Below, piece after piece: positions 1 through 64,000 of a stretch of 64,000 nt of DNA. Source of the stretch: Corallococcus sp. AB038B (GTDB taxonomy: Bacteria > Myxococcota > Myxococcia > Myxococcales > Myxococcaceae); the NCBI RefSeq assembly GCF_003668955.1, contig NZ_RAWO01000002.1:471605-535604 (forward strand), read 5' to 3'. A program made the translations under genes and the position numbers. Position 1 is the first letter of the stretch, and every line of letters begins with the position of its first letter. The notes under the pieces were generated by a model. It did not search any database. It had not been told where the DNA came from and saw only the letters and a program-made list of their open reading frames with translations.

Positions 1-752
1 CCCTGCAATTGCAGACGCACCTGCTTGCCGCACCCGTGCGCCAGCTCGCGCACCAGCCGGGGGAAGCGGTTCCACACCTGGCCCACCGGCTGGAGCCGCG
101 TCTTCATCACCACCTGCTGCACCTGGGTGGTGACGACGTCCAACCGCTGCGACGCCGTGACCAGCTCCGCGCCCGGCGTGGGCGAGGCCGCGCATTGGAG
201 GATGCGGTTTCGGGCCAGCACCAGCTCGCCCATCAGGTTCATCAACCGGTCCAACAGCGCCACGTCCACGCGCAGCTTGGAGTCCACCCCGGTCGCGGCG
301 CCGCGCCAGGGCACGGCGCCCGGAGGCGTCAGGGGCTCGGACACCTCCAGCGGCGCGGAGCCCGCCGCCGCGCCCGCCATGCGAGCGAGCAGCGCGGAGT
401 GGTCCACCGCGGGCTCCAGCCCTGTCGCCTCGATGTGCTCCAGCGTCCCGCGCGCCGCGTCCGCCGCCGCCAGCAGCGTGGACACGCGCTCGCGGTCCAG
501 CACCAGGCGCCGGTCGCGCGCCAGGCCGAGCATCTCCTCGGCGGCGTGCATCAGCGCTTCCAGGCGGCTGAAGCCCAGGAAGCCGCAGGTGCCCTTCACG
601 GTGTGCAGGGCCCGGAACAGCTGCGCCAGCAACGGCTGCGAGCCCGGCCGCGCCTCCAGCTCCAGCACCGTCGCCTCGATGCTCTGCACGTGCTCGCGGG
701 ACTCGAGGAGGAACTCCCGCATCACGTCGTCCCAGCCCGGAGTGTCACCCAC
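1..752 (-). CDS. CheA-type chemotaxis histidine kinase, 5' part only (N-terminal ~250 aa; gene runs off window start)
   Basis: Reverse-strand translation from GTG 752 (alt ATG 722) is open to position 1. It contains an Hpt/P1 motif FRALHTVKGTCGFLGF, a P3 dimerisation-like segment SKLRVDVALLDRLMNLMGELVLARNRI, and the beginning of the ATPase domain (GKQVRLQLQG). It is absent from the ORF track because no stop lies in the window. Confidence 0.7.
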   Translation of the reverse strand, partial: MGDTPGWDDVMREFLLESREHVQSIEATVLELEARPGSQPLLAQLFRALHTVKGTCGFLGFSRLEALMHAAEEMLGLARDRRLVLDRERVSTLLAAADAARGTLEHIEATGLEPAVDHSALLARMAGAAAGSAPLEVSEPLTPPGAVPWRGAATGVDSKLRVDVALLDRLMNLMGELVLARNRILQCAASPTPGAELVTASQRLDVVTTQVQQVVMKTRLQPVGQVWNRFPRLVRELAHGCGKQVRLQLQ

Positions 753-927
753 GGACAGGACGCTCCCGGACGGAAGTCCACATAGACTGTATGTGTTTGA
801 TGAGACGGATTTGTCTGGCGCTGCCCATGGGCAACGGCCCCCCCGACCCACAAGACTCCGGAGTCGAAGGACCAGCATCCCCCAAAGTCAACGGCGTGAA
901 AGCTGTCCCAGAGGGAAGGCGCCCTGA

Positions 928-1872
928 TCAGAAGAACAGGCGGAGCAGGTCGTATCGCGTCTCCGCGCCCAGCTTCCGGAGCAGGTTGGCCTGGTGGAAT
1001 TTCACAGTGCGCTCGGTAATCCCTAACACGGTCGAGATGTCGGTGGGCGAGCGGCCGAGCGCGAGATAACGCAACACATCGCCTTCCCGCTCGGACAGCC
1101 GCGCGGCGTTCGCCATGCGCCGCACCTTCGCCTCGAAGAGACCGCTGAGTGTTTCATCACCGATGGTGTGGACGCTGACGCGCGCGGTGCCAGCGCTCGT
1201 GGGCGTGGCGGTGATGACCTCATAGCCCTCCGCGTGCTCGGAGGCCTGCCGCACGATGGTGTGTGGCCAGGAGGAGGGCGCCGCCATCGTCAGCGGGCAG
1301 TCCAGGCAGGGCGCGTCGCGGTGCGCGAAGGCGCCGAAGCACGGCCGGCCCACCAGCTCCTCCTGCCGCGCCTCCCCGGACGTCCACACCGCCTTGAGCG
1401 TCCCGAATGACGACAGCTCGGTGGAGATTTCGTAGCTCAGGTCCCGGCGAGGCCCGTGGTCCCGGGCCGGCTCCGGGACGAAGGTGCGCTCGGGGACGAA
1501 GAGGGGCGGAGCGGTGCGCGTGACGATGGCCACCAGCCGCAGGGGAGGGCGGCCCACGGCGGCCACGTCCAGCTCCACCGGCAGCCGCTCGCCGTCGCGC
1601 GTGAGCACCTCTGTCTCCATCCGCGTCTCGGCGCTGGTGAAGATGGCCCGCAGCGCTTGTCCCACCTCGCGTCCGTGCTCGCTCGGCGTGCAGACATCCG
1701 TCCAGCGGCGCCCCAACAACTCCTCGCGGGGCCGGCCCAGCAGCGACGTGAACGCGCCGTTCGCCAGCTCGATGCGGCCGCGCCGGTCCATCACGACGAT
1801 GGGGCGTGTGTCCCGCTCCGCGAGCAGCGATGCGGTCAACGACCAGTCCATGAGGCCCCCCGGCCGTTGCAA
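928..1872 (-). CDS. PAS-domain / LuxR-family HTH transcriptional regulator
   Basis: 314 aa ORF. C-terminus LSEREGDVLRYLALGRSPTDISTVLGITERTVKFHQANLLRKLGA is a typical LuxR/FixJ HTH. N-terminal region is PAS-like (VVMDRRGRIELANGAFTSLLGRPREELLGRRW). Confidence 0.8.
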   Translation of the reverse strand: MQRPGGLMDWSLTASLLAERDTRPIVVMDRRGRIELANGAFTSLLGRPREELLGRRWTDVCTPSEHGREVGQALRAIFTSAETRMETEVLTRDGERLPVELDVAAVGRPPLRLVAIVTRTAPPLFVPERTFVPEPARDHGPRRDLSYEISTELSSFGTLKAVWTSGEARQEELVGRPCFGAFAHRDAPCLDCPLTMAAPSSWPHTIVRQASEHAEGYEVITATPTSAGTARVSVHTIGDETLSGLFEAKVRRMANAARLSEREGDVLRYLALGRSPTDISTVLGITERTVKFHQANLLRKLGAETRYDLLRLFF

Positions 1873-1948
1873 TCCTGTCCAAGCTTTACAGTGTTAATGC
1901 TGAATTGCTTGGTTTGGATATCTTACAGCGAGGCGACTGCGTTTGCAT

Positions 1949-1964
1949 TTGGACGAACGTCCAA
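1949..1964. promoter_or_regulatory. Perfect inverted repeat TTGGACG-AA-CGTCCAA in divergent intergenic region (candidate operator)
   Basis: Read directly from sequence. 7-bp arms with a 2-bp spacer, in a relatively AT-richer 264-bp region between the divergently oriented PAS-LuxR regulator (start 1872) and the DUF72 gene (start 2137). Confidence 0.4.
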
Positions 1965-2136
1965 TCACATACCGTCGTGCCTGGAGGAGACTGTCCGTGC
2001 GTGCCCGTTTGCCTGGGGGGCGTGCCGGAAACCTGGAACGTCCCCCTGAATCGAGGCAACCTGCTGCATCGCCTGGGCCTGGGGATTACTCCCTGGGTTT
2101 CCCCGCCGTCCCCAACGAGGGAGAGGAGCTGCACGC

Positions 2137-3195
2137 ATGAGCGCACCGCAACGACCCGCGCAGTTCGACCTCTTCACGGGCGCGGTGGAGGAGCCACCCG
2201 CGTCGCCGCGGCGCAGGACCCAGCCGGTGGGACCCGCCGAGCCGTCCGACGGCCTGCGCATGTTGGGCGAGCAGCTCCCGCGCGGCGTCTACCTGGGCAC
2301 GTCGTCATGGACCTTCCCGGGTTGGAACGGGCTCGTCTACGACCATGAGGCCAGCACGACCCAGCTGGCGCGCGAGGGCCTGTCTGCCTACGCGCACCAC
2401 CCGGTGCTGCGCACGGTCGGCATCGACCGGACGTTCTACGCACCGGTGCCGGCCGCGACCTTCGCTGAGTACGCGCAGCAGGTGCCGGACGGCTTCCGCT
2501 TCCTGGTGAAGGCCCACGAGGCCTGCACGTTGGCGCGCTTCCCCGTGCACGAGCGCTACGGCGCGCACCGGGGGCAGGTGAACGAGCGCTTCCTCCAGGC
2601 GGCCTACGCCGTGGACCACGTGGTGGCGCCGTTCCTGGAGGGGCTGGGCGACAAGGCCGGGCCGCTCGTCTTCCAGTTCCCGCCGCAGGACCCCGCGGCG
2701 CTGGGGGGCGCGGGCCGCTTCGTGGAGCGGCTGCACGCGTTCTTCTCCGCGCTGCCCCGGGGACCGCTGTACGCGGTGGAGGTGCGCAACGAGGAGCTGC
2801 TCACGGAGGGCTTCGCGCAGGCGCTCGCGGACACGGGCGTGAGCCCGGTGCTCGCGGTGTGGGCCCACATGCCGCCCGTCGCGCGGCAGGCGAAGCTCAC
2901 GCGCGCGTTCGAGGCCCGCGCCGTGGTGGTGCGATGGATGCTGCCGCCGAACCTCGGCTACGAGGAGGCCTATGCCCGCTATGCGCCCTTCAACCAGCTG
3001 GTGGACGAGGACGTGGGCACCCGCGACGTGCTGGCCCGTGTGTGCATGGCGGCGGTGCGACGCGAACGTCCCGTCTTCGTGACGATCAACAACAAGGCGG
3101 AAGGGAGCGCCCCGCTGTCCGCCGTACGGCTCGCGGAACGCGTCGTGTCACACAAGGAGGAGGGCGGCCAGAGAGGCGCCGTTCACGCAACATGA
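2137..3195 (+). CDS. DUF72 (YecE-like) family protein
   Basis: 352 aa with the DUF72 N-terminal signature LGTSSWTFPGW and the usual length. Codon usage is typical of the genome (high GC3). Confidence 0.8.
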   Translation: MSAPQRPAQFDLFTGAVEEPPASPRRRTQPVGPAEPSDGLRMLGEQLPRGVYLGTSSWTFPGWNGLVYDHEASTTQLAREGLSAYAHHPVLRTVGIDRTFYAPVPAATFAEYAQQVPDGFRFLVKAHEACTLARFPVHERYGAHRGQVNERFLQAAYAVDHVVAPFLEGLGDKAGPLVFQFPPQDPAALGGAGRFVERLHAFFSALPRGPLYAVEVRNEELLTEGFAQALADTGVSPVLAVWAHMPPVARQAKLTRAFEARAVVVRWMLPPNLGYEEAYARYAPFNQLVDEDVGTRDVLARVCMAAVRRERPVFVTINNKAEGSAPLSAVRLAERVVSHKEEGGQRGAVHAT

Positions 3196-3227
3196 CTTGC
3201 GCGCGAGCACGGCGCTTGCTTACGTGA

Positions 3228-3545
3228 ATGCTCATGATGGTGATGACCCTGGCCGCGCTGTTGATGCAGATGACCGCCTCCGGTGGAGCCGGCTCGGAGG
3301 GCAAGCGTGCGGGCAACCATCACGACCCGGCTGGCGAAAGCCACCCGCGAGCGGTGAAGGAAGACATCTCCTCGCTCAAGGGGGAGATCACCAGCCTCAA
3401 GGAAGAGTTCCGGCTGGCGCGCGAGCGTCAGCGCCTGGCGGCCGAGGAGAAGAAGCGCCAGGAGGAGGCACGCTACGGTGTCACGCCGAAAGCCACTCCC
3501 GCCCCTGCCGCCGGAGGGTCCGGAGCCTCCGCCCACACCCGATGA
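3228..3545 (+). CDS. Small hypothetical secreted protein with coiled-coil segment (uncertain)
   Basis: 105 aa ORF with a signal-peptide-like N-terminus (MLMMVMTLAALLMQMTASGGAG) and a charged heptad-like stretch ISSLKGEITSLKEEFRLARERQRLAAEEKKRQEE. Its 3' end overlaps the Smr ORF by 68 nt in another frame, so it may be spurious or part of a frameshifted gene. Confidence 0.3.
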   Translation: MLMMVMTLAALLMQMTASGGAGSEGKRAGNHHDPAGESHPRAVKEDISSLKGEITSLKEEFRLARERQRLAAEEKKRQEEARYGVTPKATPAPAAGGSGASAHTR

Positions 3546-3828
3546 GCTGGGAGGCGAGCTGGGAGCGGTAGAAATTCCGGTCGATGGAAACCTCGACCTG
3601 CATCTCTTCCAGCCTCGCGACGTGAAGGACCTCGTCACCGAGTACCTCTGGGCCTGCCGCCAGAAGGGCGTGCTCGACGTGCGCATCATCCACGGCAAGG
3701 GCACGGGCGCGCTGAGGCGCACCGTGCAGTCCCTGCTGCCCACGCTGCCGGAAGTGGAAGGCTTCCAGTCAGCCTCCGAAGCGGACGGAGGCTGGGGCGC
3801 GACGTGGGTGCGACTCAAGCCCCTGTGA
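3478..3828 (+). CDS. Smr (small MutS-related) domain protein
   Basis: LDLHLFQPRDVKDLVTEYL ... VRIIHGKGTGALRRTVQSLL matches the Smr domain pattern (LDLHG ... IIHGKG.G.LR). GTG start at 3478. Confidence 0.7.
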   Translation: MSRRKPLPPLPPEGPEPPPTPDELGGELGAVEIPVDGNLDLHLFQPRDVKDLVTEYLWACRQKGVLDVRIIHGKGTGALRRTVQSLLPTLPEVEGFQSASEADGGWGATWVRLKPL

Positions 3829-3834
3829 CGGGGC

Positions 3835-6741
3835 TCAGGACAGCCAGAAGTACGCGGACGCGATGAGGGTGCGCTTCTCCGTCACGCGCGCCTTGTTGGC
3901 CAGCTCCGCCATCTGCCGGTCCTTGGAGGCGTAGCGCTTCTCCTCCTCGTTGCGCAGCGACGCCAGCTTGCGGCGGTAGTCGCGCTCCTGCCGGTCCGAG
4001 TGCGCCCGGGCCTTCGCGCGCTCCGCGACGTCCTCGATACCGGAGACTTCCTTGCGCGCGTCGAACCATGCCTGACGGGCGGACTCCACCACCTCGCGGG
4101 ACTCCATCAGGCAGTCCTCGACGTAACGGTCCGCGCGCTCCTTGGCCTTGTCCAGCTCCAACGCGTTGCGCCGTTCCGCGGCCCGAATCAGCTCATCCTT
4201 GGCGGTCATGAGCGACTGCTCTTGCATGAGCTGGACCGACACCGGCGCGGGCTGACGGCGCTTCTCTTCCTTGGCGTCGAGCTTCGTGAAGTGGACGCCG
4301 TCCGTCAGCGGCAGGGCGCGGAAGCCGCCGTCCCGGTCCTTCACCAGCACCAGGTGGACCAGCTTCTCCTCCGGCTTGAGGCCCGTCGTCTCGAACTTGT
4401 AGACGAACCACCAGCCCTCGCTGCCGGCCAGTCGCGCCAGCCGTGAGGGCAGGCCCGCCGCGTCCAGCTGCAGGTAGCTGACGGTGTCCTGGGTGCGGTC
4501 GCGCACCGCGTAGGCGGCCTTGGCCACCTGGAGCCGTCCGGAGGTGCGGCTGCCCAGCACGGAGCCGGTGAGCGCCCTTGCCTCCTGCTGGCGCTTGGCC
4601 ACGACCTCCTTGGCCGCGTCTCCCGCCACGCGCAGCCGGCGGCGCACGTCGCCGTCGAAGCGCTCCAGCACCACCGAGCGCATCGACGTCATGCGCTGGT
4701 TGATGGTGCCCTCCAGCTCCTCGCGCAGCTTGTCGAAGGCGACGTTGATGTCCTTCGGGTCGCGGCAGGACTGGTAGATGTCCAGCACGCGCCGCTCGAA
4801 GTCGACGCCGCTCTCCAGCGCGCCCAGGATTTCGTCGGACGCGCCGAACACGCCGTCGAAGAGGTTGAGCTTCTTCTCCAACAGCTCGAACAGGCGCGCG
4901 TCCGCCGCGTTCTGCCGGTTGAGGAAGTTCACCACCAGCACGTCGCGCTGCTGGCCGTAGCGGTGGCATCGGCCGATGCGCTGCTCCACGCGCTGCGGGT
5001 TCCACGGCAAATCGTAGTTCACCACCAGGTTGCAGAACTGGAGGTTGAGGCCTTCGGCACCGGCCTCCGTGCAGATGAGGATCTGCGACTTGTGGCGGAA
5101 CTCCTCCACCAGCGCCCGGCGCTCCTCGGGCGTGCCGCCAGCGTCGCCGGACAGGAGCGAAATCTTGTCCTTGTAGCCGTGGTCCGACAGCAGCCTGAAG
5201 AGGTACTGCTGCGTGCGCTTGGACTCCGTGAAGATGAGCGCCTTCTCCGGCCAGGAGTGCGTGCGCATCACCGCGAACGTGCGGTCCAGGGCGCGCTTGA
5301 GTGCCTCACCCTTGGCGTTGATGCGGATGGAGTCCGCGAGGTCCGCGTACTGACGCAGCTCCCAGACCTCCTGTTCCAGCGTGCGGACCTGGGGCGCCTT
5401 GGCGGGGTCGTCGGACCACTCCTCGCCTTCCTCCACGAACTGCTTGGCCTCTTCCGGCTCGAAGAGCGACAGGGCCTGCTGTCCCAGCCGCGCGGCCGAC
5501 AGGCGCTTCTCCAGGTTCTCCGACAGCCGCCGCAGCGTGGGCGCGATGGCGAACGTGGAGGAGGCCAGCAGCTTGCGGTAGCACAGCGTCAGGAGCGTCT
5601 TCTTGCCCGGCTCGATGGCCGCGGCCTCCGAGCGCTGCAGGTACTCACTGACCTTCTCGTAGAGGTCGTGCTCCTCGGGGGAGGGGAGGAAGTCCTCCAC
5701 GATGCTGCGGCGGTTGGTGTAGCGGACGTATTCGCGCACCTGACGGCGCAGCGTGCGTTGCACCACCGGGGCCAGCCGCTCCTTGAGCTCGCACGCGGCA
5801 GCCTCCGTCATGCCGCCGCCCTCGTCGGCGCGGTAGCGGCTGCGGAAGGCGTGCTCGGGGCCCAGAATCTGCTCGTCCAGCAGCGACATCAGGCCGAACA
5901 GCTCCATCAGGTCGTTCTGGAGCGGGGTGGCGGTGAGCAGCAGCTTGGGGCGGCCCGCGAGCGACGCGCGCAGCGCCTGGCCCGTCTTGTTGTTGGGCCG
6001 GTGCGCGTTCCGGAGCCGGTGGGCCTCATCGATGATGATCAGGTCCCACGGAATCTCTGACACGAGCGCGGAGCGGTTCGCCGCGAACGGGTGCGAGCAG
6101 ATGACGGGGAAGGGCTGATCGAAGCAGTTGTTGTGCTTCTTCACGTCGCGGCCGTCGACGAGGACGCTGTCCAGGTCGAACTTCTCGCGCAATTCAGCGT
6201 TCCACTGCGCACGCAGCACGGCGGGGGCGAGGATGAGGATGCGGTTCTTTCCCTCCGCCATGAGCTGGGCGATGACGAGGCCCGCCTCGATGGTCTTCCC
6301 CAGGCCCACCTCGTCCGCGAGCATGCAGCCGCCGCGCGACAGCGCGTCCAGCGCGAACATCGCCGCTTCGACCTGATGCGGGTTGAGGTCCACCTTCGCT
6401 TCGGCCAGCGCGTTCGCCAGCCGCTGCTGCGTGTCACCGCTGCGCGCGAGCAACTCCTCGGCGAGGAGCCGCTCGTGGAAGGGCGTCAGCCCCGCCTCCA
6501 CCAGCTCCTCCGCGGCACGGGCCGCGATGGCCGCGGCGTCTGCTTCCACTTCCAGCTTCAAACCCCTCGCGACCTCCGCCAAGTCCCGCCTCCCGTCCGG
6601 TTTGGAGCGTGCGCGCGTGCGCGCGAACAGTTGAGGCGCGCCATTGTGGGCAGCGATCGCCATCTGTAAAGGGGGTCGTCCCCGAGGCCGAAAACTCGGC
6701 CTCCGCGCGATTGGCAAGCGTGGTGTTCGGCGGAGTGACAC
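3835..6741 (-). CDS. SNF2-family helicase, RapA/HepA-like (968 aa)
   Basis: SNF2 N-domain motif MLADEVGLGKTIEAGLVIAQL, DEAH box IIIDEAHRLRN, and a helicase C domain (LICTEAGAEGLNLQFCNLVVNYDLPWNPQRVEQRIGRCHRYGQ). Followed by a ~370-aa C-terminal region of unknown function. Confidence 0.85.
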   Translation of the reverse strand: MSLRRTPRLPIARRPSFRPRGRPPLQMAIAAHNGAPQLFARTRARSKPDGRRDLAEVARGLKLEVEADAAAIAARAAEELVEAGLTPFHERLLAEELLARSGDTQQRLANALAEAKVDLNPHQVEAAMFALDALSRGGCMLADEVGLGKTIEAGLVIAQLMAEGKNRILILAPAVLRAQWNAELREKFDLDSVLVDGRDVKKHNNCFDQPFPVICSHPFAANRSALVSEIPWDLIIIDEAHRLRNAHRPNNKTGQALRASLAGRPKLLLTATPLQNDLMELFGLMSLLDEQILGPEHAFRSRYRADEGGGMTEAAACELKERLAPVVQRTLRRQVREYVRYTNRRSIVEDFLPSPEEHDLYEKVSEYLQRSEAAAIEPGKKTLLTLCYRKLLASSTFAIAPTLRRLSENLEKRLSAARLGQQALSLFEPEEAKQFVEEGEEWSDDPAKAPQVRTLEQEVWELRQYADLADSIRINAKGEALKRALDRTFAVMRTHSWPEKALIFTESKRTQQYLFRLLSDHGYKDKISLLSGDAGGTPEERRALVEEFRHKSQILICTEAGAEGLNLQFCNLVVNYDLPWNPQRVEQRIGRCHRYGQQRDVLVVNFLNRQNAADARLFELLEKKLNLFDGVFGASDEILGALESGVDFERRVLDIYQSCRDPKDINVAFDKLREELEGTINQRMTSMRSVVLERFDGDVRRRLRVAGDAAKEVVAKRQQEARALTGSVLGSRTSGRLQVAKAAYAVRDRTQDTVSYLQLDAAGLPSRLARLAGSEGWWFVYKFETTGLKPEEKLVHLVLVKDRDGGFRALPLTDGVHFTKLDAKEEKRRQPAPVSVQLMQEQSLMTAKDELIRAAERRNALELDKAKERADRYVEDCLMESREVVESARQAWFDARKEVSGIEDVAERAKARAHSDRQERDYRRKLASLRNEEEKRYASKDRQMAELANKARVTEKRTLIASAYFWLS

Positions 6742-6797
6742 ATGCGCGCGCGAGCGTTGGAATGTCTCAAAGGGCTTGACGAACGCGTCGTGAGCGC

Positions 6798-8123
6798 TCA
6801 GAGCCGCCCGCGCGCCTTCACGTCCAGGTACACGTTGAGTGCAGCGGCGCCGAATCCGCGTGCCGGAGCGCGCACCACCAGCGCCCCCGCGTCACGCAGC
6901 GTGGTGGCGGTGCGGCGGTACTCGGACTCCATGCGGGAGGCGGCCTGCCGCGCGTAGGCGGACGTCGCGTCGCCGGGAACGTCGGTGGCGGCGGCCTCCA
7001 GGTCCTCGTCCAGCAGTGACGCGACGACGGGCAGGTGCCGGGGGCGCAGGGCCAGCGTGCGCGTGAGGAGCGCGGAGGACGCGTCCGGATCCACCAAGTC
7101 GGTGAAGAGCACCACCAGCGCGCGGCGCGTCTGGCGGGCGAAGGCGAAGTCGAACGCGCGGCCGTAGTCGCTCTCCTCCAGGCCGGCCTCCGCGCGGTAG
7201 AGGGACTCGGTGATGAGGCGCAGGTGCTCCGCGCCCTTGCGCGGGGGCAGGAAGGTGCGCACGTCGCTGGCGAACGCGAGCACGCCCACCACGTCCCCCG
7301 CGTCCAGGCTCACGCGCGCCAGCCGCAGCGCCGCGTCCACCGCGTGATCCAGTTTCCGGCGCCCCTGCACCCGGCCCGCCATGTGACGGCCGCAGTCCAG
7401 GAGAAGCAGCACCGGCTGGTTGCGCTCCGGCTGCCACGTGCGCACCAGCGTGTGGCCGTGACGCGCGGAGGACTTCCAGTCGATGTGCCGGTAGTCGTCG
7501 CCGGGGCGGTACTCGCGCAGCGATTCGAACTCGCGGCCCTCCACGGATTTGCGAAGGAGCGTGCGCGCGGACACGGCCTCCGACGCGCGCGCCAGCGTCA
7601 GCGCTTCGCGAGAGAGGGCGCGGAGGTCCGGATACACCTTCACGTCCTGGCCCGCGGGCAGCCGCACCTGCCGTGAGCACAGGCCCAGGGGCCCCATCAG
7701 GCGCAGGTTCACGTCGCCGAAGCGCGCATCGCCCCGGGAGGGAGGGTGCACGCGGTACGTCAGCCGCGTGGCGTCTTTCGGCTCCAGCGTGAAGGGCTGC
7801 CGGTGGCCGTGGCTCTCCACGTCCAGGGGCGGCTCGTCGCGAAGCTCGCCACGCACGGGCCTGTCCGTGCGCGAACGCAGCTCCCAGCGCACGGTGTTGT
7901 CCACGCCGGAGGAGAGGATGGGCTCCACCTCGCGGCGCGCGTCGACGTCACGGGCATGCGGCGCGCGCAGGAAGTCCACCGCGCACAGGAGCAGGACGGC
8001 CACGTCCATCGCGAGCGCCAGCCATCCGAAGGCGGGGCTCGCCACCGCGAGCGCGGCGGGCACCAGCGCTCCGGCGAACAGCGCCACGGCGAGGCCGCTG
8101 GGGACGGGACGCCCGAGGCTCAC
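6798..8123 (-). CDS. DUF58 family protein (vWA-like partner of MoxR), N-terminal TM helices
   Basis: DUF58 core REYRPGDDYRHIDWKSSARHGHTLVRTWQPERNQPVLLLLDCGRHMAG. Start overlaps the stop of upstream moxR (ATGA at 8120-8123). Confidence 0.8.
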   Translation of the reverse strand: MSLGRPVPSGLAVALFAGALVPAALAVASPAFGWLALAMDVAVLLLCAVDFLRAPHARDVDARREVEPILSSGVDNTVRWELRSRTDRPVRGELRDEPPLDVESHGHRQPFTLEPKDATRLTYRVHPPSRGDARFGDVNLRLMGPLGLCSRQVRLPAGQDVKVYPDLRALSREALTLARASEAVSARTLLRKSVEGREFESLREYRPGDDYRHIDWKSSARHGHTLVRTWQPERNQPVLLLLDCGRHMAGRVQGRRKLDHAVDAALRLARVSLDAGDVVGVLAFASDVRTFLPPRKGAEHLRLITESLYRAEAGLEESDYGRAFDFAFARQTRRALVVLFTDLVDPDASSALLTRTLALRPRHLPVVASLLDEDLEAAATDVPGDATSAYARQAASRMESEYRRTATTLRDAGALVVRAPARGFGAAALNVYLDVKARGRL

Positions 8124-9055
8124 CGGGGCACTCGCACCCGTTCGAGCATCTGCTTCAGCACGTCGTCCGCGGTGACGCCCTCCACCTCCGCCTCGGCCTT
8201 GAGCAGGAGGCGGTGGTTGAGGACGCTGGGCGTGACGGACTTCACGTCATCAGGCGTGACGAAGTCGGTGCCCCGGAGCGCCGCGTGCGCCTTGGACGCC
8301 GCGAGCAGGGCCTGCGCGGCGCGGGGGCTCGCGCCCAGTCGCACGCGGGGATGGGCGCGGGTGTCGCGCACGAGCTGCACCACGTACTGGAGGATGGAGT
8401 CGTCACACGCGACGCGCGCGGCGCGGTCCTGCAGTTCCGTCAGCGTGGCAGCGTCCAGCACGCGGGACACGACGGGCGGCCGGCCCTCGCGCTGGTGGAA
8501 GGCGCGCAGGAGCGACGTTTCGGCGTCGCCGTCCGGGTAGCCCACGCGCACGCGCATGAGGAAGCGATCCAGCTGCGCCTCGGGGAGGGGATAGGTGCCC
8601 TCCAGCTCCAGCGGGTTCTGCGTGGCGACGACGAAGAAGTGTGGCGGCAGCGCGTGGGTGACGCCGTCGATGGTGACCTGCCGCTCCTCCATGGCCTCCA
8701 GGAGCGCCGCCTGCGTCTTGGGCGGCGTGCGGTTGATTTCATCCGCGACCAGGACCTCCGTGAAGACGGGGCCCTTCATCAGGCGGAAGGTCTGCTCCTG
8801 CGGCTGGAAGACGTTGGTGCCCAGGATGTCCGCGGGCATCAGGTCCGGGGTGAACTGCACGCGGGAGAAGGACAGGCCCAGCGCCCCCGCCATGCTGCGC
8901 GCGGTGAGCGTCTTGGCGACCCCGGGCACGCCCTCCAGCAGCACGTGGCCGCGCGCGAGGAAGGCCGTCACCAGGTCGGCCAGCACGCGGGGCTGGCCCA
9001 CGACGGCCGAGCCCAGCGCGTCGAGGAGGCGGGAGAGGGGCGTGGCGTCGGACAT
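8120..9055 (-). CDS. MoxR-family AAA+ ATPase
   Basis: Walker A LLEGVPGVAKTLTARSMA, typical MoxR length (311 aa), and a 4-nt overlap with the downstream DUF58 gene. Confidence 0.9.
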   Translation of the reverse strand: MSDATPLSRLLDALGSAVVGQPRVLADLVTAFLARGHVLLEGVPGVAKTLTARSMAGALGLSFSRVQFTPDLMPADILGTNVFQPQEQTFRLMKGPVFTEVLVADEINRTPPKTQAALLEAMEERQVTIDGVTHALPPHFFVVATQNPLELEGTYPLPEAQLDRFLMRVRVGYPDGDAETSLLRAFHQREGRPPVVSRVLDAATLTELQDRAARVACDDSILQYVVQLVRDTRAHPRVRLGASPRAAQALLAASKAHAALRGTDFVTPDDVKSVTPSVLNHRLLLKAEAEVEGVTADDVLKQMLERVRVPR

Positions 9056-9111
9056 GGTGGCGGGCGACGGTAGCCCGCCTCATGTCCGGCGCGGCAGCGA
9101 AATCCTCGGGC

Positions 9112-9789
9112 CTACTCCTGGCGCTTCAGCCCCATCAGGGTGCCCAGCACCGCGATGACGCCGCCGAGGATGCCCAGGAAACAGCCGATGCTCGGCGACG
9201 AGTTCATCATCTCCGCGTTGCCCATGGGCGACGGCACGAGCGTGGTGTCCGAGGAGAGCTTCAGGAACACCAGCGACCAGACGAGGGTCACCACGCTGCA
9301 GACCATCTGCGCACCCCACGGCAGCATGGGGTTCACCCAGGTCATCACCTCCCGCGCCCGCAGGCCCACGAAGACCATGGTCGCGATGGCGAAGATGAAG
9401 GAGATGAACCCCAGGCTGATGAGGCCCAGGAAGTCTCCGCCCTCCGCCGTCTCCTTCCACGGAATGAAGCAGGAGAGCACCACCAGCGCCGCGCCCCAGA
9501 ACGCGATGCGGTCGCCGCCTTGCAGCTCGCCCAGGAACGAGCGCGCGTCGTCCAGCAGGACCTCTGGATCGTCGATGGGCGAGCGCGAGGACTCCAGCTC
9601 ACGGGCCTCGCGGGACCAGGGGTCCGCCACCGCGTCGCCGGCGTCGTCCTCGTCCTCCTCGACGGGAGCGGGCGCCGGGGCGCGGCGGGCCGGCGCGCGG
9701 GCGGGAGCGGCCTTGGCGGCGCCACCGCCCCGGGCGGGCGGAGCGGCACGTTGGGCCTTCTCCCGGGCGATGTCGTCCATGCTCCGCAC
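9112..9789 (-). CDS. Multi-pass membrane protein; reading frame continues upstream (to ~10119) and there encodes a zinc-ribbon motif
   Basis: 225 aa from GTG 9789 with about 4 predicted TM segments. The same frame stays open upstream through a Pro/Ala-rich linker to CPGCNRKVAEDTAICPHCDH (Cys4 zinc ribbon, ~10000-10062), but contains no ATG/GTG/TTG upstream of 9789. Confidence 0.5.
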   Translation of the reverse strand: MRSMDDIAREKAQRAAPPARGGGAAKAAPARAPARRAPAPAPVEEDEDDAGDAVADPWSREARELESSRSPIDDPEVLLDDARSFLGELQGGDRIAFWGAALVVLSCFIPWKETAEGGDFLGLISLGFISFIFAIATMVFVGLRAREVMTWVNPMLPWGAQMVCSVVTLVWSLVFLKLSSDTTLVPSPMGNAEMMNSSPSIGCFLGILGGVIAVLGTLMGLKRQE

Positions 9790-10182
9790 GTTGGTGGCGT
9801 CGTCGCTCGGCGGCGGCGCGGCGGGGCGGGCGCCCGTCCTGGCGCGGGCCGGAGCGGGGCGGGCGCGAGGCTCCGGAGCGGCGCGGGCCGGAGGAGGCCG
9901 CGAGCGCGGCGGCGGCCGGACTCCGGTGCTCTCGTCATCGCCGCCAGAGTCCCCCTCATCCCCGGCTCCCCCGAGGAAGGACTCGTCGATGATGTGGTCG
10001 CAGTGGGGGCAGATGGCGGTGTCTTCCGCGACCTTGCGATTACAGCCTGGGCAGTTCAGGGCCGGTGCTCCGGGAGGGGGGAAACGGCCCGATATCTTCC
10101 CGGCCCCAGCGCGCGGCTGTCAAACCCGTTCAGCGCCATAACCCCTGGATTTTCGCGGGGAATTGACCTAGCCCGTTCGAGC

Positions 10183-12279
10183 ATGGCCCGCCTGCCCGCC
10201 GCCGTGTCCGCCGGTTTCCTCCTCGTGAGCGCCTGTGTCCGCTCGGTGCCGGCGCCCGACATGCCTTCGCCCCCTGTCGAGCCCTCGAAGGCCATCGCGC
10301 GGATCCAGGACTGGGAGGACCGCCGCTCCCTGGGAGGTGGTGACCTCGTGCGGTTCGCCACCTCCGCGCCGGAAGTGGCCGTGCGTGTGCGCGCCCTCCG
10401 GGCCCTGGCGCGCATCCAGGACGTGGCGACGCTCGATGTCGTCATCGCCGGGCTGACGGCGCCGGACAAGGCCGTGCGCGAGGAGGCCGCCTTCGCGGCG
10501 GGCGAGCTGGCGCAGTCGTGGGAGCCGCTGCCGGAGGACGCACGGACGGCGCTCACGGAAGCGCTGGTGCGAGCGGAGGCCACGGAAGCCGACGGCTGGG
10601 TGCGCATCACGCAGCTGGAGGCCCTGGGCAAGCTGGCCACGCCCGGTGCGGTGGAGGTGCTGACGGCCCGGCTGTCTCCAGCCGATGGCCCCTGGTCCGA
10701 GGCCGCGGCGATGGCGCTGGGCGTGACCGCGCGCAAGGCCGGAGCCGCGGCCGTGGCGAACGTCCCCCTGGAGACGATCCGCGCGCTGCTGAAGCCCCGA
10801 TTGCGGAGCGAGGTGAACGTCGCCGGGGCGTACCTCCTGGTGGCGTCGAAGCGGCCGGATGCCGCGGATGCGCTCCGCTCCTGCCTGGCCATCGGGCATC
10901 CGGATGTGATGGCCCTCTGCGTGAAGGGCCTGGGCGACGTGGGCAGCCCGCGGGACTGGGTGGCGCTGAACCTGACGCTGGGCAACGCCACGCCTCGCGT
11001 GTCGGCGGAGGCGGCGCGTGCGCTGGCGAAGCTCGCCACGAAGTGCGAGGCCGGCTCACCCTGTACTCCACTGTTCGCGCTGGAACGCGAGGTGTACCGG
11101 GCGAAGCAGGTCGCGGAGGGAAAGGCGGCGCAGGGCCATGCGTTGCTCGCGGTGGCGCAGCAGGGACTTCCGCTCGAGGGCCGGCCGGTGTGGGGGCTCT
11201 GGAGAAAAGCGCTCGCGGATGCGGACCGGAGCGCTGCCACCGAGGAGGCCCGTGCGGACCTCGCCTGGCTGGACTGCCGTTTCGCGGCGGCCATGGACCG
11301 GCAGCAGGGCACGCTGGATCAAGTCCTCCAGTGCGGCTACGGCCGCGTCCCCGAAGCCCGATGGCTCGCGCTGGGCCTGCACGAGGTGGCGCAGTTCAAG
11401 GGGCAGCCCACCGGCGCCGCGTTCGCGGTGCCCTACCTGAACCACGTCAGTCCCATCGTGCGCGGCGCTGCGTTGGACACACTCTCTGAACGCCCCGTGC
11501 CTGAAGCGCTGGCGCCCATTCGCGCGCTCATCGGAGGAGGGGACGCGGTGGTGGCGGGACTGGCCGCGGCCGCCGCCGGCAAGCTGAAGGACGCCGAAGC
11601 CCTGCCCGCGCTGGAGGCCCTGGCCGACCGCGTCCCCAAGGAGCCGGACCTGGCGGAGGCGGTGGCCGGCGCGCTCATTGTGTTGAAGGGCCGCGCGGCG
11701 GAACCCCGCCTGCGCGAATGGCTGACCCATCCCCACGCCAACGTGCGCCGGATCGCGGCCGAGTCCCTCACCTCACTCACGGGACAGCCGGTCCACTCCG
11801 CCCGCGTGGAGCTGCCTCCGGAGACGTACCGTCCGCCGGCCGCGCCCCCGGGCACGACGCTCACGTTGCGCACGCGCAAGGGCGACATCACCGTCCTGTT
11901 GGATCCCGACGCACCGCTCACGGGAGGCAACCTGATGGCGCTCGCGAAGAAGGGCTACTTCCGGGGCATCACCTTCCACCGCGTGGTGCCGGACTTCGTC
12001 GCGCAGGGCGGAGATCCGCGCGGAGACGGGGAGGGTGGGCCTGGCTACTCCATCCGCTGCGAGATGACGCGCCGGCCGTATGCGCGGGGCACCGTGGGGA
12101 TGGCGCTGTCGGGCAAGGACACCGGCGGCAGCCAGTTCTTCTTCACGCACTCACCGCAGCCGCACCTGGACGGCCGCTACACGGCCTTTGGTGAAGTGAC
12201 TCAAGGCATGGACGTGGTGGACGCGCTCCTGGAGGGCACGGTCATCGACGATGTCATCGTCGGTACCCGCGCCCCCTGA
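10183..12279 (+). CDS. Lipoprotein with HEAT/PBS-lyase-type repeats and C-terminal cyclophilin-type peptidyl-prolyl isomerase domain
   Basis: The ATG at 10183 gives a lipoprotein signal MARLPAAVSAGFLLVSAC (lipobox LVSAC). The longer track ORF from 9082 is antisense to the membrane-protein gene. HEAT-like repeats (AVRVRALRALARIQD..., AVREEAAFAAGEL...). C-terminal cyclophilin motifs FHRVVPDFVAQGGDP and GGSQFFFT. Confidence 0.8.
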   Translation: MARLPAAVSAGFLLVSACVRSVPAPDMPSPPVEPSKAIARIQDWEDRRSLGGGDLVRFATSAPEVAVRVRALRALARIQDVATLDVVIAGLTAPDKAVREEAAFAAGELAQSWEPLPEDARTALTEALVRAEATEADGWVRITQLEALGKLATPGAVEVLTARLSPADGPWSEAAAMALGVTARKAGAAAVANVPLETIRALLKPRLRSEVNVAGAYLLVASKRPDAADALRSCLAIGHPDVMALCVKGLGDVGSPRDWVALNLTLGNATPRVSAEAARALAKLATKCEAGSPCTPLFALEREVYRAKQVAEGKAAQGHALLAVAQQGLPLEGRPVWGLWRKALADADRSAATEEARADLAWLDCRFAAAMDRQQGTLDQVLQCGYGRVPEARWLALGLHEVAQFKGQPTGAAFAVPYLNHVSPIVRGAALDTLSERPVPEALAPIRALIGGGDAVVAGLAAAAAGKLKDAEALPALEALADRVPKEPDLAEAVAGALIVLKGRAAEPRLREWLTHPHANVRRIAAESLTSLTGQPVHSARVELPPETYRPPAAPPGTTLTLRTRKGDITVLLDPDAPLTGGNLMALAKKGYFRGITFHRVVPDFVAQGGDPRGDGEGGPGYSIRCEMTRRPYARGTVGMALSGKDTGGSQFFFTHSPQPHLDGRYTAFGEVTQGMDVVDALLEGTVIDDVIVGTRAP

Positions 12280-12296
12280 AGCAGGCCCCTCGCGCG

Positions 12297-13418
12297 TCAG
12301 GCCCCGGCGGCGCGCGCGGGCACCGGCTCGCCCTGGGCGTTGAGCTGCGCGCCCGTCCAGCGGTGGCTCTCCGCCTCCTCCATCGTCTCCACCTCACGGC
12401 GGATGCGAGCCCACTCCGTCTCCGGCAGGCCGAGGAACGCCTCCGCGAGCATCGGATCGAACTGCGTGCCCGCGCAGCGGCGGACCTCGTCGCGCGCCAC
12501 GCTCATGGGGCGCCCCTTGCGATAGGGCCGGTCGGAGGTGATGGCATCCAGCGTGTCCACGAGGCAGAAGATGCGCGCCCCGATGACGATCTCCTCGCCC
12601 TTGAGCCCCAGCGGGTAGCCCTTGCCGTCCCAGCGCTCCTGGTGCTGCAGGACGATGAGCGCCGCCTCGTGCAGGTACGGCATCTTCGCCAGCATCCGGT
12701 AGCCGAACTCCGGGTGCAGCTTCATCTCCACCCATTCCTCCGGCGTGAGCGGCCCGGGCTTGAGCAGGATGGAGTCCCGCACGCCAATCTTCCCGATGTC
12801 GTGCAGCAGCGCGCCCTGTTCCACCACGTCCAGCGCCGGTCCGGTGAGGCCGATCTCCTGCGCCAGCCGCCGCGCGTACAGCGACACGCGCCGCGAGTGC
12901 CACTGCGTCTCCGTGTCGCGGTAGTCCAGCGCGCTGATCAGCCCGTCCAGAAGGCCCGTGGTCCGCTCGATGACCCGGCGCTCCAGCCCCTCGTTGATGG
13001 AGAGGAGCTCCGCGTTCTTCTCCGCGACCTCACGTGTCAGCCGCTCGTTGGTCGCCACCAGCCGGTGGTGCTCGAAGGCCTGCCGGATGCTGCTGGTCAG
13101 GTCGCTCAGCGACCACGGCTTGCCCAGGAGCCGGAAGACCTCGCCCCGGTTCACCGCCTCCGACGCCGTCTTGAAGTCCGCCGCCGCCGTCAACATCAGC
13201 CGCACCGCGCGAGGGTTCTTCTCCCGGAGTGCCGACAACAGCTCGATGCCGTTGAGGTACGGCATCATGAAGTCCGTGAGGACGACGTCGAATCCCTGCT
13301 CCCGCGCCGCCACCACCGGGTCGCTGTGTGTCACGACCTCGTAACCCTCCGCCTGGAGGATTCGGGACAGCGCCGCGAGGATGAGCACGTCGTCGTCCAC
13401 CACGAGGATTCGGGCCAT
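12297..13418 (-). CDS. Response regulator with HD-GYP domain (predicted c-di-GMP phosphodiesterase)
   Basis: N-terminal receiver MARILVVDDDVLILAALSRIL...DVVLTDFMMP. The HD-GYP domain carries HDIGK and HHERWDGKGYP. Confidence 0.9.
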   Translation of the reverse strand: MARILVVDDDVLILAALSRILQAEGYEVVTHSDPVVAAREQGFDVVLTDFMMPYLNGIELLSALREKNPRAVRLMLTAAADFKTASEAVNRGEVFRLLGKPWSLSDLTSSIRQAFEHHRLVATNERLTREVAEKNAELLSINEGLERRVIERTTGLLDGLISALDYRDTETQWHSRRVSLYARRLAQEIGLTGPALDVVEQGALLHDIGKIGVRDSILLKPGPLTPEEWVEMKLHPEFGYRMLAKMPYLHEAALIVLQHQERWDGKGYPLGLKGEEIVIGARIFCLVDTLDAITSDRPYRKGRPMSVARDEVRRCAGTQFDPMLAEAFLGLPETEWARIRREVETMEEAESHRWTGAQLNAQGEPVPARAAGA

Positions 13419-13537
13419 GGGCTGATACGCTCCGAGCGAGTGGGCTGCGTTTTTCTCAGACTCTTATAGCCGGTCCGCAGACGGCCAGACAGGCCCCCCC
13501 AAGCTTTCCAGTACCGCCAAACTACCGGAATTCTTGA

Positions 13538-13552
13538 GGTTTCCCTGAAACC
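13538..13552. promoter_or_regulatory. Perfect inverted repeat GGTTTC-CCT-GAAACC in divergent intergenic region
   Basis: Read from sequence, in the 246-bp lower-GC region between the REC-HD-GYP gene (start 13418, minus) and the DapB-like gene (start 13665, plus). Confidence 0.35.
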
Positions 13553-13664
13553 GGTGGTCGCTGGATTCCACGTCCTGCTTGCCTGCCCGTCGAGCCGTGT
13601 TCTATGGTGGCCGCCTACCCAACGTAAATGGCTGTAACCCCTTGGAATTCGGGAGCAATCTCCG

Positions 13665-14666
13665 ATGGCTAGAGCCCCTGATGGGCCGGTGCCGGTGGTG
13701 GTGATGGGGCTGGGGTTTATCGGGCAGGAGATTGCCAGGGCAGCCCTGTCGTCCACCGAAGTGGAGTTGATGGGCGCGGTGGACTCGCAGCCCTCCCTGG
13801 TGGGTCGTCCCCTGGGCGACGTGCTGGGGCTGGCCGGCCCGCGCTTCAAGGTCGCGGACTCGCTGGAGCGCGCCGTGGGGCGCCGCAAGGGCGTGGTGGT
13901 GCTGCACGCCACCAGCTCGCGGCTCTCCCAGGTGATGGATCAGCTGCTGGACGCGCTGAAGCTGGGCCTGCCGGTGGCCAGCACCTGCGAGGAGCTGGCG
14001 TTCCCGCACCTCAAGTACCCGGAGCTGGCGGAGAAGCTGGAGCGCGCCGCGGAGAAGGCGGGCGTCGCCATCGTGGGCACGGGCGTGAACCCGGGCTTCG
14101 TGCTGGACCGCCTGGTGGCCACCGCCGGTCAGGTGTGCGGCCCCGTGCGCAAGGTGCTGGCCAGCCGCGTGGTGGACGCGCGTACGCGCCGTGAGGCCCT
14201 GCAGCGCAAGGTGGGCGCGGGCCTGACGGAGGAGGAGTTCTTCGACCTGGTGGACCGCGAGGAGCTGGGCCACGTGGGGCTGGTGGAGTCCGCGGCGCTG
14301 GCGGCGGTGGGGCTGGGGCTGGACTGTGACGACTTCGAGGAGGAGGTCGCGCCCGTGTTCGCCGAGGAGGACATCACCGGCGGCGCATTTGTCGTGAAGA
14401 AAGGCCGCGTCGCGGGCATGTTCCAGTCCGTGGTGGGTTTGGAGGAGGGGCAGGAGCGGGTCCGCCTGGAGCTGACCATCGCGGTAGGGGCGGACAACCC
14501 ACGGGATCGCATCGAGATCGACGCGGACCCCAGGCTGGTGCTTGAGATACCGGGGGGAGTGGCGGGCGACCGGGCCACCGCGAACGCGCTGGTGAATGCC
14601 GCGCCACGTTTGACGGCCGCGGAGGCCGGGCTCCTGACGGTGCTCGAGCTTCCGTCAGGTCGCTGA
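13665..14666 (+). CDS. DapB-like NAD(P)-binding dehydrogenase (dihydrodipicolinate reductase / diaminopentanoate dehydrogenase superfamily)
   Basis: N-terminal Rossmann motif VVVMGLGFIGQEIARAAL; 333 aa. Assigned by overall resemblance to the DapB-N fold; the specific function is unknown. Confidence 0.55.
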   Translation: MARAPDGPVPVVVMGLGFIGQEIARAALSSTEVELMGAVDSQPSLVGRPLGDVLGLAGPRFKVADSLERAVGRRKGVVVLHATSSRLSQVMDQLLDALKLGLPVASTCEELAFPHLKYPELAEKLERAAEKAGVAIVGTGVNPGFVLDRLVATAGQVCGPVRKVLASRVVDARTRREALQRKVGAGLTEEEFFDLVDREELGHVGLVESAALAAVGLGLDCDDFEEEVAPVFAEEDITGGAFVVKKGRVAGMFQSVVGLEEGQERVRLELTIAVGADNPRDRIEIDADPRLVLEIPGGVAGDRATANALVNAAPRLTAAEAGLLTVLELPSGR

Positions 14667-14686
14667 AGACTCATCAGGAGAGGGAA

Positions 14687-15136
14687 ATGCTGGACAAGAA
14701 CGCGATTGGCCGCGCCTCGCCGCCGACGCTCAACGAGGTGGAGAAGGGCGCCATCCGGCGCTTCGCCGAGGCAATCGGCGACTACAATCCCATCTACTAC
14801 GATGAGGAGTACGCCCGGGCCTCGGGCTACCCCACCATCGTCGCGCCGCCCACTTTCCCCGCGTCGTTCCATTCCGCCGCGGACCTCCGGGAGCTGTTGG
14901 GGGTGGGCATCAAGAGCCTGCTGCACGCCGAACAGGGCTTCGACTACGAGCGGCCCATCTTCGCGGGGGACCGCATCTACGTGTCCACTCGCGTGTCGGA
15001 CGTCTTCGAGCGGCCGGGCATGTCCGGCAAGATGGACATCGCGGTCATCGAGGACGAAGGCCGGGACGAAGAGGGCAACCTCGTCTTCCGCGCCCGCCGG
15101 ACCCTCGTGGTGCGTGCCGCCAAGGAGAACGCCTGA
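14687..15136 (+). CDS. MaoC-like (hot-dog) dehydratase subunit, non-catalytic HadA-like
   Basis: Hydratase-2-like motif FAEAIGDYNPIYYDEEYA lacks the catalytic His. Its stop overlaps the start of the next gene (TGATG). Confidence 0.75.
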   Translation: MLDKNAIGRASPPTLNEVEKGAIRRFAEAIGDYNPIYYDEEYARASGYPTIVAPPTFPASFHSAADLRELLGVGIKSLLHAEQGFDYERPIFAGDRIYVSTRVSDVFERPGMSGKMDIAVIEDEGRDEEGNLVFRARRTLVVRAAKENA

Positions 15137-15840
15137 TGCCCGCGCGCAAGCTCTACTTCGAATCCATCCGCGTCGGTGACGAGCTGCCGGCGTTGGCCAA
15201 GGCCCCGGTGGACCGCGTCCAGCTGTCGCGCTACGCGGGCGCCTCCGGCGACTACAACCCCGTGCACGTGGACGAGCTCTACGCCAAGAGCGTGGGCATG
15301 CCGTCCGTCTACGCCCCCGGCATGCTCGTCATGGGCATGTTGGGCCAGCTCATCAGCGACTGGGCCCGCGGCGGCCAGCTGCGGCGCTACAACGTCCGCT
15401 TCATCAAGATGGTGTGGCCGGGCGACACCGTGGTCTGCAAGGGCCGCGTGAGCGACCGCCACGGCTCCGGCGGCCGGTACTTCGTCGAAATCGACCTCTG
15501 GGCGGAGAACCAGAAGGGCGAGCTCGTCATGAAGGGCGGCTCGCAGATCCAGCTCTTCTACTCCCTGGAGGACGAGAACCGGCAGCGCTCCGGCCAGTCC
15601 CCCATCGTGGTGGAAGTGCCCCGCGAGAGCCTGGTCGTCCCGGCCCCCGCCACCCCGGATGCCGCCACCAGCGTCCCGGCGCCCGCCGCTCCGGAACGCG
15701 ACCGGGACGAGGACGACGAGGACGATGACGAGGAAGCGGACGAGCCCCGCAACGGCGCCTCGTCCAAGAAGACCGCCCCTCGGGAGAAGCCCGCCGCCAA
15801 GACGGCGTCCCTCCCGGCCGCGAAGAAGGCCAAGAAGTAG
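15136..15840 (+). CDS. MaoC-like dehydratase, catalytic HadB-like, with C-terminal acidic then lysine-rich tail
   Basis: Hydratase-2 motif YAGASGDYNPVHVDELYA with the catalytic His. C-terminal ~70 aa is low complexity (ERDRDEDDEDDDEEADE ... SSKKTAPREKPAAKTASLPAAKKAKK). Confidence 0.8.
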   Translation: MPARKLYFESIRVGDELPALAKAPVDRVQLSRYAGASGDYNPVHVDELYAKSVGMPSVYAPGMLVMGMLGQLISDWARGGQLRRYNVRFIKMVWPGDTVVCKGRVSDRHGSGGRYFVEIDLWAENQKGELVMKGGSQIQLFYSLEDENRQRSGQSPIVVEVPRESLVVPAPATPDAATSVPAPAAPERDRDEDDEDDDEEADEPRNGASSKKTAPREKPAAKTASLPAAKKAKK

Positions 15841-16038
15841 GCTTTCCAGGGGCGTTCCAAGGCGAATTCCCGCGTTCCAGAAGGGCGGCTTCGACCGCTC
15901 GTCAACGCGGGGTGTCATCTTGGGTTGACTCAAAAATCAGTCGACGCCACACTTCCTGCGTCACATGGGCCGCTGACCCTTACTTTTTCCCGCCCTGCGG
16001 GAAGCAGGCAGGCAGCGAGCCCCTACGCAGGAGTGGCC

Positions 16039-17883
<1,845 letters not shown>

Positions 17884-17912
17884 AGCGGAAGCTGAAGTCC
17901 TGAAATGAAGAA

Positions 17913-17953
17913 GGCCCTCCGGCACGTGACGCGCCGGGGGGCCTTTTGCTTTT
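17913..17953. terminator. Rho-independent terminator (bidirectional) between convergent ACAD and exbD
   Basis: GGCCCTCCGGC-acgtgacgc-GCCGGGGGGCC hairpin followed by TTTTGCTTTT. Read from sequence. Confidence 0.6.
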
Positions 17954-17964
17954 CGGGCCTGAGC

Positions 17965-18420
17965 CTAGTCGCCTTCGCGCACGCCGATGGCGAGCTGCGC
18001 GAGGCCGGCCTTCTTCGCCAACTCCATCACCTGCACCACGGTGCCGTGGGGGACGCCTTCGTCCGCCTGGACAATCACCACGGTGTCGGGGTTCTGGTTC
18101 TTCGCGTTGTCGAAGGCCTGCTTCAGCTCGGCCTCCGCGACGACGTTGCCCGCGAGCACGAAGCGGCCGTCCGCCAGCACCGCCACGGACAGGTCCGTGG
18201 TGCGCGCGGTGACGTCCGCGGCGCCGCCCTTGGGCAGGTTCACCTTGAGGCCCGCCTTGGCACCGCCGCCCGGGCCCTGCTGGGTGATGACCGAGCTGGT
18301 CACCATGAAGATGATGAGCAGCACGAGCATCACGTCCGTCAGCGGCGTGATGTTGATCTCCGCGAAGCCCGCGCCCTCCACCTCGTCGTCGCCCGAGCCG
18401 GGCGTCTTTCCCATGGCCAT
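17965..18420 (-). CDS. exbD: ExbD/TolR-family biopolymer transport protein
   Basis: 151 aa, single N-terminal TM (ITPLTDVMLVLLIIFMV), typical ExbD/TolR size and pattern. May equally be a TolR/Agl-type motor subunit. Confidence 0.8.
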   Translation of the reverse strand: MAMGKTPGSGDDEVEGAGFAEINITPLTDVMLVLLIIFMVTSSVITQQGPGGGAKAGLKVNLPKGGAADVTARTTDLSVAVLADGRFVLAGNVVAEAELKQAFDNAKNQNPDTVVIVQADEGVPHGTVVQVMELAKKAGLAQLAIGVREGD

Positions 18421-18435
18421 GGTGGGCGTGTCTCC

Positions 18436-19167
18436 TTACGAGGCGGGCTGCGGATCCGGGCGGGGCGCCGGGGGCGTGGTGCTTTCGCGCGGGGGCGGCG
18501 TGGCTTCCGGCAGCGGGCCGCCGGCCGAGCGCTCCTTGAGCACCTCCGCGAACTCGTCACCCAGCAGGCGCAGCTCCACCAGCACGCGGGACAGCCGGGC
18601 CTGGAAGTAGTTGTAGAAGACCATCGCCTGCACGGCGACGAGGATGCCCACGGCGGTGGCGACGAGCGCTTCGGAGATGCCCGTCATCACGGCCGCGGAG
18701 CCGCCGGTGCCGCCGGCCTCCACGTCCACGCCCAGGTCCTTGAAGGAACGCATGATGCCGGCCACGGTGCCGAAGAGGCCCACGAAGGGCGTCGTCGAAC
18801 CGATGGTGGCGAGCAGCCACAGGTTGCGTCGCAGCTTGAGCCCCACCTGGGCGCGCTCGCGCTCCACGGCGGACTCAATGCCGTTGCCGCCAGTGGAGCG
18901 GGAGCGCTCCCAGCGGTCGAACCCGGCGAGGAAGATGTCGGCCGCAACGGCGTCGGAGCGCTCGGCGGCGGTGCGGGCGGCGGTCACATCTCCCCGGAGG
19001 AGGTGCTTCTGGACGATTTCGCCCAGATTGCGGGAGCGCTCGCTCACGCCCCAGAGGGCGATGAGCCGCTCGATGGCCACGCCCAGGGCCACCACGGAGG
19101 CGCCCAGGAGGAGGGCGAGGGTGACGCCGCCCAGGCGAAGGTAATGAAGTAGATCGTTCAGGCTCAT
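18436..19167 (-). CDS. exbB: ExbB/TolQ/MotA-family proton-channel protein
   Basis: 243 aa with MotA/TolQ/ExbB topology and a conserved C-terminal region (GLFGTVAGIMRSF... TALVATAVGILVA). Confidence 0.8.
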   Translation of the reverse strand: MSLNDLLHYLRLGGVTLALLLGASVVALGVAIERLIALWGVSERSRNLGEIVQKHLLRGDVTAARTAAERSDAVAADIFLAGFDRWERSRSTGGNGIESAVERERAQVGLKLRRNLWLLATIGSTTPFVGLFGTVAGIMRSFKDLGVDVEAGGTGGSAAVMTGISEALVATAVGILVAVQAMVFYNYFQARLSRVLVELRLLGDEFAEVLKERSAGGPLPEATPPPRESTTPPAPRPDPQPAS

Positions 19168-19209
19168 GATGGATGACCGGGCAGGCGGCCCTGGCTCACA
19201 CTAGGACAT

Positions 19210-20040
19210 ATGAACCGCGCAGCCGCCGCAATCTTCCTGGCCCTCCTCTGTTCGGCCTGCCCCAAACGTCTCGAGTTCGGTCCGGAGGGCCGCATCGAGG
19301 ACGCCCAGACGCTCTACCAGCACGTGCGCGAGCGGCAGGCGAAGGTGGTGACCCTGGAGGGTGACGCCAAGCTGCACGTGGACTCGCCCCAGGGCAGTGG
19401 AACGCTCTCCACGTACCTCTCCATCACCCGTCCGGCCCTCATCCACCTGGAGACGTACGACTTCTTCAACCGCCCGGTGGCCTCGCTCGTCTCCGATGGC
19501 GAACGCTTTGGCGTCTACCAGGCGGGGGAGAACACGTACCTCCAGGGCCCGGCGAGCGCGGAGAACGTGTCCCGCTTCCTGCCTGTCGTCCTGCCGAGCG
19601 AGGAGCTGGTGGCGGTGATGCTGGGGCAGGTCCCCCTCCTGCCGCCGGAATCCATGACCCTGGAGCTGGACGAGAAGGAGCGGGTGTACGTGCTCAAGCT
19701 CCAGCGGGGGCCCGCGACGCAGACACTGCGCGTGGATCCCAAGCACCTGCGCGTGGTGAAGAGCGAGGTCCGGGGCGTGCCGGGCTACGACCTGGCGTTC
19801 GAGGACTTCCAGCAGCGGGACGACCAGTTCTTCCCGGGCAAGGTGCACCTCATCGCCGCCACGGCGAACACGAAGCTGGACCTGAAGTACACGGACATCC
19901 GCCTCAATGGCCGCCCGGACCTGACGCTCTATGAATTGGGCGCGCCCCAGGGGGCGAAGGTGGTGGACGTCGACGCGCGGGGCCAGGAGGTCCGCTCGGG
20001 GGAGCCGGTGTCCCAGCCGCCCCCAACGCCGGGTTCCTGA
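19210..20040 (+). CDS. Hypothetical lipoprotein
   Basis: Signal peptide with lipobox (AIFLALLCSAC), 276 aa. Divergent from exbB with only a 42-bp gap. No confident domain call. Confidence 0.6.
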   Translation: MNRAAAAIFLALLCSACPKRLEFGPEGRIEDAQTLYQHVRERQAKVVTLEGDAKLHVDSPQGSGTLSTYLSITRPALIHLETYDFFNRPVASLVSDGERFGVYQAGENTYLQGPASAENVSRFLPVVLPSEELVAVMLGQVPLLPPESMTLELDEKERVYVLKLQRGPATQTLRVDPKHLRVVKSEVRGVPGYDLAFEDFQQRDDQFFPGKVHLIAATANTKLDLKYTDIRLNGRPDLTLYELGAPQGAKVVDVDARGQEVRSGEPVSQPPPTPGS

Positions 20041-20099
20041 GCTTCCAGGCGTCGAAAGGCAGCGTCCCGGCGCAAACCGGGTACTATGGCGCGCACGAC

Positions 20100-20849
20100 A
20101 TGGCACAGATCAAGCTTGGAGAACTGCTGATCAAGGCGAACGTCCTGCAGGAGAGCCAGCTCAAGGCGGCGCTCGCCGAGCAGGCCAAGTGGGGCGGGAA
20201 GCTGGGCGAGATCCTCGTCCGGATGAACCTCGTCTCCGAGGACATCCTCGTGCGCGCCTTGTCGAAGCAGCTGGGCATGCCGGCGGTGAACCTGGACTCC
20301 GTGCAGATGGTGCCGCCGCACGTGAAGGCCAAGATTCCGGCGCAGACGGCGCGCGACTTCTCTGTCGTCCCGCTGCAGCTGCGCGACGACGGCAAGACGC
20401 TGGTGGTCGCCATGTCGGACCCGCTCAACGTGCGGGTGCTGGACGAGCTGCGGGCCCTGTCCAAGTGCCGCATCGTGGCCAACGTGGCCGGGCGCACCTC
20501 CGTGGCGCGGGCGTTCGCGCGCCTCTACGAAGAGACGGCGGAGCTGGAGGACGCGGACACCAACTTCAAGGTGGTGGACGCGCAGGGCCGCACCGTCGTG
20601 AAGAACCTCAAGGACCTGGACCCGGCCGCCGCCGTCGCCATGTCCCCCAAGCCTGCCGCCGCGCCGCCCCCCCGTCAGGCGCCTCCGCCGGAGGCGCCTC
20701 GCGCGGCCTCCGGCAGCCCCGCGGAGCTGCTCAAGAGCGTGGAGGACGTTCAGCGCAAGGAGGTCGCGGCGCTGAAGGCCATGGTCGAGCTGCTCATCGA
20801 GAAGGGCATTTTCTCCCGCGAGGAATACCTCGCCAAGGTCAAGCGGTAG
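20100..20849 (+). CDS. MshEN / T2SS-E N-terminal domain-only protein (predicted c-di-GMP receptor), paralog 1
   Basis: N-terminus holds two tandem 24-residue motifs: KLGELLIKANVLQESQLKAALAEQ and KLGEILVRMNLVSEDILVRALSKQ. They match the MshEN c-di-GMP-binding consensus (RLGxxLLxxGLLxxxxLxxALxxQ). Followed by a GspE_N-like fold, a Pro-rich linker and a C-terminal helix. No ATPase domain. Confidence 0.8.
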   Translation: MAQIKLGELLIKANVLQESQLKAALAEQAKWGGKLGEILVRMNLVSEDILVRALSKQLGMPAVNLDSVQMVPPHVKAKIPAQTARDFSVVPLQLRDDGKTLVVAMSDPLNVRVLDELRALSKCRIVANVAGRTSVARAFARLYEETAELEDADTNFKVVDAQGRTVVKNLKDLDPAAAVAMSPKPAAAPPPRQAPPPEAPRAASGSPAELLKSVEDVQRKEVAALKAMVELLIEKGIFSREEYLAKVKR

Positions 20850-20858
20850 CCCCCGGCC

Positions 20859-21865
20859 ATGCGCAAGAAGATTGGTGAACTCCTCGTCCAGGCCGGAGTG
20901 GTGACGGACGAGCAGGTGAAGCAGGCCCTCGCGTCCGGACGGCGCGGCCAGGGCCGCAAGCTGGGTGAGGTGTTGGTGTCCATGGGCCTGTGCACGGGCC
21001 GGGACATCGCGCGGGCGCTGGCGACGCAGCACGAGCTGCCGTTCGTGGAGATCCCCGAGTACATCCCGCATGCGGTGTCCTCGCTGGTGTCCATGGACTT
21101 CCAGACCGAGCACCGGGTGCTCCTCTTCGCGGCGGAGCAGGACGGCCGCAGCGAGAAGATCCACGTCGCCGTGGAAGACCCGGGCAACCTGATGTTGGTG
21201 GACGAGCTGCGCTTCCAACTGCGCAAGCCGCTCAAGGTGTTCGTCGTAGCGCCGGACGACCTGGAGCAGGCGCTCGCGCGCGGCCGGGGTGAGCCCCTGG
21301 ACATCGTGGAGGCTGAACCGATGGACATGGACGAGGACGATTCGCCGGACATCCTGCCGCCGCCCCCTCCCGCGGCCGCGCGCCCGCCTCCGCCGCCGCG
21401 CCCACCCGCGCCGCCGACGCTGGACTGGGACCTGCCGCCGCCTCCGCCGCATGATGGCGACGCGTCCGCTGACGGCGCGGAGGTGCTGGAGGACATCCTG
21501 GGCTCCACGCCCCGTCCCAAGATCCCCAAGGCCCCGCGTCCGCCGCCGCCTCCCGCCGCCGCCCGTCCGCCGCCGCCCCCGCCTCCCGCGGAGCCGGAGG
21601 ATCCGAGCAAGCCGCGCGTGCCGGTGGTGCTCTTCGGCGGTGCCGCGCAGGGCGTGAAGCCGTCCGTGGCGCTCACGCCCAAGCCGGACTTCTCCGAGGA
21701 GGACCTGGCGGTGCTGGACGACATCGACCGCATCTCGCGCGGCGAAGAGGCCAGCCTGGACACGGAGAAGGTGAAGCCCGCGCGCATGGTCGCGAGCCTC
21801 ATCCGCCTGCTCATCCGCAAGGGGCTCATCCAGGAGGCGGAGTTCCTGGAGGAGCTGGCCCAGAA

Positions 21866-21869
<4 letters not shown>
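20859..21869 (+). CDS. MshEN / T2SS-E N-terminal domain-only protein, paralog 2, with duplicated poly-Pro linker
   Basis: Motifs [24 protein letters not shown] and [24 protein letters not shown]. Two near-identical [13 protein letters not shown](R)PP(A)P blocks. C-terminal helix [26 protein letters not shown] resembles the paralog-1 tail. Stop overlaps the oppD-like start (GTGA). Confidence 0.8.
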
Positions 21870-22893
<1,024 letters not shown>

Positions 22894-22897
<4 letters not shown>

Positions 22898-23949
22898 GCG
22901 AACCGCTGGTCCAGGTGCGCGACCTGAAGGTGCACTTCCCGGTGAAGGGCGGCTTGTTGGGGCGCACTCGCGGCACGGTGCGCGCGGTGGACGGCGTGTC
23001 CTTCGACGTCGCCCGCGGGGAGACGCTGGGCCTGGTGGGGGAGAGTGGCTGCGGCAAGAGCACGCTGGGTCGCGCGGTGCTGCGCCTCATCGACCCGACC
23101 TCCGGCTCCATCCGCGTGGCCGGGCGCGAGCTGACCGGCCTGTCGCAGCGCGAATTGCGACCGCTGCGCCGCCAGATGCAGCTTGTCTTCCAGGACCCGT
23201 ACGCGTCGCTCAACCCGCGCATGACGGTGGGGGACATCCTCGCGGAGCCCTTCGCCATCCACGGCCTCGCGAAGGGCAAGGCTCGCGAGGACGAGGTGCT
23301 GGCGCTGCTCGACGCCATGGGGCTGCCCCGCGAGGCGCGCCAGCGCTACCCGCACGAGTTCTCCGGCGGCCAGCGTCAACGCATCGGCATTGCACGTGCC
23401 ATCGCGTTGCGTCCGGAGCTGGTGGTGGCGGACGAGCCCATCAGCGCGCTGGACGTCTCCATCCAGGCGCAGATCGTCAACCTGCTGGTGGACCTGCAAC
23501 GCGAGCGCGGGCTCACCTACGTCTTCATCGCGCACGACCTGAAGATTGTTGAGTACGTGTCCACGCGTGTGGCGGTGATGTACCTGGGCCGCATCGTGGA
23601 GGTGGCGCCGTCCCGGTCGCTGTACGCCGGACCTCGCCATCCGTACACGCAGGCGCTGCTGTCCGCGGTGCCCGTGCCGGATCCGGAGCGTCCCCCCACG
23701 CGGCTGTTGCTGCCGGGAGAGCCGCCTTCGCCCCTGTCGCCGCCGACCGGCTGCGCGTTCCATCCGCGCTGCCCGCATGTGATGGAGCGCTGCCGCCGCG
23801 AGTCACCGCCGCTGTATCCCCTGGGTGGAGGCCACGCCGCGGCTTGCTTCCTGGCCGAAGGGGATTCGCGCAACGTGCAGGACGGGCCCGCTGTTTCCAC
23901 GTCCGGAGGAGGTGCCGGTGTTCTGGCTCAGCCATCATCACCCGGATGA
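22894..23949 (+). CDS. ABC transporter ATP-binding protein, OppF/DppF-like
   Basis: The ATG at 22894 overlaps the oppD-like stop (ATGA). Walker [10 protein letters not shown], signature FSGGQRQR, C-terminal PYTQALL...C.FHPRCP. No permease or substrate-binding protein gene is adjacent. Confidence 0.85.
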
Positions 23950-24325
23950 GTACAACCGCACGTACGTGCTCGCGGGCGTACGCGTGTGCGCGCGATGCCT
24001 GGGCACGTACCCGGTGCTCGCGGGCGTGTTCCTCGCGCTGTTCGCGCTGAAGGCGCCGCTCCAGTGGGAGTGGGACGTGCCGGTGGTGCTGGGGCTCACG
24101 CTTCCCGCGCTCGTGGACTGGGCGGTGGGACGCTTCCGGCCCGCCTCGGGTTCCAACGCGGTGCGCACGCTGACGGGCATCCTGTTGGGAGTGGGGCTCG
24201 GCCGCTCGCTGTACGTGCATGTGCAGCGCCCACTGCCGGCGGTATTACTTGCGCAGGCACTTCTGGTGACAGGGGTGGCGGTCCCTGTCATTCTCGCCAC
24301 TTACCGGCGGCCACGGCCGGAATAG
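23918..24325 (+). CDS. DUF2085-like small membrane protein with CxxC pair
   Basis: [44 protein letters not shown] plus 2-3 more TM helices. GTG start near 23912-23918 follows GGAGGAGG. The track ATG at 23825 would overlap oppF by 125 nt. Confidence 0.5.
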
Positions 24326-24356
24326 ACCTTTCGCGCACGGCTGTCCGTTACAGGCC

Positions 24357-25037
24357 GTGGGCGGTGAAGGGGATGGCACCCGTGGCTTCATGGGCACTGG
24401 GGGAAGTTTGGCACCCGAAACCTCAGACGAGCAGCTGATGCTCGCCTTCCAGGCGGGAAACGCGCGTGCGTTCGATGCGTTGGTGCGCAAGCACCGCGCG
24501 CCGGTGTTCAACTTCATCCTGCGCTTCGTAGGGCACAGGGCGCGGGCGGAGGACGTGCTGCAGGAGACCTGGCTCAAGGTGGTCCGCAGCGCCCGGGAAT
24601 ACGAGCCGAAGGCCCGGTTCACGACCTGGCTGTACACCATCGCGAGGAACCTCTGCGTGGACAGCACGCGCAAAGAGAGCTACCGCCAGACGACGTCCCT
24701 GGAAGCCCCCTCGGCAGGTGCCGACGGCGACGAGGGACGTCCGTTGGGCGAGGGGCTGCCGGATGCCGGGGCCAGCCCGGAGCGCGGCGCGCACAACGCC
24801 CGCCTCCGGCCCCTGCTGGAGCGGGCCCTGTCCGCCCTGCCGGAGGAGCAGCGCGAGGTGTTCGTGCTGCGCGAGTACAGCGGCATCCCGTTCAAGGAGA
24901 TCGCCGAGGTAACAGGCGTGTCCGAGAACACGGTGAAGAGCCGCATGCGCTACGCGCTGGAGGGCCTGCGCCGCCGCCTGGGTGAGCTGGGCGTGGACGG
25001 CGACCTGTCGGAGGATGGAAGGACGGTGGCGGGATGA
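24357..25037 (+). CDS. ECF-type RNA polymerase sigma factor (sigma-70 region 2 / region 4)
   Basis: Region 2 (DVLQETWLKVVRSAREYEPKARFTTWLYTIARNLCVD) and region 4 (EQREVFVLREYSGIPFKEIAEVTGVSENTVKSRMRYAL). The real start may be an internal Met. Confidence 0.85.
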   Translation: MGGEGDGTRGFMGTGGSLAPETSDEQLMLAFQAGNARAFDALVRKHRAPVFNFILRFVGHRARAEDVLQETWLKVVRSAREYEPKARFTTWLYTIARNLCVDSTRKESYRQTTSLEAPSAGADGDEGRPLGEGLPDAGASPERGAHNARLRPLLERALSALPEEQREVFVLREYSGIPFKEIAEVTGVSENTVKSRMRYALEGLRRRLGELGVDGDLSEDGRTVAG

Positions 25038-26470
25038 ATGCCCAGAATGCCCACGCGCACGAGGACCGGCTCCTCGACTTCGCCTATGGCGAACTGCCTG
25101 CGTCGGAGGCCCATGTGCTGGAGCAGCACGTCCAGGGCTGTGCGCGCTGCACGAAGGCGCTGGCGGACATCCGCGGCGTGCGCACCACCATGGCGCAGCT
25201 GTCGTCGGAGCCCGCGCCGGACGCGGGCCTGGAGTCGCTGCTCGCGTACGCGCAGCAGTCCGCGCGCCGAGCCGCCGCAGGCCCCGAGCCGAAGCCCTCG
25301 CGCTGGCGCCGCTTCCTGCTGCCCGCGGTGGGCCTGGCCACGGTGGGCACCTTCGGCCTCCTGACGTTGACGGTGAGCGAGAACCTGGACCTGGCGCCGA
25401 ACCTGTCGCAGCGGGTCGCACCCAGCCCGACGATGGCGGCGGCGAAGCAGGAGTCGCCGACGCGCGAGAGGAACGCCCCGAGCTCCCTGGCCCCCGCGCC
25501 GTCGACCGCGACCCTCGAAGTGGACGTGCCCGAGGGTGCCTCGGACGAACTGGCGGCCGCGCCCGCGCCGGACGTGACGAAGAACCAGGTGGAGGCCAAG
25601 GTGCAGCGCAAGGGCACCGCCGCGGCGCGTCCGTCCGACTGGATGAACGCGGGCAGTGGTGGCGCGATGCTGGAGCGCCGCGCGGAAGCCGAGGCTCCCA
25701 AGAAGAAGATGTCCAAGGCCGTCCGGGACGCGGACGACGACTTCGCCGCGCTCTCGCAGGCGACGGCCGGGGTGGCCGAGCAGGAGGCGCCTCCGAAGGA
25801 AGAGCAGGCCAACGACGGCTACCTCGCGAAGGATGAGCCCGCGGCACGGCGTTCCTCGGGAAAGCTCAGCGACAAGGCCATGGGCGCGAAGGGCGACTCG
25901 CTGCGGCTGGGCGAGGCGGCCTATGGCCGTGGGCTCATGACGGAGGATGACGACCAGGCCGTGGCCGCGGGCGCGGCTCCGCCGCCTCCTGCCGTGGCCT
26001 CCGCGCCCGTGGTCCAGGCCGTGCCCAAGGCCCCCTCCGCCGTGGGCTCCATCGGCGGTGCGACGCCTCCGTCCACGCCCAAGCCGGAGTCCCCCCAGGC
26101 CCAGGCCGCGAAGCCGGCTCCCATGGAGAAGTCCGCCTCCAAGGAGGCGATGACGGCGCGCGACCTGTCCGCCCAGGCCCAGGCCGCGGCGAACCAGGGT
26201 GACCGCGCCCGGGAGGCCCAGCTGCTGCGCGCCGCGCTCGCGGCTGGAGCCAGCGGCAGTGAGCGGCTGGCCCTGCTCTCACGGCTCTGCGAGTCCGAGT
26301 CCGTCCAGGGACGGACCCGGGAGGCTGCCGCCATCTGCGGGCAGATCATCAACGAGGCCCCCGGCTCCAGCGCGGCGCAGCTGGCCCAGCGCCGCATGCG
26401 TCAGGCCTCGCCCGCCACGGCTCCGGAGTCTGCTCCGGCCAGTGCCGCCCCTTCCCAGCCCGCGCAGTAG
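25034..26470 (+). CDS. Anti-sigma factor (zf-HC2 N-terminus, TM segment, long Ala/Pro-rich periplasmic region)
   Basis: ATGA overlap with the sigma gene. N-terminal HVLEQHVQGCARCTKAL is a zf-HC2 anti-sigma motif. TM RWRRFLLPAVGLATVGTFGLLTL. Low-complexity AAPAP-rich C-terminus with a TPR-like end. Confidence 0.75.
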   Translation: MNAQNAHAHEDRLLDFAYGELPASEAHVLEQHVQGCARCTKALADIRGVRTTMAQLSSEPAPDAGLESLLAYAQQSARRAAAGPEPKPSRWRRFLLPAVGLATVGTFGLLTLTVSENLDLAPNLSQRVAPSPTMAAAKQESPTRERNAPSSLAPAPSTATLEVDVPEGASDELAAAPAPDVTKNQVEAKVQRKGTAAARPSDWMNAGSGGAMLERRAEAEAPKKKMSKAVRDADDDFAALSQATAGVAEQEAPPKEEQANDGYLAKDEPAARRSSGKLSDKAMGAKGDSLRLGEAAYGRGLMTEDDDQAVAAGAAPPPPAVASAPVVQAVPKAPSAVGSIGGATPPSTPKPESPQAQAAKPAPMEKSASKEAMTARDLSAQAQAAANQGDRAREAQLLRAALAAGASGSERLALLSRLCESESVQGRTREAAAICGQIINEAPGSSAAQLAQRRMRQASPATAPESAPASAAPSQPAQ

Positions 26471-26488
26471 GGGAGGGCGGCAGTCCAC

Positions 26489-26791
26489 ATGACCGATGCG
26501 TCCGGGGCCTGGGTCCTGGATAATAGGAGCATGACGTCGGACGTGCACGCTCCCCCCGTGAACAGCCCCCGGAAGTCACCGCCGCGCTCCCCGCGCCGGG
26601 CCCGCCGTGGCCAGGCCATGGTGGAGTACTCGATGATCAACTGGGTGTTGATCGTCGGGCTCGTCGTCGGCGCCACGGTGAAGATCCGCTGGACGGACGA
26701 CCGGCAGACCAACGTCATCGACCTGTTCCTCGAGGCGTACCAGATCTATTACGACTCGTTTTACTTCGTGCTGAACCTGCCTTTCCCCTGA
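26489..26791 (+). CDS. Flp/TadE-type prepilin-like protein
   Basis: Class III leader-peptide cleavage motif RRG-QAMVEY, followed by the hydrophobic stretch SMINWVLIVGLVVGATV. Good SD (GGGAGGG) upstream of ATG 26489; an alternative start is Met15 (26531). The predicted mature part of ~58 aa is Flp-pilin sized. Confidence 0.6.
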   Translation: MTDASGAWVLDNRSMTSDVHAPPVNSPRKSPPRSPRRARRGQAMVEYSMINWVLIVGLVVGATVKIRWTDDRQTNVIDLFLEAYQIYYDSFYFVLNLPFP

Positions 26792-26903
26792 GGGACGGAA
26801 GGCCGCGGATCAACTCACTGCGTCGAGCCGTCCTCCCCCCTGGGCGGACAGGCTCCGCGAGCTCCGGCAGTCCCGGGATTCCGCTTTGTCACGAGAGGTG
26901 GTT

Positions 26904-26939
26904 TTGACACCTGCTCTGGGGCATGGCTAACATCTTGCC
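26904..26939 (+). promoter_or_regulatory. Candidate promoter upstream of cpaB: sigma54-like TGGCTAACATCTTGCC (26924-26939), overlapped by a sigma70-like TTGACA (26904-26909)
   Basis: GG and GC are spaced exactly as in the TGGCAC-N5-TTGC consensus. The element lies ~85 bp upstream of the cpaB ATG in a 230-bp intergenic region. Pattern match only. Confidence 0.35.
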
Positions 26940-27023
26940 TCGTTCGCGCCCTGGCATCGCCCCCTCGTCCAAAGCAGTCCTGCCGCCACGACGGCGCCCC
27001 ACCGTTCTGGAGGACTTTGAACC

Positions 27024-27842
27024 ATGTTGAAGGGTAAGACCCCACTCGTCGTCGCACTGGTGCTCGGTTTGCTCGCGGGCATCGTGGCCTACTCGGCCAT
27101 CAAGAAGAAGGAATCCGATGTGCGCCGCGGGTGGAACCTGGTTCCCGTGGTGGTGGCGGGCCAGGACATGCCCGAGGGCTCGGTCATCACGTACGAGATG
27201 ATCTCCCAGCGCTCGGTGCCGGAGCAGTTCGTCACCTCGTCGGTGGTGAAGCCGGACTCCGCCAACTACATCGTGAACCAGAAGGTGCTGGTGGCGCTGC
27301 AGGCCGGCGACCCCATCCTCTGGAGCCAGTTCGAGACGACGAAGGCCGCCGAGCGCCTGTCCACGAAGGTGCAGAAGAAGGCGCGCGCCATCACCATCGA
27401 GGCGAAGCAGACCACGTCCGTGGGCGGGTGGATTCGCCCGAACGACCACGTGGACATCATCGGCACGTTCCGCGATCCGCAGACGGACGAGAGCGTCGCG
27501 GTGACGCTGCTGCAGAACATCATCGTGGTCGCCACGGGTAAGATCACCGGCACCACGAACATCAACCTCATCCCGGAGAACCAGCGCGAGTACTCCAACG
27601 TCTCGCTGATGGTGCTGCCGGAAGAGGCGGAGATCCTGGTGCTGGCGGCGGAACTGGGCCAGCTGACGTTGTCCCTGCGCAACGAGGACGACGTGGACCT
27701 CATCGAGGAGCGTGGCCGCGCGACCATCAGCACGCTGCTCTCCGGTGAACGCACCCGTGTGCTGGAGCAGAAGCGCCGGGAGATCATCCAGATCATCAAG
27801 GGCAGTGGCGGCGGCGAGAAGGCCTCGGCCGGCTCTCCGTAG
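27024..27842 (+). CDS. cpaB: Flp pilus assembly protein CpaB/RcpC
   Basis: N-terminal TM MLKGKTPLVVALVLGLLAGIVAY, then SAF-like and RcpC regions; 272 aa, a typical CpaB size. Confidence 0.85.
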   Translation: MLKGKTPLVVALVLGLLAGIVAYSAIKKKESDVRRGWNLVPVVVAGQDMPEGSVITYEMISQRSVPEQFVTSSVVKPDSANYIVNQKVLVALQAGDPILWSQFETTKAAERLSTKVQKKARAITIEAKQTTSVGGWIRPNDHVDIIGTFRDPQTDESVAVTLLQNIIVVATGKITGTTNINLIPENQREYSNVSLMVLPEEAEILVLAAELGQLTLSLRNEDDVDLIEERGRATISTLLSGERTRVLEQKRREIIQIIKGSGGGEKASAGSP

Positions 27843-27920
27843 TCCTGCGCGCGGGGCCGCTTCGCTCACGGCTGAAGCGGCCCTGCCGACCCCTCCCTCA
27901 TCCCCCGGGGATTCGCGCCC

Positions 27921-28766
27921 ATGCTCGCAGGTATCGTCCTCCTTCTCGTCACCGGCTCGGTGTTCTTTTTCAGCCTGGTGATCTTCAGCGTCCTGTCGAA
28001 GGCGTATGAGCAGTACCAGGAGCGGTACGTCGCCAAGTCGATGAACGACTTGAGCGACATGTTCCTCTTCATCGACGCGCGGCAGATGTTGATCCTCAAC
28101 ATCGCCTGCATGTGCCTCCTGGGCATCCTCAGCTACATCGTCTTCAACCCCATCCTCGCGGTGCTCGCGACCATCTTCGGCTTCTTCCTGCCGATGCTGC
28201 TCGTGAAGCACTACCGCAAGCGCCGCATCAAGAAGTTCAACGTGCAGTTGGTGGACGCGCTGCAGGCCATGGCCAACGCGTTCAAGGCGGGCCTCACGTT
28301 CCCCCAGGCCATTGAGCACGTGGCGCGCGAAGCGATGCCGCCCCTGTCCCAGGAGTTCGGCCTCTTCGTGAAGGAAGTGAAGCTGGGCGTGCCGCTGGAA
28401 GAAGCGCTCGTCAACATGGGCAAGCGCGTGGGCAGCGACGACCTGGAGCTGGTGGTGGTGTCCACCAACATCGCGCGCCAGCTGGGCGGCAACATGGCGG
28501 AGATGTTCGAGACCATCTCCACGGTGATCCGCGAGCGCTTCCGTCTGGAAGGCAAGATCGACGCGCTGACCTCCCAGGGCAAGCTTCAAGGGTGGATCGT
28601 CGCGGCCATGCCGGCGGTGCTGGGCATGGTTCTCAACTACATGCGTCCGGACCTGATGGAGCCGATGATGAACCACATCTTCGGCTACATCCTGGTGACC
28701 ATCATCGCCATCATGGAGATCATGGGCATCCTCATCATCCGGCGCATCGTCAACATCGACATCTGA
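27921..28766 (+). CDS. tadB: Tad/Flp pilus platform protein TadB (T2SS-F family)
   Basis: 281 aa polytopic membrane protein with a T2SSF-type cytoplasmic domain (QAMANAFKAGLTFPQAIEHVARE). Confidence 0.85.
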   Translation: MLAGIVLLLVTGSVFFFSLVIFSVLSKAYEQYQERYVAKSMNDLSDMFLFIDARQMLILNIACMCLLGILSYIVFNPILAVLATIFGFFLPMLLVKHYRKRRIKKFNVQLVDALQAMANAFKAGLTFPQAIEHVAREAMPPLSQEFGLFVKEVKLGVPLEEALVNMGKRVGSDDLELVVVSTNIARQLGGNMAEMFETISTVIRERFRLEGKIDALTSQGKLQGWIVAAMPAVLGMVLNYMRPDLMEPMMNHIFGYILVTIIAIMEIMGILIIRRIVNIDI

Positions 28767-28779
28767 AACGAGGCGCACC

Positions 28780-29670
28780 GTGCAGGAAGTCCTGACATTT
28801 CTGCTGATGGGCGGCTCGGCACTGCTGACCGCGGGCGCGGTGGCGTTCCTGGGCATCGGCCTGTACTCCAACCTCCTGGAGCGCTTCCTCACGGAAGTCC
28901 GCGACGAGTCCGCGGGCGGCATGAAGGGCGCTGGCTCCGTCGCCGTCCGCAAGCTGGGCTCGATGAACCGGCGCTTCATGTGGCCGGGCTACGAGTCCAA
29001 GACGCGCCGCAAGCTGATCAAGGCGGGCGAGCCGTCGCAGTACAAGCCCGAGGACATCATGGCGCTTCAGGAGATCAGCGCCTTCTTCGCGCTCCTGGCC
29101 GGCCTGTTCGTCGTCAACGGCATGGGCATGAACCTGGCCTGGTCGCTGCTGGTGATGCTGCTGGGCCTGTTCTATCCGCTCATCTGGTTGAACGATCAGG
29201 TGAAGCGCCGTCACCTGGCCATCAGCCGCGCGCTTCCGTACAACCTGGACCTGCTGACGCTGTCGGTGGAAGCGGGCATGGACTTCACGGGCGCGCTGGC
29301 GAAGGTGGTGGAGAAGGGCCGCCAGGGTCCGCTGCGTGAAGAGCTGCAGCTGGTGCTCAAGCAGCTCAAGATGGGCAAGACGCGTGAAGAGGGGCTCAAG
29401 AGCATGATCGTGCGCGTGGACCTGCCGTCGCTGACGACGTTTGTCACGGCGCTGATCCAGGCGGACAAGATGGGTACGAGCCTGGGCAAGGTGCTGCGCA
29501 TCCAGTCCACGCAGATGCGCATCGACCGCACGCAGCGCGCCGAGAAGCTGGCGGGCGAGGCGCCGGTGAAGATGCTCTTCCCGCTCATCGCCTGCATCTT
29601 CCCGACGGTGTTCATGGTGCTCTTCGGGCCCATCGTGTTCCAGTTCATGTTCGGCAACGTCGGGGGCTAG
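28780..29670 (+). CDS. tadC: Tad/Flp pilus platform protein TadC (T2SS-F family)
   Basis: 296 aa with a T2SSF domain (LDLLTLSVEAGMDFTGALAKVVE). Directly follows tadB. Confidence 0.85.
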   Translation: MQEVLTFLLMGGSALLTAGAVAFLGIGLYSNLLERFLTEVRDESAGGMKGAGSVAVRKLGSMNRRFMWPGYESKTRRKLIKAGEPSQYKPEDIMALQEISAFFALLAGLFVVNGMGMNLAWSLLVMLLGLFYPLIWLNDQVKRRHLAISRALPYNLDLLTLSVEAGMDFTGALAKVVEKGRQGPLREELQLVLKQLKMGKTREEGLKSMIVRVDLPSLTTFVTALIQADKMGTSLGKVLRIQSTQMRIDRTQRAEKLAGEAPVKMLFPLIACIFPTVFMVLFGPIVFQFMFGNVGG

Positions 29671-29743
29671 TCCTCTGCCCATCCTGCTCACCATCACCCA
29701 GGGGCTCCAGGTCGGACGGGAGCTCGCCTTCGAGCAGGCCGAA

Positions 29744-32700
29744 GTGAAGATCGGCCGGACCTCGGAGAACGACCTGGTGCTGCATGACCACGGTGTCTCC
29801 CGGCGTCATGCCCGCATCACGGCGAGGGATGGGCGCTACTTCGCCGCGGACGTTGGCAGCGCGAACGGCACGCAGCTGAACGGCCAGCCGCTGGCCGGCG
29901 AGAAGCAGCTGCGCGACGGCGACCGCATCACCGTGGGGCCCGTGGAGTTCACCTTCGTGTGGATGCCGCCGGAGGATGACGACGACGTCACCCGGCCCAT
30001 CCGGCGGGTGCTCGCGCCGCCCCACGCGAACGTGTCGCCGCAGGGCTTGGGGCAGGCCTCGCTCGCGGAGATCGAAGCGGCGCCCACGAGCTACCAGCAG
30101 TCGATGCCGGCCATGGCCCGGCCTGCATCCCCGCCGCGCCCGGGAATGGCGGTGCCCGCTGCGAAGGGTGGGGCGACCCCGGCGATGCCGGTGCCGGCCG
30201 CCACACCGAAGCGGCCCTCCGCTCCGGATCTGCCGGCGGTCACTGCCCCCGCGCCGGGTGCGGCCGCGCAGGTCCGGCCTCCACCGGGGCCTGCGCTCAG
30301 CGCTTCCGCGCCGGGTGCGGCGGCTCCGCCCAAGCCTTCCGCCGGGCCTCCTGTGCTGGGAGCTTCCTCGCCGGCATCCGCTGCGCCGGCTCGGCCTGCA
30401 CCTGGAGCGCCCGTGCAGGGAGCTGCCGTGACGGGTGCGGCGACTCCGCCCAGGCCTCCTCCGGGTCCGCCTGCGCTGGGTGCCTCCGCGTCGGCTGCTT
30501 CGGGCAAGGTTCCCGCCGCGCCTCCTGTGTTGGGGCCTTCGGCGCCGGGCGCGACCGCGCCTGCCAGGACTCCCGCCGGGCCCCCGGTGTTGGGTCCTGC
30601 TGCTTCGGGCGCGGGTGCGCCGGCCAAGGCTCCTGCTGGCCCCCCGGTGCTGAGCGCTCCGGCCGTGAACAAGGCTCCGGGACCTTCCGCCTCCGTCCGG
30701 GCCTCCGGGCCGGGACTGTCAGCGGTCGGTGCCTCGGGACCGGGCAGGTCGTCCGCGCTGGAGGCTGCCCCGGCCCCCTCGCACCCCACCGCGCTCGAAC
30801 ATCCCGCGGCTGGAGTTCCTGCCTCGACTGCGACCTCCTCGCAGGGGAAGGCCGCCGCTTCAGCTCCTGCCGAGCCCGCGGCTCCCGCCAAGCGGAACGG
30901 CGTCGCGAACCTGCCTGGTGTCGGCGCGCCCGCGCTGAACCGTCCCTCGCTGGGGCTTGGCGCCGCGCGCGCGTCCGCTGCTCCAGTGTCCCGGGGCGCC
31001 GCGGCTTCCGCGCCTGGACTGCCGTTGATGTCGCCGCCGGGGCTCATGGCTCCGCCGCCTCCGGCTCGGCCTTCCGTCGTACCGCCTCCCGTGGATCTGG
31101 CCCCCGTGGTGCCGGATGAACCCGAGGAGCGCACGCTGATGGCGATCCCCACGGCGGACGCACCCGCCGCGGCGCTGTCTCCCGTACTGCCGCTCCCGGA
31201 GCTGGACGAGCCCGAGGAGCGCACGCTGATGGCGATCTCCACGGTGGACTCGCTCGTGCCCGCCGTGGTGCCGCCCCCCGTGCTGTCGCTCCCGGAGCTG
31301 GACGAGCCCGAGGAGCGCACGCTGATGGCGATTCCGGCGACCCCGGAAGCGCCTCCCCTGGAAGAGTCGGCGCCGCCACCGGCGGCCTTGCCCGCGCTGC
31401 CTCCGCCGATGATGGAGGAGCCCGAGGAGCGGACCGTTCTCGACCTCCGGCCCATCACTCCGGTCAGTCCGCTCGTGGCCCCTCCGGTGCGCGTCGCGAG
31501 CGCTCCCGTCCCCGCGCCCGACTCCAGCGAGCCCTCGACCTTCGTCGGCCAGGACGATGACCTCTACGCGGCCCCCGAGGAGACCCGGGCTTCGGGGACC
31601 TTCACGGGCCAGGTTGCCCCCGCCCCCGTGGCGCCTCCGCCGGCCTCGAGCCCTCCCGTCCCGCCGCCATCGCCGGAGCCGGTGACGTTCGTCGGCCGGG
31701 ACCGGGCCGCGCCTGCCCCGACCCTGGACCCCGGCCCGCTGCCGGGCGAGTTCCCACTGGCCCCCGTGCCCTCCGCGGACGTGGAGGGGGATGCCACCCA
31801 GCCCGTGCCGGCCGACCTGGAAGACTCCTTCGTCCAGCCCGTGCCCAACGGCCCGGTGACGGTCGTCGCGAAGGTCGAGCCCTCGTCCGCCGCCGACAAG
31901 GCTCGTCAACGGCGTCAGCTGGGCAAGTCACTCCAGGGCCGGTTCATCCTCTTCTGGAAGCGCCAGTCGCTGCCCAAGCGGATCGCCTTCGCGTCGCTGG
32001 CGGGCGTGGCCGTGCTGTGCGTGGTGACGCTGCTCGTGGCGCTCGCGGTCCCCACGGCCATCCGGCTCCCGGGCAGCGAACCCTTCAAGCTGGGCATGGA
32101 GCCGGTGACGGACTCCTTCGGCCTGGGCGACGGCGTGCGCTGGGTCCACGCCGACGACAAGCTCTTCGACTTCCGCTTCGTGTCCCCCACGCGCGCCGTG
32201 GCGGTGCTGCACTACCAGGCCAGCAGCATCGCCCGGGACGAGGTCAACCTGTCCCTCAACGGCGTGTCCCTGGGCTGGGTGCCCCCGGACACTGCGCAGA
32301 CGGCCGAGCGTGAGCTGGAGCAGATCCTCCCGCCCAGCCTCCTGCGGCGCAACGCCAACAACCAGATCCTCTTCGACAACGCCCTCAACCCGCCCGGCCG
32401 CGACCCGTGGCGCATCTGGAACCTGCGGCTGGAGATCATCCCGGTGCCGGAGGCGCCGCCGGATCAGCTGGTCGCCTCCGCCCGGGAGGCCGCGACGGCG
32501 GGGGCCCGCTTCTACGAGCTCAAGGATGTGGGCGCGGAGAACCTGTTCAAGGCGTGGCGGGAATACCGCGCCGCTTGGATCACCCTGGAAGCGCTGGACG
32601 ACAAGCCGGAGCTTTACGAGGACGTCCGGGAGCGGATTGCCCAGATTTCAATGGAGCTGGACCACCGCTGCAGCCAGCTGATGATGCAGTTCCAGCGGGC

Positions 32701-32824
32701 GGTTCAGTTCCGCAGCCGACGGGATGCGGTCGCGACCCTGGAAGACGTACGGAGACGCTTCCCTACGGCTGAGCATCGCTGCCACAATCTCGCGCAGGAA
32801 AAAGCCTATGAGCACGAGCTTTAG
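29744..32824 (+). CDS. FHA-domain membrane protein (about 1030-1050 aa): N-terminal FHA, long Pro/Ala-rich repeats, TM helix, C-terminal extracytoplasmic domain. True N-terminus probably lies upstream of 29744.
   Basis: FHA motifs IGRTSENDLVLHDHGVSRRHARI and SANGTQLNGQPL. The first FHA beta-strands (PILLTITQGLQVGRELAFEQAE) are encoded in frame upstream of the first canonical start (29672-29743). TM IAFASLAGVAVLCVVTLLVALAV near residue 750. Confidence 0.8.
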   Translation: MKIGRTSENDLVLHDHGVSRRHARITARDGRYFAADVGSANGTQLNGQPLAGEKQLRDGDRITVGPVEFTFVWMPPEDDDDVTRPIRRVLAPPHANVSPQGLGQASLAEIEAAPTSYQQSMPAMARPASPPRPGMAVPAAKGGATPAMPVPAATPKRPSAPDLPAVTAPAPGAAAQVRPPPGPALSASAPGAAAPPKPSAGPPVLGASSPASAAPARPAPGAPVQGAAVTGAATPPRPPPGPPALGASASAASGKVPAAPPVLGPSAPGATAPARTPAGPPVLGPAASGAGAPAKAPAGPPVLSAPAVNKAPGPSASVRASGPGLSAVGASGPGRSSALEAAPAPSHPTALEHPAAGVPASTATSSQGKAAASAPAEPAAPAKRNGVANLPGVGAPALNRPSLGLGAARASAAPVSRGAAASAPGLPLMSPPGLMAPPPPARPSVVPPPVDLAPVVPDEPEERTLMAIPTADAPAAALSPVLPLPELDEPEERTLMAISTVDSLVPAVVPPPVLSLPELDEPEERTLMAIPATPEAPPLEESAPPPAALPALPPPMMEEPEERTVLDLRPITPVSPLVAPPVRVASAPVPAPDSSEPSTFVGQDDDLYAAPEETRASGTFTGQVAPAPVAPPPASSPPVPPPSPEPVTFVGRDRAAPAPTLDPGPLPGEFPLAPVPSADVEGDATQPVPADLEDSFVQPVPNGPVTVVAKVEPSSAADKARQRRQLGKSLQGRFILFWKRQSLPKRIAFASLAGVAVLCVVTLLVALAVPTAIRLPGSEPFKLGMEPVTDSFGLGDGVRWVHADDKLFDFRFVSPTRAVAVLHYQASSIARDEVNLSLNGVSLGWVPPDTAQTAERELEQILPPSLLRRNANNQILFDNALNPPGRDPWRIWNLRLEIIPVPEAPPDQLVASAREAATAGARFYELKDVGAENLFKAWREYRAAWITLEALDDKPELYEDVRERIAQISMELDHRCSQLMMQFQRAVQFRSRRDAVATLEDVRRRFPTAEHRCHNLAQEKAYEHEL
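31115..31450 (+). repeat. Four interspersed copies of a ~33-nt unit encoding (L)DEPEERTLMAI within the FHA gene
   Basis: gagcccgaggagcgcacgctgatggcgat recurs at ~31115, 31202, 31298 and (degenerate) 31411, separated by Pro-rich linkers of variable length. Confidence 0.7.
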
Positions 32825-32851
32825 GGCCCGTGCCCCCCTCAGCAGGACGCG

Positions 32852-34600
32852 GTGACCGCCATGTCGAACGCACCTCCCCCCGCCCGCCGACGGCCTACGT
32901 CCGGTACGCCCTCCTCCGGGAGCGGATCGCGCGCGCCGGTCCGCCGGTCGACCGCCGGTGCCGCCGCGGCCCGCCCCGCGAAGCTCGTCGTCGTCGCCGG
33001 CCCCATGGAGGGTGAGGAGTTCGCGCTCTCCGAGCTCGAGTACACGGTCGGCCGCTCCGCCGACAACCCCATCTGCATCCAGGACACGTCCGTCTCCCGC
33101 AAGCACGTGACGCTGCGCAAGGAGTCCTCGGGCTGGATGGTCAGTGACATGGGCTCCGGCAACGGAACCATCCTCAACGGCGAGCCCATCGCCGAGGAGA
33201 CGCTCCTCGCCAACGGCGACGTCATCACGCTGGGCGACTCGGAGCTGCGTTACGAGGACACCGCCAACAGCACCGCGAAGGTGCAGGCCCCCACCGGCTC
33301 CCGGCCCCGTCCGTCCACGGCGGCGGGCCGAGCTCCCACGGCCGTGCCCACGCGTCCCGCCCGGGAGGGCCGTGCGCGCCCGCAGACGTCGCGCGCCGCC
33401 GCCGCCGCGGAGCTCACGCCGGAAGCGCAGCGCAAGCGCATGCGGATGAAGCTCGCGGGCGTCGCCGTGCTGGTGGTGCTCTTCGCGGGCCTGGGCGTCG
33501 CGCGCTCGCGCATGCGGCAGCAGGCGGAGGAGCAGGGCCGCATCGAGGCGGAGCAGCGTGAGTACCGCGCGCAACTGGGCGGCCTCTTCCAGGAGGCCAA
33601 GAACCTGGTGCGCGAGGGCCAGTGGGAGCAGGCCAAGGCGAAGCTGGAGGAGCTCCACACGCGGGCGTCGGACTACCCCGGCGTGGAGGACTACCTGAAG
33701 GCCGCGGACCGGGAGATTCCCAACCAGAAACACCTGAGCGCGGCCCAGGCGGCGTTGACCAAGGGCGAGCTGGCCAGCGCGAAGGCGTCCATCGATAAGG
33801 TGACCAGCGACACCCAGCAGTACGAGCAGCTGAAGACGGCGCGCAAGAACCTGCTGGACGCCGCCGACACGCGCACGAAGGAGGCCAAGGGGCTCCTGGA
33901 CACCCGCCAGCTGGATAACGTGCAGAAGGCCAAGGCCATCACCGACGACGTGCTCGCGACCTTCCCCGAGCACCGCGACGGCAAGCTGGTCAACGACGAC
34001 GCCGCGCGTGTCATCGCGGACCTGACGCGTCCGGACCCCGTGCGCGTGGCCGCGGCGCCCAAGCCGTGGGAGCCCGCGGTGGAGCGCTTCCGCGACGGTG
34101 ACATCACCGGCGCGGTGGCCATCCTCAACGCGTGCGCCGGCAAGACGTCCCAGTGCAAGCAGGTGATGGGACAGGTGACGGAGTTCGGCAACCTCTACAA
34201 GAAGCTGGAGGATCTGGACGCGAAGGGCCTGACCCGGCTGCTCGCGCTGGACAAGGACATCACCGACGGGCGCGGCAGCAAGATGGGGCGCAACGCGGGC
34301 ACCCGCGCGGGAACCATCTATTACAAGAGCGCCGCGGGCGCGAAGGCCGCCGGCCAGTGGTCGCGCGCCATGGAGTTCGCCCGCCGCGCGCTCCAGGCGG
34401 ACCCCAACCACACGGGCGCCGCCAATATCGTCAACGACCTCAAGGGCAAGGCGAAGGACCTGTACATGCAGGCCTACTCCATCAAGGACTCCAGCCCGGA
34501 GGACGCGCTGCCCAAGTTCCGCGACGTCGTCGCGATGACGCCGCCTGACGACGAGCTGCACGGCAAGGCCCAGGGCTGGGTCGAGAAGCTGTCGCGATGA
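32852..34600 (+). CDS. FHA-domain membrane protein with TM helix and TPR-like periplasmic domain (582 aa)
   Basis: FHA motifs VGRSADNPICIQDTSVSRKHVTLR and SGNGTILNGEPI. TM LAGVAVLVVLFAGLGVA. The C-terminal helical repeats are TPR-like. Confidence 0.8.
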   Translation: MTAMSNAPPPARRRPTSGTPSSGSGSRAPVRRSTAGAAAARPAKLVVVAGPMEGEEFALSELEYTVGRSADNPICIQDTSVSRKHVTLRKESSGWMVSDMGSGNGTILNGEPIAEETLLANGDVITLGDSELRYEDTANSTAKVQAPTGSRPRPSTAAGRAPTAVPTRPAREGRARPQTSRAAAAAELTPEAQRKRMRMKLAGVAVLVVLFAGLGVARSRMRQQAEEQGRIEAEQREYRAQLGGLFQEAKNLVREGQWEQAKAKLEELHTRASDYPGVEDYLKAADREIPNQKHLSAAQAALTKGELASAKASIDKVTSDTQQYEQLKTARKNLLDAADTRTKEAKGLLDTRQLDNVQKAKAITDDVLATFPEHRDGKLVNDDAARVIADLTRPDPVRVAAAPKPWEPAVERFRDGDITGAVAILNACAGKTSQCKQVMGQVTEFGNLYKKLEDLDAKGLTRLLALDKDITDGRGSKMGRNAGTRAGTIYYKSAAGAKAAGQWSRAMEFARRALQADPNHTGAANIVNDLKGKAKDLYMQAYSIKDSSPEDALPKFRDVVAMTPPDDELHGKAQGWVEKLSR

Positions 34601-36327
34601 AGAAGCGCAAGGGGCTGGAGCCGCCTCCGGCCGATGAGCCGGGGCAGGGCGACCTGTTCGGCACGTCGCTGCTACCCCCCTTGCGTCCCGCACCGGCGAA
34701 GGCCGCCAGCGGAGGCAAGACGCCTCCTGCCCCCCCGGCTCCCCTGGCTCCTTCGACCGCGCCGGTGGCTGAAATCGCTCCGCCGCCTCCGGCCGCCGTC
34801 ACCCCGCCGCCGCGCCCGGAGCGCACGGTGTTGTCGGTGGGCGAGCTCACCCGGCAGATCAAGCAGACGGTGGAGACGCGCTTCCCGCGCGTGATGGTTC
34901 GCGGTGAGGTGTCCAGCTTCCGGGGCGCCAACGCGCGCGGCCACTGGTACTTCACGCTCAAGGACGCGGACGCCTCCATCGACGCGAAGGTGTGGGCGTC
35001 CATGGCGGGGCGGATCCGCTTCGCGCTGCGCGACGGCATGGAGGTGGTGGCCGAGGGCAGCGTGGACCTGTACGAGCCGCAGGGCCGCTACAGCCTCATC
35101 GTGTCCCGGCTGGAGCCGGTGGGCGAGGGCGCGCTGGCGCTCGCGTTCGAGCAGCTCAAGCAGCGGCTGGCGGCGGAGGGGCTCATCGGCGACCGGCGCG
35201 TGCGGCCGCCCCGGCCCGTGCCGTTCCTGCCCCGGCGCATCGGCGTCGTCACCAGCCGCACCGGCGCGGCACTCCAGGACTTCCTGCGCGTGCTGCACTC
35301 GCGCAACCCCCGGCTGGGCGTGCTGCTGGCGGACGCGCGCGTGCAGGGTGAGGGCGCCGCGGAGGACGTGGCGCGGGCCATCGAGCGGCTTTCGCGCACC
35401 GACGTGGACGTCATCGTCGTGACGCGCGGCGGAGGCTCCGTGGAGGACCTCTGGACGTTCAACGAGGAGCGGGTGGCGCGCGCCATCTTCGCCTCGCCGG
35501 TGCCGGTGGTGTCCGCCATCGGCCACGAAATCGACTTCACCATTTCGGACTTCGTCGCGGACCTGCGCGCGCCCACGCCCAGCGCGGCGGCGGAGCGGCT
35601 GGCGCCGGTGCTGGCCGACCTGGAGCTGACGCTGGCCACGCAGTCCGGCCGCTTGCGCCGGGCCATGGAGCGCCGGGTGCTGGAGCTGCGTCAGAGCCAG
35701 GGCCAGCTTCGCGCGCGGCTGCCGGACCCTCGCCGCGAGGTGAACCACCAGCGCCTGCACCTGTCCGAACAGGTGGAGGCGATGATGCGCGTCCTGCGCC
35801 CGCGCGCGCGCGAGCACCGGGAGACGCTGCGAGCCCTGCAGGAGCGGCTGCAGCGGGCGCGGCCCCAGACGCGGCTGTCGGAACAGCGGGCCCACCTGCT
35901 CAAGCTGGCCATGCGCCTGTCGGAGGCAGCACGCGCGGGCGTCACCCGTCGGCGGGGCGCGCTGGCGGACGCGCGGCTGGGGCTGGAGCGGCAATCCCCT
36001 ACGGCGCGGGTGGCGGCCGAGCGGGCGAAGGTGGCCCAGACGCGCTCGCGGCTCCTGGAGCTGCAGCGGGGCATGCTGGCGACCGCGCAGACGCACTTCG
36101 GACGGTTGGGGGGCCGCCTGGACGCCCTGAGCCCCCTGAAGGTGATGTCTCGCGGCTATGCGGTGACGTTCCGCCAGCGGGACGGCGTCGTGGTGCGCTC
36201 CACGGCGGACGTGGTGGTGGGGGACGTGCTGGGCATCAAGCTGGCGGCCCACGGGGCGAAAACCCTGGGCGGGTGTGAAGAAATCGAAGCCACCGTTACC
36301 AGCCTGAAAGGCCCGGTGGACTGCTAG
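34597..36327 (+). CDS. xseA: Exodeoxyribonuclease VII large subunit
   Basis: OB-fold N-terminus (LSVGELTRQIKQTVETRFPRVMVRGEVSSF) and ExoVII catalytic region (RIGVVTSRTGAALQDFLRVL ... TRGGGSVEDLWTFNEE). ATGA overlap with the upstream gene. Confidence 0.9.
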   Translation: MKKRKGLEPPPADEPGQGDLFGTSLLPPLRPAPAKAASGGKTPPAPPAPLAPSTAPVAEIAPPPPAAVTPPPRPERTVLSVGELTRQIKQTVETRFPRVMVRGEVSSFRGANARGHWYFTLKDADASIDAKVWASMAGRIRFALRDGMEVVAEGSVDLYEPQGRYSLIVSRLEPVGEGALALAFEQLKQRLAAEGLIGDRRVRPPRPVPFLPRRIGVVTSRTGAALQDFLRVLHSRNPRLGVLLADARVQGEGAAEDVARAIERLSRTDVDVIVVTRGGGSVEDLWTFNEERVARAIFASPVPVVSAIGHEIDFTISDFVADLRAPTPSAAAERLAPVLADLELTLATQSGRLRRAMERRVLELRQSQGQLRARLPDPRREVNHQRLHLSEQVEAMMRVLRPRAREHRETLRALQERLQRARPQTRLSEQRAHLLKLAMRLSEAARAGVTRRRGALADARLGLERQSPTARVAAERAKVAQTRSRLLELQRGMLATAQTHFGRLGGRLDALSPLKVMSRGYAVTFRQRDGVVVRSTADVVVGDVLGIKLAAHGAKTLGGCEEIEATVTSLKGPVDC

Positions 36328-36368
36328 CGGGCCACCCTCTACATTCCGCGCCCCGCTCGGGGAGGTGG

Positions 36369-36707
36369 ATGGCCGTGGCGAAGTCGGACAAGAACCCCAA
36401 GGTGGAGCCCGCTCCGGAGCAGTACGGAGACGTGGTGTCGCGCTTGGAAGACACAGTGGCGCGGCTGGAAAGCGGCGACCTGTCGTTGGAAGAGTCGCTC
36501 AAGGCGTTCGAGGAGGGCATCCGCCTCGTCCGCCGGGGTGAGAAGCTGCTCACGGAGGCCGAGCAGCGAATCGAACAGCTGCTGGTGGACGAGGACGGCC
36601 AGGACGTGGCGGCGCCGCTGGCGGTGGCGGCCCGGCCCGCTCCGCAGGCTGCCCCCCGGACGAGCGCGCAGGCGCGTCCGCCACCGGAGGACGATGTCCC
36701 GTTCTAG
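36369..36707 (+). CDS. xseB: Exodeoxyribonuclease VII small subunit
   Basis: 112 aa. LEDTVARLESGDLSLEESLKAFEEGIRLVRRGEKLL is the XseB signature. GGAGGTG SD upstream. Confidence 0.85.
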   Translation: MAVAKSDKNPKVEPAPEQYGDVVSRLEDTVARLESGDLSLEESLKAFEEGIRLVRRGEKLLTEAEQRIEQLLVDEDGQDVAAPLAVAARPAPQAAPRTSAQARPPPEDDVPF

Positions 36708-36734
36708 GTATCAGGGGAAGGGTGGAGGCCGGGC

Positions 36735-37124
36735 ATGTCGAAGCCGAAGATTACAATTGTCGATGACGACCGCGACACGCGCGAGCTGCTCGCCGAGGCC
36801 CTGGGGGCCGAGGGGTTCGAGGTCATGTCCGCGGCCAATGGCCTGCGGCTCGTCGCGTCGCTGGAGCTGCACCGGCCGCACGCCATCCTCCTGGACGTGA
36901 ACATGTCCTGGATCAACGGCTTCGAGCTGTGTCAGGCCGTGAAGCAGAACAAGCAGTTCCGGGACATCCCCATCATCTTCATCAGCGGGCGGGGAGACCC
37001 GGAGGACAAGCGGCGAGGCATGGAGGTCGGCGCGGCCGACTACTTCGTGAAGCCGCTGGAGCTGGACGCGCTCGTCAAGCGCATCCGCGAACTCATCCCC
37101 GCCGACGTGGCGAAGGAGCCCTGA
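36735..37124 (+). CDS. Single-domain CheY-like response regulator
   Basis: 129 aa receiver: [19 protein letters not shown] ... [15 protein letters not shown] ... [12 protein letters not shown]. Confidence 0.85.
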
Positions 37125-37129
37125 CGACG

Positions 37130-38023
37130 ATGGCCGCTTTCAACCTGGACCCCTTCATGCGCACCCAGCAGTCGCGGGTGGAGGCGCTCCTGCTCGAACG
37201 CGCGGACCGCCTGGGTCCCGCGGGCACGCCGCCCCGGCTGGCGGAGTCCATGCGCTACTCGCTGCTCGCGGGGGGCAAGCGCCTGCGCCCGGTGCTGTGC
37301 CTGGCCTTCGCGGACGCGGTGTCCAAGTCGAGCACCGACGCCGCCGTCGTGGCGGACGCGGCCTGCGCGCTGGAGTACGTACACACCTATTCGCTGGTGC
37401 ACGACGACCTGCCCTCCCTGGACAACGACGACCTGCGCCGGGGCCTGCCCACGAACCACAAGGTCTACGGCGAGCCGGTGGCGCTGCTGGCCGGGGACGG
37501 GCTGTTGACGGAGGCCTTCAACGTGCTCGCCTCCGGACCGGAGCCGGTGCGCGGCCTCCTGTGCGCGGAGCTGGCGCGCGCGGCGGGCGCGAGCGGGATG
37601 GTGGGCGGGCAGGCGCTGGACATCGCGGCGGACCGGGCCGCGGCTTTGGATTACCTCCTGCGGTTGCACCGGATGAAGACGGGCGCGCTCATCCTCGCGG
37701 CGTGCCGGATGGGCGTCCTGGCGGCCGGTGGCGACGCGGCGGCGCTCGCCAGCGCGGTGACGTACGGTGAGGCGGTGGGCCTGGCCTTCCAGATTGCCGA
37801 CGACGTGCTGGACGTGACCTCCAGCGCGGAGGCCATGGGCAAGCCGGTGGGCGCGGACGCGGAGGCCGGGCGCTTCACCTTCCCGGCGGTGGTGGGGCTG
37901 GACGAGTCCCGCCGCATGGCAGACGAGCTGGTGGCCCGCGCGGAGGCGGCGGTGCGTCCGCTGGAGGGCGTGGACGGTCCGCTGGCGGCGCTGGCGCGCT
38001 ACTCGGTGGAGCGGAAGTCCTGA
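37130..38023 (+). CDS. ispA: Farnesyl/geranyl diphosphate synthase
   Basis: First DDxxD motif [17 protein letters not shown] and second motif FQIADDVLD. The real start is the ATG at 37130 within the longer track ORF. Confidence 0.9.
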
Positions 38024-39855
38024 TGGCGGACGTGCTGTCCGGTGTCGCGTCTCCCGCGGATGTGCGCGCGCTCCCCGAGGACGCGCTGCCCGGCCTGTGC
38101 GAGGCGCTGCGCGAGGCCATCATCACCACCTGCGGCCGCGTCGGAGGCCACCTGGGCGCGTCGCTGGGCGCGGTCGAGTTGGTCGTGGCCCTGCACCGCG
38201 TCTTCCACACGCCGCAGGACGCGCTCCTCTTCGACGTGGGGCACCAAGCATACGCGCACAAGCTGCTCACCGGCCGGCGCGACCGGATGCACACGCTGCG
38301 GCAGGCGGACGGCATCGCGCCGTTCCTGGATCCGCGGGAGAGCCACCACGACGCGCTGGCGGCCGGGCATGCGTGCACGGCCATCTCCGCGGCGCTGGGC
38401 CTGCTCTCCGGCCGGCGGCAGCTGGGGCACTCGGGCCACGTGGTGGCGGTGGTGGGCGACGGCGCGCTCACCGGCGGCCTGAGTTTCGAGGGTCTCAACA
38501 ACGCGGGGGGGAGCCCGCTGCCGCTCGTGGTGGTGCTCAACGACAACCAGATGTCCATCAGCGCGAACGTGGGCGCCATCCCCGCGCTCCTGCGCACGCG
38601 CAACGCCCGCGCCTTCTTCGAATCGCTGGGCTTCACCTACCTGGGCCCGGTGGACGGGCACGACCTGGGCGCGCTCACGCGGGTGCTGCGCGAGGCGAAG
38701 GCGTCATCGCGTCCGGTGGTGGTGCACGCGCTGACGAAGAAGGGGCGCGGCTTCCCGCCTGCCGAAGCCGACGAGCAGACGCGCGGCCACGCGATGGGGC
38801 CGTACGAGTGGCGCGACGGAAAGCTGGTGCGCTCGCGCGGGGGACGGCCCACGTACAGCGAGGCCTTCGCCCAGGTGTTGGGTGATGCGCTGGAGCGCGA
38901 CCCGCGCGTGGTGGCCGTGACGCCCGCGATGCTGGAGGGCAGCGCGCTCACCGGCTTGAAGGCGCGCTTCCCGGACCGAGTGCACGACGTGGGCATCGCG
39001 GAGCAGCACGCGGTGACGTTCTGCGCGGGGCTCGCCGCGGCGGGCGCGAAGCCGGTGTGCGTCATCTACTCCACCTTCCTCCAGCGCGCGTACGACCAGG
39101 TGGTCCACGACGTGTGCCTGCCGGGGTTGCCCGTCGTCTTCGCGGTGGACCGGGCGGGGCTCGTGGGCGCGGACGGCGCCACACACCAGGGCGCCTACGA
39201 CGTGTCCTTCCTCCGGCCGCTGCCGGGCCTCACGCAGTGGGCTCCGGTGGTGGGTGAGGACCTGGGGCCCATGCTCGCCACCGCGCTCCAGGCCTCCGGG
39301 CCCTCCGTGCTGCGCTTCCCGCGCGGCACTCTGCCGGACCTGCCGCCGGAGCTGGCGCAGGACGGGACCGAGGCGTCGGCGCACGACGCGCGCGCTGGCG
39401 CGGAGGGGGGCAAGAGCTCCACGGCCTCGCGGCTGACACCGGCCGCGCTCCCCATGCCGGGCGCCCGCTGGCTGAAGCGTGTGCCCGGCTCACGGCTGAC
39501 CTTGGTGACGCTGGGCCCGCTGGGCCTGTCCGCGCTGGAGGCCGTGCGGAGCGAACCGGACTGGAGCGTGCTGGACGCGCGCCGGGCGTGGCCCTTGGAT
39601 GAAGCCGCGCTGCTGGAGGCCGCGGCGGGCGGGCACGTGGTGGTGGCGGAGGAGGGCACCGTCCGGGGCGGCCTGGGCAGCGCGGTGCTGGAGCTGTACG
39701 CCGCGTCGGGCGTATCCCCCCGCGTGACGCTCCTGGGCATGCCGGATGTCTTCCTGCCGCACGGAGACGCGCGGGTGCAGCGCACGCAGCTGGGACTGGA
39801 TGCGGCGGGCCTGCTGCGCGCGGGCCGTGCGCTGCTGGGAGAGGAGAACCGGTGA
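38023..39855 (+). CDS. dxs: 1-deoxy-D-xylulose-5-phosphate synthase
   Basis: 610 aa with TPP-binding motifs ([31 protein letters not shown]). ATGA overlap with ispA, matching the conserved xseB-ispA-dxs arrangement. Confidence 0.95.
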
Positions 39856-40592
39856 AGCCGAAGAAGGAACGCCTGGACGTGCTGGTGGTGGAGCGCGGGC
39901 TCGCCGAGTCGCGTACCAAGGCCCAGGCGCTCATCCTCGCCGGCCAGGTGGTAGTGGCGGACCAGCGTGTGGACAAGCCCGGCTCCCTCGTGCCGGTGGA
40001 GGCCGAGCTGCGCCTCAAGGGCGAGGTGATGCCGTACGTGTCGCGCGGCGGCCTCAAGCTGAAGGGGGCCATGGACCGCTTCGGCCTGGACGTGACGGGC
40101 CGCGTGGGCGCGGACATCGGCGCCAGCACGGGCGGCTTCACCGACTGCCTGCTCCAGCACGGCGCGGTGCGGGTGCACGCCATCGACGTGGGCTACGGCC
40201 AGCTGCACGAGAAGCTGCGCGTGGATCCGCGCGTGCGCTCCCGCGAGCGGGTCAACGCGCGCTACCTCACGGACGAGGACCTGCCGGAGAAGGTAGGCGT
40301 GGTCGTCATCGACGTGAGCTTCATCTCGCTCACCCAGGTGCTGCCGTCGGTGCTGCCGTTCCTCTCACCGGGCGGGCTGCTCATCGCCCTGGTGAAGCCC
40401 CAGTTCGAGGTGGGCCCGGAGCGGGTGGGCAAGGGCGGCGTGGTGCGCGACCCGCAAGCGCGTCAGGACGCCATCGACACCGTGACGGCCTTCGTGCGCG
40501 AGCACGGGCTCAGCGTGCGCGGGTTGATGGACTCGCCTGTGCCTGGGCCCGCCGGCAACGTGGAAGCGCTCCTCGTCGCCGACAGGCCCTGA
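39852..40592 (+). CDS. tlyA: TlyA-family rRNA 2'-O-methyltransferase (hemolysin A-like)
   Basis: S4 domain (RLDVLVVERGLAESRTKAQALILAGQV) and FtsJ-like MTase motif (ADIGASTGGFTDCLLQHGAVRVHAIDVG). GTGA overlap with dxs. Confidence 0.9.
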   Translation: MKPKKERLDVLVVERGLAESRTKAQALILAGQVVVADQRVDKPGSLVPVEAELRLKGEVMPYVSRGGLKLKGAMDRFGLDVTGRVGADIGASTGGFTDCLLQHGAVRVHAIDVGYGQLHEKLRVDPRVRSRERVNARYLTDEDLPEKVGVVVIDVSFISLTQVLPSVLPFLSPGGLLIALVKPQFEVGPERVGKGGVVRDPQARQDAIDTVTAFVREHGLSVRGLMDSPVPGPAGNVEALLVADRP

Positions 40593-40601
40593 GGCCCGCC
40601 G

Positions 40602-42165
40602 TCACGGCTTGACGGCGCGGTACTCGGGCAGCGTGAGGGCCTGGACCAGGTTGTTGCCCACGCGCATCCACAGCCGCCCGCTGTCATCCACGGAGCAGGA
40701 CAGGCTGCTGGAGACCTCGTAGCGGAACAGCTCGCCCTGTTCGGCGGAGTCCACCGCGACGATCTCCTGGGGCAGGGCGCCCGCCACGTTCGGGCCGGTG
40801 AGCAGGTAGAACTCCGCGCTCGTCGGCTGGCCCAGCTGCACCTGGAGGATGCGCAGCTGCCCGGACGCGTCCACGGACGTGCCGCCCTTGTTCATGACGA
40901 GGCCGCTCGTCGAGTTCAGGAACCACACGCGCTGGTCGCCAATGGCCGCCACCTTCGCGCCGCCATTGAACGGCAGCAGGAAGCGGATGGGCACCGGGAA
41001 GGTGGTGCTGGACCACCGGTACGCGTTGCCCTCGCAGCCCGCGGCCTCCGTGGAGCAGGCCTCGATGCGCGACTGGTTGTTGTTGAAGTCGAAGGACATG
41101 AAGAGCGTGGAGCCATCCACGCTGAACGACGCGGGCGGCGGCGCGCTGATGAGGCCGTTGTACTGGTAGATGATGCGCGTGCTCACCGGCTGGAGGTCCT
41201 GGCTCGTGGCGTTCGCGTCCAGGGTGGCGACCTCGATCTGCAAGGCGGGCCCGCCGCCACCCGCGGTGTTCGGATAGGCCACCAGCACCTGCTGGCCCTT
41301 CTCCTTGGGCGGGGTGATGGGCTGCAGCGGCGCGTTCTCGAACATCCACTGGAAGGAGCCGCCGGACGACGTGTGCTTGAGGCGCGACACCGTGTAGAGG
41401 TCGTTCACCAGCGCGTCGCCGTTGGCCATCACCGACAGCTGCTGCAGCTTGTACGTGGCCGCGGTGCGGCCGGAGGTGGCGAAGTTGGAGTCCACCGCCA
41501 CGGCGCCCGAGCCCGGCGTCCACACCCACCGCTTGCCACTCGTCGAGTTGATGCTGGTGATGACGGTGGAGGAGCTGCACGGGATGCCCAGCTCCACCGA
41601 GTTGCGCACCACGCCCGCGGAGTCCACGCGGAAGAGCGTGCCGGAGCCCGTGGTGGGGTTGCCGCACCCGATGAAGGCGACGCTGGTGCCGCTGCCCTCG
41701 GCGATGAAGAAGTCCGTCACCACCTGGCCGTTGGGGTCCGGATCCTTGATGACCTTCGTCACCGGCAGGAACGTGGCCGCCTGAGGCTGGGACGAATTCG
41801 TCCGGCCGTCCGAGCACGTCGCCCGCGCGTTGAGCGACAGGCTCACGGCGAGGCCGCGGGTGTACTTGATCTCATTCGAGGCCAGCTCGAAGTCCATGGA
41901 CCCGCTGGTGTAGGGCACGGTCTTCAGGAACGTGTCCTTGTCGTAGATGTCCACCCGCGACACGGCGTCACACCCGGACACGATGACCCGCACCGTCAGC
42001 GACGGGGCCGCCGTGTTGGGCTGCGGCACGGTGAGGGTCACCGTCGGCGGGTCCGGAGTGGGAGCCGGCTTCTCACCACCACAGGCGGCGAACACGGAAG
42101 CGCAGAAGGTCAGCGAGGCCAGGAAGGCCCGCGGCGCGAACGGGCGCGAAGGGACGGAGTGCATG
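40602..42165 (-). CDS. Hypothetical lipoprotein (~520 aa), Ser/Thr/Gly-rich beta-type protein
   Basis: The internal Met gives the lipoprotein signal MHSVPSRPFAPRAFLASLTFCASVFAACGG. The track ORF extends 64 codons further upstream with Arg-rich, unlikely sequence. Convergent with tlyA (9-bp gap). Confidence 0.6.
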
Positions 42166-42327
42166 GTTTCGCACTCTACCGCGCTCCCCCGGGAAGCGGG
42201 CGGGGCCACGTCCCTACCGCGCCCATCCCCCGGAATCCTGATCGCGAGAGCCCTGAAAACCCTCGCCGGCGCCTGTCTGCCCACCCTGCCTCCGGCCGGA
42301 CGACGAGGGTGGTGTTGGAAGAAAGTG

Positions 42328-42340
42328 ACAGTCTGACTGT
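42328..42340. promoter_or_regulatory. Perfect palindrome ACAGTC-T-GACTGT in 440-bp divergent intergenic region
   Basis: Read from sequence, between the lipoprotein gene (minus) and the hybrid kinase gene (plus). The spacer also carries two GGGATTCC copies. Confidence 0.35.
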
Positions 42341-42606
42341 TTTCGTGGGATTCCACCGCTACAAGGGGTGGGCGAGCGGTTTCCGGTCATCGGACCGTCA
42401 CGCGCGTGCGGGATTCCGGAGGAAGAACACCGGTCCGGGGTATACGTCGCGCGCCTTTTCCCACCCCTCTTGCTTGAGGAGAGCCCCGTTCAACCGCTGG
42501 CCCGCGGACGGGTTAGACGGCATGATCCGGAATCGACCATGACCCCTTTCGCACCCAACGGGTTTTCGCGACGTCGTTCCCAGTCTGGGCGGGGCGGAGG
42601 CGCGCC

Positions 42607-45120
42607 GTGAGGATCGAGATGTTGTCGTCTGAGCAGCGGGGGCGGGTGCTGGTGCTCGCGGCCAAGGCCGCGGGTGACGCGTTGGTGGAGCGGCTCACGG
42701 CGAGTGGCTACCAGTGCGCCTCCACGGAACGGGAGACCGGGCTGGCGGAGATGGTGGATCAGCTCCAGCCGGAGGTGGTGCTCCTGGCGGTGACGGCCAA
42801 GCGGGCCGCGGAGCTGCTGGAGACGGTGCGCAAGACGGACAAGCTCCAGCGTCTGCCGGTGCTGGTGGATCAGGGCCGCGCGCGCTCGGCGGAGGCCTTC
42901 AAGCGGCTGGCGGTGGACGACTTCGTGCGCGGCGCCGACGAACTGGTGCCCCGGCTGGAGTCCGCCCTGCGCGCCTGGAGGCTCAAGGAGCGCGAGGAGC
43001 GCATCCGGATGCGCATGGGGATGCTGCTCGAAATCACCCAGGCGGCCACCAGCTCGCTGGAGCTGGAGGAGATCCTCCGCATCGCGGTGGAGAAGGTCGG
43101 CCAGGTGACGGGCACGGACCGCTGCTCCGTGGTGCTGGTGGAGGGCAGCCACGCGCGCACGGCCACGGTCGTCGCGACGCAGGAGGACCCCAGCCTCGTC
43201 CAGCTGGACATCGAGGTGGCGCGCTACCCGGAGCTGCGCCGCGCGCTGGAGACGCGGCAGCCCGTCCTGATTGAAGAGGCGCAGCGCGACCCGCTGATGG
43301 CGGAGGTGCGCACGTCGCTGCTCCCGCAGGGCGTGAAGTCCATCCTGGTGCAGCCGCTCATCTGCCAGGACGACCTGCTGGGCGCGCTCTTCCTGCGCGT
43401 GTCCAAGGGCGAGGCGTCCATCGGGCGCGACGAGCAGGAGTTCGCGGAGGCGGTGGCGGGCGTGCTCGCCAACTCCATCCGCAACGCGCGTCTGCACACG
43501 GCGGTGAAGAAGAAGCGCGAGGACCTGGAGCTGGCGTACGTGGAGCGCTATCGCGAGCTCAACGACGCGAACCGCCGCCTGAAGGAACTCAACCGCCTCA
43601 AGGATGAGATCATCGCGGTGTGCAGCCACGACCTGCGCGCGCCGCTCCAGGTGCTCCTGGGGCACGGCCGGCTGCTCTTGGAAGGGCCGCTGGAGACGCA
43701 GCAGAAGCAGTCCGCGGAGGCGATGATCCGCCAGGGCCGGAAGATCCTCACCCTGGTCGAGTCCCTGCTGGAGAAGGGCAAGGGCGAGGCGGCGCGGCTG
43801 TCCATCGAGCCCCGTGTGCTGGACGTGGCGCAGCTGTGCCGCGACGCCGTGGCGGAGCTGGAGATTCTCGCGGCGGAGAAGGCCGTGTCGCTGCGCTCCG
43901 AGTGCCCCGACAGCCTGATGCTGATTGGCGACGAGGTGAAGCTGCACGAGGTGCTGCAGAACCTCATCAGCAACGCCATCCAGCACGCCAGCGACCCGGG
44001 CGTGGTGGTGGTGCGCACGCAGCGGCTATCGCGGCCGGACGGCGACGCGGTGCGGGTCATGGTGAGCGACAACGGGGTGGGCATTCCCCCGGACGAGCTG
44101 CACCTCGTCTTCGACCGCTACCGCCACGGGCCCAAGGGCACGGGGCTGGGGCTGGCCATCTGCAAGGAGTTCGTGGAGCTGCACGGCGGTGAAATCTGGG
44201 CGGAGAGCCCGGCCGACGGCGGCTGCACCTTCGTCTTCACGCTGCCCCTGGCGCAGGAGGCCGCGCGCAACCCCCGGCCGCAGCCCGCGCCCGGCTCCGC
44301 GCCCGAGCAGCCGCGCGTGCTGGTGGTGGAGGACGAGCCGGAAATCGCGGCGGTGCTGTCGGAGGTGCTGCGCTCGAAGTACCGCGTGGAGGTCGCTCGC
44401 GACGGCGCGGAGGGCCTGGCGAAGGCACGCGCTTCACGGCCGGACCTGGTGGTGATGGACGTGTTCCTGCCCAAGCTGGACGGCCTGGATGCGGCCATGG
44501 CGCTCAAGTCCTCGTCGGACACGGCGCACATCCCGGTCATCCTCCTGTCCGCCCACCAGGGCGTGGCCGACAAGGTCCGCGCGCTCAACCTGGGCGCGGT
44601 GGACTACATGGCCAAGCCCTTCAACGCAGTGGAGCTGCTCAACCGCACCGAGCGCGCCCTCAAGCTGAGCCGGGGTGAGAAGGATCAGCAGGACAAGACG
44701 AACTCGCTGCAGCGGCGCACCGGCAGCGATCCGGTGACGGGCCTGCTCGACCGCCGCGGCCTGCTCCTGCGCTTGGAGCAGGAGGTGGCCCGCAGCCGGC
44801 GCTACCACCGCGCCCTCACGCTGGCGGTGCTGCGTCCGGACCGCGAGCTGGAGGCCATGCCGCCCAACATGGCGGAGGTGATGCGCAAGCGCGTGCGCCA
44901 CCCGGACTCCATCGCCCATCTGGGGCTGGGCGTCTTCGCGGTGGTGCTGCCCGAGTGCAACGCGGACGCGGCGCGCACGGTCATCAACCGCCTGATGCCG
45001 GACGTGGAGAACGTGACCTCCATCGAGTACCGGGCCGCCATGGCGGACGTCAGCCAGGACAGCGATCCGGTGGAGAAGCTGCTGGAGAAGCTGGGAGCGC
45101 CGCCTCCCGAGGTCCACTAG
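42607..45120 (+). CDS. Hybrid sensor kinase: pseudo-receiver, GAF, HisKA, HATPase, receiver, degenerate GGDEF-like C-terminus
   Basis: H-box AVCSHDLRAPLQ. ATPase motifs LQNLISNAIQHAS and DNGVGIPPDELHLVFDRY..GTGLGLAICKEFVELHGG. Receiver RVLVVEDEPEIAAVL...LVVMDVFLPKLDG. C-terminus resembles GGDEF (DPVTGLLDRRGLL ... RYHRALTLAVL.PD) but carries GLGVF where GG(D/E)EF is expected. N-terminal receiver-like fold lacks the phospho-accepting Asp (VVLLAVT). Confidence 0.85.
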   Translation: MRIEMLSSEQRGRVLVLAAKAAGDALVERLTASGYQCASTERETGLAEMVDQLQPEVVLLAVTAKRAAELLETVRKTDKLQRLPVLVDQGRARSAEAFKRLAVDDFVRGADELVPRLESALRAWRLKEREERIRMRMGMLLEITQAATSSLELEEILRIAVEKVGQVTGTDRCSVVLVEGSHARTATVVATQEDPSLVQLDIEVARYPELRRALETRQPVLIEEAQRDPLMAEVRTSLLPQGVKSILVQPLICQDDLLGALFLRVSKGEASIGRDEQEFAEAVAGVLANSIRNARLHTAVKKKREDLELAYVERYRELNDANRRLKELNRLKDEIIAVCSHDLRAPLQVLLGHGRLLLEGPLETQQKQSAEAMIRQGRKILTLVESLLEKGKGEAARLSIEPRVLDVAQLCRDAVAELEILAAEKAVSLRSECPDSLMLIGDEVKLHEVLQNLISNAIQHASDPGVVVVRTQRLSRPDGDAVRVMVSDNGVGIPPDELHLVFDRYRHGPKGTGLGLAICKEFVELHGGEIWAESPADGGCTFVFTLPLAQEAARNPRPQPAPGSAPEQPRVLVVEDEPEIAAVLSEVLRSKYRVEVARDGAEGLAKARASRPDLVVMDVFLPKLDGLDAAMALKSSSDTAHIPVILLSAHQGVADKVRALNLGAVDYMAKPFNAVELLNRTERALKLSRGEKDQQDKTNSLQRRTGSDPVTGLLDRRGLLLRLEQEVARSRRYHRALTLAVLRPDRELEAMPPNMAEVMRKRVRHPDSIAHLGLGVFAVVLPECNADAARTVINRLMPDVENVTSIEYRAAMADVSQDSDPVEKLLEKLGAPPPEVH

Positions 45121-45125
45121 CCCGC

Positions 45126-47012
45126 GTGCGCCCGCTCCCGCTCCTCAGCCGTGCCGCCGTGATGTGCCTCGCGCTGGCCGCCGGAGGTTCGGGGGCCGCG
45201 CCCGCGAGGAAGGCCCCGGCCCCGCACGTCGACCGCGAGGCGATGCGCGAGGCAATGGATTCGAGCGACCGCGACGACGAGCCGTCCGCGTCGTCCGCCA
45301 GCTACGCGCACTACCTCCAGGCGCGGCTGATGCACCTGGAGGGCAACCACCGGGCCTCGGTGGACGAGCTGCGGCTGGCGCTCGCCACCGACGACGGCAA
45401 CCCGACCCTCCTCACCCAGCTGGGCGAGGAGTACGCGCGCCTGGGTGACCTGGAGCGCGCCGAACGCGAACTTCGCCGGGCCGTGGAGAAGGCCCCCACG
45501 CACTACGCCGCCCACGTGCTCCTGGGCCGGGTGTTGCTGGAGTCCGGCCGCACGGTGCGCGCGAAGCAGCACCTGCGCCGCGCGGTGGCCCTGCGTCCCC
45601 GGGAGCCGGAGGCGTACCTCGTCCTGTCGCAGCTGTACCTGGACGCGAAGGCCCCCGACGATGCGGTGAAGGTGGTGGAGTCGCTGGCCCACGCGCTGCC
45701 GGGAGAGGCCTCCGGCTACCGGCGGCTGGGGCTCGTGCTGGCCGAGCGCGGCGACGCGGCCCGCGCCGAGCGCCTGCTCGCGAAGGCCTCCGAGCGCGAC
45801 CCGGGCGACGTGGAGGTGTGGTCCACGCTGGCCCGTCTCTACGAGGACTCCGGCCGTCCGAAGGAGGCGGAGGACGCGCTGGCCCGCGCGCTGGAGGCGG
45901 ATCCGGACAGCCGCGAGGTGCTGCTGTCCGCGGGCCGTGCCGCGCTGAAGGGCGGGTCGGCGACCCGGGCGCGGGCCTACTTCGACCGGCTGCTGTCGCT
46001 CTCCGCGTCGCCGGAGCTGGCCGTGCGGGTGGCCTTCAGCTACCTGTCCTCCGGAGAGTCCGCCGCCGCGAAGGAGGTGCTGGACGCCGCGCGCAAGGAC
46101 GCGCCGGACGAGCCCCGTCTCGCGTACTACGCGGGCCTCGTCGCGGAGCGCACGCGCCGCTTCGCCGTCGCCGCCGCGGACTTCGCGGGCGTGCCCCCGG
46201 ACTCGGAGGTGTTCCCCGACGCCCGCGTGCGCCAGGCCCGCTGTCTGTCGCTGACGGGAGACCATCCTCGCGCGCTGGTGCTCTACCGCATGGCCATGTC
46301 GGAAGCGCCCGACGACGTGGAGGTGCGCGTCGGCTACGCCCGGGCGCTGGAGCGGAGCGGGGACGCGGCGCGAGCGGAAGGCGTGCTGCGCGAGGCGCTG
46401 GCGGGGGAGGGTGGGGCGCTGGCGTACGACGCGCTGGCCAGCCTGCTGGAGCGCCAGGGCCGGGCTCCGGACGCGCTCGCGCTCTTGAGGGACGCCGTCG
46501 CGAAGACGCCGAGGAACCAGGACCTGCAGTTCGCCCTGGCCACCCTGCTGGATCGTCAGGGCGACGTGGCCGGAGCGCTGTCGCGCATGCGGGGGGTGCT
46601 CGCGCTGAAGCCGGACCATTCCGCCGCGCTGAACTTCATGGGTTACGTGATGGCGCAGCGGGGCCGGGACCTGGACGAGGCGGAGCGGCTGGTGCGCCGC
46701 GCGCTGGCGCTCCGGCCGGACAACGGGGCCTACGTGGACTCGCTGGGGTGGGTCCTCTTCCAGCGCGGCGACGCGAAGAAGGCCGTGGAGGTCCTGGAGC
46801 GCGCAGTGGAGCTGGCCCCGGACGACCCCGCCATCCTGGAGCACCTGGGGGACGCGTACCTCAAGGCAGGCCGCGCCCCGGAGGCCGTCCTGACCTGGAA
46901 GCGCGCGCTGGAGGTGCTGACGCTGGAGCCGGAGGCCGCCGAGCCCGCGGACCAGCGCACCACCCTGGAGCGCAAGTTGAAGGCGCTACCCTCGACCGCG
47001 CCGGGCCGCTAA
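45126..47012 (+). CDS. TPR-repeat protein (probably secreted/periplasmic)
   Basis: The GTG at 45126 gives a hydrophobic N-terminus (RPLPLLSRAAVMCLALAAGG), followed by more than 10 TPR-like repeats. The track ORF from 44955 overlaps the kinase gene. Confidence 0.7.
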   Translation: MRPLPLLSRAAVMCLALAAGGSGAAPARKAPAPHVDREAMREAMDSSDRDDEPSASSASYAHYLQARLMHLEGNHRASVDELRLALATDDGNPTLLTQLGEEYARLGDLERAERELRRAVEKAPTHYAAHVLLGRVLLESGRTVRAKQHLRRAVALRPREPEAYLVLSQLYLDAKAPDDAVKVVESLAHALPGEASGYRRLGLVLAERGDAARAERLLAKASERDPGDVEVWSTLARLYEDSGRPKEAEDALARALEADPDSREVLLSAGRAALKGGSATRARAYFDRLLSLSASPELAVRVAFSYLSSGESAAAKEVLDAARKDAPDEPRLAYYAGLVAERTRRFAVAAADFAGVPPDSEVFPDARVRQARCLSLTGDHPRALVLYRMAMSEAPDDVEVRVGYARALERSGDAARAEGVLREALAGEGGALAYDALASLLERQGRAPDALALLRDAVAKTPRNQDLQFALATLLDRQGDVAGALSRMRGVLALKPDHSAALNFMGYVMAQRGRDLDEAERLVRRALALRPDNGAYVDSLGWVLFQRGDAKKAVEVLERAVELAPDDPAILEHLGDAYLKAGRAPEAVLTWKRALEVLTLEPEAAEPADQRTTLERKLKALPSTAPGR

Positions 47013-47024
47013 GGTCCCGGGCTC

Positions 47025-47861
47025 ATGGCCCGCCACGACGAAGGCTTCTTCACCGGGAAGGACAACACCCGGCTGTTCTGGACGCTCGACCTGCCGGACG
47101 CGGCTCCGCGCGCGCACGTCGCCATCGTCCATGGCTACGGCGACCACATCGGTCGCTACCGGCCCGTCATCGACGCGCTGGTGCAGGACGGCTTCGCCGT
47201 GCACGGCTTCGACTACCGGGGCCACGGCCGCGCGGATGGCCGGCGCGCCTACGCCGCGAAGTGGACCGAGTTCCTCGACGACCTGGACGGCTTCTGGCAG
47301 CGCGTGCGCAAGGCCGCGGGCAACGAGAAGATCTTCCTGCTCGCCCACAGCCACGGCGGCCTGATGGCCGCGCACGCCCTGACCGGGAGACTGGAAGGCC
47401 TCTCCGGCGCCATCCTCTCCGCGCCCTACCTCAAGCTGGCCATCAGCCCGCCGGCCGCGAAGGTGCTCGCCGCGCGCATGGTGGGCACCCTGGTGCCGTG
47501 GATGAAGGTCCCCTCGGGCCTGGCCCCGGAGATGCTCAGCACCGACCCGGACATCCAGAAGGCAGTCGGAGCGGACCCGCTCTACGTTCCCTTCGCCACG
47601 CCCCGCTGGTTCGTGGAGTCCACGGCCGCCCAGGCGCAGACGCTCGGGCTGGCGCCGAAGATTCAAGTGCCGCTGTTCGTGCTGTGTGGCCAGGAGGACG
47701 GGGTCGCGCTGCCGGCGGCGGCGCGGGCCTTCTTCGAGGCTGCGGGGACGGCGGACAAGAAGTTCAAGGAGTACCCCGGCATGCGGCACGAGCCGCTCAA
47801 CGAGCGGGACCGCGCGACGGTGTTCCAGGACATCTCCGGCTGGATCTCCGCGCATCTCTGA
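47025..47861 (+). CDS. Alpha/beta hydrolase (lysophospholipase / monoglyceride lipase-like)
   Basis: HGYGDHIGRY and nucleophile elbow LLAHSHGG; 278 aa. Confidence 0.85.
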   Translation: MARHDEGFFTGKDNTRLFWTLDLPDAAPRAHVAIVHGYGDHIGRYRPVIDALVQDGFAVHGFDYRGHGRADGRRAYAAKWTEFLDDLDGFWQRVRKAAGNEKIFLLAHSHGGLMAAHALTGRLEGLSGAILSAPYLKLAISPPAAKVLAARMVGTLVPWMKVPSGLAPEMLSTDPDIQKAVGADPLYVPFATPRWFVESTAAQAQTLGLAPKIQVPLFVLCGQEDGVALPAAARAFFEAAGTADKKFKEYPGMRHEPLNERDRATVFQDISGWISAHL

Positions 47862-47914
47862 CATAATCAGGTCGCCCCGCTCCCGACGGAGCAGGCGCTG
47901 GCGAGGATCACCTC

Positions 47915-48256
47915 ATGGCACAGGGTGAAACGGGCATCATTGGCAAGGGCATCGTCATCAGGGGCAACCTCACGGGCGGAGGGGACCTGGTCATCGAAGG
48001 ACGCGTGGAGGGGCAGATCGCCCTGAAGAACCACCTCACCATCGAAGGCACCGGCAAGGTGCAGGCGGACATCCGCGCCGAGGAACTGACCATCAACGGC
48101 GAGGCGAGCGGCAACATCGACGCCTCCACGCGCGTGGCCATCAACGCCTCGGCGAAGGTGGCGGGCGACATCAAGGCCCCGCGGGTCGTCATCGAGGATG
48201 GTGCCGTGTTCAACGGCTCCATCGAGATGGACGTGAAGTTGCCGGACGACATCTAG
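47915..48256 (+). CDS. bacN: Bactofilin
   Basis: DUF583 beta-helical repeats (IVIRGNLTGGGDLVIEGRVEGQIAL...). First of three tandem bactofilin genes, in the order known for M. xanthus bacN-bacO-bacP. Confidence 0.8.
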   Translation: MAQGETGIIGKGIVIRGNLTGGGDLVIEGRVEGQIALKNHLTIEGTGKVQADIRAEELTINGEASGNIDASTRVAINASAKVAGDIKAPRVVIEDGAVFNGSIEMDVKLPDDI

Positions 48257-48319
48257 CATCCACCGGGGACCGACCCACGGCCCCCCAGGCGCACAGCTTC
48301 GAGAAGGCGGACAACACTC

Positions 48320-48643
48320 ATGGCGAATACGATCATTGGCTCGAGCATCGTCATCGACGGGGAGATTTCCGGGGACGAGGACCTGGTCATCCAGGGCACC
48401 GTGAAGGGGAAGATCTCCCTCAAGGAGAGCCTCTACGTGGAGGGCTCGGGCGTCGTCGAGGCGGACATCGAGACGCAGAACGTGGAGATCGCCGGCCGCG
48501 TGACGGGCAACATCGCCGCCACCGACAAGGTCGAGCTGAAGACGGACTGCCGCGTGGTGGGCGACATCAAGGCCCCGCGCATCCTCATCGCCGACGGTGC
48601 CTCCTTCAAGGGCAACGTCGACATGGACATGAAGGAGCGCTGA
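48320..48643 (+). CDS. bacO: Bactofilin
   Basis: IVIDGEISGDEDLVIQGTVKGKISL ... second bactofilin paralog. Confidence 0.8.
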   Translation: MANTIIGSSIVIDGEISGDEDLVIQGTVKGKISLKESLYVEGSGVVEADIETQNVEIAGRVTGNIAATDKVELKTDCRVVGDIKAPRILIADGASFKGNVDMDMKER

Positions 48644-48646
48644 TCC

Positions 48647-49354
48647 GTGGCGACCGCGAAGGATCTTGCAGGCAACTCCGTCGACAACACCGTGGTGGGG
48701 CCTTCCATCCTCATCAGCGGTCGGCTCACGGGTGACGAGGACCTCACGGTCCGCGGGCGCGTCGAGGGTGAACTCACCCTCAGCCGCACCCTCATCGTGG
48801 AGCCGTCCGGCGTGGTGAAGGCCAACGTGGCGGTGAGAAACGCCATCGTCAGCGGCGTGGTGGTGGGCAACATCAACGCCACGGAGAGCGTGGAGCTCAC
48901 CCGCGAAGGCCGCATGGTGGGCGACATCCGCGCCCCCCGCGTCATCATCGTGGACGGGGCCAGCTTCCGCGGCCGCGTGGACATGGGAGACGTGGAACCG
49001 GGCCGGCTGCCGTCCGAACGCCCCGCCGTGGCCCGTCCCCAGGCGGTGACGCGTCCCACGGTGCGTCCGGGCGCCACCCCGCCGCGTCCTCCGACGCCGC
49101 CGGCCGCTCCGCCGCGCGCCGCCCCGCCCCCGCCTCCCGCGCGCACGCAGCCCGCGTCGGCGCCGGCCACCGTCGTGGCCCGTCCGTCGGCCAAGCCGCT
49201 GCCGCCGCCCCCTCCGCCCGCCGCGACCACGACCCGGGCTCCGGAGCCTCCGCGTCCGGCAGTCACTGAGCAGGCGAGCAGTGCCGGCGCGCCCCTTTCC
49301 CGCGTGATGGGTGCTGGCGCGAAGAAGAAGGTCGTGGTGAAGAAGTCCCGTTAG
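48647..49354 (+). CDS. bacP: Bactofilin with long Pro-rich C-terminal tail
   Basis: Bactofilin core followed by ~120 aa of Pro/Ala-rich tail, as described for BacP. GTG start 4 nt after the bacO stop. Confidence 0.8.
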
Positions 49355-49415
49355 AGCCCGCCCGCCGCGCCGTCGTTTCCGGCGGCGCGGGGGTGGAACA
49401 ACCGGGGGTGCCACC

Positions 49416-50741
49416 ATGGACGCCGAGCACAGGGCCGAGGGACAGGAAGGGATGCCGGGCACACCTGGAGAGAATTCGATGCCGTCCCAGCAGGAGGGAG
49501 CGGCTGACGCGTCCGCGCCGAAGCAAGGCGAGGGCGCGAGTGGAGACGTGACGCCGGAAGGTGCCCCCCAGGCCGAAGCGGGTGGGGCGCAGACCGACGT
49601 GCCTGAAGAGAGTGGGCAGGCCTCCGTGAGCGCGACCGAGGCCAGCACGGCCGCCGGAGCCTCCAGTGAGCCGGAGACACGCACCGAGGGCGGCGAGTCG
49701 CCGGGCCGCACCGGCGAAGAGACTCCCGCCGGGGACGCCGCGACGTCGGGTGGAGCATCCGCCCACGCTGGCGAACCGGAAGGCTCCGGGGCGACCGTGC
49801 AGGGCGAGGGCACCAGCACCCCGGCGGACGCGGAGGCCTCTTCGGGCCCTGGCCGCTACGTGGAGCTATCCTCGGGCGAGAGCGTCCAGGACGCCTCCGC
49901 CACGGGCAGCGACGGTGGCGGCGAGGCGAAGGACATGGTGGCGGAGCCGAGCTCCGGTCCGGTGTCGGGCGCGGATGACGCGCTGCTGAGCGCCGGCATC
50001 TGGGACGTGGCGAGCCGTGCGAGCCAGGAGGACGCGGGCTCCATGGGCTCCGGAGACGGTTCGGAACACAGCGCCAACGACGGCGCGGCGACTTCGGATG
50101 GGGAGCCCCACGCGCAGGCCATCGAGCCACGCGTGATGGGACAGGTGACGGCGATGGTGCTGCCGCTGGAGCGACTGGAGGAGGACACCACCTTCCGCCT
50201 GCGGGACGAGGGCGACGTGTCCGAGCTGGCGACGGACCTGGCGCGACTGGGCCAGCTGTTCCCGGTGGACGTGCGCCCGCGCGGCGAGGAGCGCTACCAG
50301 CTCATCTGCGGCTTCCGGCGCGTGGCGGCGCTGCGCTTCCTCAAGCGCGACCAGCTCCAGGTGCGCGTGCACGAGGAGCTGTCCGACGAGGACGCGCTCC
50401 TGTTGTCCCTGGCGGAGGCCATCCACGCCTCGCCGGTGGAGCACGACGTGCTGGAGGCCAAGCGCGAGTCGCTGGAGGCCGAAGGCCGGCTGACCGCGCC
50501 GGTGCGCGACATGCTGGAGAAGGCGCTCGCCACCGAAGAGACGCTGGCTCCGGAGGGCGTCGAGGAGGAAATCGACGCGGACGAGCTGGCGGTGGACGTC
50601 GCGCAGCGCATGGGCGCCCTCAACCAGGACTTGTCGCTGCTCGCGGACGTGTTCGCGGCGCTGGACGAATCGCGCAAGGCGGAGCTGCTGATGCAGCTGC
50701 GCTACTCGGCGCAGCTGGTGGCGTACCTGGAGGGTCTGTAG
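49416..50741 (+). CDS. padC: ParB/sulfiredoxin-like domain protein with acidic low-complexity N-terminus (PadC-like bactofilin-ParA adaptor)
   Basis: ParB-like nuclease-domain region ([31 protein letters not shown]). Position immediately downstream of bacP matches M. xanthus padC. Confidence 0.75.
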
Positions 50742-50744
50742 GCC

Positions 50745-51320
50745 ATGGCGGAAACGCTCGAACGCGACCGCGCCCGGCTCCTGGAGGTGCTCACGCAGCG
50801 CTCCTTCGAGCGCAGGCGCGTGGTGCTCTCCTCCGGCAAGGAGTCGGACTTCTACATCGACTGCAAGCGCACGGCGCTGCTCGCCGAGGGCCACTACCTC
50901 ATCGGCCGGCTGCTCCTGGAGGCCATCCGGCGCGACGCTCCGTCGGCGGTGGCCGCGGGCGGTCTGACGCTGGGCGCGGATCCGCTCGCGTCGGCGGTGA
51001 GCCTGACCAGCTTCCTGGAGGGCGGCGGCCAGAAGCCCCTGCACGCGTTCATCGTGCGCAAGGAGCCCAAGGGCCACGGCACCGGCCAGTGGATTGAAGG
51101 CCTGTCCGCGCTGAGCCCCGGCGCCCCGGTGGCCATCGTGGAGGACGTGGTGACGACGGGCGCGTCCACGATCAAGGCGATTGAGCGCGCGAAGCTGGAG
51201 GGCCTGACGGTGCTGGGCGCCTTCGCACTGGTGGATCGGCTGGAGGGCGGACGCGAAGCCGTGGAGTCCGCCGGCCACCGCCTCACCACGCTGTTCACGC
51301 GCAAGGACTTCATCCCGTGA
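50745..51320 (+). CDS. pyrE: Orotate phosphoribosyltransferase
   Basis: PRTase motif VAIVEDVVTTGAST; 191 aa. Confidence 0.9.
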   Translation: MAETLERDRARLLEVLTQRSFERRRVVLSSGKESDFYIDCKRTALLAEGHYLIGRLLLEAIRRDAPSAVAAGGLTLGADPLASAVSLTSFLEGGGQKPLHAFIVRKEPKGHGTGQWIEGLSALSPGAPVAIVEDVVTTGASTIKAIERAKLEGLTVLGAFALVDRLEGGREAVESAGHRLTTLFTRKDFIP

Positions 51321-51946
51321 GAAGGCTGCTGTTGGCCGCGGTGCTGCTGGTCGTGCTGGGCGGCTGCTCCACCTCGCCCCCCATCGTCGGAGAGCCCGCG
51401 CCCACGCTGGATGACCCCAAGCAGGAGTCCGCCTACATGGCGGTGTTGGACCGCTACTCGGACCGCAAGGAGATCTACGACGGCTTCGACACGCGCGTCT
51501 TCGCGGGGGCCACGTTCCAGACGCCTGCGTTCCGCGAGGCCCGCATCCACCGCCGAGCCATCTTCCAGACGCTGCCCGCGGCGAAGGTGGAGCAGCTGCT
51601 GGCGGAGGAACAGGCCGAAGCGGCGAAGTTCTACGAGTTCTTCCTGGCGGTGCACGTCAACGACTACCGCTACGACGACTTCGCCCACCGCAACAGCATC
51701 TGGCGGATCGCGCTGGTGACGCCCGCGGGCGAAATCACGCCCATGGAGATCCGCCGCCTGGGCCGGGCGGACCTCAACGTGCGCGCCTACTACCCCTACG
51801 CCAGCCTCTTCTGGGTGGGCTACCGCGTGCGCTTCCCCAAGACCTTCACCGACGGCCAGCCCGTCATCCCCGAGGGCACCGAGCAGGTGATGCTCCGCGT
51901 CGCCTCGTCGTTGGGGAACGCGGAGCTGAAGGTCCACGCGCGCTGA
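51317..51946 (+). CDS. Hypothetical lipoprotein
   Basis: Lipobox AVLLVVLGGCS. ATGA overlap with pyrE. No recognised domain. Confidence 0.6.
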   Translation: MRRLLLAAVLLVVLGGCSTSPPIVGEPAPTLDDPKQESAYMAVLDRYSDRKEIYDGFDTRVFAGATFQTPAFREARIHRRAIFQTLPAAKVEQLLAEEQAEAAKFYEFFLAVHVNDYRYDDFAHRNSIWRIALVTPAGEITPMEIRRLGRADLNVRAYYPYASLFWVGYRVRFPKTFTDGQPVIPEGTEQVMLRVASSLGNAELKVHAR

Positions 51947-51963
51947 CCGCGGCGGGACGGCCT

Positions 51964-52566
51964 TCAGGTCTGCTGGCCGTCCTTCAGCCACTTCGACGTG
52001 AGCGGCATCGTGGGCCCCGCGAGCAGGCGGTCCAGGAGCGCGTCCGGCGAGGCATTCACCGCGAAGGGCACGCCCTGCGTCTCCGGGACGAAGCCCGCCT
52101 CCACCATCTGCTTCGCCATCGCGAGCAGCGGCTGGAAGAAGCCGTCCACGTCCAGCAGGCCCATGGGCTTCCGGTGCAGGCCCAGCTGCGCCCAGGTGAC
52201 GATTTCGAAGAGCTCGTCCAGCGTGCCGAAGCCGCCGGGCAGGGCGACGAAGGCGTCCGAGCGCTCGGCCATCATCGCCTTGCGCGAGTGCATGGAGTCC
52301 ACCCGGTGCAGCTCCGTCAGCCGCGGGTGGGCCAGCTCCTTCGCGTCCATGAAGTGGGGGAGCACGCCCACGGTCTGGCCACCGTTGGCGATGACCGCGT
52401 CCGCCACCGCGCCCATCAACCCCACGCTGGCGCCGCCGTAGACGAGCGTCAGGCCCCGCTTCGCCAGCGCGGCCCCCATCCTGGAAGCGGCCTCGCGGTA
52501 CTCGGCGCGCACGCCGGAGCGCGAGCCACAGAAGACGCAGACGCTGCGAACGGTGGGTTCAGCCAT
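51964..52566 (-). CDS. LOG-family protein (TIGR00730; cytokinin riboside 5'-monophosphate phosphoribohydrolase-like)
   Basis: Internal start MAEPTVRSVCVFCGSRSG. Motifs GGASVGLMGAVA and LPGGFGTLDELFE. The longer track ORF upstream is antisense to the rhomboid gene. Confidence 0.85.
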   Translation of the reverse strand: MAEPTVRSVCVFCGSRSGVRAEYREAASRMGAALAKRGLTLVYGGASVGLMGAVADAVIANGGQTVGVLPHFMDAKELAHPRLTELHRVDSMHSRKAMMAERSDAFVALPGGFGTLDELFEIVTWAQLGLHRKPMGLLDVDGFFQPLLAMAKQMVEAGFVPETQGVPFAVNASPDALLDRLLAGPTMPLTSKWLKDGQQT

Positions 52567-52568
52567 CG

Positions 52569-53333
52569 TCAAAAGCCTCCAAGGCGCCCGGGATGGGCGG
52601 CGACCACGGCCAGCGCCGCGGCGATGAACAGCAGGACGGGGATGGCGCGCGCGTAGACCTTCGGGCCCATGCGCAGCGCCATGCCGCACGGCAGGCCGAA
52701 GACGAAGCCGCCCAGGTGCCCCGCCCAGCTCACCCCGGGCAGCAGGCTGATGACCGCCACCTGCACGAGCCAGAACATGTGATCCCGGCGGCCCTGCTGG
52801 TTGAGGATGGGCAGCATCGCGCCGCCCCAGCCGAGGATCATTCCGGACGCGCCCACCGTCACGATGTCGAAGTTGAAGAAGAGCGCGAACGCGGAGCCGC
52901 CCAGCGCGGTGACGAGCGACAGCCCCAGGAACCTCAGGCTTCCGATGCCACGCTCCAGCGACGCGCCCAGCGAATAGACGGCGAGCATGTTGAAGAGCAG
53001 GTGCATCGCGCCGCCGTGCTCGAACACCATGCCGAGCAGGCGCCAGTACTCGCCCGCCTGGACCCACGGCCCGTAGAGCGCCAGCGGCCCCACGATGCCG
53101 TAGTTCGTCCCGTCGATGATCAGCGGCCGGCCCAGGGACCGACTGAGGACGAACATCCCCACCGCGCCCGCGATGATGGCGAAGCTGACGTAGGGCGTGC
53201 GCAGCGCGGGCCGGGGCTGCTGGGGGCCCGGGGGCGGTCCGTCCCCGCCCTGTCCACGTGGCGCGTTGTCCTTCTCGTCTCCCAGCCCGGAGGGGCCGGG
53301 GAGGTCATCCAGCATGCGGCGCGGACGGGACAT
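52569..53333 (-). CDS. Rhomboid-family intramembrane serine protease
   Basis: Catalytic GASGMILG (Ser) and AGHLGGF (His) in TM helices; 254 aa. Confidence 0.85.
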   Translation of the reverse strand: MSRPRRMLDDLPGPSGLGDEKDNAPRGQGGDGPPPGPQQPRPALRTPYVSFAIIAGAVGMFVLSRSLGRPLIIDGTNYGIVGPLALYGPWVQAGEYWRLLGMVFEHGGAMHLLFNMLAVYSLGASLERGIGSLRFLGLSLVTALGGSAFALFFNFDIVTVGASGMILGWGGAMLPILNQQGRRDHMFWLVQVAVISLLPGVSWAGHLGGFVFGLPCGMALRMGPKVYARAIPVLLFIAAALAVVAAHPGRLGGF

Positions 53334-53339
53334 GGGTTC

Positions 53340-54932
53340 TCACAGCTCCCGTGAAAGGACGGTGTCGCGCGTGCCCTGGTGCTCGTCCGTGTGGGGGTAG
53401 TCCAGGGTGTAGTGCAGGCCCCGGCTCTCCTTGCGGCGGCTGGCGCAGTCCACGATGAGGTGCGCCACCTCCGCGATGTTGCGCAGCTCGATGACGTCGC
53501 GGGTGACCTTGAAGCGCCAGTAGTAGTCGCGGATCTCCTCGCGCAAGAGCTCCAGCCGCCTCCGTGCGCGCATCAGCCGCTTGTCCGTGCGGACGATGCC
53601 CACGTAGTTCCACATCAGCCGGCGGATCTCATCCCAGTTGTGGGTGACGACCACGCTCTCGTCGGAGTCCACCGCGCTGCCGGAGTCCCAGGCCGGAGGG
53701 TCCTCCTTCGGCAGCGTCAACGAGGACAGCTCCTCCGCCGCCACCTGCACCGCGCGGTGGCCGTACACCAGGCCCTCCAGCAGCGAGTTGGAGGCGAGCC
53801 GGTTCGCGCCGTGCAGGCCGGTGCAGGACACCTCGCCAATGGCGTAGAGGCCCGGGATGTTGGTGCGCCCGTGCAGGTCCGTCACCACGCCGCCGCACTG
53901 GTAGTGGGCCGCGGGCACCACGGGGATGGGCTGCACCGCCATGTCGATGTTGAAGGCCTTGCAGGTGGCGTAGATGTTGGGGAAGCGCTCGGTGAGGTAC
54001 GCGCGGCCCAGGTGCGTCATGTCCAGGTAGACGCAGTCATTGCCCGTGCGCTTGAGCTCCGCGTCGATGGCTCGCGCCACCACGTCGCGCGGGGCCAGGT
54101 CCCGCATGGGGTGGTAGCGGTCCATGAACGTCTGGCCGCCCTTGAGCCGCAGCTTGCCGCCCTCGCCGCGCAGCGCTTCGCTGATCAGGAAGCTCTTGGC
54201 CTCCGGGTGGAAGAGGCACGTGGGGTGGAACTGGTAGAACTCCATGTTCGCCACGCGCGCGCCCGCGCGGTACGCCATGGCCACGCCGTCGCCCGTCGCG
54301 ACGTCCGGGTTGGAGGTGTAGAGGTACACCTTGCCCGCGCCACCCGTGGCCAGCACCGTCACCTTGGAGAGGAAGCGCTCGATGGAGCCGTCCTCCATCA
54401 GTGCGTACGTGCCCAGGCACCGGCTGCCGGCCGGGGTGTGCGGACGCCGGTCCAGGATGAGGTCGATGGCGGCCGTGTTCTGGAAGAAGGTGATGTTGGG
54501 CTGCGCGTCGCACGCGGCCAGCAGCGCGCGCTGCACCTCGCGGCCGGTGATGTCACCCGCGTGGATGATCCGGCGGGCGGAGTGGCCACCTTCGCGCGTG
54601 AGGTCGAACTCGCCGCCGCGCTGGTCGAACGCCGCGCCCAGCGCCACCAGTTCCTTGAGACGCGCGGGCCCCTCCCGCACCGTCACCTCCACCGCGTCGC
54701 GGTGGCACAGGCCCGCGCCCGCCACGAGCGTGTCCTCGATGTGCGAATCGAAGGTGTCCGTGGGGGAAAGTACCCCGGCGATGCCCCCCTGGGCGTAGGC
54801 GGTGTTGCCTTCGCCGCGCTCGCGCTTGGTGAGCACGGCGACCGTGCCGTGCCGGGCCGCCTGGAGGGCGAACGACAGTCCGGCCACGCCGCCGCCCATG
54901 ACCAGAAAATCAAACCGATGGGGCATGGCCAA
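53340..54932 (-). CDS. nadB: L-aspartate oxidase
   Basis: FAD-binding N-terminus FDFLVMGGGVAGLSFAL and NadB-type motifs (AQGGIAGVLSPTDTFDSHIEDTLVAGAGLC); 530 aa. Confidence 0.9.
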   Translation of the reverse strand: MAMPHRFDFLVMGGGVAGLSFALQAARHGTVAVLTKRERGEGNTAYAQGGIAGVLSPTDTFDSHIEDTLVAGAGLCHRDAVEVTVREGPARLKELVALGAAFDQRGGEFDLTREGGHSARRIIHAGDITGREVQRALLAACDAQPNITFFQNTAAIDLILDRRPHTPAGSRCLGTYALMEDGSIERFLSKVTVLATGGAGKVYLYTSNPDVATGDGVAMAYRAGARVANMEFYQFHPTCLFHPEAKSFLISEALRGEGGKLRLKGGQTFMDRYHPMRDLAPRDVVARAIDAELKRTGNDCVYLDMTHLGRAYLTERFPNIYATCKAFNIDMAVQPIPVVPAAHYQCGGVVTDLHGRTNIPGLYAIGEVSCTGLHGANRLASNSLLEGLVYGHRAVQVAAEELSSLTLPKEDPPAWDSGSAVDSDESVVVTHNWDEIRRLMWNYVGIVRTDKRLMRARRRLELLREEIRDYYWRFKVTRDVIELRNIAEVAHLIVDCASRRKESRGLHYTLDYPHTDEHQGTRDTVLSREL

Positions 54933-55015
54933 CAGCCTTAATGGCGGTAAGTGCTGGAAACAAGGCGTTTTCTTGAGGACTTTCCGGGTGTTGTCTAAGG
55001 TTTCGCACCGCCGCC

Positions 55016-55705
55016 ATGCGTGTCCTGACCGCCCTCGTCGTCCTGTTGACCGCCGCCCTGCCGGCCGCTGCCTCGGACGGCATCTACAGCTACGTGGAGA
55101 AGGACGGCACCATCGTCTACACGAACGTGCCGCCTGGAGGCGCGCGCAAGGCCCGCAAGCTGTCCGGGACCTTCACGCCCGCGCCGGCCAAGTCCGCTCC
55201 CGTGCGGGGCCGTTCGCGGACGCCCACGGAGTTGGATCCGCACATCACCACCGCGGCGCTGCGCTACCGCATCCCGCCCGCGCTGGTGCGCGCCATCATG
55301 CACACGGAGAGCAACTTCAACCCGAACGCGCTCAGCCACAAGGGCGCCAGCGGGCTGATGCAGCTCATGCCGGGCACCGCGTCGGACATGTACGTGAAGG
55401 ACATCTTCGACTCGAAGGAGAACATCGAGGGCGGCGTGCGCTACCTGCGCGTCCTGGCCAACATGTTCGACGGCGACATGGTGAAGATGGTCGCTGCCTA
55501 CAACGCTGGGCCGGACGCGGTGAAGAAGTACGGAGGCCAGGTGCCGCCGTACGCCGAGACGCAGGATTACGTGCGCAAGGTCCTCCAGCTCTACCAACAC
55601 TACAAGGAGCGCGAGCGGCTCGCCCAGGCCGAGGCCAGCAGCCGTGAGCCCACACCCGAGAATGACGACGCGCACGAAGGGGACGAAGCCGCCGGGCCCC
55701 GATGA
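55016..55705 (+). CDS. Soluble lytic transglycosylase (SLT domain) with DUF4124-like N-terminus
   Basis: Signal peptide, then GIYSYVEKDGTIVYTNVPP (DUF4124-like), then SLT motif AIMHTESNFNPNALSHKGASGLMQLMPGTA. Confidence 0.85.
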   Translation: MRVLTALVVLLTAALPAAASDGIYSYVEKDGTIVYTNVPPGGARKARKLSGTFTPAPAKSAPVRGRSRTPTELDPHITTAALRYRIPPALVRAIMHTESNFNPNALSHKGASGLMQLMPGTASDMYVKDIFDSKENIEGGVRYLRVLANMFDGDMVKMVAAYNAGPDAVKKYGGQVPPYAETQDYVRKVLQLYQHYKERERLAQAEASSREPTPENDDAHEGDEAAGPR

Positions 55706-57422
55706 CGAGGAGTTCCTGCAGCAGCTCCATCGCGGGAGCGAGCTGCTGGGCGCCGGCAAGGTCACCGAAGCGAAGGACTTCCTGGAGCGTGCGCACCAGC
55801 TCCAGCCGCGCCATGAGAAGGCCCAGAACCTCCTGGGCCTGACGTATTTCAAGCTGGGCCTCTTCGACCGCGCCGCCGACCTGTACGAGATGCTCGTGCG
55901 GGACAACCCGGTGGACCCGACGCTGCGCGTGAACCTGGGGCTCGTCTACTTGAAGACGAACGCGCTCCAGCGCGCGGCGCGTGAATTCGAGACCGCCACC
56001 GACCTGGCTCCGGATCACAAGAAGGCCCACAACTACCTGGGCCTGACCTTCGCCCAGATGGGCGAGTACGGCCGCGCGCGCGAGCACTTCCTCCTGTCCG
56101 GCAGCGACGCCATGGCGGAGAAGATGTCGCGCGCCATCGCCGGGGAGGTCTACAGCCGTCCTCCCGCCGCCCCCATGCCGGCCCGTCCGCGCGAGGAGGA
56201 AGAGGAGACCGCCGCGCCGCCTGCGTCCAGCTCCGGCGAGAGTGACTGGGGTGCCCAGTTCGGTCTGGATGAGGCGCCGCGCAGTCCTCGCACCGCCGCC
56301 GCGCCGCCGCCCCAGGTCGCCGCGAAGCCGCCGGACGACGACATGCGCTTCGCGGAGGACGAGGGCCCTCCCGCTCCCACGGATGACCACGCCTTCACCT
56401 CGGGAGCCGCGATCCAGGTCCAGGAGGACGAGGACCCCAGCCTGGCTGCGGGCGAGAGCCTCTTTGACGAAGACGCGGAGCTCGCCGCCACCACGGACGC
56501 GGACACCTCCGGTGACGACGTCGAGGTCGCCGACGAGCTGCCCCCCACGCCGGTGTCGGAGGAGATCGAGGTCTCCGAGGAGCCGCCCGTCCTCGCGTCC
56601 GACCTGGAGTCGGAGCCCGGCGACGCCTTCGCGGAGACCTTCGCCGCGCTGGCCACGAGCGAGCAGCCCCCGGAGACCCGGCCTGCCGAGCCGCTCCAGC
56701 TGACCCGGTCCATCGGGTCGCTTCAGGTGACCCACTCCGCCGAACCGCCTTCCTCGCCTGATGCCGGAACGGGCGTGAGTCCGCCGGTGCTCACCGCGTG
56801 GGTGCCCTCGGTGGCGCTGCCGGGCGCGGTGCCGGGCCAGCCCTTCACCCAAGGTGCGTCCGCGATGGCGCTCGCGGTGGAAGGCGAGCTGCTCACGCGC
56901 CTGGAGGGGCTGATCGCCGTGCGCGGGCAGGTCACCTTCGAGCCGGAGATGAAGCGCTTCCGGGGTCGGGCCACGGACAAGCCCTTTGGCGAGGGCGACC
57001 AGTCCATGGTGCGCGCCCGGGGGCAGGGGACGCTGCACCTGGAGCCGGTGTCTGGGCGGCAGTGGGTGGCTGTCTCCCTGGACGACGAGTCCGTCTACCT
57101 GCGCGACGCGTGCGTCTTCGCCTTCGAGGAGCCCGTCGTCTTCGAGAACGGCCGCGTGCCGTCGGACCTGGCCCAGGACCTGGACCTGGTGCACCTGCGC
57201 GGGCAGGGGCGGGTGCTGCTCAGCCTGACGGGCCCGCTGCGCTCGGTGCCGGTGGCCATGGACCAGCCGGTGACGGTGCCCCTCACGCACCTGGTGGGCT
57301 GGGTGGGCAACCTCACGCCCCGCGTGGTGCCGCTCGTGACATCCGCTGCCGGGGAGACACTGAAGGCGGCGGTGGAACTGGGCGGTGAAGGATTTGCCCT
57401 CATCGCACTCGGGGTCCGGTAG
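55662..57422 (+). CDS. TPR-repeat protein with long acidic low-complexity linker and C-terminal AIM24/DUF124-like domain (tentative)
   Basis: TPR repeats at the N-terminus, an ~200 aa Asp/Glu/Pro/Ala-rich segment, and a C-terminal ~230 aa beta-rich domain. Its start overlaps the SLT gene by at least 44 nt. Confidence 0.6.
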   Translation: MTTRTKGTKPPGPDDEEFLQQLHRGSELLGAGKVTEAKDFLERAHQLQPRHEKAQNLLGLTYFKLGLFDRAADLYEMLVRDNPVDPTLRVNLGLVYLKTNALQRAAREFETATDLAPDHKKAHNYLGLTFAQMGEYGRAREHFLLSGSDAMAEKMSRAIAGEVYSRPPAAPMPARPREEEEETAAPPASSSGESDWGAQFGLDEAPRSPRTAAAPPPQVAAKPPDDDMRFAEDEGPPAPTDDHAFTSGAAIQVQEDEDPSLAAGESLFDEDAELAATTDADTSGDDVEVADELPPTPVSEEIEVSEEPPVLASDLESEPGDAFAETFAALATSEQPPETRPAEPLQLTRSIGSLQVTHSAEPPSSPDAGTGVSPPVLTAWVPSVALPGAVPGQPFTQGASAMALAVEGELLTRLEGLIAVRGQVTFEPEMKRFRGRATDKPFGEGDQSMVRARGQGTLHLEPVSGRQWVAVSLDDESVYLRDACVFAFEEPVVFENGRVPSDLAQDLDLVHLRGQGRVLLSLTGPLRSVPVAMDQPVTVPLTHLVGWVGNLTPRVVPLVTSAAGETLKAAVELGGEGFALIALGVR

Positions 57423-57433
57423 AACGCGCGCCC

Positions 57434-58123
57434 ATGGCCACCGAGCGAGCCCTCAGGAAGCAGCGCAAGCGCGAGGAGCGGGCCCGCCGCCGCGCGTCCC
57501 GCCGTCCCAGCATCCTGGTGCAGGAGTTCTGGAACCTGCCCAACATGCTGACGCTGGGGCGCATCCTCCTCATCCCCGTGTTCGTCTGGCTCACCTACGA
57601 CGCGGACCCCCTGCACTCGCTGCTGGCCGGCCTGGTGTTCGCCGTGGCCGCCATCACCGACGTGATTGACGGCTACCTGGCGCGCCGCTGGAACCTCATC
57701 ACCGTCGTCGGCAAGTTCATGGATCCGCTGGCGGACAAGCTCATCGCCATGGCCGCCCTGGTGATGATGGTGCGCCTGGGCCGCATCGCCGCCTGGGTCG
57801 TCATCGTGCTGCTGGCCCGCGAGTTCATCGTCACCGGCCTGCGCACCATCGCCGCCAGTGAAGGCATGGTCATCGCCGCGGGGCAGGAGGGGAAGTGGAA
57901 GACGTCCCTCCAACTGGTGGGGATCATCTCCCTGTGCGTCCACTACGTGCATCCGCTGGACGTGGGCTTCCGCGTTGTCACGGTGGACTACAACCAGGTG
58001 GGCAAGGTGCTGGTGTACCTGTCGGGTGCGTTCTCCGTGTGGAGCGCGGTCGTCTACTTTCGCGCGTTCCTCAACATGCTCGCCCGCCGGGGCAGCACGG
58101 ATCCGGATGCGAAAAGTGTTTGA
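57434..58123 (+). CDS. pgsA: CDP-diacylglycerol--glycerol-3-phosphate 3-phosphatidyltransferase
   Basis: CDP-alcohol phosphatidyltransferase motif AAITDVIDGYLARRWNLITVVGKFMDPLADKL; polytopic. Confidence 0.9.
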   Translation: MATERALRKQRKREERARRRASRRPSILVQEFWNLPNMLTLGRILLIPVFVWLTYDADPLHSLLAGLVFAVAAITDVIDGYLARRWNLITVVGKFMDPLADKLIAMAALVMMVRLGRIAAWVVIVLLAREFIVTGLRTIAASEGMVIAAGQEGKWKTSLQLVGIISLCVHYVHPLDVGFRVVTVDYNQVGKVLVYLSGAFSVWSAVVYFRAFLNMLARRGSTDPDAKSV

Positions 58124-58148
58124 CGTGTCCGAAGGGCCTCTGTATATC
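58120..58148 (+). promoter_or_regulatory. Sigma70-like promoter candidate TTGACG-N17-TATATC upstream of the tRNA-Gly pair
   Basis: Pattern read from sequence; the -35 overlaps the pgsA stop codon. The tRNA starts ~60 nt downstream. Confidence 0.4.
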
Positions 58149-58208
58149 GCACCCCACCTCCGGCGCGGCACCGACCGGCGGGTGGCGAGTAACACAGCGG
58201 TACCTGAT

Positions 58209-58283
58209 GCGGGAATAGCTCAGCGGTAGAGCATCGCCTTGCCAAGGCGAGGGTCGAGGGTTCAAATCCCTTTTCCCGCTCCA
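58209..58283 (+). tRNA. tRNA-Gly (anticodon GCC), CCA encoded
   Basis: GCGGGAATAGCTCAGCGGTAGAGCATCGCCTTGCCAAGGCGAGGGTCGAGGGTTCAAATCCCTTTTCCCGCTCCA folds as a canonical cloverleaf and is near-identical to bacterial tRNA-Gly(GCC). Confidence 0.9.
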
Positions 58284-58313
58284 AGCGAAGTACGCAGCAC
58301 TGCAGTACCTGAT

Positions 58314-58388
58314 GCGGGAATAGCTCAGCGGTAGAGCATCGCCTTGCCAAGGCGAGGGTCGAGGGTTCAAATCCCTTTTCCCGCTCCA
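58314..58388 (+). tRNA. tRNA-Gly (anticodon GCC), identical second copy
   Basis: Exact duplicate of the 75-nt sequence, 105 nt downstream. The leader GTACCTGATGC is also duplicated. Confidence 0.9.
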
Positions 58389-58394
58389 ATCAAA

Positions 58395-58429
58395 GGCCCT
58401 CTGGGAAACCAGGGGGCCTTTTTCTTTTC
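58395..58429 (+). terminator. Rho-independent terminator after the tRNA pair
   Basis: GGCCCTCTGG-gaaa-CCAGGGGGCC followed by TTTTTCTTTT. Confidence 0.6.
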
Positions 58430-58522
58430 CAAGATGGCCTCTCCGAGGGCGCGCGAGGGCTGCCGGCCAGACGGGCTTTCGCGTGGATGGCTGGAGTCCC
58501 ATGCCTGACACCTTCCGGGGGC

Positions 58523-59323
58523 ATGAGGTATGGATGGCGCCGCATGCTTCGCAACCTCCGTGAGCTCTACCAGTACCGGGGCCTCCTGCTCAGCCTGACC
58601 CAGCGCGAGCTGAAGGCGCGGTACCGGAACTCGGTGCTCGGCTTCTTCTGGACGTTCCTCAACCCGATGCTCCAGATGGGCGTCTACTCGCTGCTCTTCA
58701 CCGTCTACATGCGGCAGAAGATCCCCGGGTACACGTTCTTCGTCTTCATCGGTCTGCTCCCATGGATCTGGTTCTCCACGTCGCTGGGGACCGGGGCCAG
58801 CGCCATCAGTGACCGGCGCGATCTGCTCACCAAGGTGCGCTTCCCCGCGCAGGTGCTGCCGGCCACGGTGGTGGTGACCAACCTGTGCAACTACGTGTTG
58901 TCCCTGCCGCTGATGGTCGCGCTGGGGCTGCTGCTGGGCTACGTGCCCAGCTGGCACGTGGTGGCGTTCCCCGTGGTGCTGCTCACGCAGCTGTGCATGA
59001 CGGTGGCGCTGGTCTACATCGTGTCCGCGCTCAACGTGACGTTCCGGGACCTGCAGCAGATCATCGCCAACCTGCTGACGATGTGGTTCTTCGTCACGCC
59101 GGTGTTCTACCGGGTGGACTCGCTGCCGGAGGCGGCCCGGGGGCCGATCGTGCTGCTCAACCCCATGGCGGTGATGGTGACGTCGTACCAGGCCATCTTC
59201 TACGAACACCAGCTGCCGCAGCCCGGCCCGCTCCTGATGTGGATGGGCATCTCCGCTGCGCTGCTGTGGGTGGCGGCGGGCATCTTCGAGCGCCGTCGCG
59301 AGGACTTCGCGGAGTTCATATGA
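58523..59323 (+). CDS. wzm: ABC-2 type polysaccharide export permease (Wzm)
   Basis: Six-TM ABC-2 permease with N-terminal RELKARYRNSVLGFFW. The start was chosen at Met13 of the track ORF. Stop overlaps wzt (ATATGA). Confidence 0.8.
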   Translation: MRYGWRRMLRNLRELYQYRGLLLSLTQRELKARYRNSVLGFFWTFLNPMLQMGVYSLLFTVYMRQKIPGYTFFVFIGLLPWIWFSTSLGTGASAISDRRDLLTKVRFPAQVLPATVVVTNLCNYVLSLPLMVALGLLLGYVPSWHVVAFPVVLLTQLCMTVALVYIVSALNVTFRDLQQIIANLLTMWFFVTPVFYRVDSLPEAARGPIVLLNPMAVMVTSYQAIFYEHQLPQPGPLLMWMGISAALLWVAAGIFERRREDFAEFI

Positions 59324-60630
59324 CCACCGCCATTGCGTCTCCGGACGCCATCGTGCTCCGCAACGTGGTGAAGAGCTTCCGGAAGAGCACCATCCGGCGC
59401 GAGTACACCACCATCAAGTCGGAGCTCATCCGCCTCCTGCGTGGCCAGCGCGACACGGACGGCAAGTCCATGATCGAAGCGCTCCGGGGCATTGACCTGG
59501 TGGTGCCCCGCGGCAAGACGGTGGGCATCATCGGGCGCAACGGCTCCGGCAAGAGCACGCTGCTCAAGCTCATCTCCGGCATCTACACGCCGACCACGGG
59601 CACCATCGACATCAACGGGCGCATCAGCGCGCTGTTGGACCTGGGCGCGGGCTTCCACCCGGACTTCTCCGGCCGGGAGAACATCCTCATCAACGGCATC
59701 ATCCTGGGGATGTCGCGCGCGGAGGTGAAGGAGCGGATGGAGGAGATCATCTCCTTCAGCGAGCTGGGCGACTTCATCGACGAGCCGGTGCGCACCTACT
59801 CCAGCGGCATGTACATGCGTCTGGCGTTCTCCGTGGCCACGCACGTGGATCCGGACATCCTCATCATCGACGAGATCCTCGCCGTCGGTGACGAGCACTT
59901 CGGCAAGAAGAGCCTGGCGAAGATGACGGAGTTCAAGCGGGCCGGGAAGACCATCGTCATCGTCACCCACGACCTGGGGACGCTGGAGCGCTGGTGCGAC
60001 CTGGGCGCGTGGATCGACGCCGGGCGCATCCGCGAGTTCGGTCCGCCCGCGGACGTCATCCGCAGCTACCGTCGCGCGGTGGCGCTGGCGGAGGAGCGCG
60101 GCATGTCCATGGAGGCGCCCGCGCTGGCGTCGGACGGCGGTGCGCTGCCGTCGCTGGCGGCGCCCCAGGCCGAACCGTCTCCGCTGACCGTGGACGCGGT
60201 GCGGCTGCTGGGCCGGGACGGCGCGGCGGTGGAGTTCGTGGACACCGAGGACGGCCTGGAGCTGAGCGTGGCGTACACCGCGCGCACGCCCGCGCCGGAG
60301 CTGGGCCTGGGGCTGGAGCTCTCCCGGGCGGACGGGGTGCTGGTGCACGCCACGGACACGTTCGCGGAGGATGTTTCCTTCTGCGCGGCGGCGGCCGGCA
60401 GCGGGACGGTGCGCTTCGTGGTGGACCGGCTGGGCCTCACCGCGGGGCGCTACGCGTTCACGGTGGTGGTGCGCGACCGGGCAGGGCAGGTGCGGGAGAA
60501 GCGCGAGGCGGCGTGCTCCTTCGAGGTGCGCTCCAGCGTGCGGGACGGAGGCCTGACGCGGCCTCCGCACCGGTGGATCGTGGAGGGCGTCGCGGCTCGC
60601 GTGGCGCCAGTGCGAGACGTCGGCTCGTGA
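59320..60630 (+). CDS. wzt: Polysaccharide export ABC ATPase (Wzt) with ~170-aa C-terminal extension
   Basis: Walker A GRNGSGKST, signature YSSGMYMRLAF, Walker B ILIIDE. The C-terminal beta-rich region is typical of the O-antigen-binding domain of Wzt proteins. Confidence 0.85.
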   Translation: MTTAIASPDAIVLRNVVKSFRKSTIRREYTTIKSELIRLLRGQRDTDGKSMIEALRGIDLVVPRGKTVGIIGRNGSGKSTLLKLISGIYTPTTGTIDINGRISALLDLGAGFHPDFSGRENILINGIILGMSRAEVKERMEEIISFSELGDFIDEPVRTYSSGMYMRLAFSVATHVDPDILIIDEILAVGDEHFGKKSLAKMTEFKRAGKTIVIVTHDLGTLERWCDLGAWIDAGRIREFGPPADVIRSYRRAVALAEERGMSMEAPALASDGGALPSLAAPQAEPSPLTVDAVRLLGRDGAAVEFVDTEDGLELSVAYTARTPAPELGLGLELSRADGVLVHATDTFAEDVSFCAAAAGSGTVRFVVDRLGLTAGRYAFTVVVRDRAGQVREKREAACSFEVRSSVRDGGLTRPPHRWIVEGVAARVAPVRDVGS

Positions 60631-61478
60631 GCGGCCCTGCTTCGGCGAATGGGGGGGGGCCGGGCATCTGGCTGGGCATCGTGCTTTACCGGAACCCGGA
60701 GCGGGAGCTGGAGCGACTGTGGGAGTCGCTCCGGTGGAACCGAGAGGTCCCGGGTGCACCCGCGTTCCGGGTCGTCTGGATGGACAACTCGCCGGACGAC
60801 ACGCTGCGCTCGCGGGTGGCGCGGCTGGACGCGGACGCGGACTACCGTCACGCCGGCAGGAACCTGGGCTTCGGGGCCGCGCACAACCGGCTGATGACGG
60901 AGGCCTTCGGTTCGGGCGGGGCGCGGTACTACGTCTGCGTGAACCCGGACGGGCTCCTGCATCCGGACTGCGTGCGGGAGCTGGCGCGGGTGGCGGATCA
61001 GCGGGCGGACACGGGGCTGGTGGAGGCCCGGCTGTTCCCGGACGAGCACCCCAAGCCGTACCATCCGGCGACGGGCGAGACGCCCTGGTGCAGCGGCTGC
61101 GTGCTGCTCGTGACGAAGAAGTTGCACGCGACGGTGGGCGGCTTCGACGAGCGCTTCTTCATGTACTGCGAGGATGTGGACCTGTCGTGGCGGGCGAGGG
61201 CCTCCGGGCTGTCCATCCGGGTGGCGCCCTCCGCGCTGGTGCACCACTACACCGTCACCCGGGAGGAGAGCCCGGTGCGCGAGCGGATGGTCCGCCGCAG
61301 CGCGGTCCTGCTCGGGGCGAAGTACGGTGACGCGGCCTTCACGAACGCCCGCATGCGGGAGTACGCGCAGCTGGGCGGCGAGCCATTCCAGACGCCCGAC
61401 ATCCTCAAGCCCGGGCGGCGGCTCGCGGGCATCGCGGACTTCAGGCACCATCTGGAGTTCGCTCGGAGGCGCTGGTGA
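60627..61478 (+). CDS. wbgA: Family-2 glycosyltransferase (rhamnosyltransferase-like)
   Basis: GT2 motifs incl. ERFFMYCEDVDLSWRA. GTG 60627 overlaps the wzt stop (GTGA). An alternative ATG at 60649 sits in the +1 frame before a G9 tract. The symbol rests only on position after wzm-wzt, as in M. xanthus. Confidence 0.7.
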   Translation: MSGPASANGGGPGIWLGIVLYRNPERELERLWESLRWNREVPGAPAFRVVWMDNSPDDTLRSRVARLDADADYRHAGRNLGFGAAHNRLMTEAFGSGGARYYVCVNPDGLLHPDCVRELARVADQRADTGLVEARLFPDEHPKPYHPATGETPWCSGCVLLVTKKLHATVGGFDERFFMYCEDVDLSWRARASGLSIRVAPSALVHHYTVTREESPVRERMVRRSAVLLGAKYGDAAFTNARMREYAQLGGEPFQTPDILKPGRRLAGIADFRHHLEFARRRW

Positions 61479-62896
61479 ACGCTCTGTCCGAAGAGGCGCC
61501 TCCGTCCGTCGCGTCCGCGCGGTGGATGGAGCTGGTGCTGTCGCGTGCGCACGCGGGCGCGGCGGTGTGCCTGGTCGGCGCGTCGCCTGCGCTGGCGGAG
61601 GCTCTGCGGGCTCGGGGCGGCTCCGTGCGGGAGCTGCCGGGGCCGGAGTGGAAGCGGGGCAAGGGTCCCGCGCCGACGCTCGTGGTGCTGGAGGGCGACG
61701 CGGTCGAGCGGTTGCTGGAGGAAGGGCTGGAGGCGCTGCGGCGCGAGGCACCGGGGGCGGAGCTGGTGTTCAGCTTGCGCAACGCCGGTTCGGCGCGGGC
61801 GCTGATGGGCGCGCTGACGGGTGACGCGCCGGTGCGCGCGGGGCTCTCCGAACAGCGGATGCTGCGGCTGCTGGCCGAAGCCGGCTACCGCGTGGCGCAC
61901 CGTGAGGTGGTGCCGTGCGCGTCCGGGGGCACGGCGCTGGCGGAGGACACCGCGCAGGCGCTGCGGGCGCTGCTGGCCCAGCTGTCGCCGTCCACGCAGG
62001 TGGAGGAGGGGCTCTACGTCGCGGTGCCGGACGGGCCCGTGCGCGCGCCGGTAGCGGGACTGCTCAGCGTCGTCGTCACGGTGGAGCCGGGGACTCGGGA
62101 CGCGGCGCTCGACGAGGCTCTCTTCGCGCTGGCCTGTCAGGAGCAGCAGCCGCTGGAGCTCCTGCTCGCGGCGCCCGAGGGCGTGGACCTGTCCGCCGCG
62201 GAGGCGGCGCTGGAGCGCTACGGCAGACTGGGGTCGTTCCAGGCTCGCACCGTGCGCGCGCCCTCGGGGGCTCTGTACGCGGAGGCCGTGCGCGAGGCCC
62301 GGGGACAGTACCTGGCGTTCGTGGATGCTCGGTGCGTGGTGTACCCGCGTCACTTCGTGGAGTTGGTGCGCGCGCTCCAGACGGGCCGTGAGGCCTGGGC
62401 GTTGGCGCGGGCGTTCCGCACCGAGTGGGCGTCCGGTGAGGGGACTCCGCCGTACGTGCGCGCGAAGGTGCCTTTCCCGCTGGGTGAGCGGCTGGAGGTG
62501 GAGCACCTGGTGATCCACCCGGAACTCGTCCACGCGATGGTGATTGACCGGAGTCGCATCGGGCCCTTCCCGGTGGCGATGGAGTCGGGACTTGGGGACC
62601 TGCCGGCGCGGCTGGGGGCGCTGTTTCCACCGGTGTTCCTGGGCGGTATCGCCTCGTGTGAGGTACGCGGTCCGCGCGAGCCGCCGTCCGTCGCCGTGGC
62701 TCCGGGGACCTGGCTGGTGCGCCCGCTGGATGCCTGGGTGGACGTCGTGGCGCGGATCCGCGAAGAGACGCTCCAGGCCAGGGAGTTCCGCCACCGGGTG
62801 GTGGACATGCTGAATGCCCGCGTCCACGGCATCCCCTGGGTCCACGGTACGCTCAAGGCCCTGGCGAATCGGCTCAAATCCGGCAGCGGGCGCTGA
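61475..62896 (+). CDS. Hypothetical protein with N-terminal Rossmann/methyltransferase-like region and C-terminal glycosyltransferase-like region
   Basis: 473 aa. GTGA overlap with the upstream GT2 gene. Weak MTase motif-I-like AAVCLVGASPALAEAL and a GT-A-like segment QYLAFVDARCVVYPRHF. Domain assignments are tentative. Confidence 0.5.
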   Translation: MNALSEEAPPSVASARWMELVLSRAHAGAAVCLVGASPALAEALRARGGSVRELPGPEWKRGKGPAPTLVVLEGDAVERLLEEGLEALRREAPGAELVFSLRNAGSARALMGALTGDAPVRAGLSEQRMLRLLAEAGYRVAHREVVPCASGGTALAEDTAQALRALLAQLSPSTQVEEGLYVAVPDGPVRAPVAGLLSVVVTVEPGTRDAALDEALFALACQEQQPLELLLAAPEGVDLSAAEAALERYGRLGSFQARTVRAPSGALYAEAVREARGQYLAFVDARCVVYPRHFVELVRALQTGREAWALARAFRTEWASGEGTPPYVRAKVPFPLGERLEVEHLVIHPELVHAMVIDRSRIGPFPVAMESGLGDLPARLGALFPPVFLGGIASCEVRGPREPPSVAVAPGTWLVRPLDAWVDVVARIREETLQAREFRHRVVDMLNARVHGIPWVHGTLKALANRLKSGSGR

Positions 62897-62900
62897 GACG

Positions 62901-64000
62901 ATGGGCACCGCCGACAGTGACGGCCCACGTGGCTCGCGGGAGACGCCGGGCGTCGAGGCAGCGACGTTGGATGCGGCCGACCGGAAGTCATCCTCCGTTG
63001 CGGAGTCCGCGTCGGGACCTCCAGGCGGCCGGGCGCATCCGCCGCGCGATATCTTCGTCGAGGTGTTGGGCTTCGATGTGCCTCAGTCGCACCGCGCGCG
63101 CTGGGGGCCGGTCATCACCGCCGCCAAACGCTTGGGGACGCGGGGGCTCTCGCCCTTGCAGCGCTGGGTGCTGGATCGCCAGCTGCGCTTCGACCTGCGG
63201 CTGAGGGCATTGATCCGGCAGCCGGAGCGGACACTGCCGGAGCTGGCCCGCGAGGAGCTCGGGCGACTCGCGGATCCTCGGCCCGTGGGCGCGGTGGGCC
63301 GCTGGCTTCCCTCCGTGCCCGGGCTGGAGGCACAGCGGGCCTGGAACCTCGCAGTCGTGGCCCTGCTCTCCAGACCTGGATGGCCCCTCCGGACCGAAGG
63401 TGCCGCCGAGGCACTGGACGCGCTGGAGGCCCGCTGCGACGTGCTGTCGCAAGAGGCCGGTGCGGTGGGCCTGCCCTTGTGGCGCGAGCTGTGGCGGCGG
63501 CAGGTCGCCTTCAATCACGCGACCGTCCGCCTGTTGCGGCACCTTCTGGGCGTGGCCCGTCCCGCCGTGTTGTTGCCCGCGCCGGTGGGGTACACGCGCG
63601 ACGCCCTGGAGCAGGAGGCCCACGAGGTCTGCGACGCGACCGCCGCGCTGGCACGGCTGGAGCGCCAGCCGCTGATCAGTCTGGTCACGCCCGCGTGGGA
63701 GACGCCGGTGGACGTCCTCCGCGCATGTGTCGCGTCCGTGCGTGCGCAGGTGTATCCGCACTGGGAATTGTGCATCGTCGACGACGGGTCGCGCTCGGCG
63801 GCGGTGGCGGACACGCTGCGAGAGGCCGCGGCCGGCGACGCGCGCATCCGCTTCGAGCGGCTGGAGTCGAACCAGGGCATCGCCCGCGCGACCAACGCCG
63901 CGCTGGCCCTGGCCACCGGCGATTACGTGGGTTTCCTCGACCACGACGATCTGCTGGCGCCGCACGCGCTGGCCGAGGTCGCGCTGCGGCTGGGTGAAGC
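62901..64000 (+). CDS. Family-2 glycosyltransferase with ~230-aa N-terminal extension (3' end beyond window)
   Basis: The frame is open from ATG 62901 to the window end, so it is not in the ORF track. C-terminal part has LISLVTPAWETPVDVLRACVASVRAQVYPHWELCIVDDGS ... GDYVGFLDHDDLLAPHAL (classic GT2 DXD region). Confidence 0.7.
   Translation, partial: MGTADSDGPRGSRETPGVEAATLDAADRKSSSVAESASGPPGGRAHPPRDIFVEVLGFDVPQSHRARWGPVITAAKRLGTRGLSPLQRWVLDRQLRFDLRLRALIRQPERTLPELAREELGRLADPRPVGAVGRWLPSVPGLEAQRAWNLAVVALLSRPGWPLRTEGAAEALDALEARCDVLSQEAGAVGLPLWRELWRRQVAFNHATVRLLRHLLGVARPAVLLPAPVGYTRDALEQEAHEVCDATAALARLERQPLISLVTPAWETPVDVLRACVASVRAQVYPHWELCIVDDGSRSAAVADTLREAAAGDARIRFERLESNQGIARATNAALALATGDYVGFLDHDDLLAPHALAEVALRLGE

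Follow-up and report, generated by a model that had tools for sequence, protein, structure and literature searches.

The locus at positions 26489 to 34600 of the analysed window (64,000 nucleotides of Corallococcus sp. [quoted passage not shown] In M. xanthus, the Kil proteins build a Tad-like type IVc pilus machine at the site of predator-prey contact, and contact-dependent killing requires it (Seef et al. 2021, eLife, PMC8460266; Herrou et al. 2025, Nat Commun, PMC12075869). The system, described in 2021 and 2025, is already known and its Corallococcus orthologs are already tabulated; the present locus is a correct identification of it. An earlier note made from the sequence alone had allowed for either M. 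xanthus itself or another species with an uncharacterised ortholog. It is the latter that holds: exact protein matches (Corallococcus sp. AB038B / C. exiguus) place the window in Corallococcus. The features of the locus and its upstream context are as follows.

24357..25037, plus strand: ECF sigma factor (Pfam Sigma70_r2, r4_2 and ECF; NCBIfam sigma70-ECF), given as context, without a kil name
25034..26470, plus strand: zf-HC2 anti-sigma factor (Pfam zf-HC2, 3.5e-05), with one predicted transmembrane helix (TM) at residues 94-112
26489..26791, plus strand: kilK ortholog, Flp-like prepilin of 100 aa, motif RRG/QAMVEY followed by a hydrophobic helix
26904..26933, plus strand: promoter-like site of the sigma-70 type, TTGACA-N18-TAACAT, some 90 nt before kilB
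27024..27842, plus strand: kilB, CpaB/RcpC family (Pfam RcpC, 7e-23, and SAF), with an N-terminal TM anchor
27921..28766, plus strand: kilG, TadB/CpaG-type inner-membrane platform (Pfam T2SSF, 4e-17), MXAN_4651 ortholog
28780..29670, plus strand: kilH, TadC/CpaH-type inner-membrane platform (Pfam T2SSF, 2e-18), MXAN_4650 ortholog
29675..32824, plus strand: MXAN_4649 ortholog, bitopic FHA protein (Pfam FHA, 1e-18), first canonical start GTG 29744
30511-30649: 60-bp tandem repeat (Tandem Repeats Finder), in the linker of the MXAN_4649 ortholog
31114..31332, plus strand: 96-bp tandem repeat, 2.4 copies (Tandem Repeats Finder), coding for (D/E)EPEERT(L/V)
32852..34600, plus strand: MXAN_4648 ortholog, bitopic FHA protein (Pfam FHA, 2.5e-18, and weak TPR matches)

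The six co-oriented open reading frames keep the coordinates first assigned to them, all are intact, and their GC3 of 0.85-0.94 reflects the strong codon bias of real genes; their order and orientation, domains, prepilin motif and TM predictions were all confirmed. Gene order agrees with the published M. xanthus table (PMC8460266, supplementary file 18), in which MXAN_4648 is an FHA+TPR protein, MXAN_4649 an FHA protein, MXAN_4650 KilH, MXAN_4651 KilG, MXAN_4652 KilB and MXAN_4655 KilK. The window and cluster II of M. xanthus (MXAN_4648-4661) have KilK, KilB, KilG, KilH and two FHA proteins in common, encoded in identical order and orientation, with the ECF sigma and zinc-finger anti-sigma genes upstream, and xseA, xseB and further on bacNOP-padC downstream. 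The DK1622 numbering can be matched gene for gene from bacN (MXAN_4637) through kilB (MXAN_4652), and BacN, BacO, BacP and a ParB_N protein (PadC) are encoded at 47915-50741, in line with the bacNOP-padC neighbourhood named in the earlier note. The folded proteins are 61-95% identical to their M. xanthus counterparts, which together with the gene order bears out the proposal of a split Kil system, and many Myxococcaceae have the same split, with the flanking genes unchanged.

The window is predicted to code for the inner-membrane and periplasmic core of the machine, comprising the KilG/KilH platform and KilB, in addition to KilK and the two FHA proteins. KilB passes the NCBIfam CpaB equivalog model TIGR03177 with 190 bits, the cutoff being 71. 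Its identity to the M. xanthus DK1622 counterpart (ABF88090.1) is 90.4%, and the two fall into one 90%-identity cluster; WP_014397657, from this cluster, is the entry for KilB of C. coralloides in Supplementary Data 1 (PMC12075869). KilG, encoded next to kilB as MXAN_4651 is, and KilH are 95.4% and 82.1% identical to the orthologs of M. xanthus AM003, and the representative of the 90% cluster of KilH, WP_120622538, is given as KilH of C. coralloides in the same source. In M. xanthus, deletion of kilB, kilG or kilH abolishes contact-dependent killing in each case, and KilG-NG gathers in foci where prey is contacted (PMC8460266).

Upstream, the ECF sigma gene overlaps the anti-sigma start by 4 nt and, wherever a related locus extends far enough upstream, directly precedes the anti-sigma gene and kil cluster II; by tblastn synteny, the pair comes before the kil genes in Corallococcus, Myxococcus, Archangium, Hyalangium and others. 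By position, the anti-sigma gene appears to be the equivalent of MXAN_4661, which is tabulated as "Putative zinc-finger" and marks the upstream boundary of published cluster II (PMC8460266, supplementary file 18), so that the cluster also takes in this gene. The kilK start follows 18 nt past the anti-sigma stop. KilK has a leader of up to 41 aa, a cleavage site between G and QAMVEY and a mature part of 59 aa, which is 76% identical to the M. xanthus AM003 counterpart. Orthologs are present in 63 of the 80 related loci, with the mature sequence RGQAMVEYS...NVIDLF.EAYQ.YYDS.YFVLNLPFP kept, and searches against Pfam and NCBIfam profiles gave no match even at E<=10; the lack of a match to any Flp profile speaks against the identification. 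The motif and helix of the Flp-type prepilin recognised in the earlier note stand, and its identity is refined to KilK (MXAN_4655), taken to be a tip-adapter minor pilin; the major pilin, KilP, is encoded elsewhere (PMC12075869).

The promoter-like site at 26904..26933 is the only such match in the interval 24000-37000. Both of its hexamers are invariant in an alignment of 11 sequences from six genera, M. xanthus having the same invariant promoter upstream of kilB, while the flanks diverge, and downstream of the site lie a conserved GC hairpin and a Shine-Dalgarno sequence, GGAGG. Because the intergenic gaps from kilB to the second FHA gene measure only 13-78 nt and the promoter is invariant across six genera, kilB through the second FHA gene is probably one operon, and the sequence suggests that this site probably drives kilB-kilG-kilH-FHA-FHA, possibly with xseA. 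The stop codon of the second FHA gene overlaps the xseA start by the previously noted ATGA at 34597-34600; this translational coupling to a housekeeping gene weakens the assumption that the whole operon serves Kil.

The first FHA protein, described in the earlier note as a proline-rich repeat protein of 1026 aa, answers to that description in its FHA domain, linker composition and tandem repeats. From N to C terminus it comprises an FHA domain, a disordered Pro/Ala linker of about 650 aa, a TM (residues 751-769 of the 1026-aa frame, the only one predicted), a beta-sandwich and a TPR-like helical domain, of which the FHA domain would be cytoplasmic and the last two periplasmic. Ahead of GTG 29744, a further 23 codons of the frame are open and conserved, and the M. 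xanthus GTG start aligns with CTG 29675; the true start is therefore probably CTG 29675, for a predicted product of 1049 aa. Identity to the M. xanthus AM003 ortholog is 79% in the FHA domain and 58% in the C-terminal domain. The second FHA protein, read as an open frame of 582 aa and probably starting at ATG 32861 (579 aa), is 61.5% identical to its AM003 counterpart and consists of an FHA domain, a disordered linker, a single predicted TM (residues 199-217 of the 582-aa frame) and an all-helical TPR-like solenoid of about 360 aa, in which one pair of Cys residues is invariant; here too the FHA domain would be cytoplasmic and the solenoid periplasmic. Its FHA and TM parts agree with the FHA-TM-TPR layout first proposed, while the TPR part is matched by profiles only weakly.

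Both FHA proteins keep the canonical GR, SxxH and NG residues and have basic residues just before their single TM, and the Cys pairs conserved in their C-terminal domains are in keeping with a place in the periplasm. This layout of an N-terminal cytoplasmic FHA fold, one TM and a periplasmic domain is that of the T3SS protein SctD (YscD/PrgH), and Pfam Yop-YscD_cpl scores above its cutoff for both (54 and 71 bits against 33.2); fold searches returned generic TPR and beta-sandwich matches only. In the T6SS of Pseudomonas aeruginosa, Fha1/TagH with PpkA/PppA likewise ties an FHA protein to a contact-triggered, dynamically assembling envelope machine, and the analogy of T6SS threonine phosphorylation with Kil was drawn by Seef et al. 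(PMC8460266). The TagH model, however, scores 63 bits and so stays under its cutoff of 120, no kinase or phosphatase was found in the kil cluster II locus, in contrast to the Hanks kinase and PP2C phosphatase of the T6SS pathway, and the phospho-link in Kil is putative. Since a cytoplasmic phosphothreonine-binding FHA domain is combined with periplasmic beta-sandwich and TPR-like domains, we propose that the two proteins may act as trans-membrane scaffolds or sensors, which would link envelope events to the phospho-dependent recruitment of the cytoplasmic FHA proteins KilF and KilD.

Domains of a T2SSE/CpaF ATPase, a secretin, CpaE or an A24 peptidase are absent from every GC3-supported open reading frame of the whole 64-kb window, which extends the absence reported for the locus itself. 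The FHA-fused ATPase KilF, the secretin KilC, the peptidase KilA, KilD, the major pilin KilP and the KilLMN tip complexes must therefore come from other loci. In Supplementary Data 1 of PMC12075869, KilA, KilC, KilF and KilD of four other Corallococcus genomes stand 80-90 gene indices from KilB, KilG and KilH, against about 1500 genes between the two clusters in M. xanthus; the completeness of the machine in AB038B rests on these other genomes. By homology to M. xanthus, from which Kil function in Corallococcus is transferred, prey contact would lead KilB, KilG and KilH to join KilC and KilF, KilK would couple a tip complex to the KilP filament, and the filament with its tip complex would be extruded towards the prey.

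The lack of CpaF/TadA, CpaC/RcpA, CpaE/TadZ and CpaA/TadV could also be read as the decay of a canonical Tad/Flp adhesion-pilus operon, non-functional or merely adhesive and without a role in predation. With the canonical systems (type IVc; Caulobacter crescentus cpa, Aggregatibacter tad) the locus has in common a CpaB/RcpC protein passing the generic equivalog model, two TadB/TadC-type T2SSF platforms and a short G/XXXXEY prepilin with a hydrophobic helix. Such decay is nevertheless scarcely credible: every gene is intact with strong coding bias, KilB, KilG and KilH are 82-95% identical to proteins experimentally required for killing, the same split and flanks recur across many Myxococcaceae, the lacking parts are encoded by cluster I in related genomes, and the invariant kilB promoter points to selection on expression. 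Unlike in canonical systems, the pilin matches no Flp profile, M. xanthus Kil assembles dynamically at prey contact sites and not at the pole, and there are two bitopic FHA proteins. The earlier note was right that FHA proteins are foreign to canonical Tad loci; for Kil itself they are a recognised hallmark, their excess (KilF, KilD, MXAN_4648 and MXAN_4649, the last two in cluster II) having been proposed as a signature (PMC8460266). This placement by Seef et al. also speaks against a reading in which the two FHA membrane proteins lie outside the Kil machine and serve another envelope process, merely sharing an operon with kilBGH and xseAB. In favour of that reading, both are unnamed, the literature searched describes no deletion mutant of MXAN_4648 or MXAN_4649, the second gene overlaps xseA, and sub-threshold NCBIfam matches to GltG (gliding motility), TagH (T6SS) and SctD (T3SS) indicate that FHA-TM proteins serve several machines in myxobacteria. 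Such a separate role is improbable, given that both genes directly follow kilH throughout the related loci examined, which range from Corallococcus to Archangium and deep-branching MAGs, and that homologs of the first protein's C-terminal domain, where their source is named, are almost exclusively myxobacterial.

Within the identification as kil cluster II, the Corallococcus machine may still behave differently from that of M. xanthus, as Tip4 (KilL4/KilN4/KilM4, MXAN_4658-4660) and four other genes (MXAN_4653, 4654, 4656 and 4657) are absent from the window. Apart from kilK, the eight genes that lie between the anti-sigma gene and kilB in Myxococcus give no tblastn match in any part of the window; the locus is correspondingly shorter, with the anti-sigma gene abutting kilK and kilK 232 nt from kilB, and this compact arrangement occurs in all 12 Corallococcus-type loci, one complete genome included. 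Among the M. xanthus tips Tip4 is the most efficient, and it alone kills independently of the T3SS* (PMC12075869). A functionally diverged machine, drawing its tips only from elsewhere, exerting toxicity via the needleless T3SS* and with its regulation altered by a linker of the MXAN_4649 ortholog put at twice the M. xanthus length, is as a whole a possible but rather unlikely reading. Tip4 orthologs may sit elsewhere, five COCOR tip-like triplets having been modelled at other loci, and Kil organisation is stated to be similar across Myxococcales (PMC12075869). Corallococcus orthologs of MXAN_4649 measure 917-1101 aa, whereas those of most other genera have 460-520 aa, and at 1049 aa the window protein exceeds the 484 aa of M. 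xanthus through a Pro/Ala linker about 500 residues longer, although linker length alone says nothing on function. Residues 76-735 of the 1026-aa frame contain 23% Pro and 21% Ala, and the EPEERT repeats are specific to Corallococcus: EERT[LV] occurs four times in the window protein, one to four times in the orthologs from Corallococcus, and orthologs from other genera lack it.

The Kil machine is the device at the centre of contact-dependent killing by predatory myxobacteria, and one part of it is encoded between 26489 and 34600. This interval holds six co-oriented plus-strand ORFs with a third-position GC content (GC3) of 0.85-0.94, as in real genes of this genome of about 70% GC. The ORFs, their GC3 and Pfam bear out an earlier note that had called a CpaB, a TadB/TadC pair and two FHA proteins among six co-oriented genes, and BacN, BacO, BacP and PadC lie downstream, as that note had also stated. 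The features are as follows.

25034-26470: anti-sigma zf-HC2 protein (Pfam), counterpart of MXAN_4661.
26489-26791, plus strand: kilK, a 100-aa ORF with the motif RRG/QAMVEY followed by a hydrophobic helix.
27024-27842, plus strand: kilB, with Pfam RcpC/CpaB and SAF domains and a match to TIGR03177, the NCBIfam CpaB equivalog (190 bits against a cutoff of 71).
27921-28766, plus strand: kilG, with a Pfam T2SSF domain (TadB/TadC-like).
28780-29670, plus strand: kilH, with a Pfam T2SSF domain (TadB/TadC-like).
29744-32824, plus strand: MXAN_4649 ortholog (FHA1), with an N-terminal Pfam FHA domain that is also matched by the T3SS YscD cytoplasmic-domain model.
32852-34600, plus strand: MXAN_4648 ortholog (FHA2), with an N-terminal Pfam FHA domain, also matched by the YscD cytoplasmic-domain model, and weak TPR matches.
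47915-50741: BacN, BacO, BacP and a ParB_N protein (PadC).

A canonical Tad/Flp locus carries the ATPase TadA/CpaF, the secretin RcpA/CpaC, TadZ/CpaE and the peptidase TadV/CpaA beside tadB and tadC, whereas none of these occurs in the window: Pfam detected no T2SSE/CpaF ATPase, secretin, CpaE or A24 prepilin peptidase in any GC3-supported ORF over its whole length, in agreement with the earlier reading. A scan for Walker-A patterns across the window and 80 related loci returned ABC transporters only. Large antisense ORFs, for example at 26889-28979 on the minus strand, were rejected as high-GC artefacts on the basis of GC3 and GC2. GC content falls at 26-30 kb and peaks at 30-32 kb, which is explained by coding for membrane proteins and for Pro/Ala-rich sequence; with the shifts accounted for in this way and synteny kept family-wide, horizontal acquisition was also rejected. 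Some 5 kb upstream of the kil block, beside a DUF4292 protein and an ExbB/ExbD pair, two adjacent genes (20100-20849 and 20859-21869) encode proteins that consist solely of MshEN, a domain known from the N-terminus of T2SS/T4P ATPases, and have no ATPase domain; the MshEN-only pair is kept at the same position in Corallococcus and in Myxococcaceae bacterium GXIMD 01537.

Comparison with the Kil proteins of Myxococcus xanthus revealed significant similarity and synteny for KilB, KilG, KilH and both FHA proteins. KilB shares 90.4% identity with DK1622 ABF88090.1 over 271 aa, and both fall in one 90%-identity cluster. Against the orthologs of M. xanthus AM003 (locus L031), KilG is 95.4% identical, KilH 82.1%, mature KilK 76% and the MXAN_4648 ortholog 61.5% overall, and the MXAN_4649 ortholog reaches 79% in the FHA domain and 58% in the C-terminal domain (tblastn and pairwise alignment). 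In the M. xanthus gene table, MXAN_4648 is an FHA and TPR protein, MXAN_4649 an FHA (PrgH-like) protein, MXAN_4650 KilH, MXAN_4651 KilG, MXAN_4652 KilB, MXAN_4655 KilK, MXAN_4658 KilL, MXAN_4659 TadG-like, MXAN_4660 KilM and MXAN_4661 a zinc-finger protein, with MXAN_4653, 4654, 4656 and 4657 entered as unknown (PMC8460266, supplementary file 18). The plus strand of the window runs along descending MXAN numbers, and the order KilK, KilB, KilG, KilH, FHA, FHA-TPR is identical to that of M. xanthus. The surrounding context of cluster II is likewise present, with an anti-sigma gene of the MXAN_4661 type upstream and xseA through bacNOP-padC downstream. The ten genes before bacN encode XseA, XseB, a receiver-only response regulator, IspA, Dxs, TlyA, an unknown protein, a hybrid kinase, a TPR protein and a hydrolase; genes downstream of FHA2 match MXAN_4647 to MXAN_4637 one for one, and the whole count fits MXAN_4637-4652. 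In the available portion of a published list, WP_120622538 is given as KilH and WP_014397657 as KilB of C. coralloides (Supplementary Data 1, PMC12075869), and these accessions represent the 90% clusters that hold the window TadC and CpaB, respectively.

On the strength of these identities, the shared gene order, the downstream gene count and the published KilH/KilB listing, orthology of the window locus to kil gene cluster II is secure. The proposal that it is one half of the split Kil system, in the form of an ortholog in another species, is thus supported by identities, gene order and published tables. The system itself is already known and not new in kind, because the locus is orthologous to one that has been described and Kil orthologs are tabulated for this genus; Corallococcus KilB, KilG and KilH orthologs already stand in the portion of the 2025 listing available (PMC12075869). 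Seven of ten window proteins are letter-identical to public records of Corallococcus sp. AB038B and C. exiguus.

For the partner cluster, the available portion of Supplementary Data 1 places KilA, KilC, KilF and KilD of four other Corallococcus genomes 80-90 gene indices from KilB/G/H, against a separation of about 1500 genes between clusters I and II in M. xanthus, so that on these entries the Kil split is far less extreme in Corallococcus (PMC12075869). From the direction of the gene indices in those genomes, cluster I should lie past the low-coordinate end of the window. A 235-aa M. xanthus KilF fragment from the eLife supermatrix alignment, searched against a protein collection, matched proteins of at most 412 aa, none of them from Corallococcus. 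In M. xanthus, contact-dependent killing requires each of KilB, KilG and KilH, and KilG foci form at predator-prey contact sites (PMC8460266). The machine polymerises the major pilin KilP, encoded elsewhere, into a filament primed by KilL/M/N tip complexes that are joined via the adapter pilins KilK or KilO, and it cooperates with a needleless T3SS (PMC12075869). By analogy, the Corallococcus machine would work in the same manner, the prey-contact behaviour being known in M. xanthus only. Since KilP is encoded elsewhere, the Flp-like gene of the window corresponds to an adapter minor pilin rather than the major pilin.

This gene, kilK, begins 18 nt past the anti-sigma stop codon and ends 232 nt ahead of kilB, and an ortholog is conserved in 63 of the loci compared. 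Canonical Tad/Flp loci encode a pilin recognised by a Flp profile, whereas the window KilK has only the cleavage motif and hydrophobic helix: no Pfam or NCBIfam family, Flp/Fap included, matched the full ORF or the mature peptide at E<=10. Eight genes separate the anti-sigma gene from kilB in Myxococcus, Pyxidicoccus, Citreicoccus and Hyalangium; the window and each of the twelve Corallococcus-type loci (L001-L011, L055) retain only kilK there. The compact anti-sigma-kilK-kilB layout also occurs in GXIMD 01537 and in several deep-branching MAGs. M. xanthus cluster II carries the Tip4 minor pilins KilL4/KilN4/KilM4 (MXAN_4658-4660) together with MXAN_4653, 4654, 4656 and 4657, and the window cluster II differs in being without them: with Myxococcus sp. 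Y35 orthologs as queries, Tip4 gave no tblastn match at E<=1e-3 in the 64-kb window, nor did the other four give a genuine one. A short match to 4654 was rejected, as it lies on kilK DNA and its query ORF overlaps kilK. Tip4 genes are absent at the cluster II position in all Corallococcus loci compared, and five COCOR tip-like triplets at other loci have been modelled (PMC12075869).

Archangium, Cystobacter and Vitiosangium keep most of the block, from KilM4 to MXAN_4654, in inverted form, with KilM4-KilN4-KilL4-4657-4656-KilK-4654 turned relative to kilB (L018-L025, L034, L050-L053, L057); it is co-oriented with kilB in Myxococcus, Pyxidicoccus and Hyalangium, and gone except for kilK in Corallococcus. 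Inverted, co-oriented or lost according to genus, the KilM4-to-4654 segment is therefore a rearrangement hotspot of cluster II. Cluster II can accordingly be mapped cleanly from the window in a naturally minimal form (anti-sigma-kilK-kilB-kilG-kilH-FHA-FHA), which shows the genes that always travel together as opposed to those dispensable at the locus (Tip4, MXAN_4653/4654/4656/4657). One locus labelled Corallococcus terminator strain BB12-2 (L041, JBLZWL010000017.1) has an expanded Myxococcus-type cluster II, with coordinates and identities almost equal to those of Myxococcus eversor (L042) and unlike those of C. terminator CA054A (L009); this record may be mislabelled.

Both FHA proteins are membrane proteins, as had been proposed, with one predicted transmembrane segment apiece preceded by basic residues. 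The FHA fold of each retains the canonical phosphothreonine-binding residues Gly-Arg, Ser-x-x-His and Asn-Gly, which are invariant in 70 orthologs of FHA2. A PDB sequence search with the FHA proteins matched FHA domains only, and in the window proteins the FHA domain and transmembrane segment are not followed by periplasmic ring-building domains of the T3SS SctD (YscD/PrgH) type. Cys pairs are conserved in the C-terminal parts of both, which fits a periplasmic location of these parts. The description of the longer protein as a Pro-rich repeat protein holds for about 660 of its residues, a stretch that is 23% Pro and 21% Ala and includes 60-bp and 96-bp tandem repeats. Corallococcus MXAN_4649 orthologs are 917-1101 aa long and those of most other genera 460-520 aa, and the linker is longer in Corallococcus than in M. 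xanthus. An acidic threonine motif, DDxTRPI, occurs in one to three copies just past the FHA domain of MXAN_4649 orthologs from most genera; EPEERT(L/V) repeats are confined to Corallococcus, in one to four copies within the linker (30050-31950 in the window), and sit in tandem DNA repeats (30511-30649 and 31114-31332 in the window). Both motifs may serve as phosphothreonine docking sites. That many draft assemblies split MXAN_4649-type genes into partial proteins of 367-389 aa is probably due to the repeats.

From these domain models and topology we infer that both FHA proteins are N-in/C-out scaffolds or sensors, and that through them the envelope would be linked to a phospho-dependent recruitment of KilF and KilD, both cytoplasmic FHA proteins. 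The two uncharacterised proteins are the most obvious candidates for the prey-contact signalling step. Such a step was suggested by Seef et al. for the FHA proteins of both clusters (PMC8460266), and no mutants of MXAN_4648 or MXAN_4649 are reported in the Kil literature searched. A further reading, which we consider improbable, has the pair form a trans-envelope sensor/scaffold that nucleates Kil at prey contacts: the periplasmic beta-sandwich and TPR-like domains would sense an envelope or secretin-side event, the linker motifs of the MXAN_4649 ortholog (DDxTRPI, EPEERT) would be phosphorylated and dock the FHA domains of KilF, of KilD and of each other, and the genus-wide loss of Tip4 from the locus would mark a Corallococcus Kil that kills only with the needleless T3SS.

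Corrected start codons for both FHA genes are a useful by-product of the comparison. The length of 1026 aa given earlier for the long FHA protein agrees with the ORF from GTG 29744; the true start is probably 23 codons upstream. The frame is open over these codons, which encode PILLTITQGLQVGRELAFEQAE and match the M. xanthus N-terminus. The GTG start of MXAN_4649 in M. xanthus aligns to CTG 29675, four bases past the kilH stop, and with the extension included the alignment to the GarA FHA domain begins at residue 4 of the protein. RefSeq holds versions of 1026 aa and 1043 aa in AB038B and one of 1064 aa, starting at the equivalent codon, in strain AB030. The MXAN_4649 ortholog thus seems to use a non-canonical CTG start codon in place of the GTG of M. 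xanthus. In all Corallococcus loci, Citreicoccus, Pyxidicoccus fallax and M. eversor, the first canonical start is found only at the VKIGR position, and standard ORF callers would therefore leave the FHA domain without its first two strands. Judging from sequence conservation, FHA2 probably starts at ATG 32861: Met4 of the longer call is kept by nearly all of 70 orthologs, and a 579-aa version exists in RefSeq. The ATGA overlap of this gene with xseA is present as described.

A TTGACA-N18-TAACAT element at 26904-26933 is the sole sigma-70-like match in 13 kb. Both hexamers are invariant and their flanks divergent in eleven sequences from six genera (alignment A3 of the kilK-kilB intergenic region, 26904-27023 in the window: Corallococcus, Myxococcus, Citreicoccus, Archangium, Hyalangium, GXIMD 01537). 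On its 3' side an inverted repeat rich in GC is conserved, CCGCC-N4-GGCG (about 26982-26996), and a GGAGG Shine-Dalgarno sequence stands just before the kilB ATG. In Archangium the stem of this hairpin reads CGCCC...GGGCG, which could be a compensatory change. Together with intergenic gaps of 13-78 nt between the genes from kilB to FHA2, the invariant promoter-like site points to a putative kilB-kilG-kilH-FHA-FHA operon reading into xseA, and this cross-genus site could serve in expression studies. An ECF sigma/anti-sigma pair always lies directly upstream of the kil block in the related loci compared, and the Corallococcus pair may share a transcript with kilK.

Two observations concern the genes downstream. 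A 685-aa multi-TPR protein at 44955-47012 occupies the position of MXAN_4639, which is among the Kil-associated candidates in the supplementary gene table of Seef et al. (TPR, Caulobacter proteome-BLAST hit; PMC8460266). A stand-alone response-regulator receiver protein of 129 aa is encoded between xseB and ispA (36735-37124); the 3' end of its gene overlaps the longest ispA ORF call (36929-38023), and the ispA start is therefore probably farther downstream.
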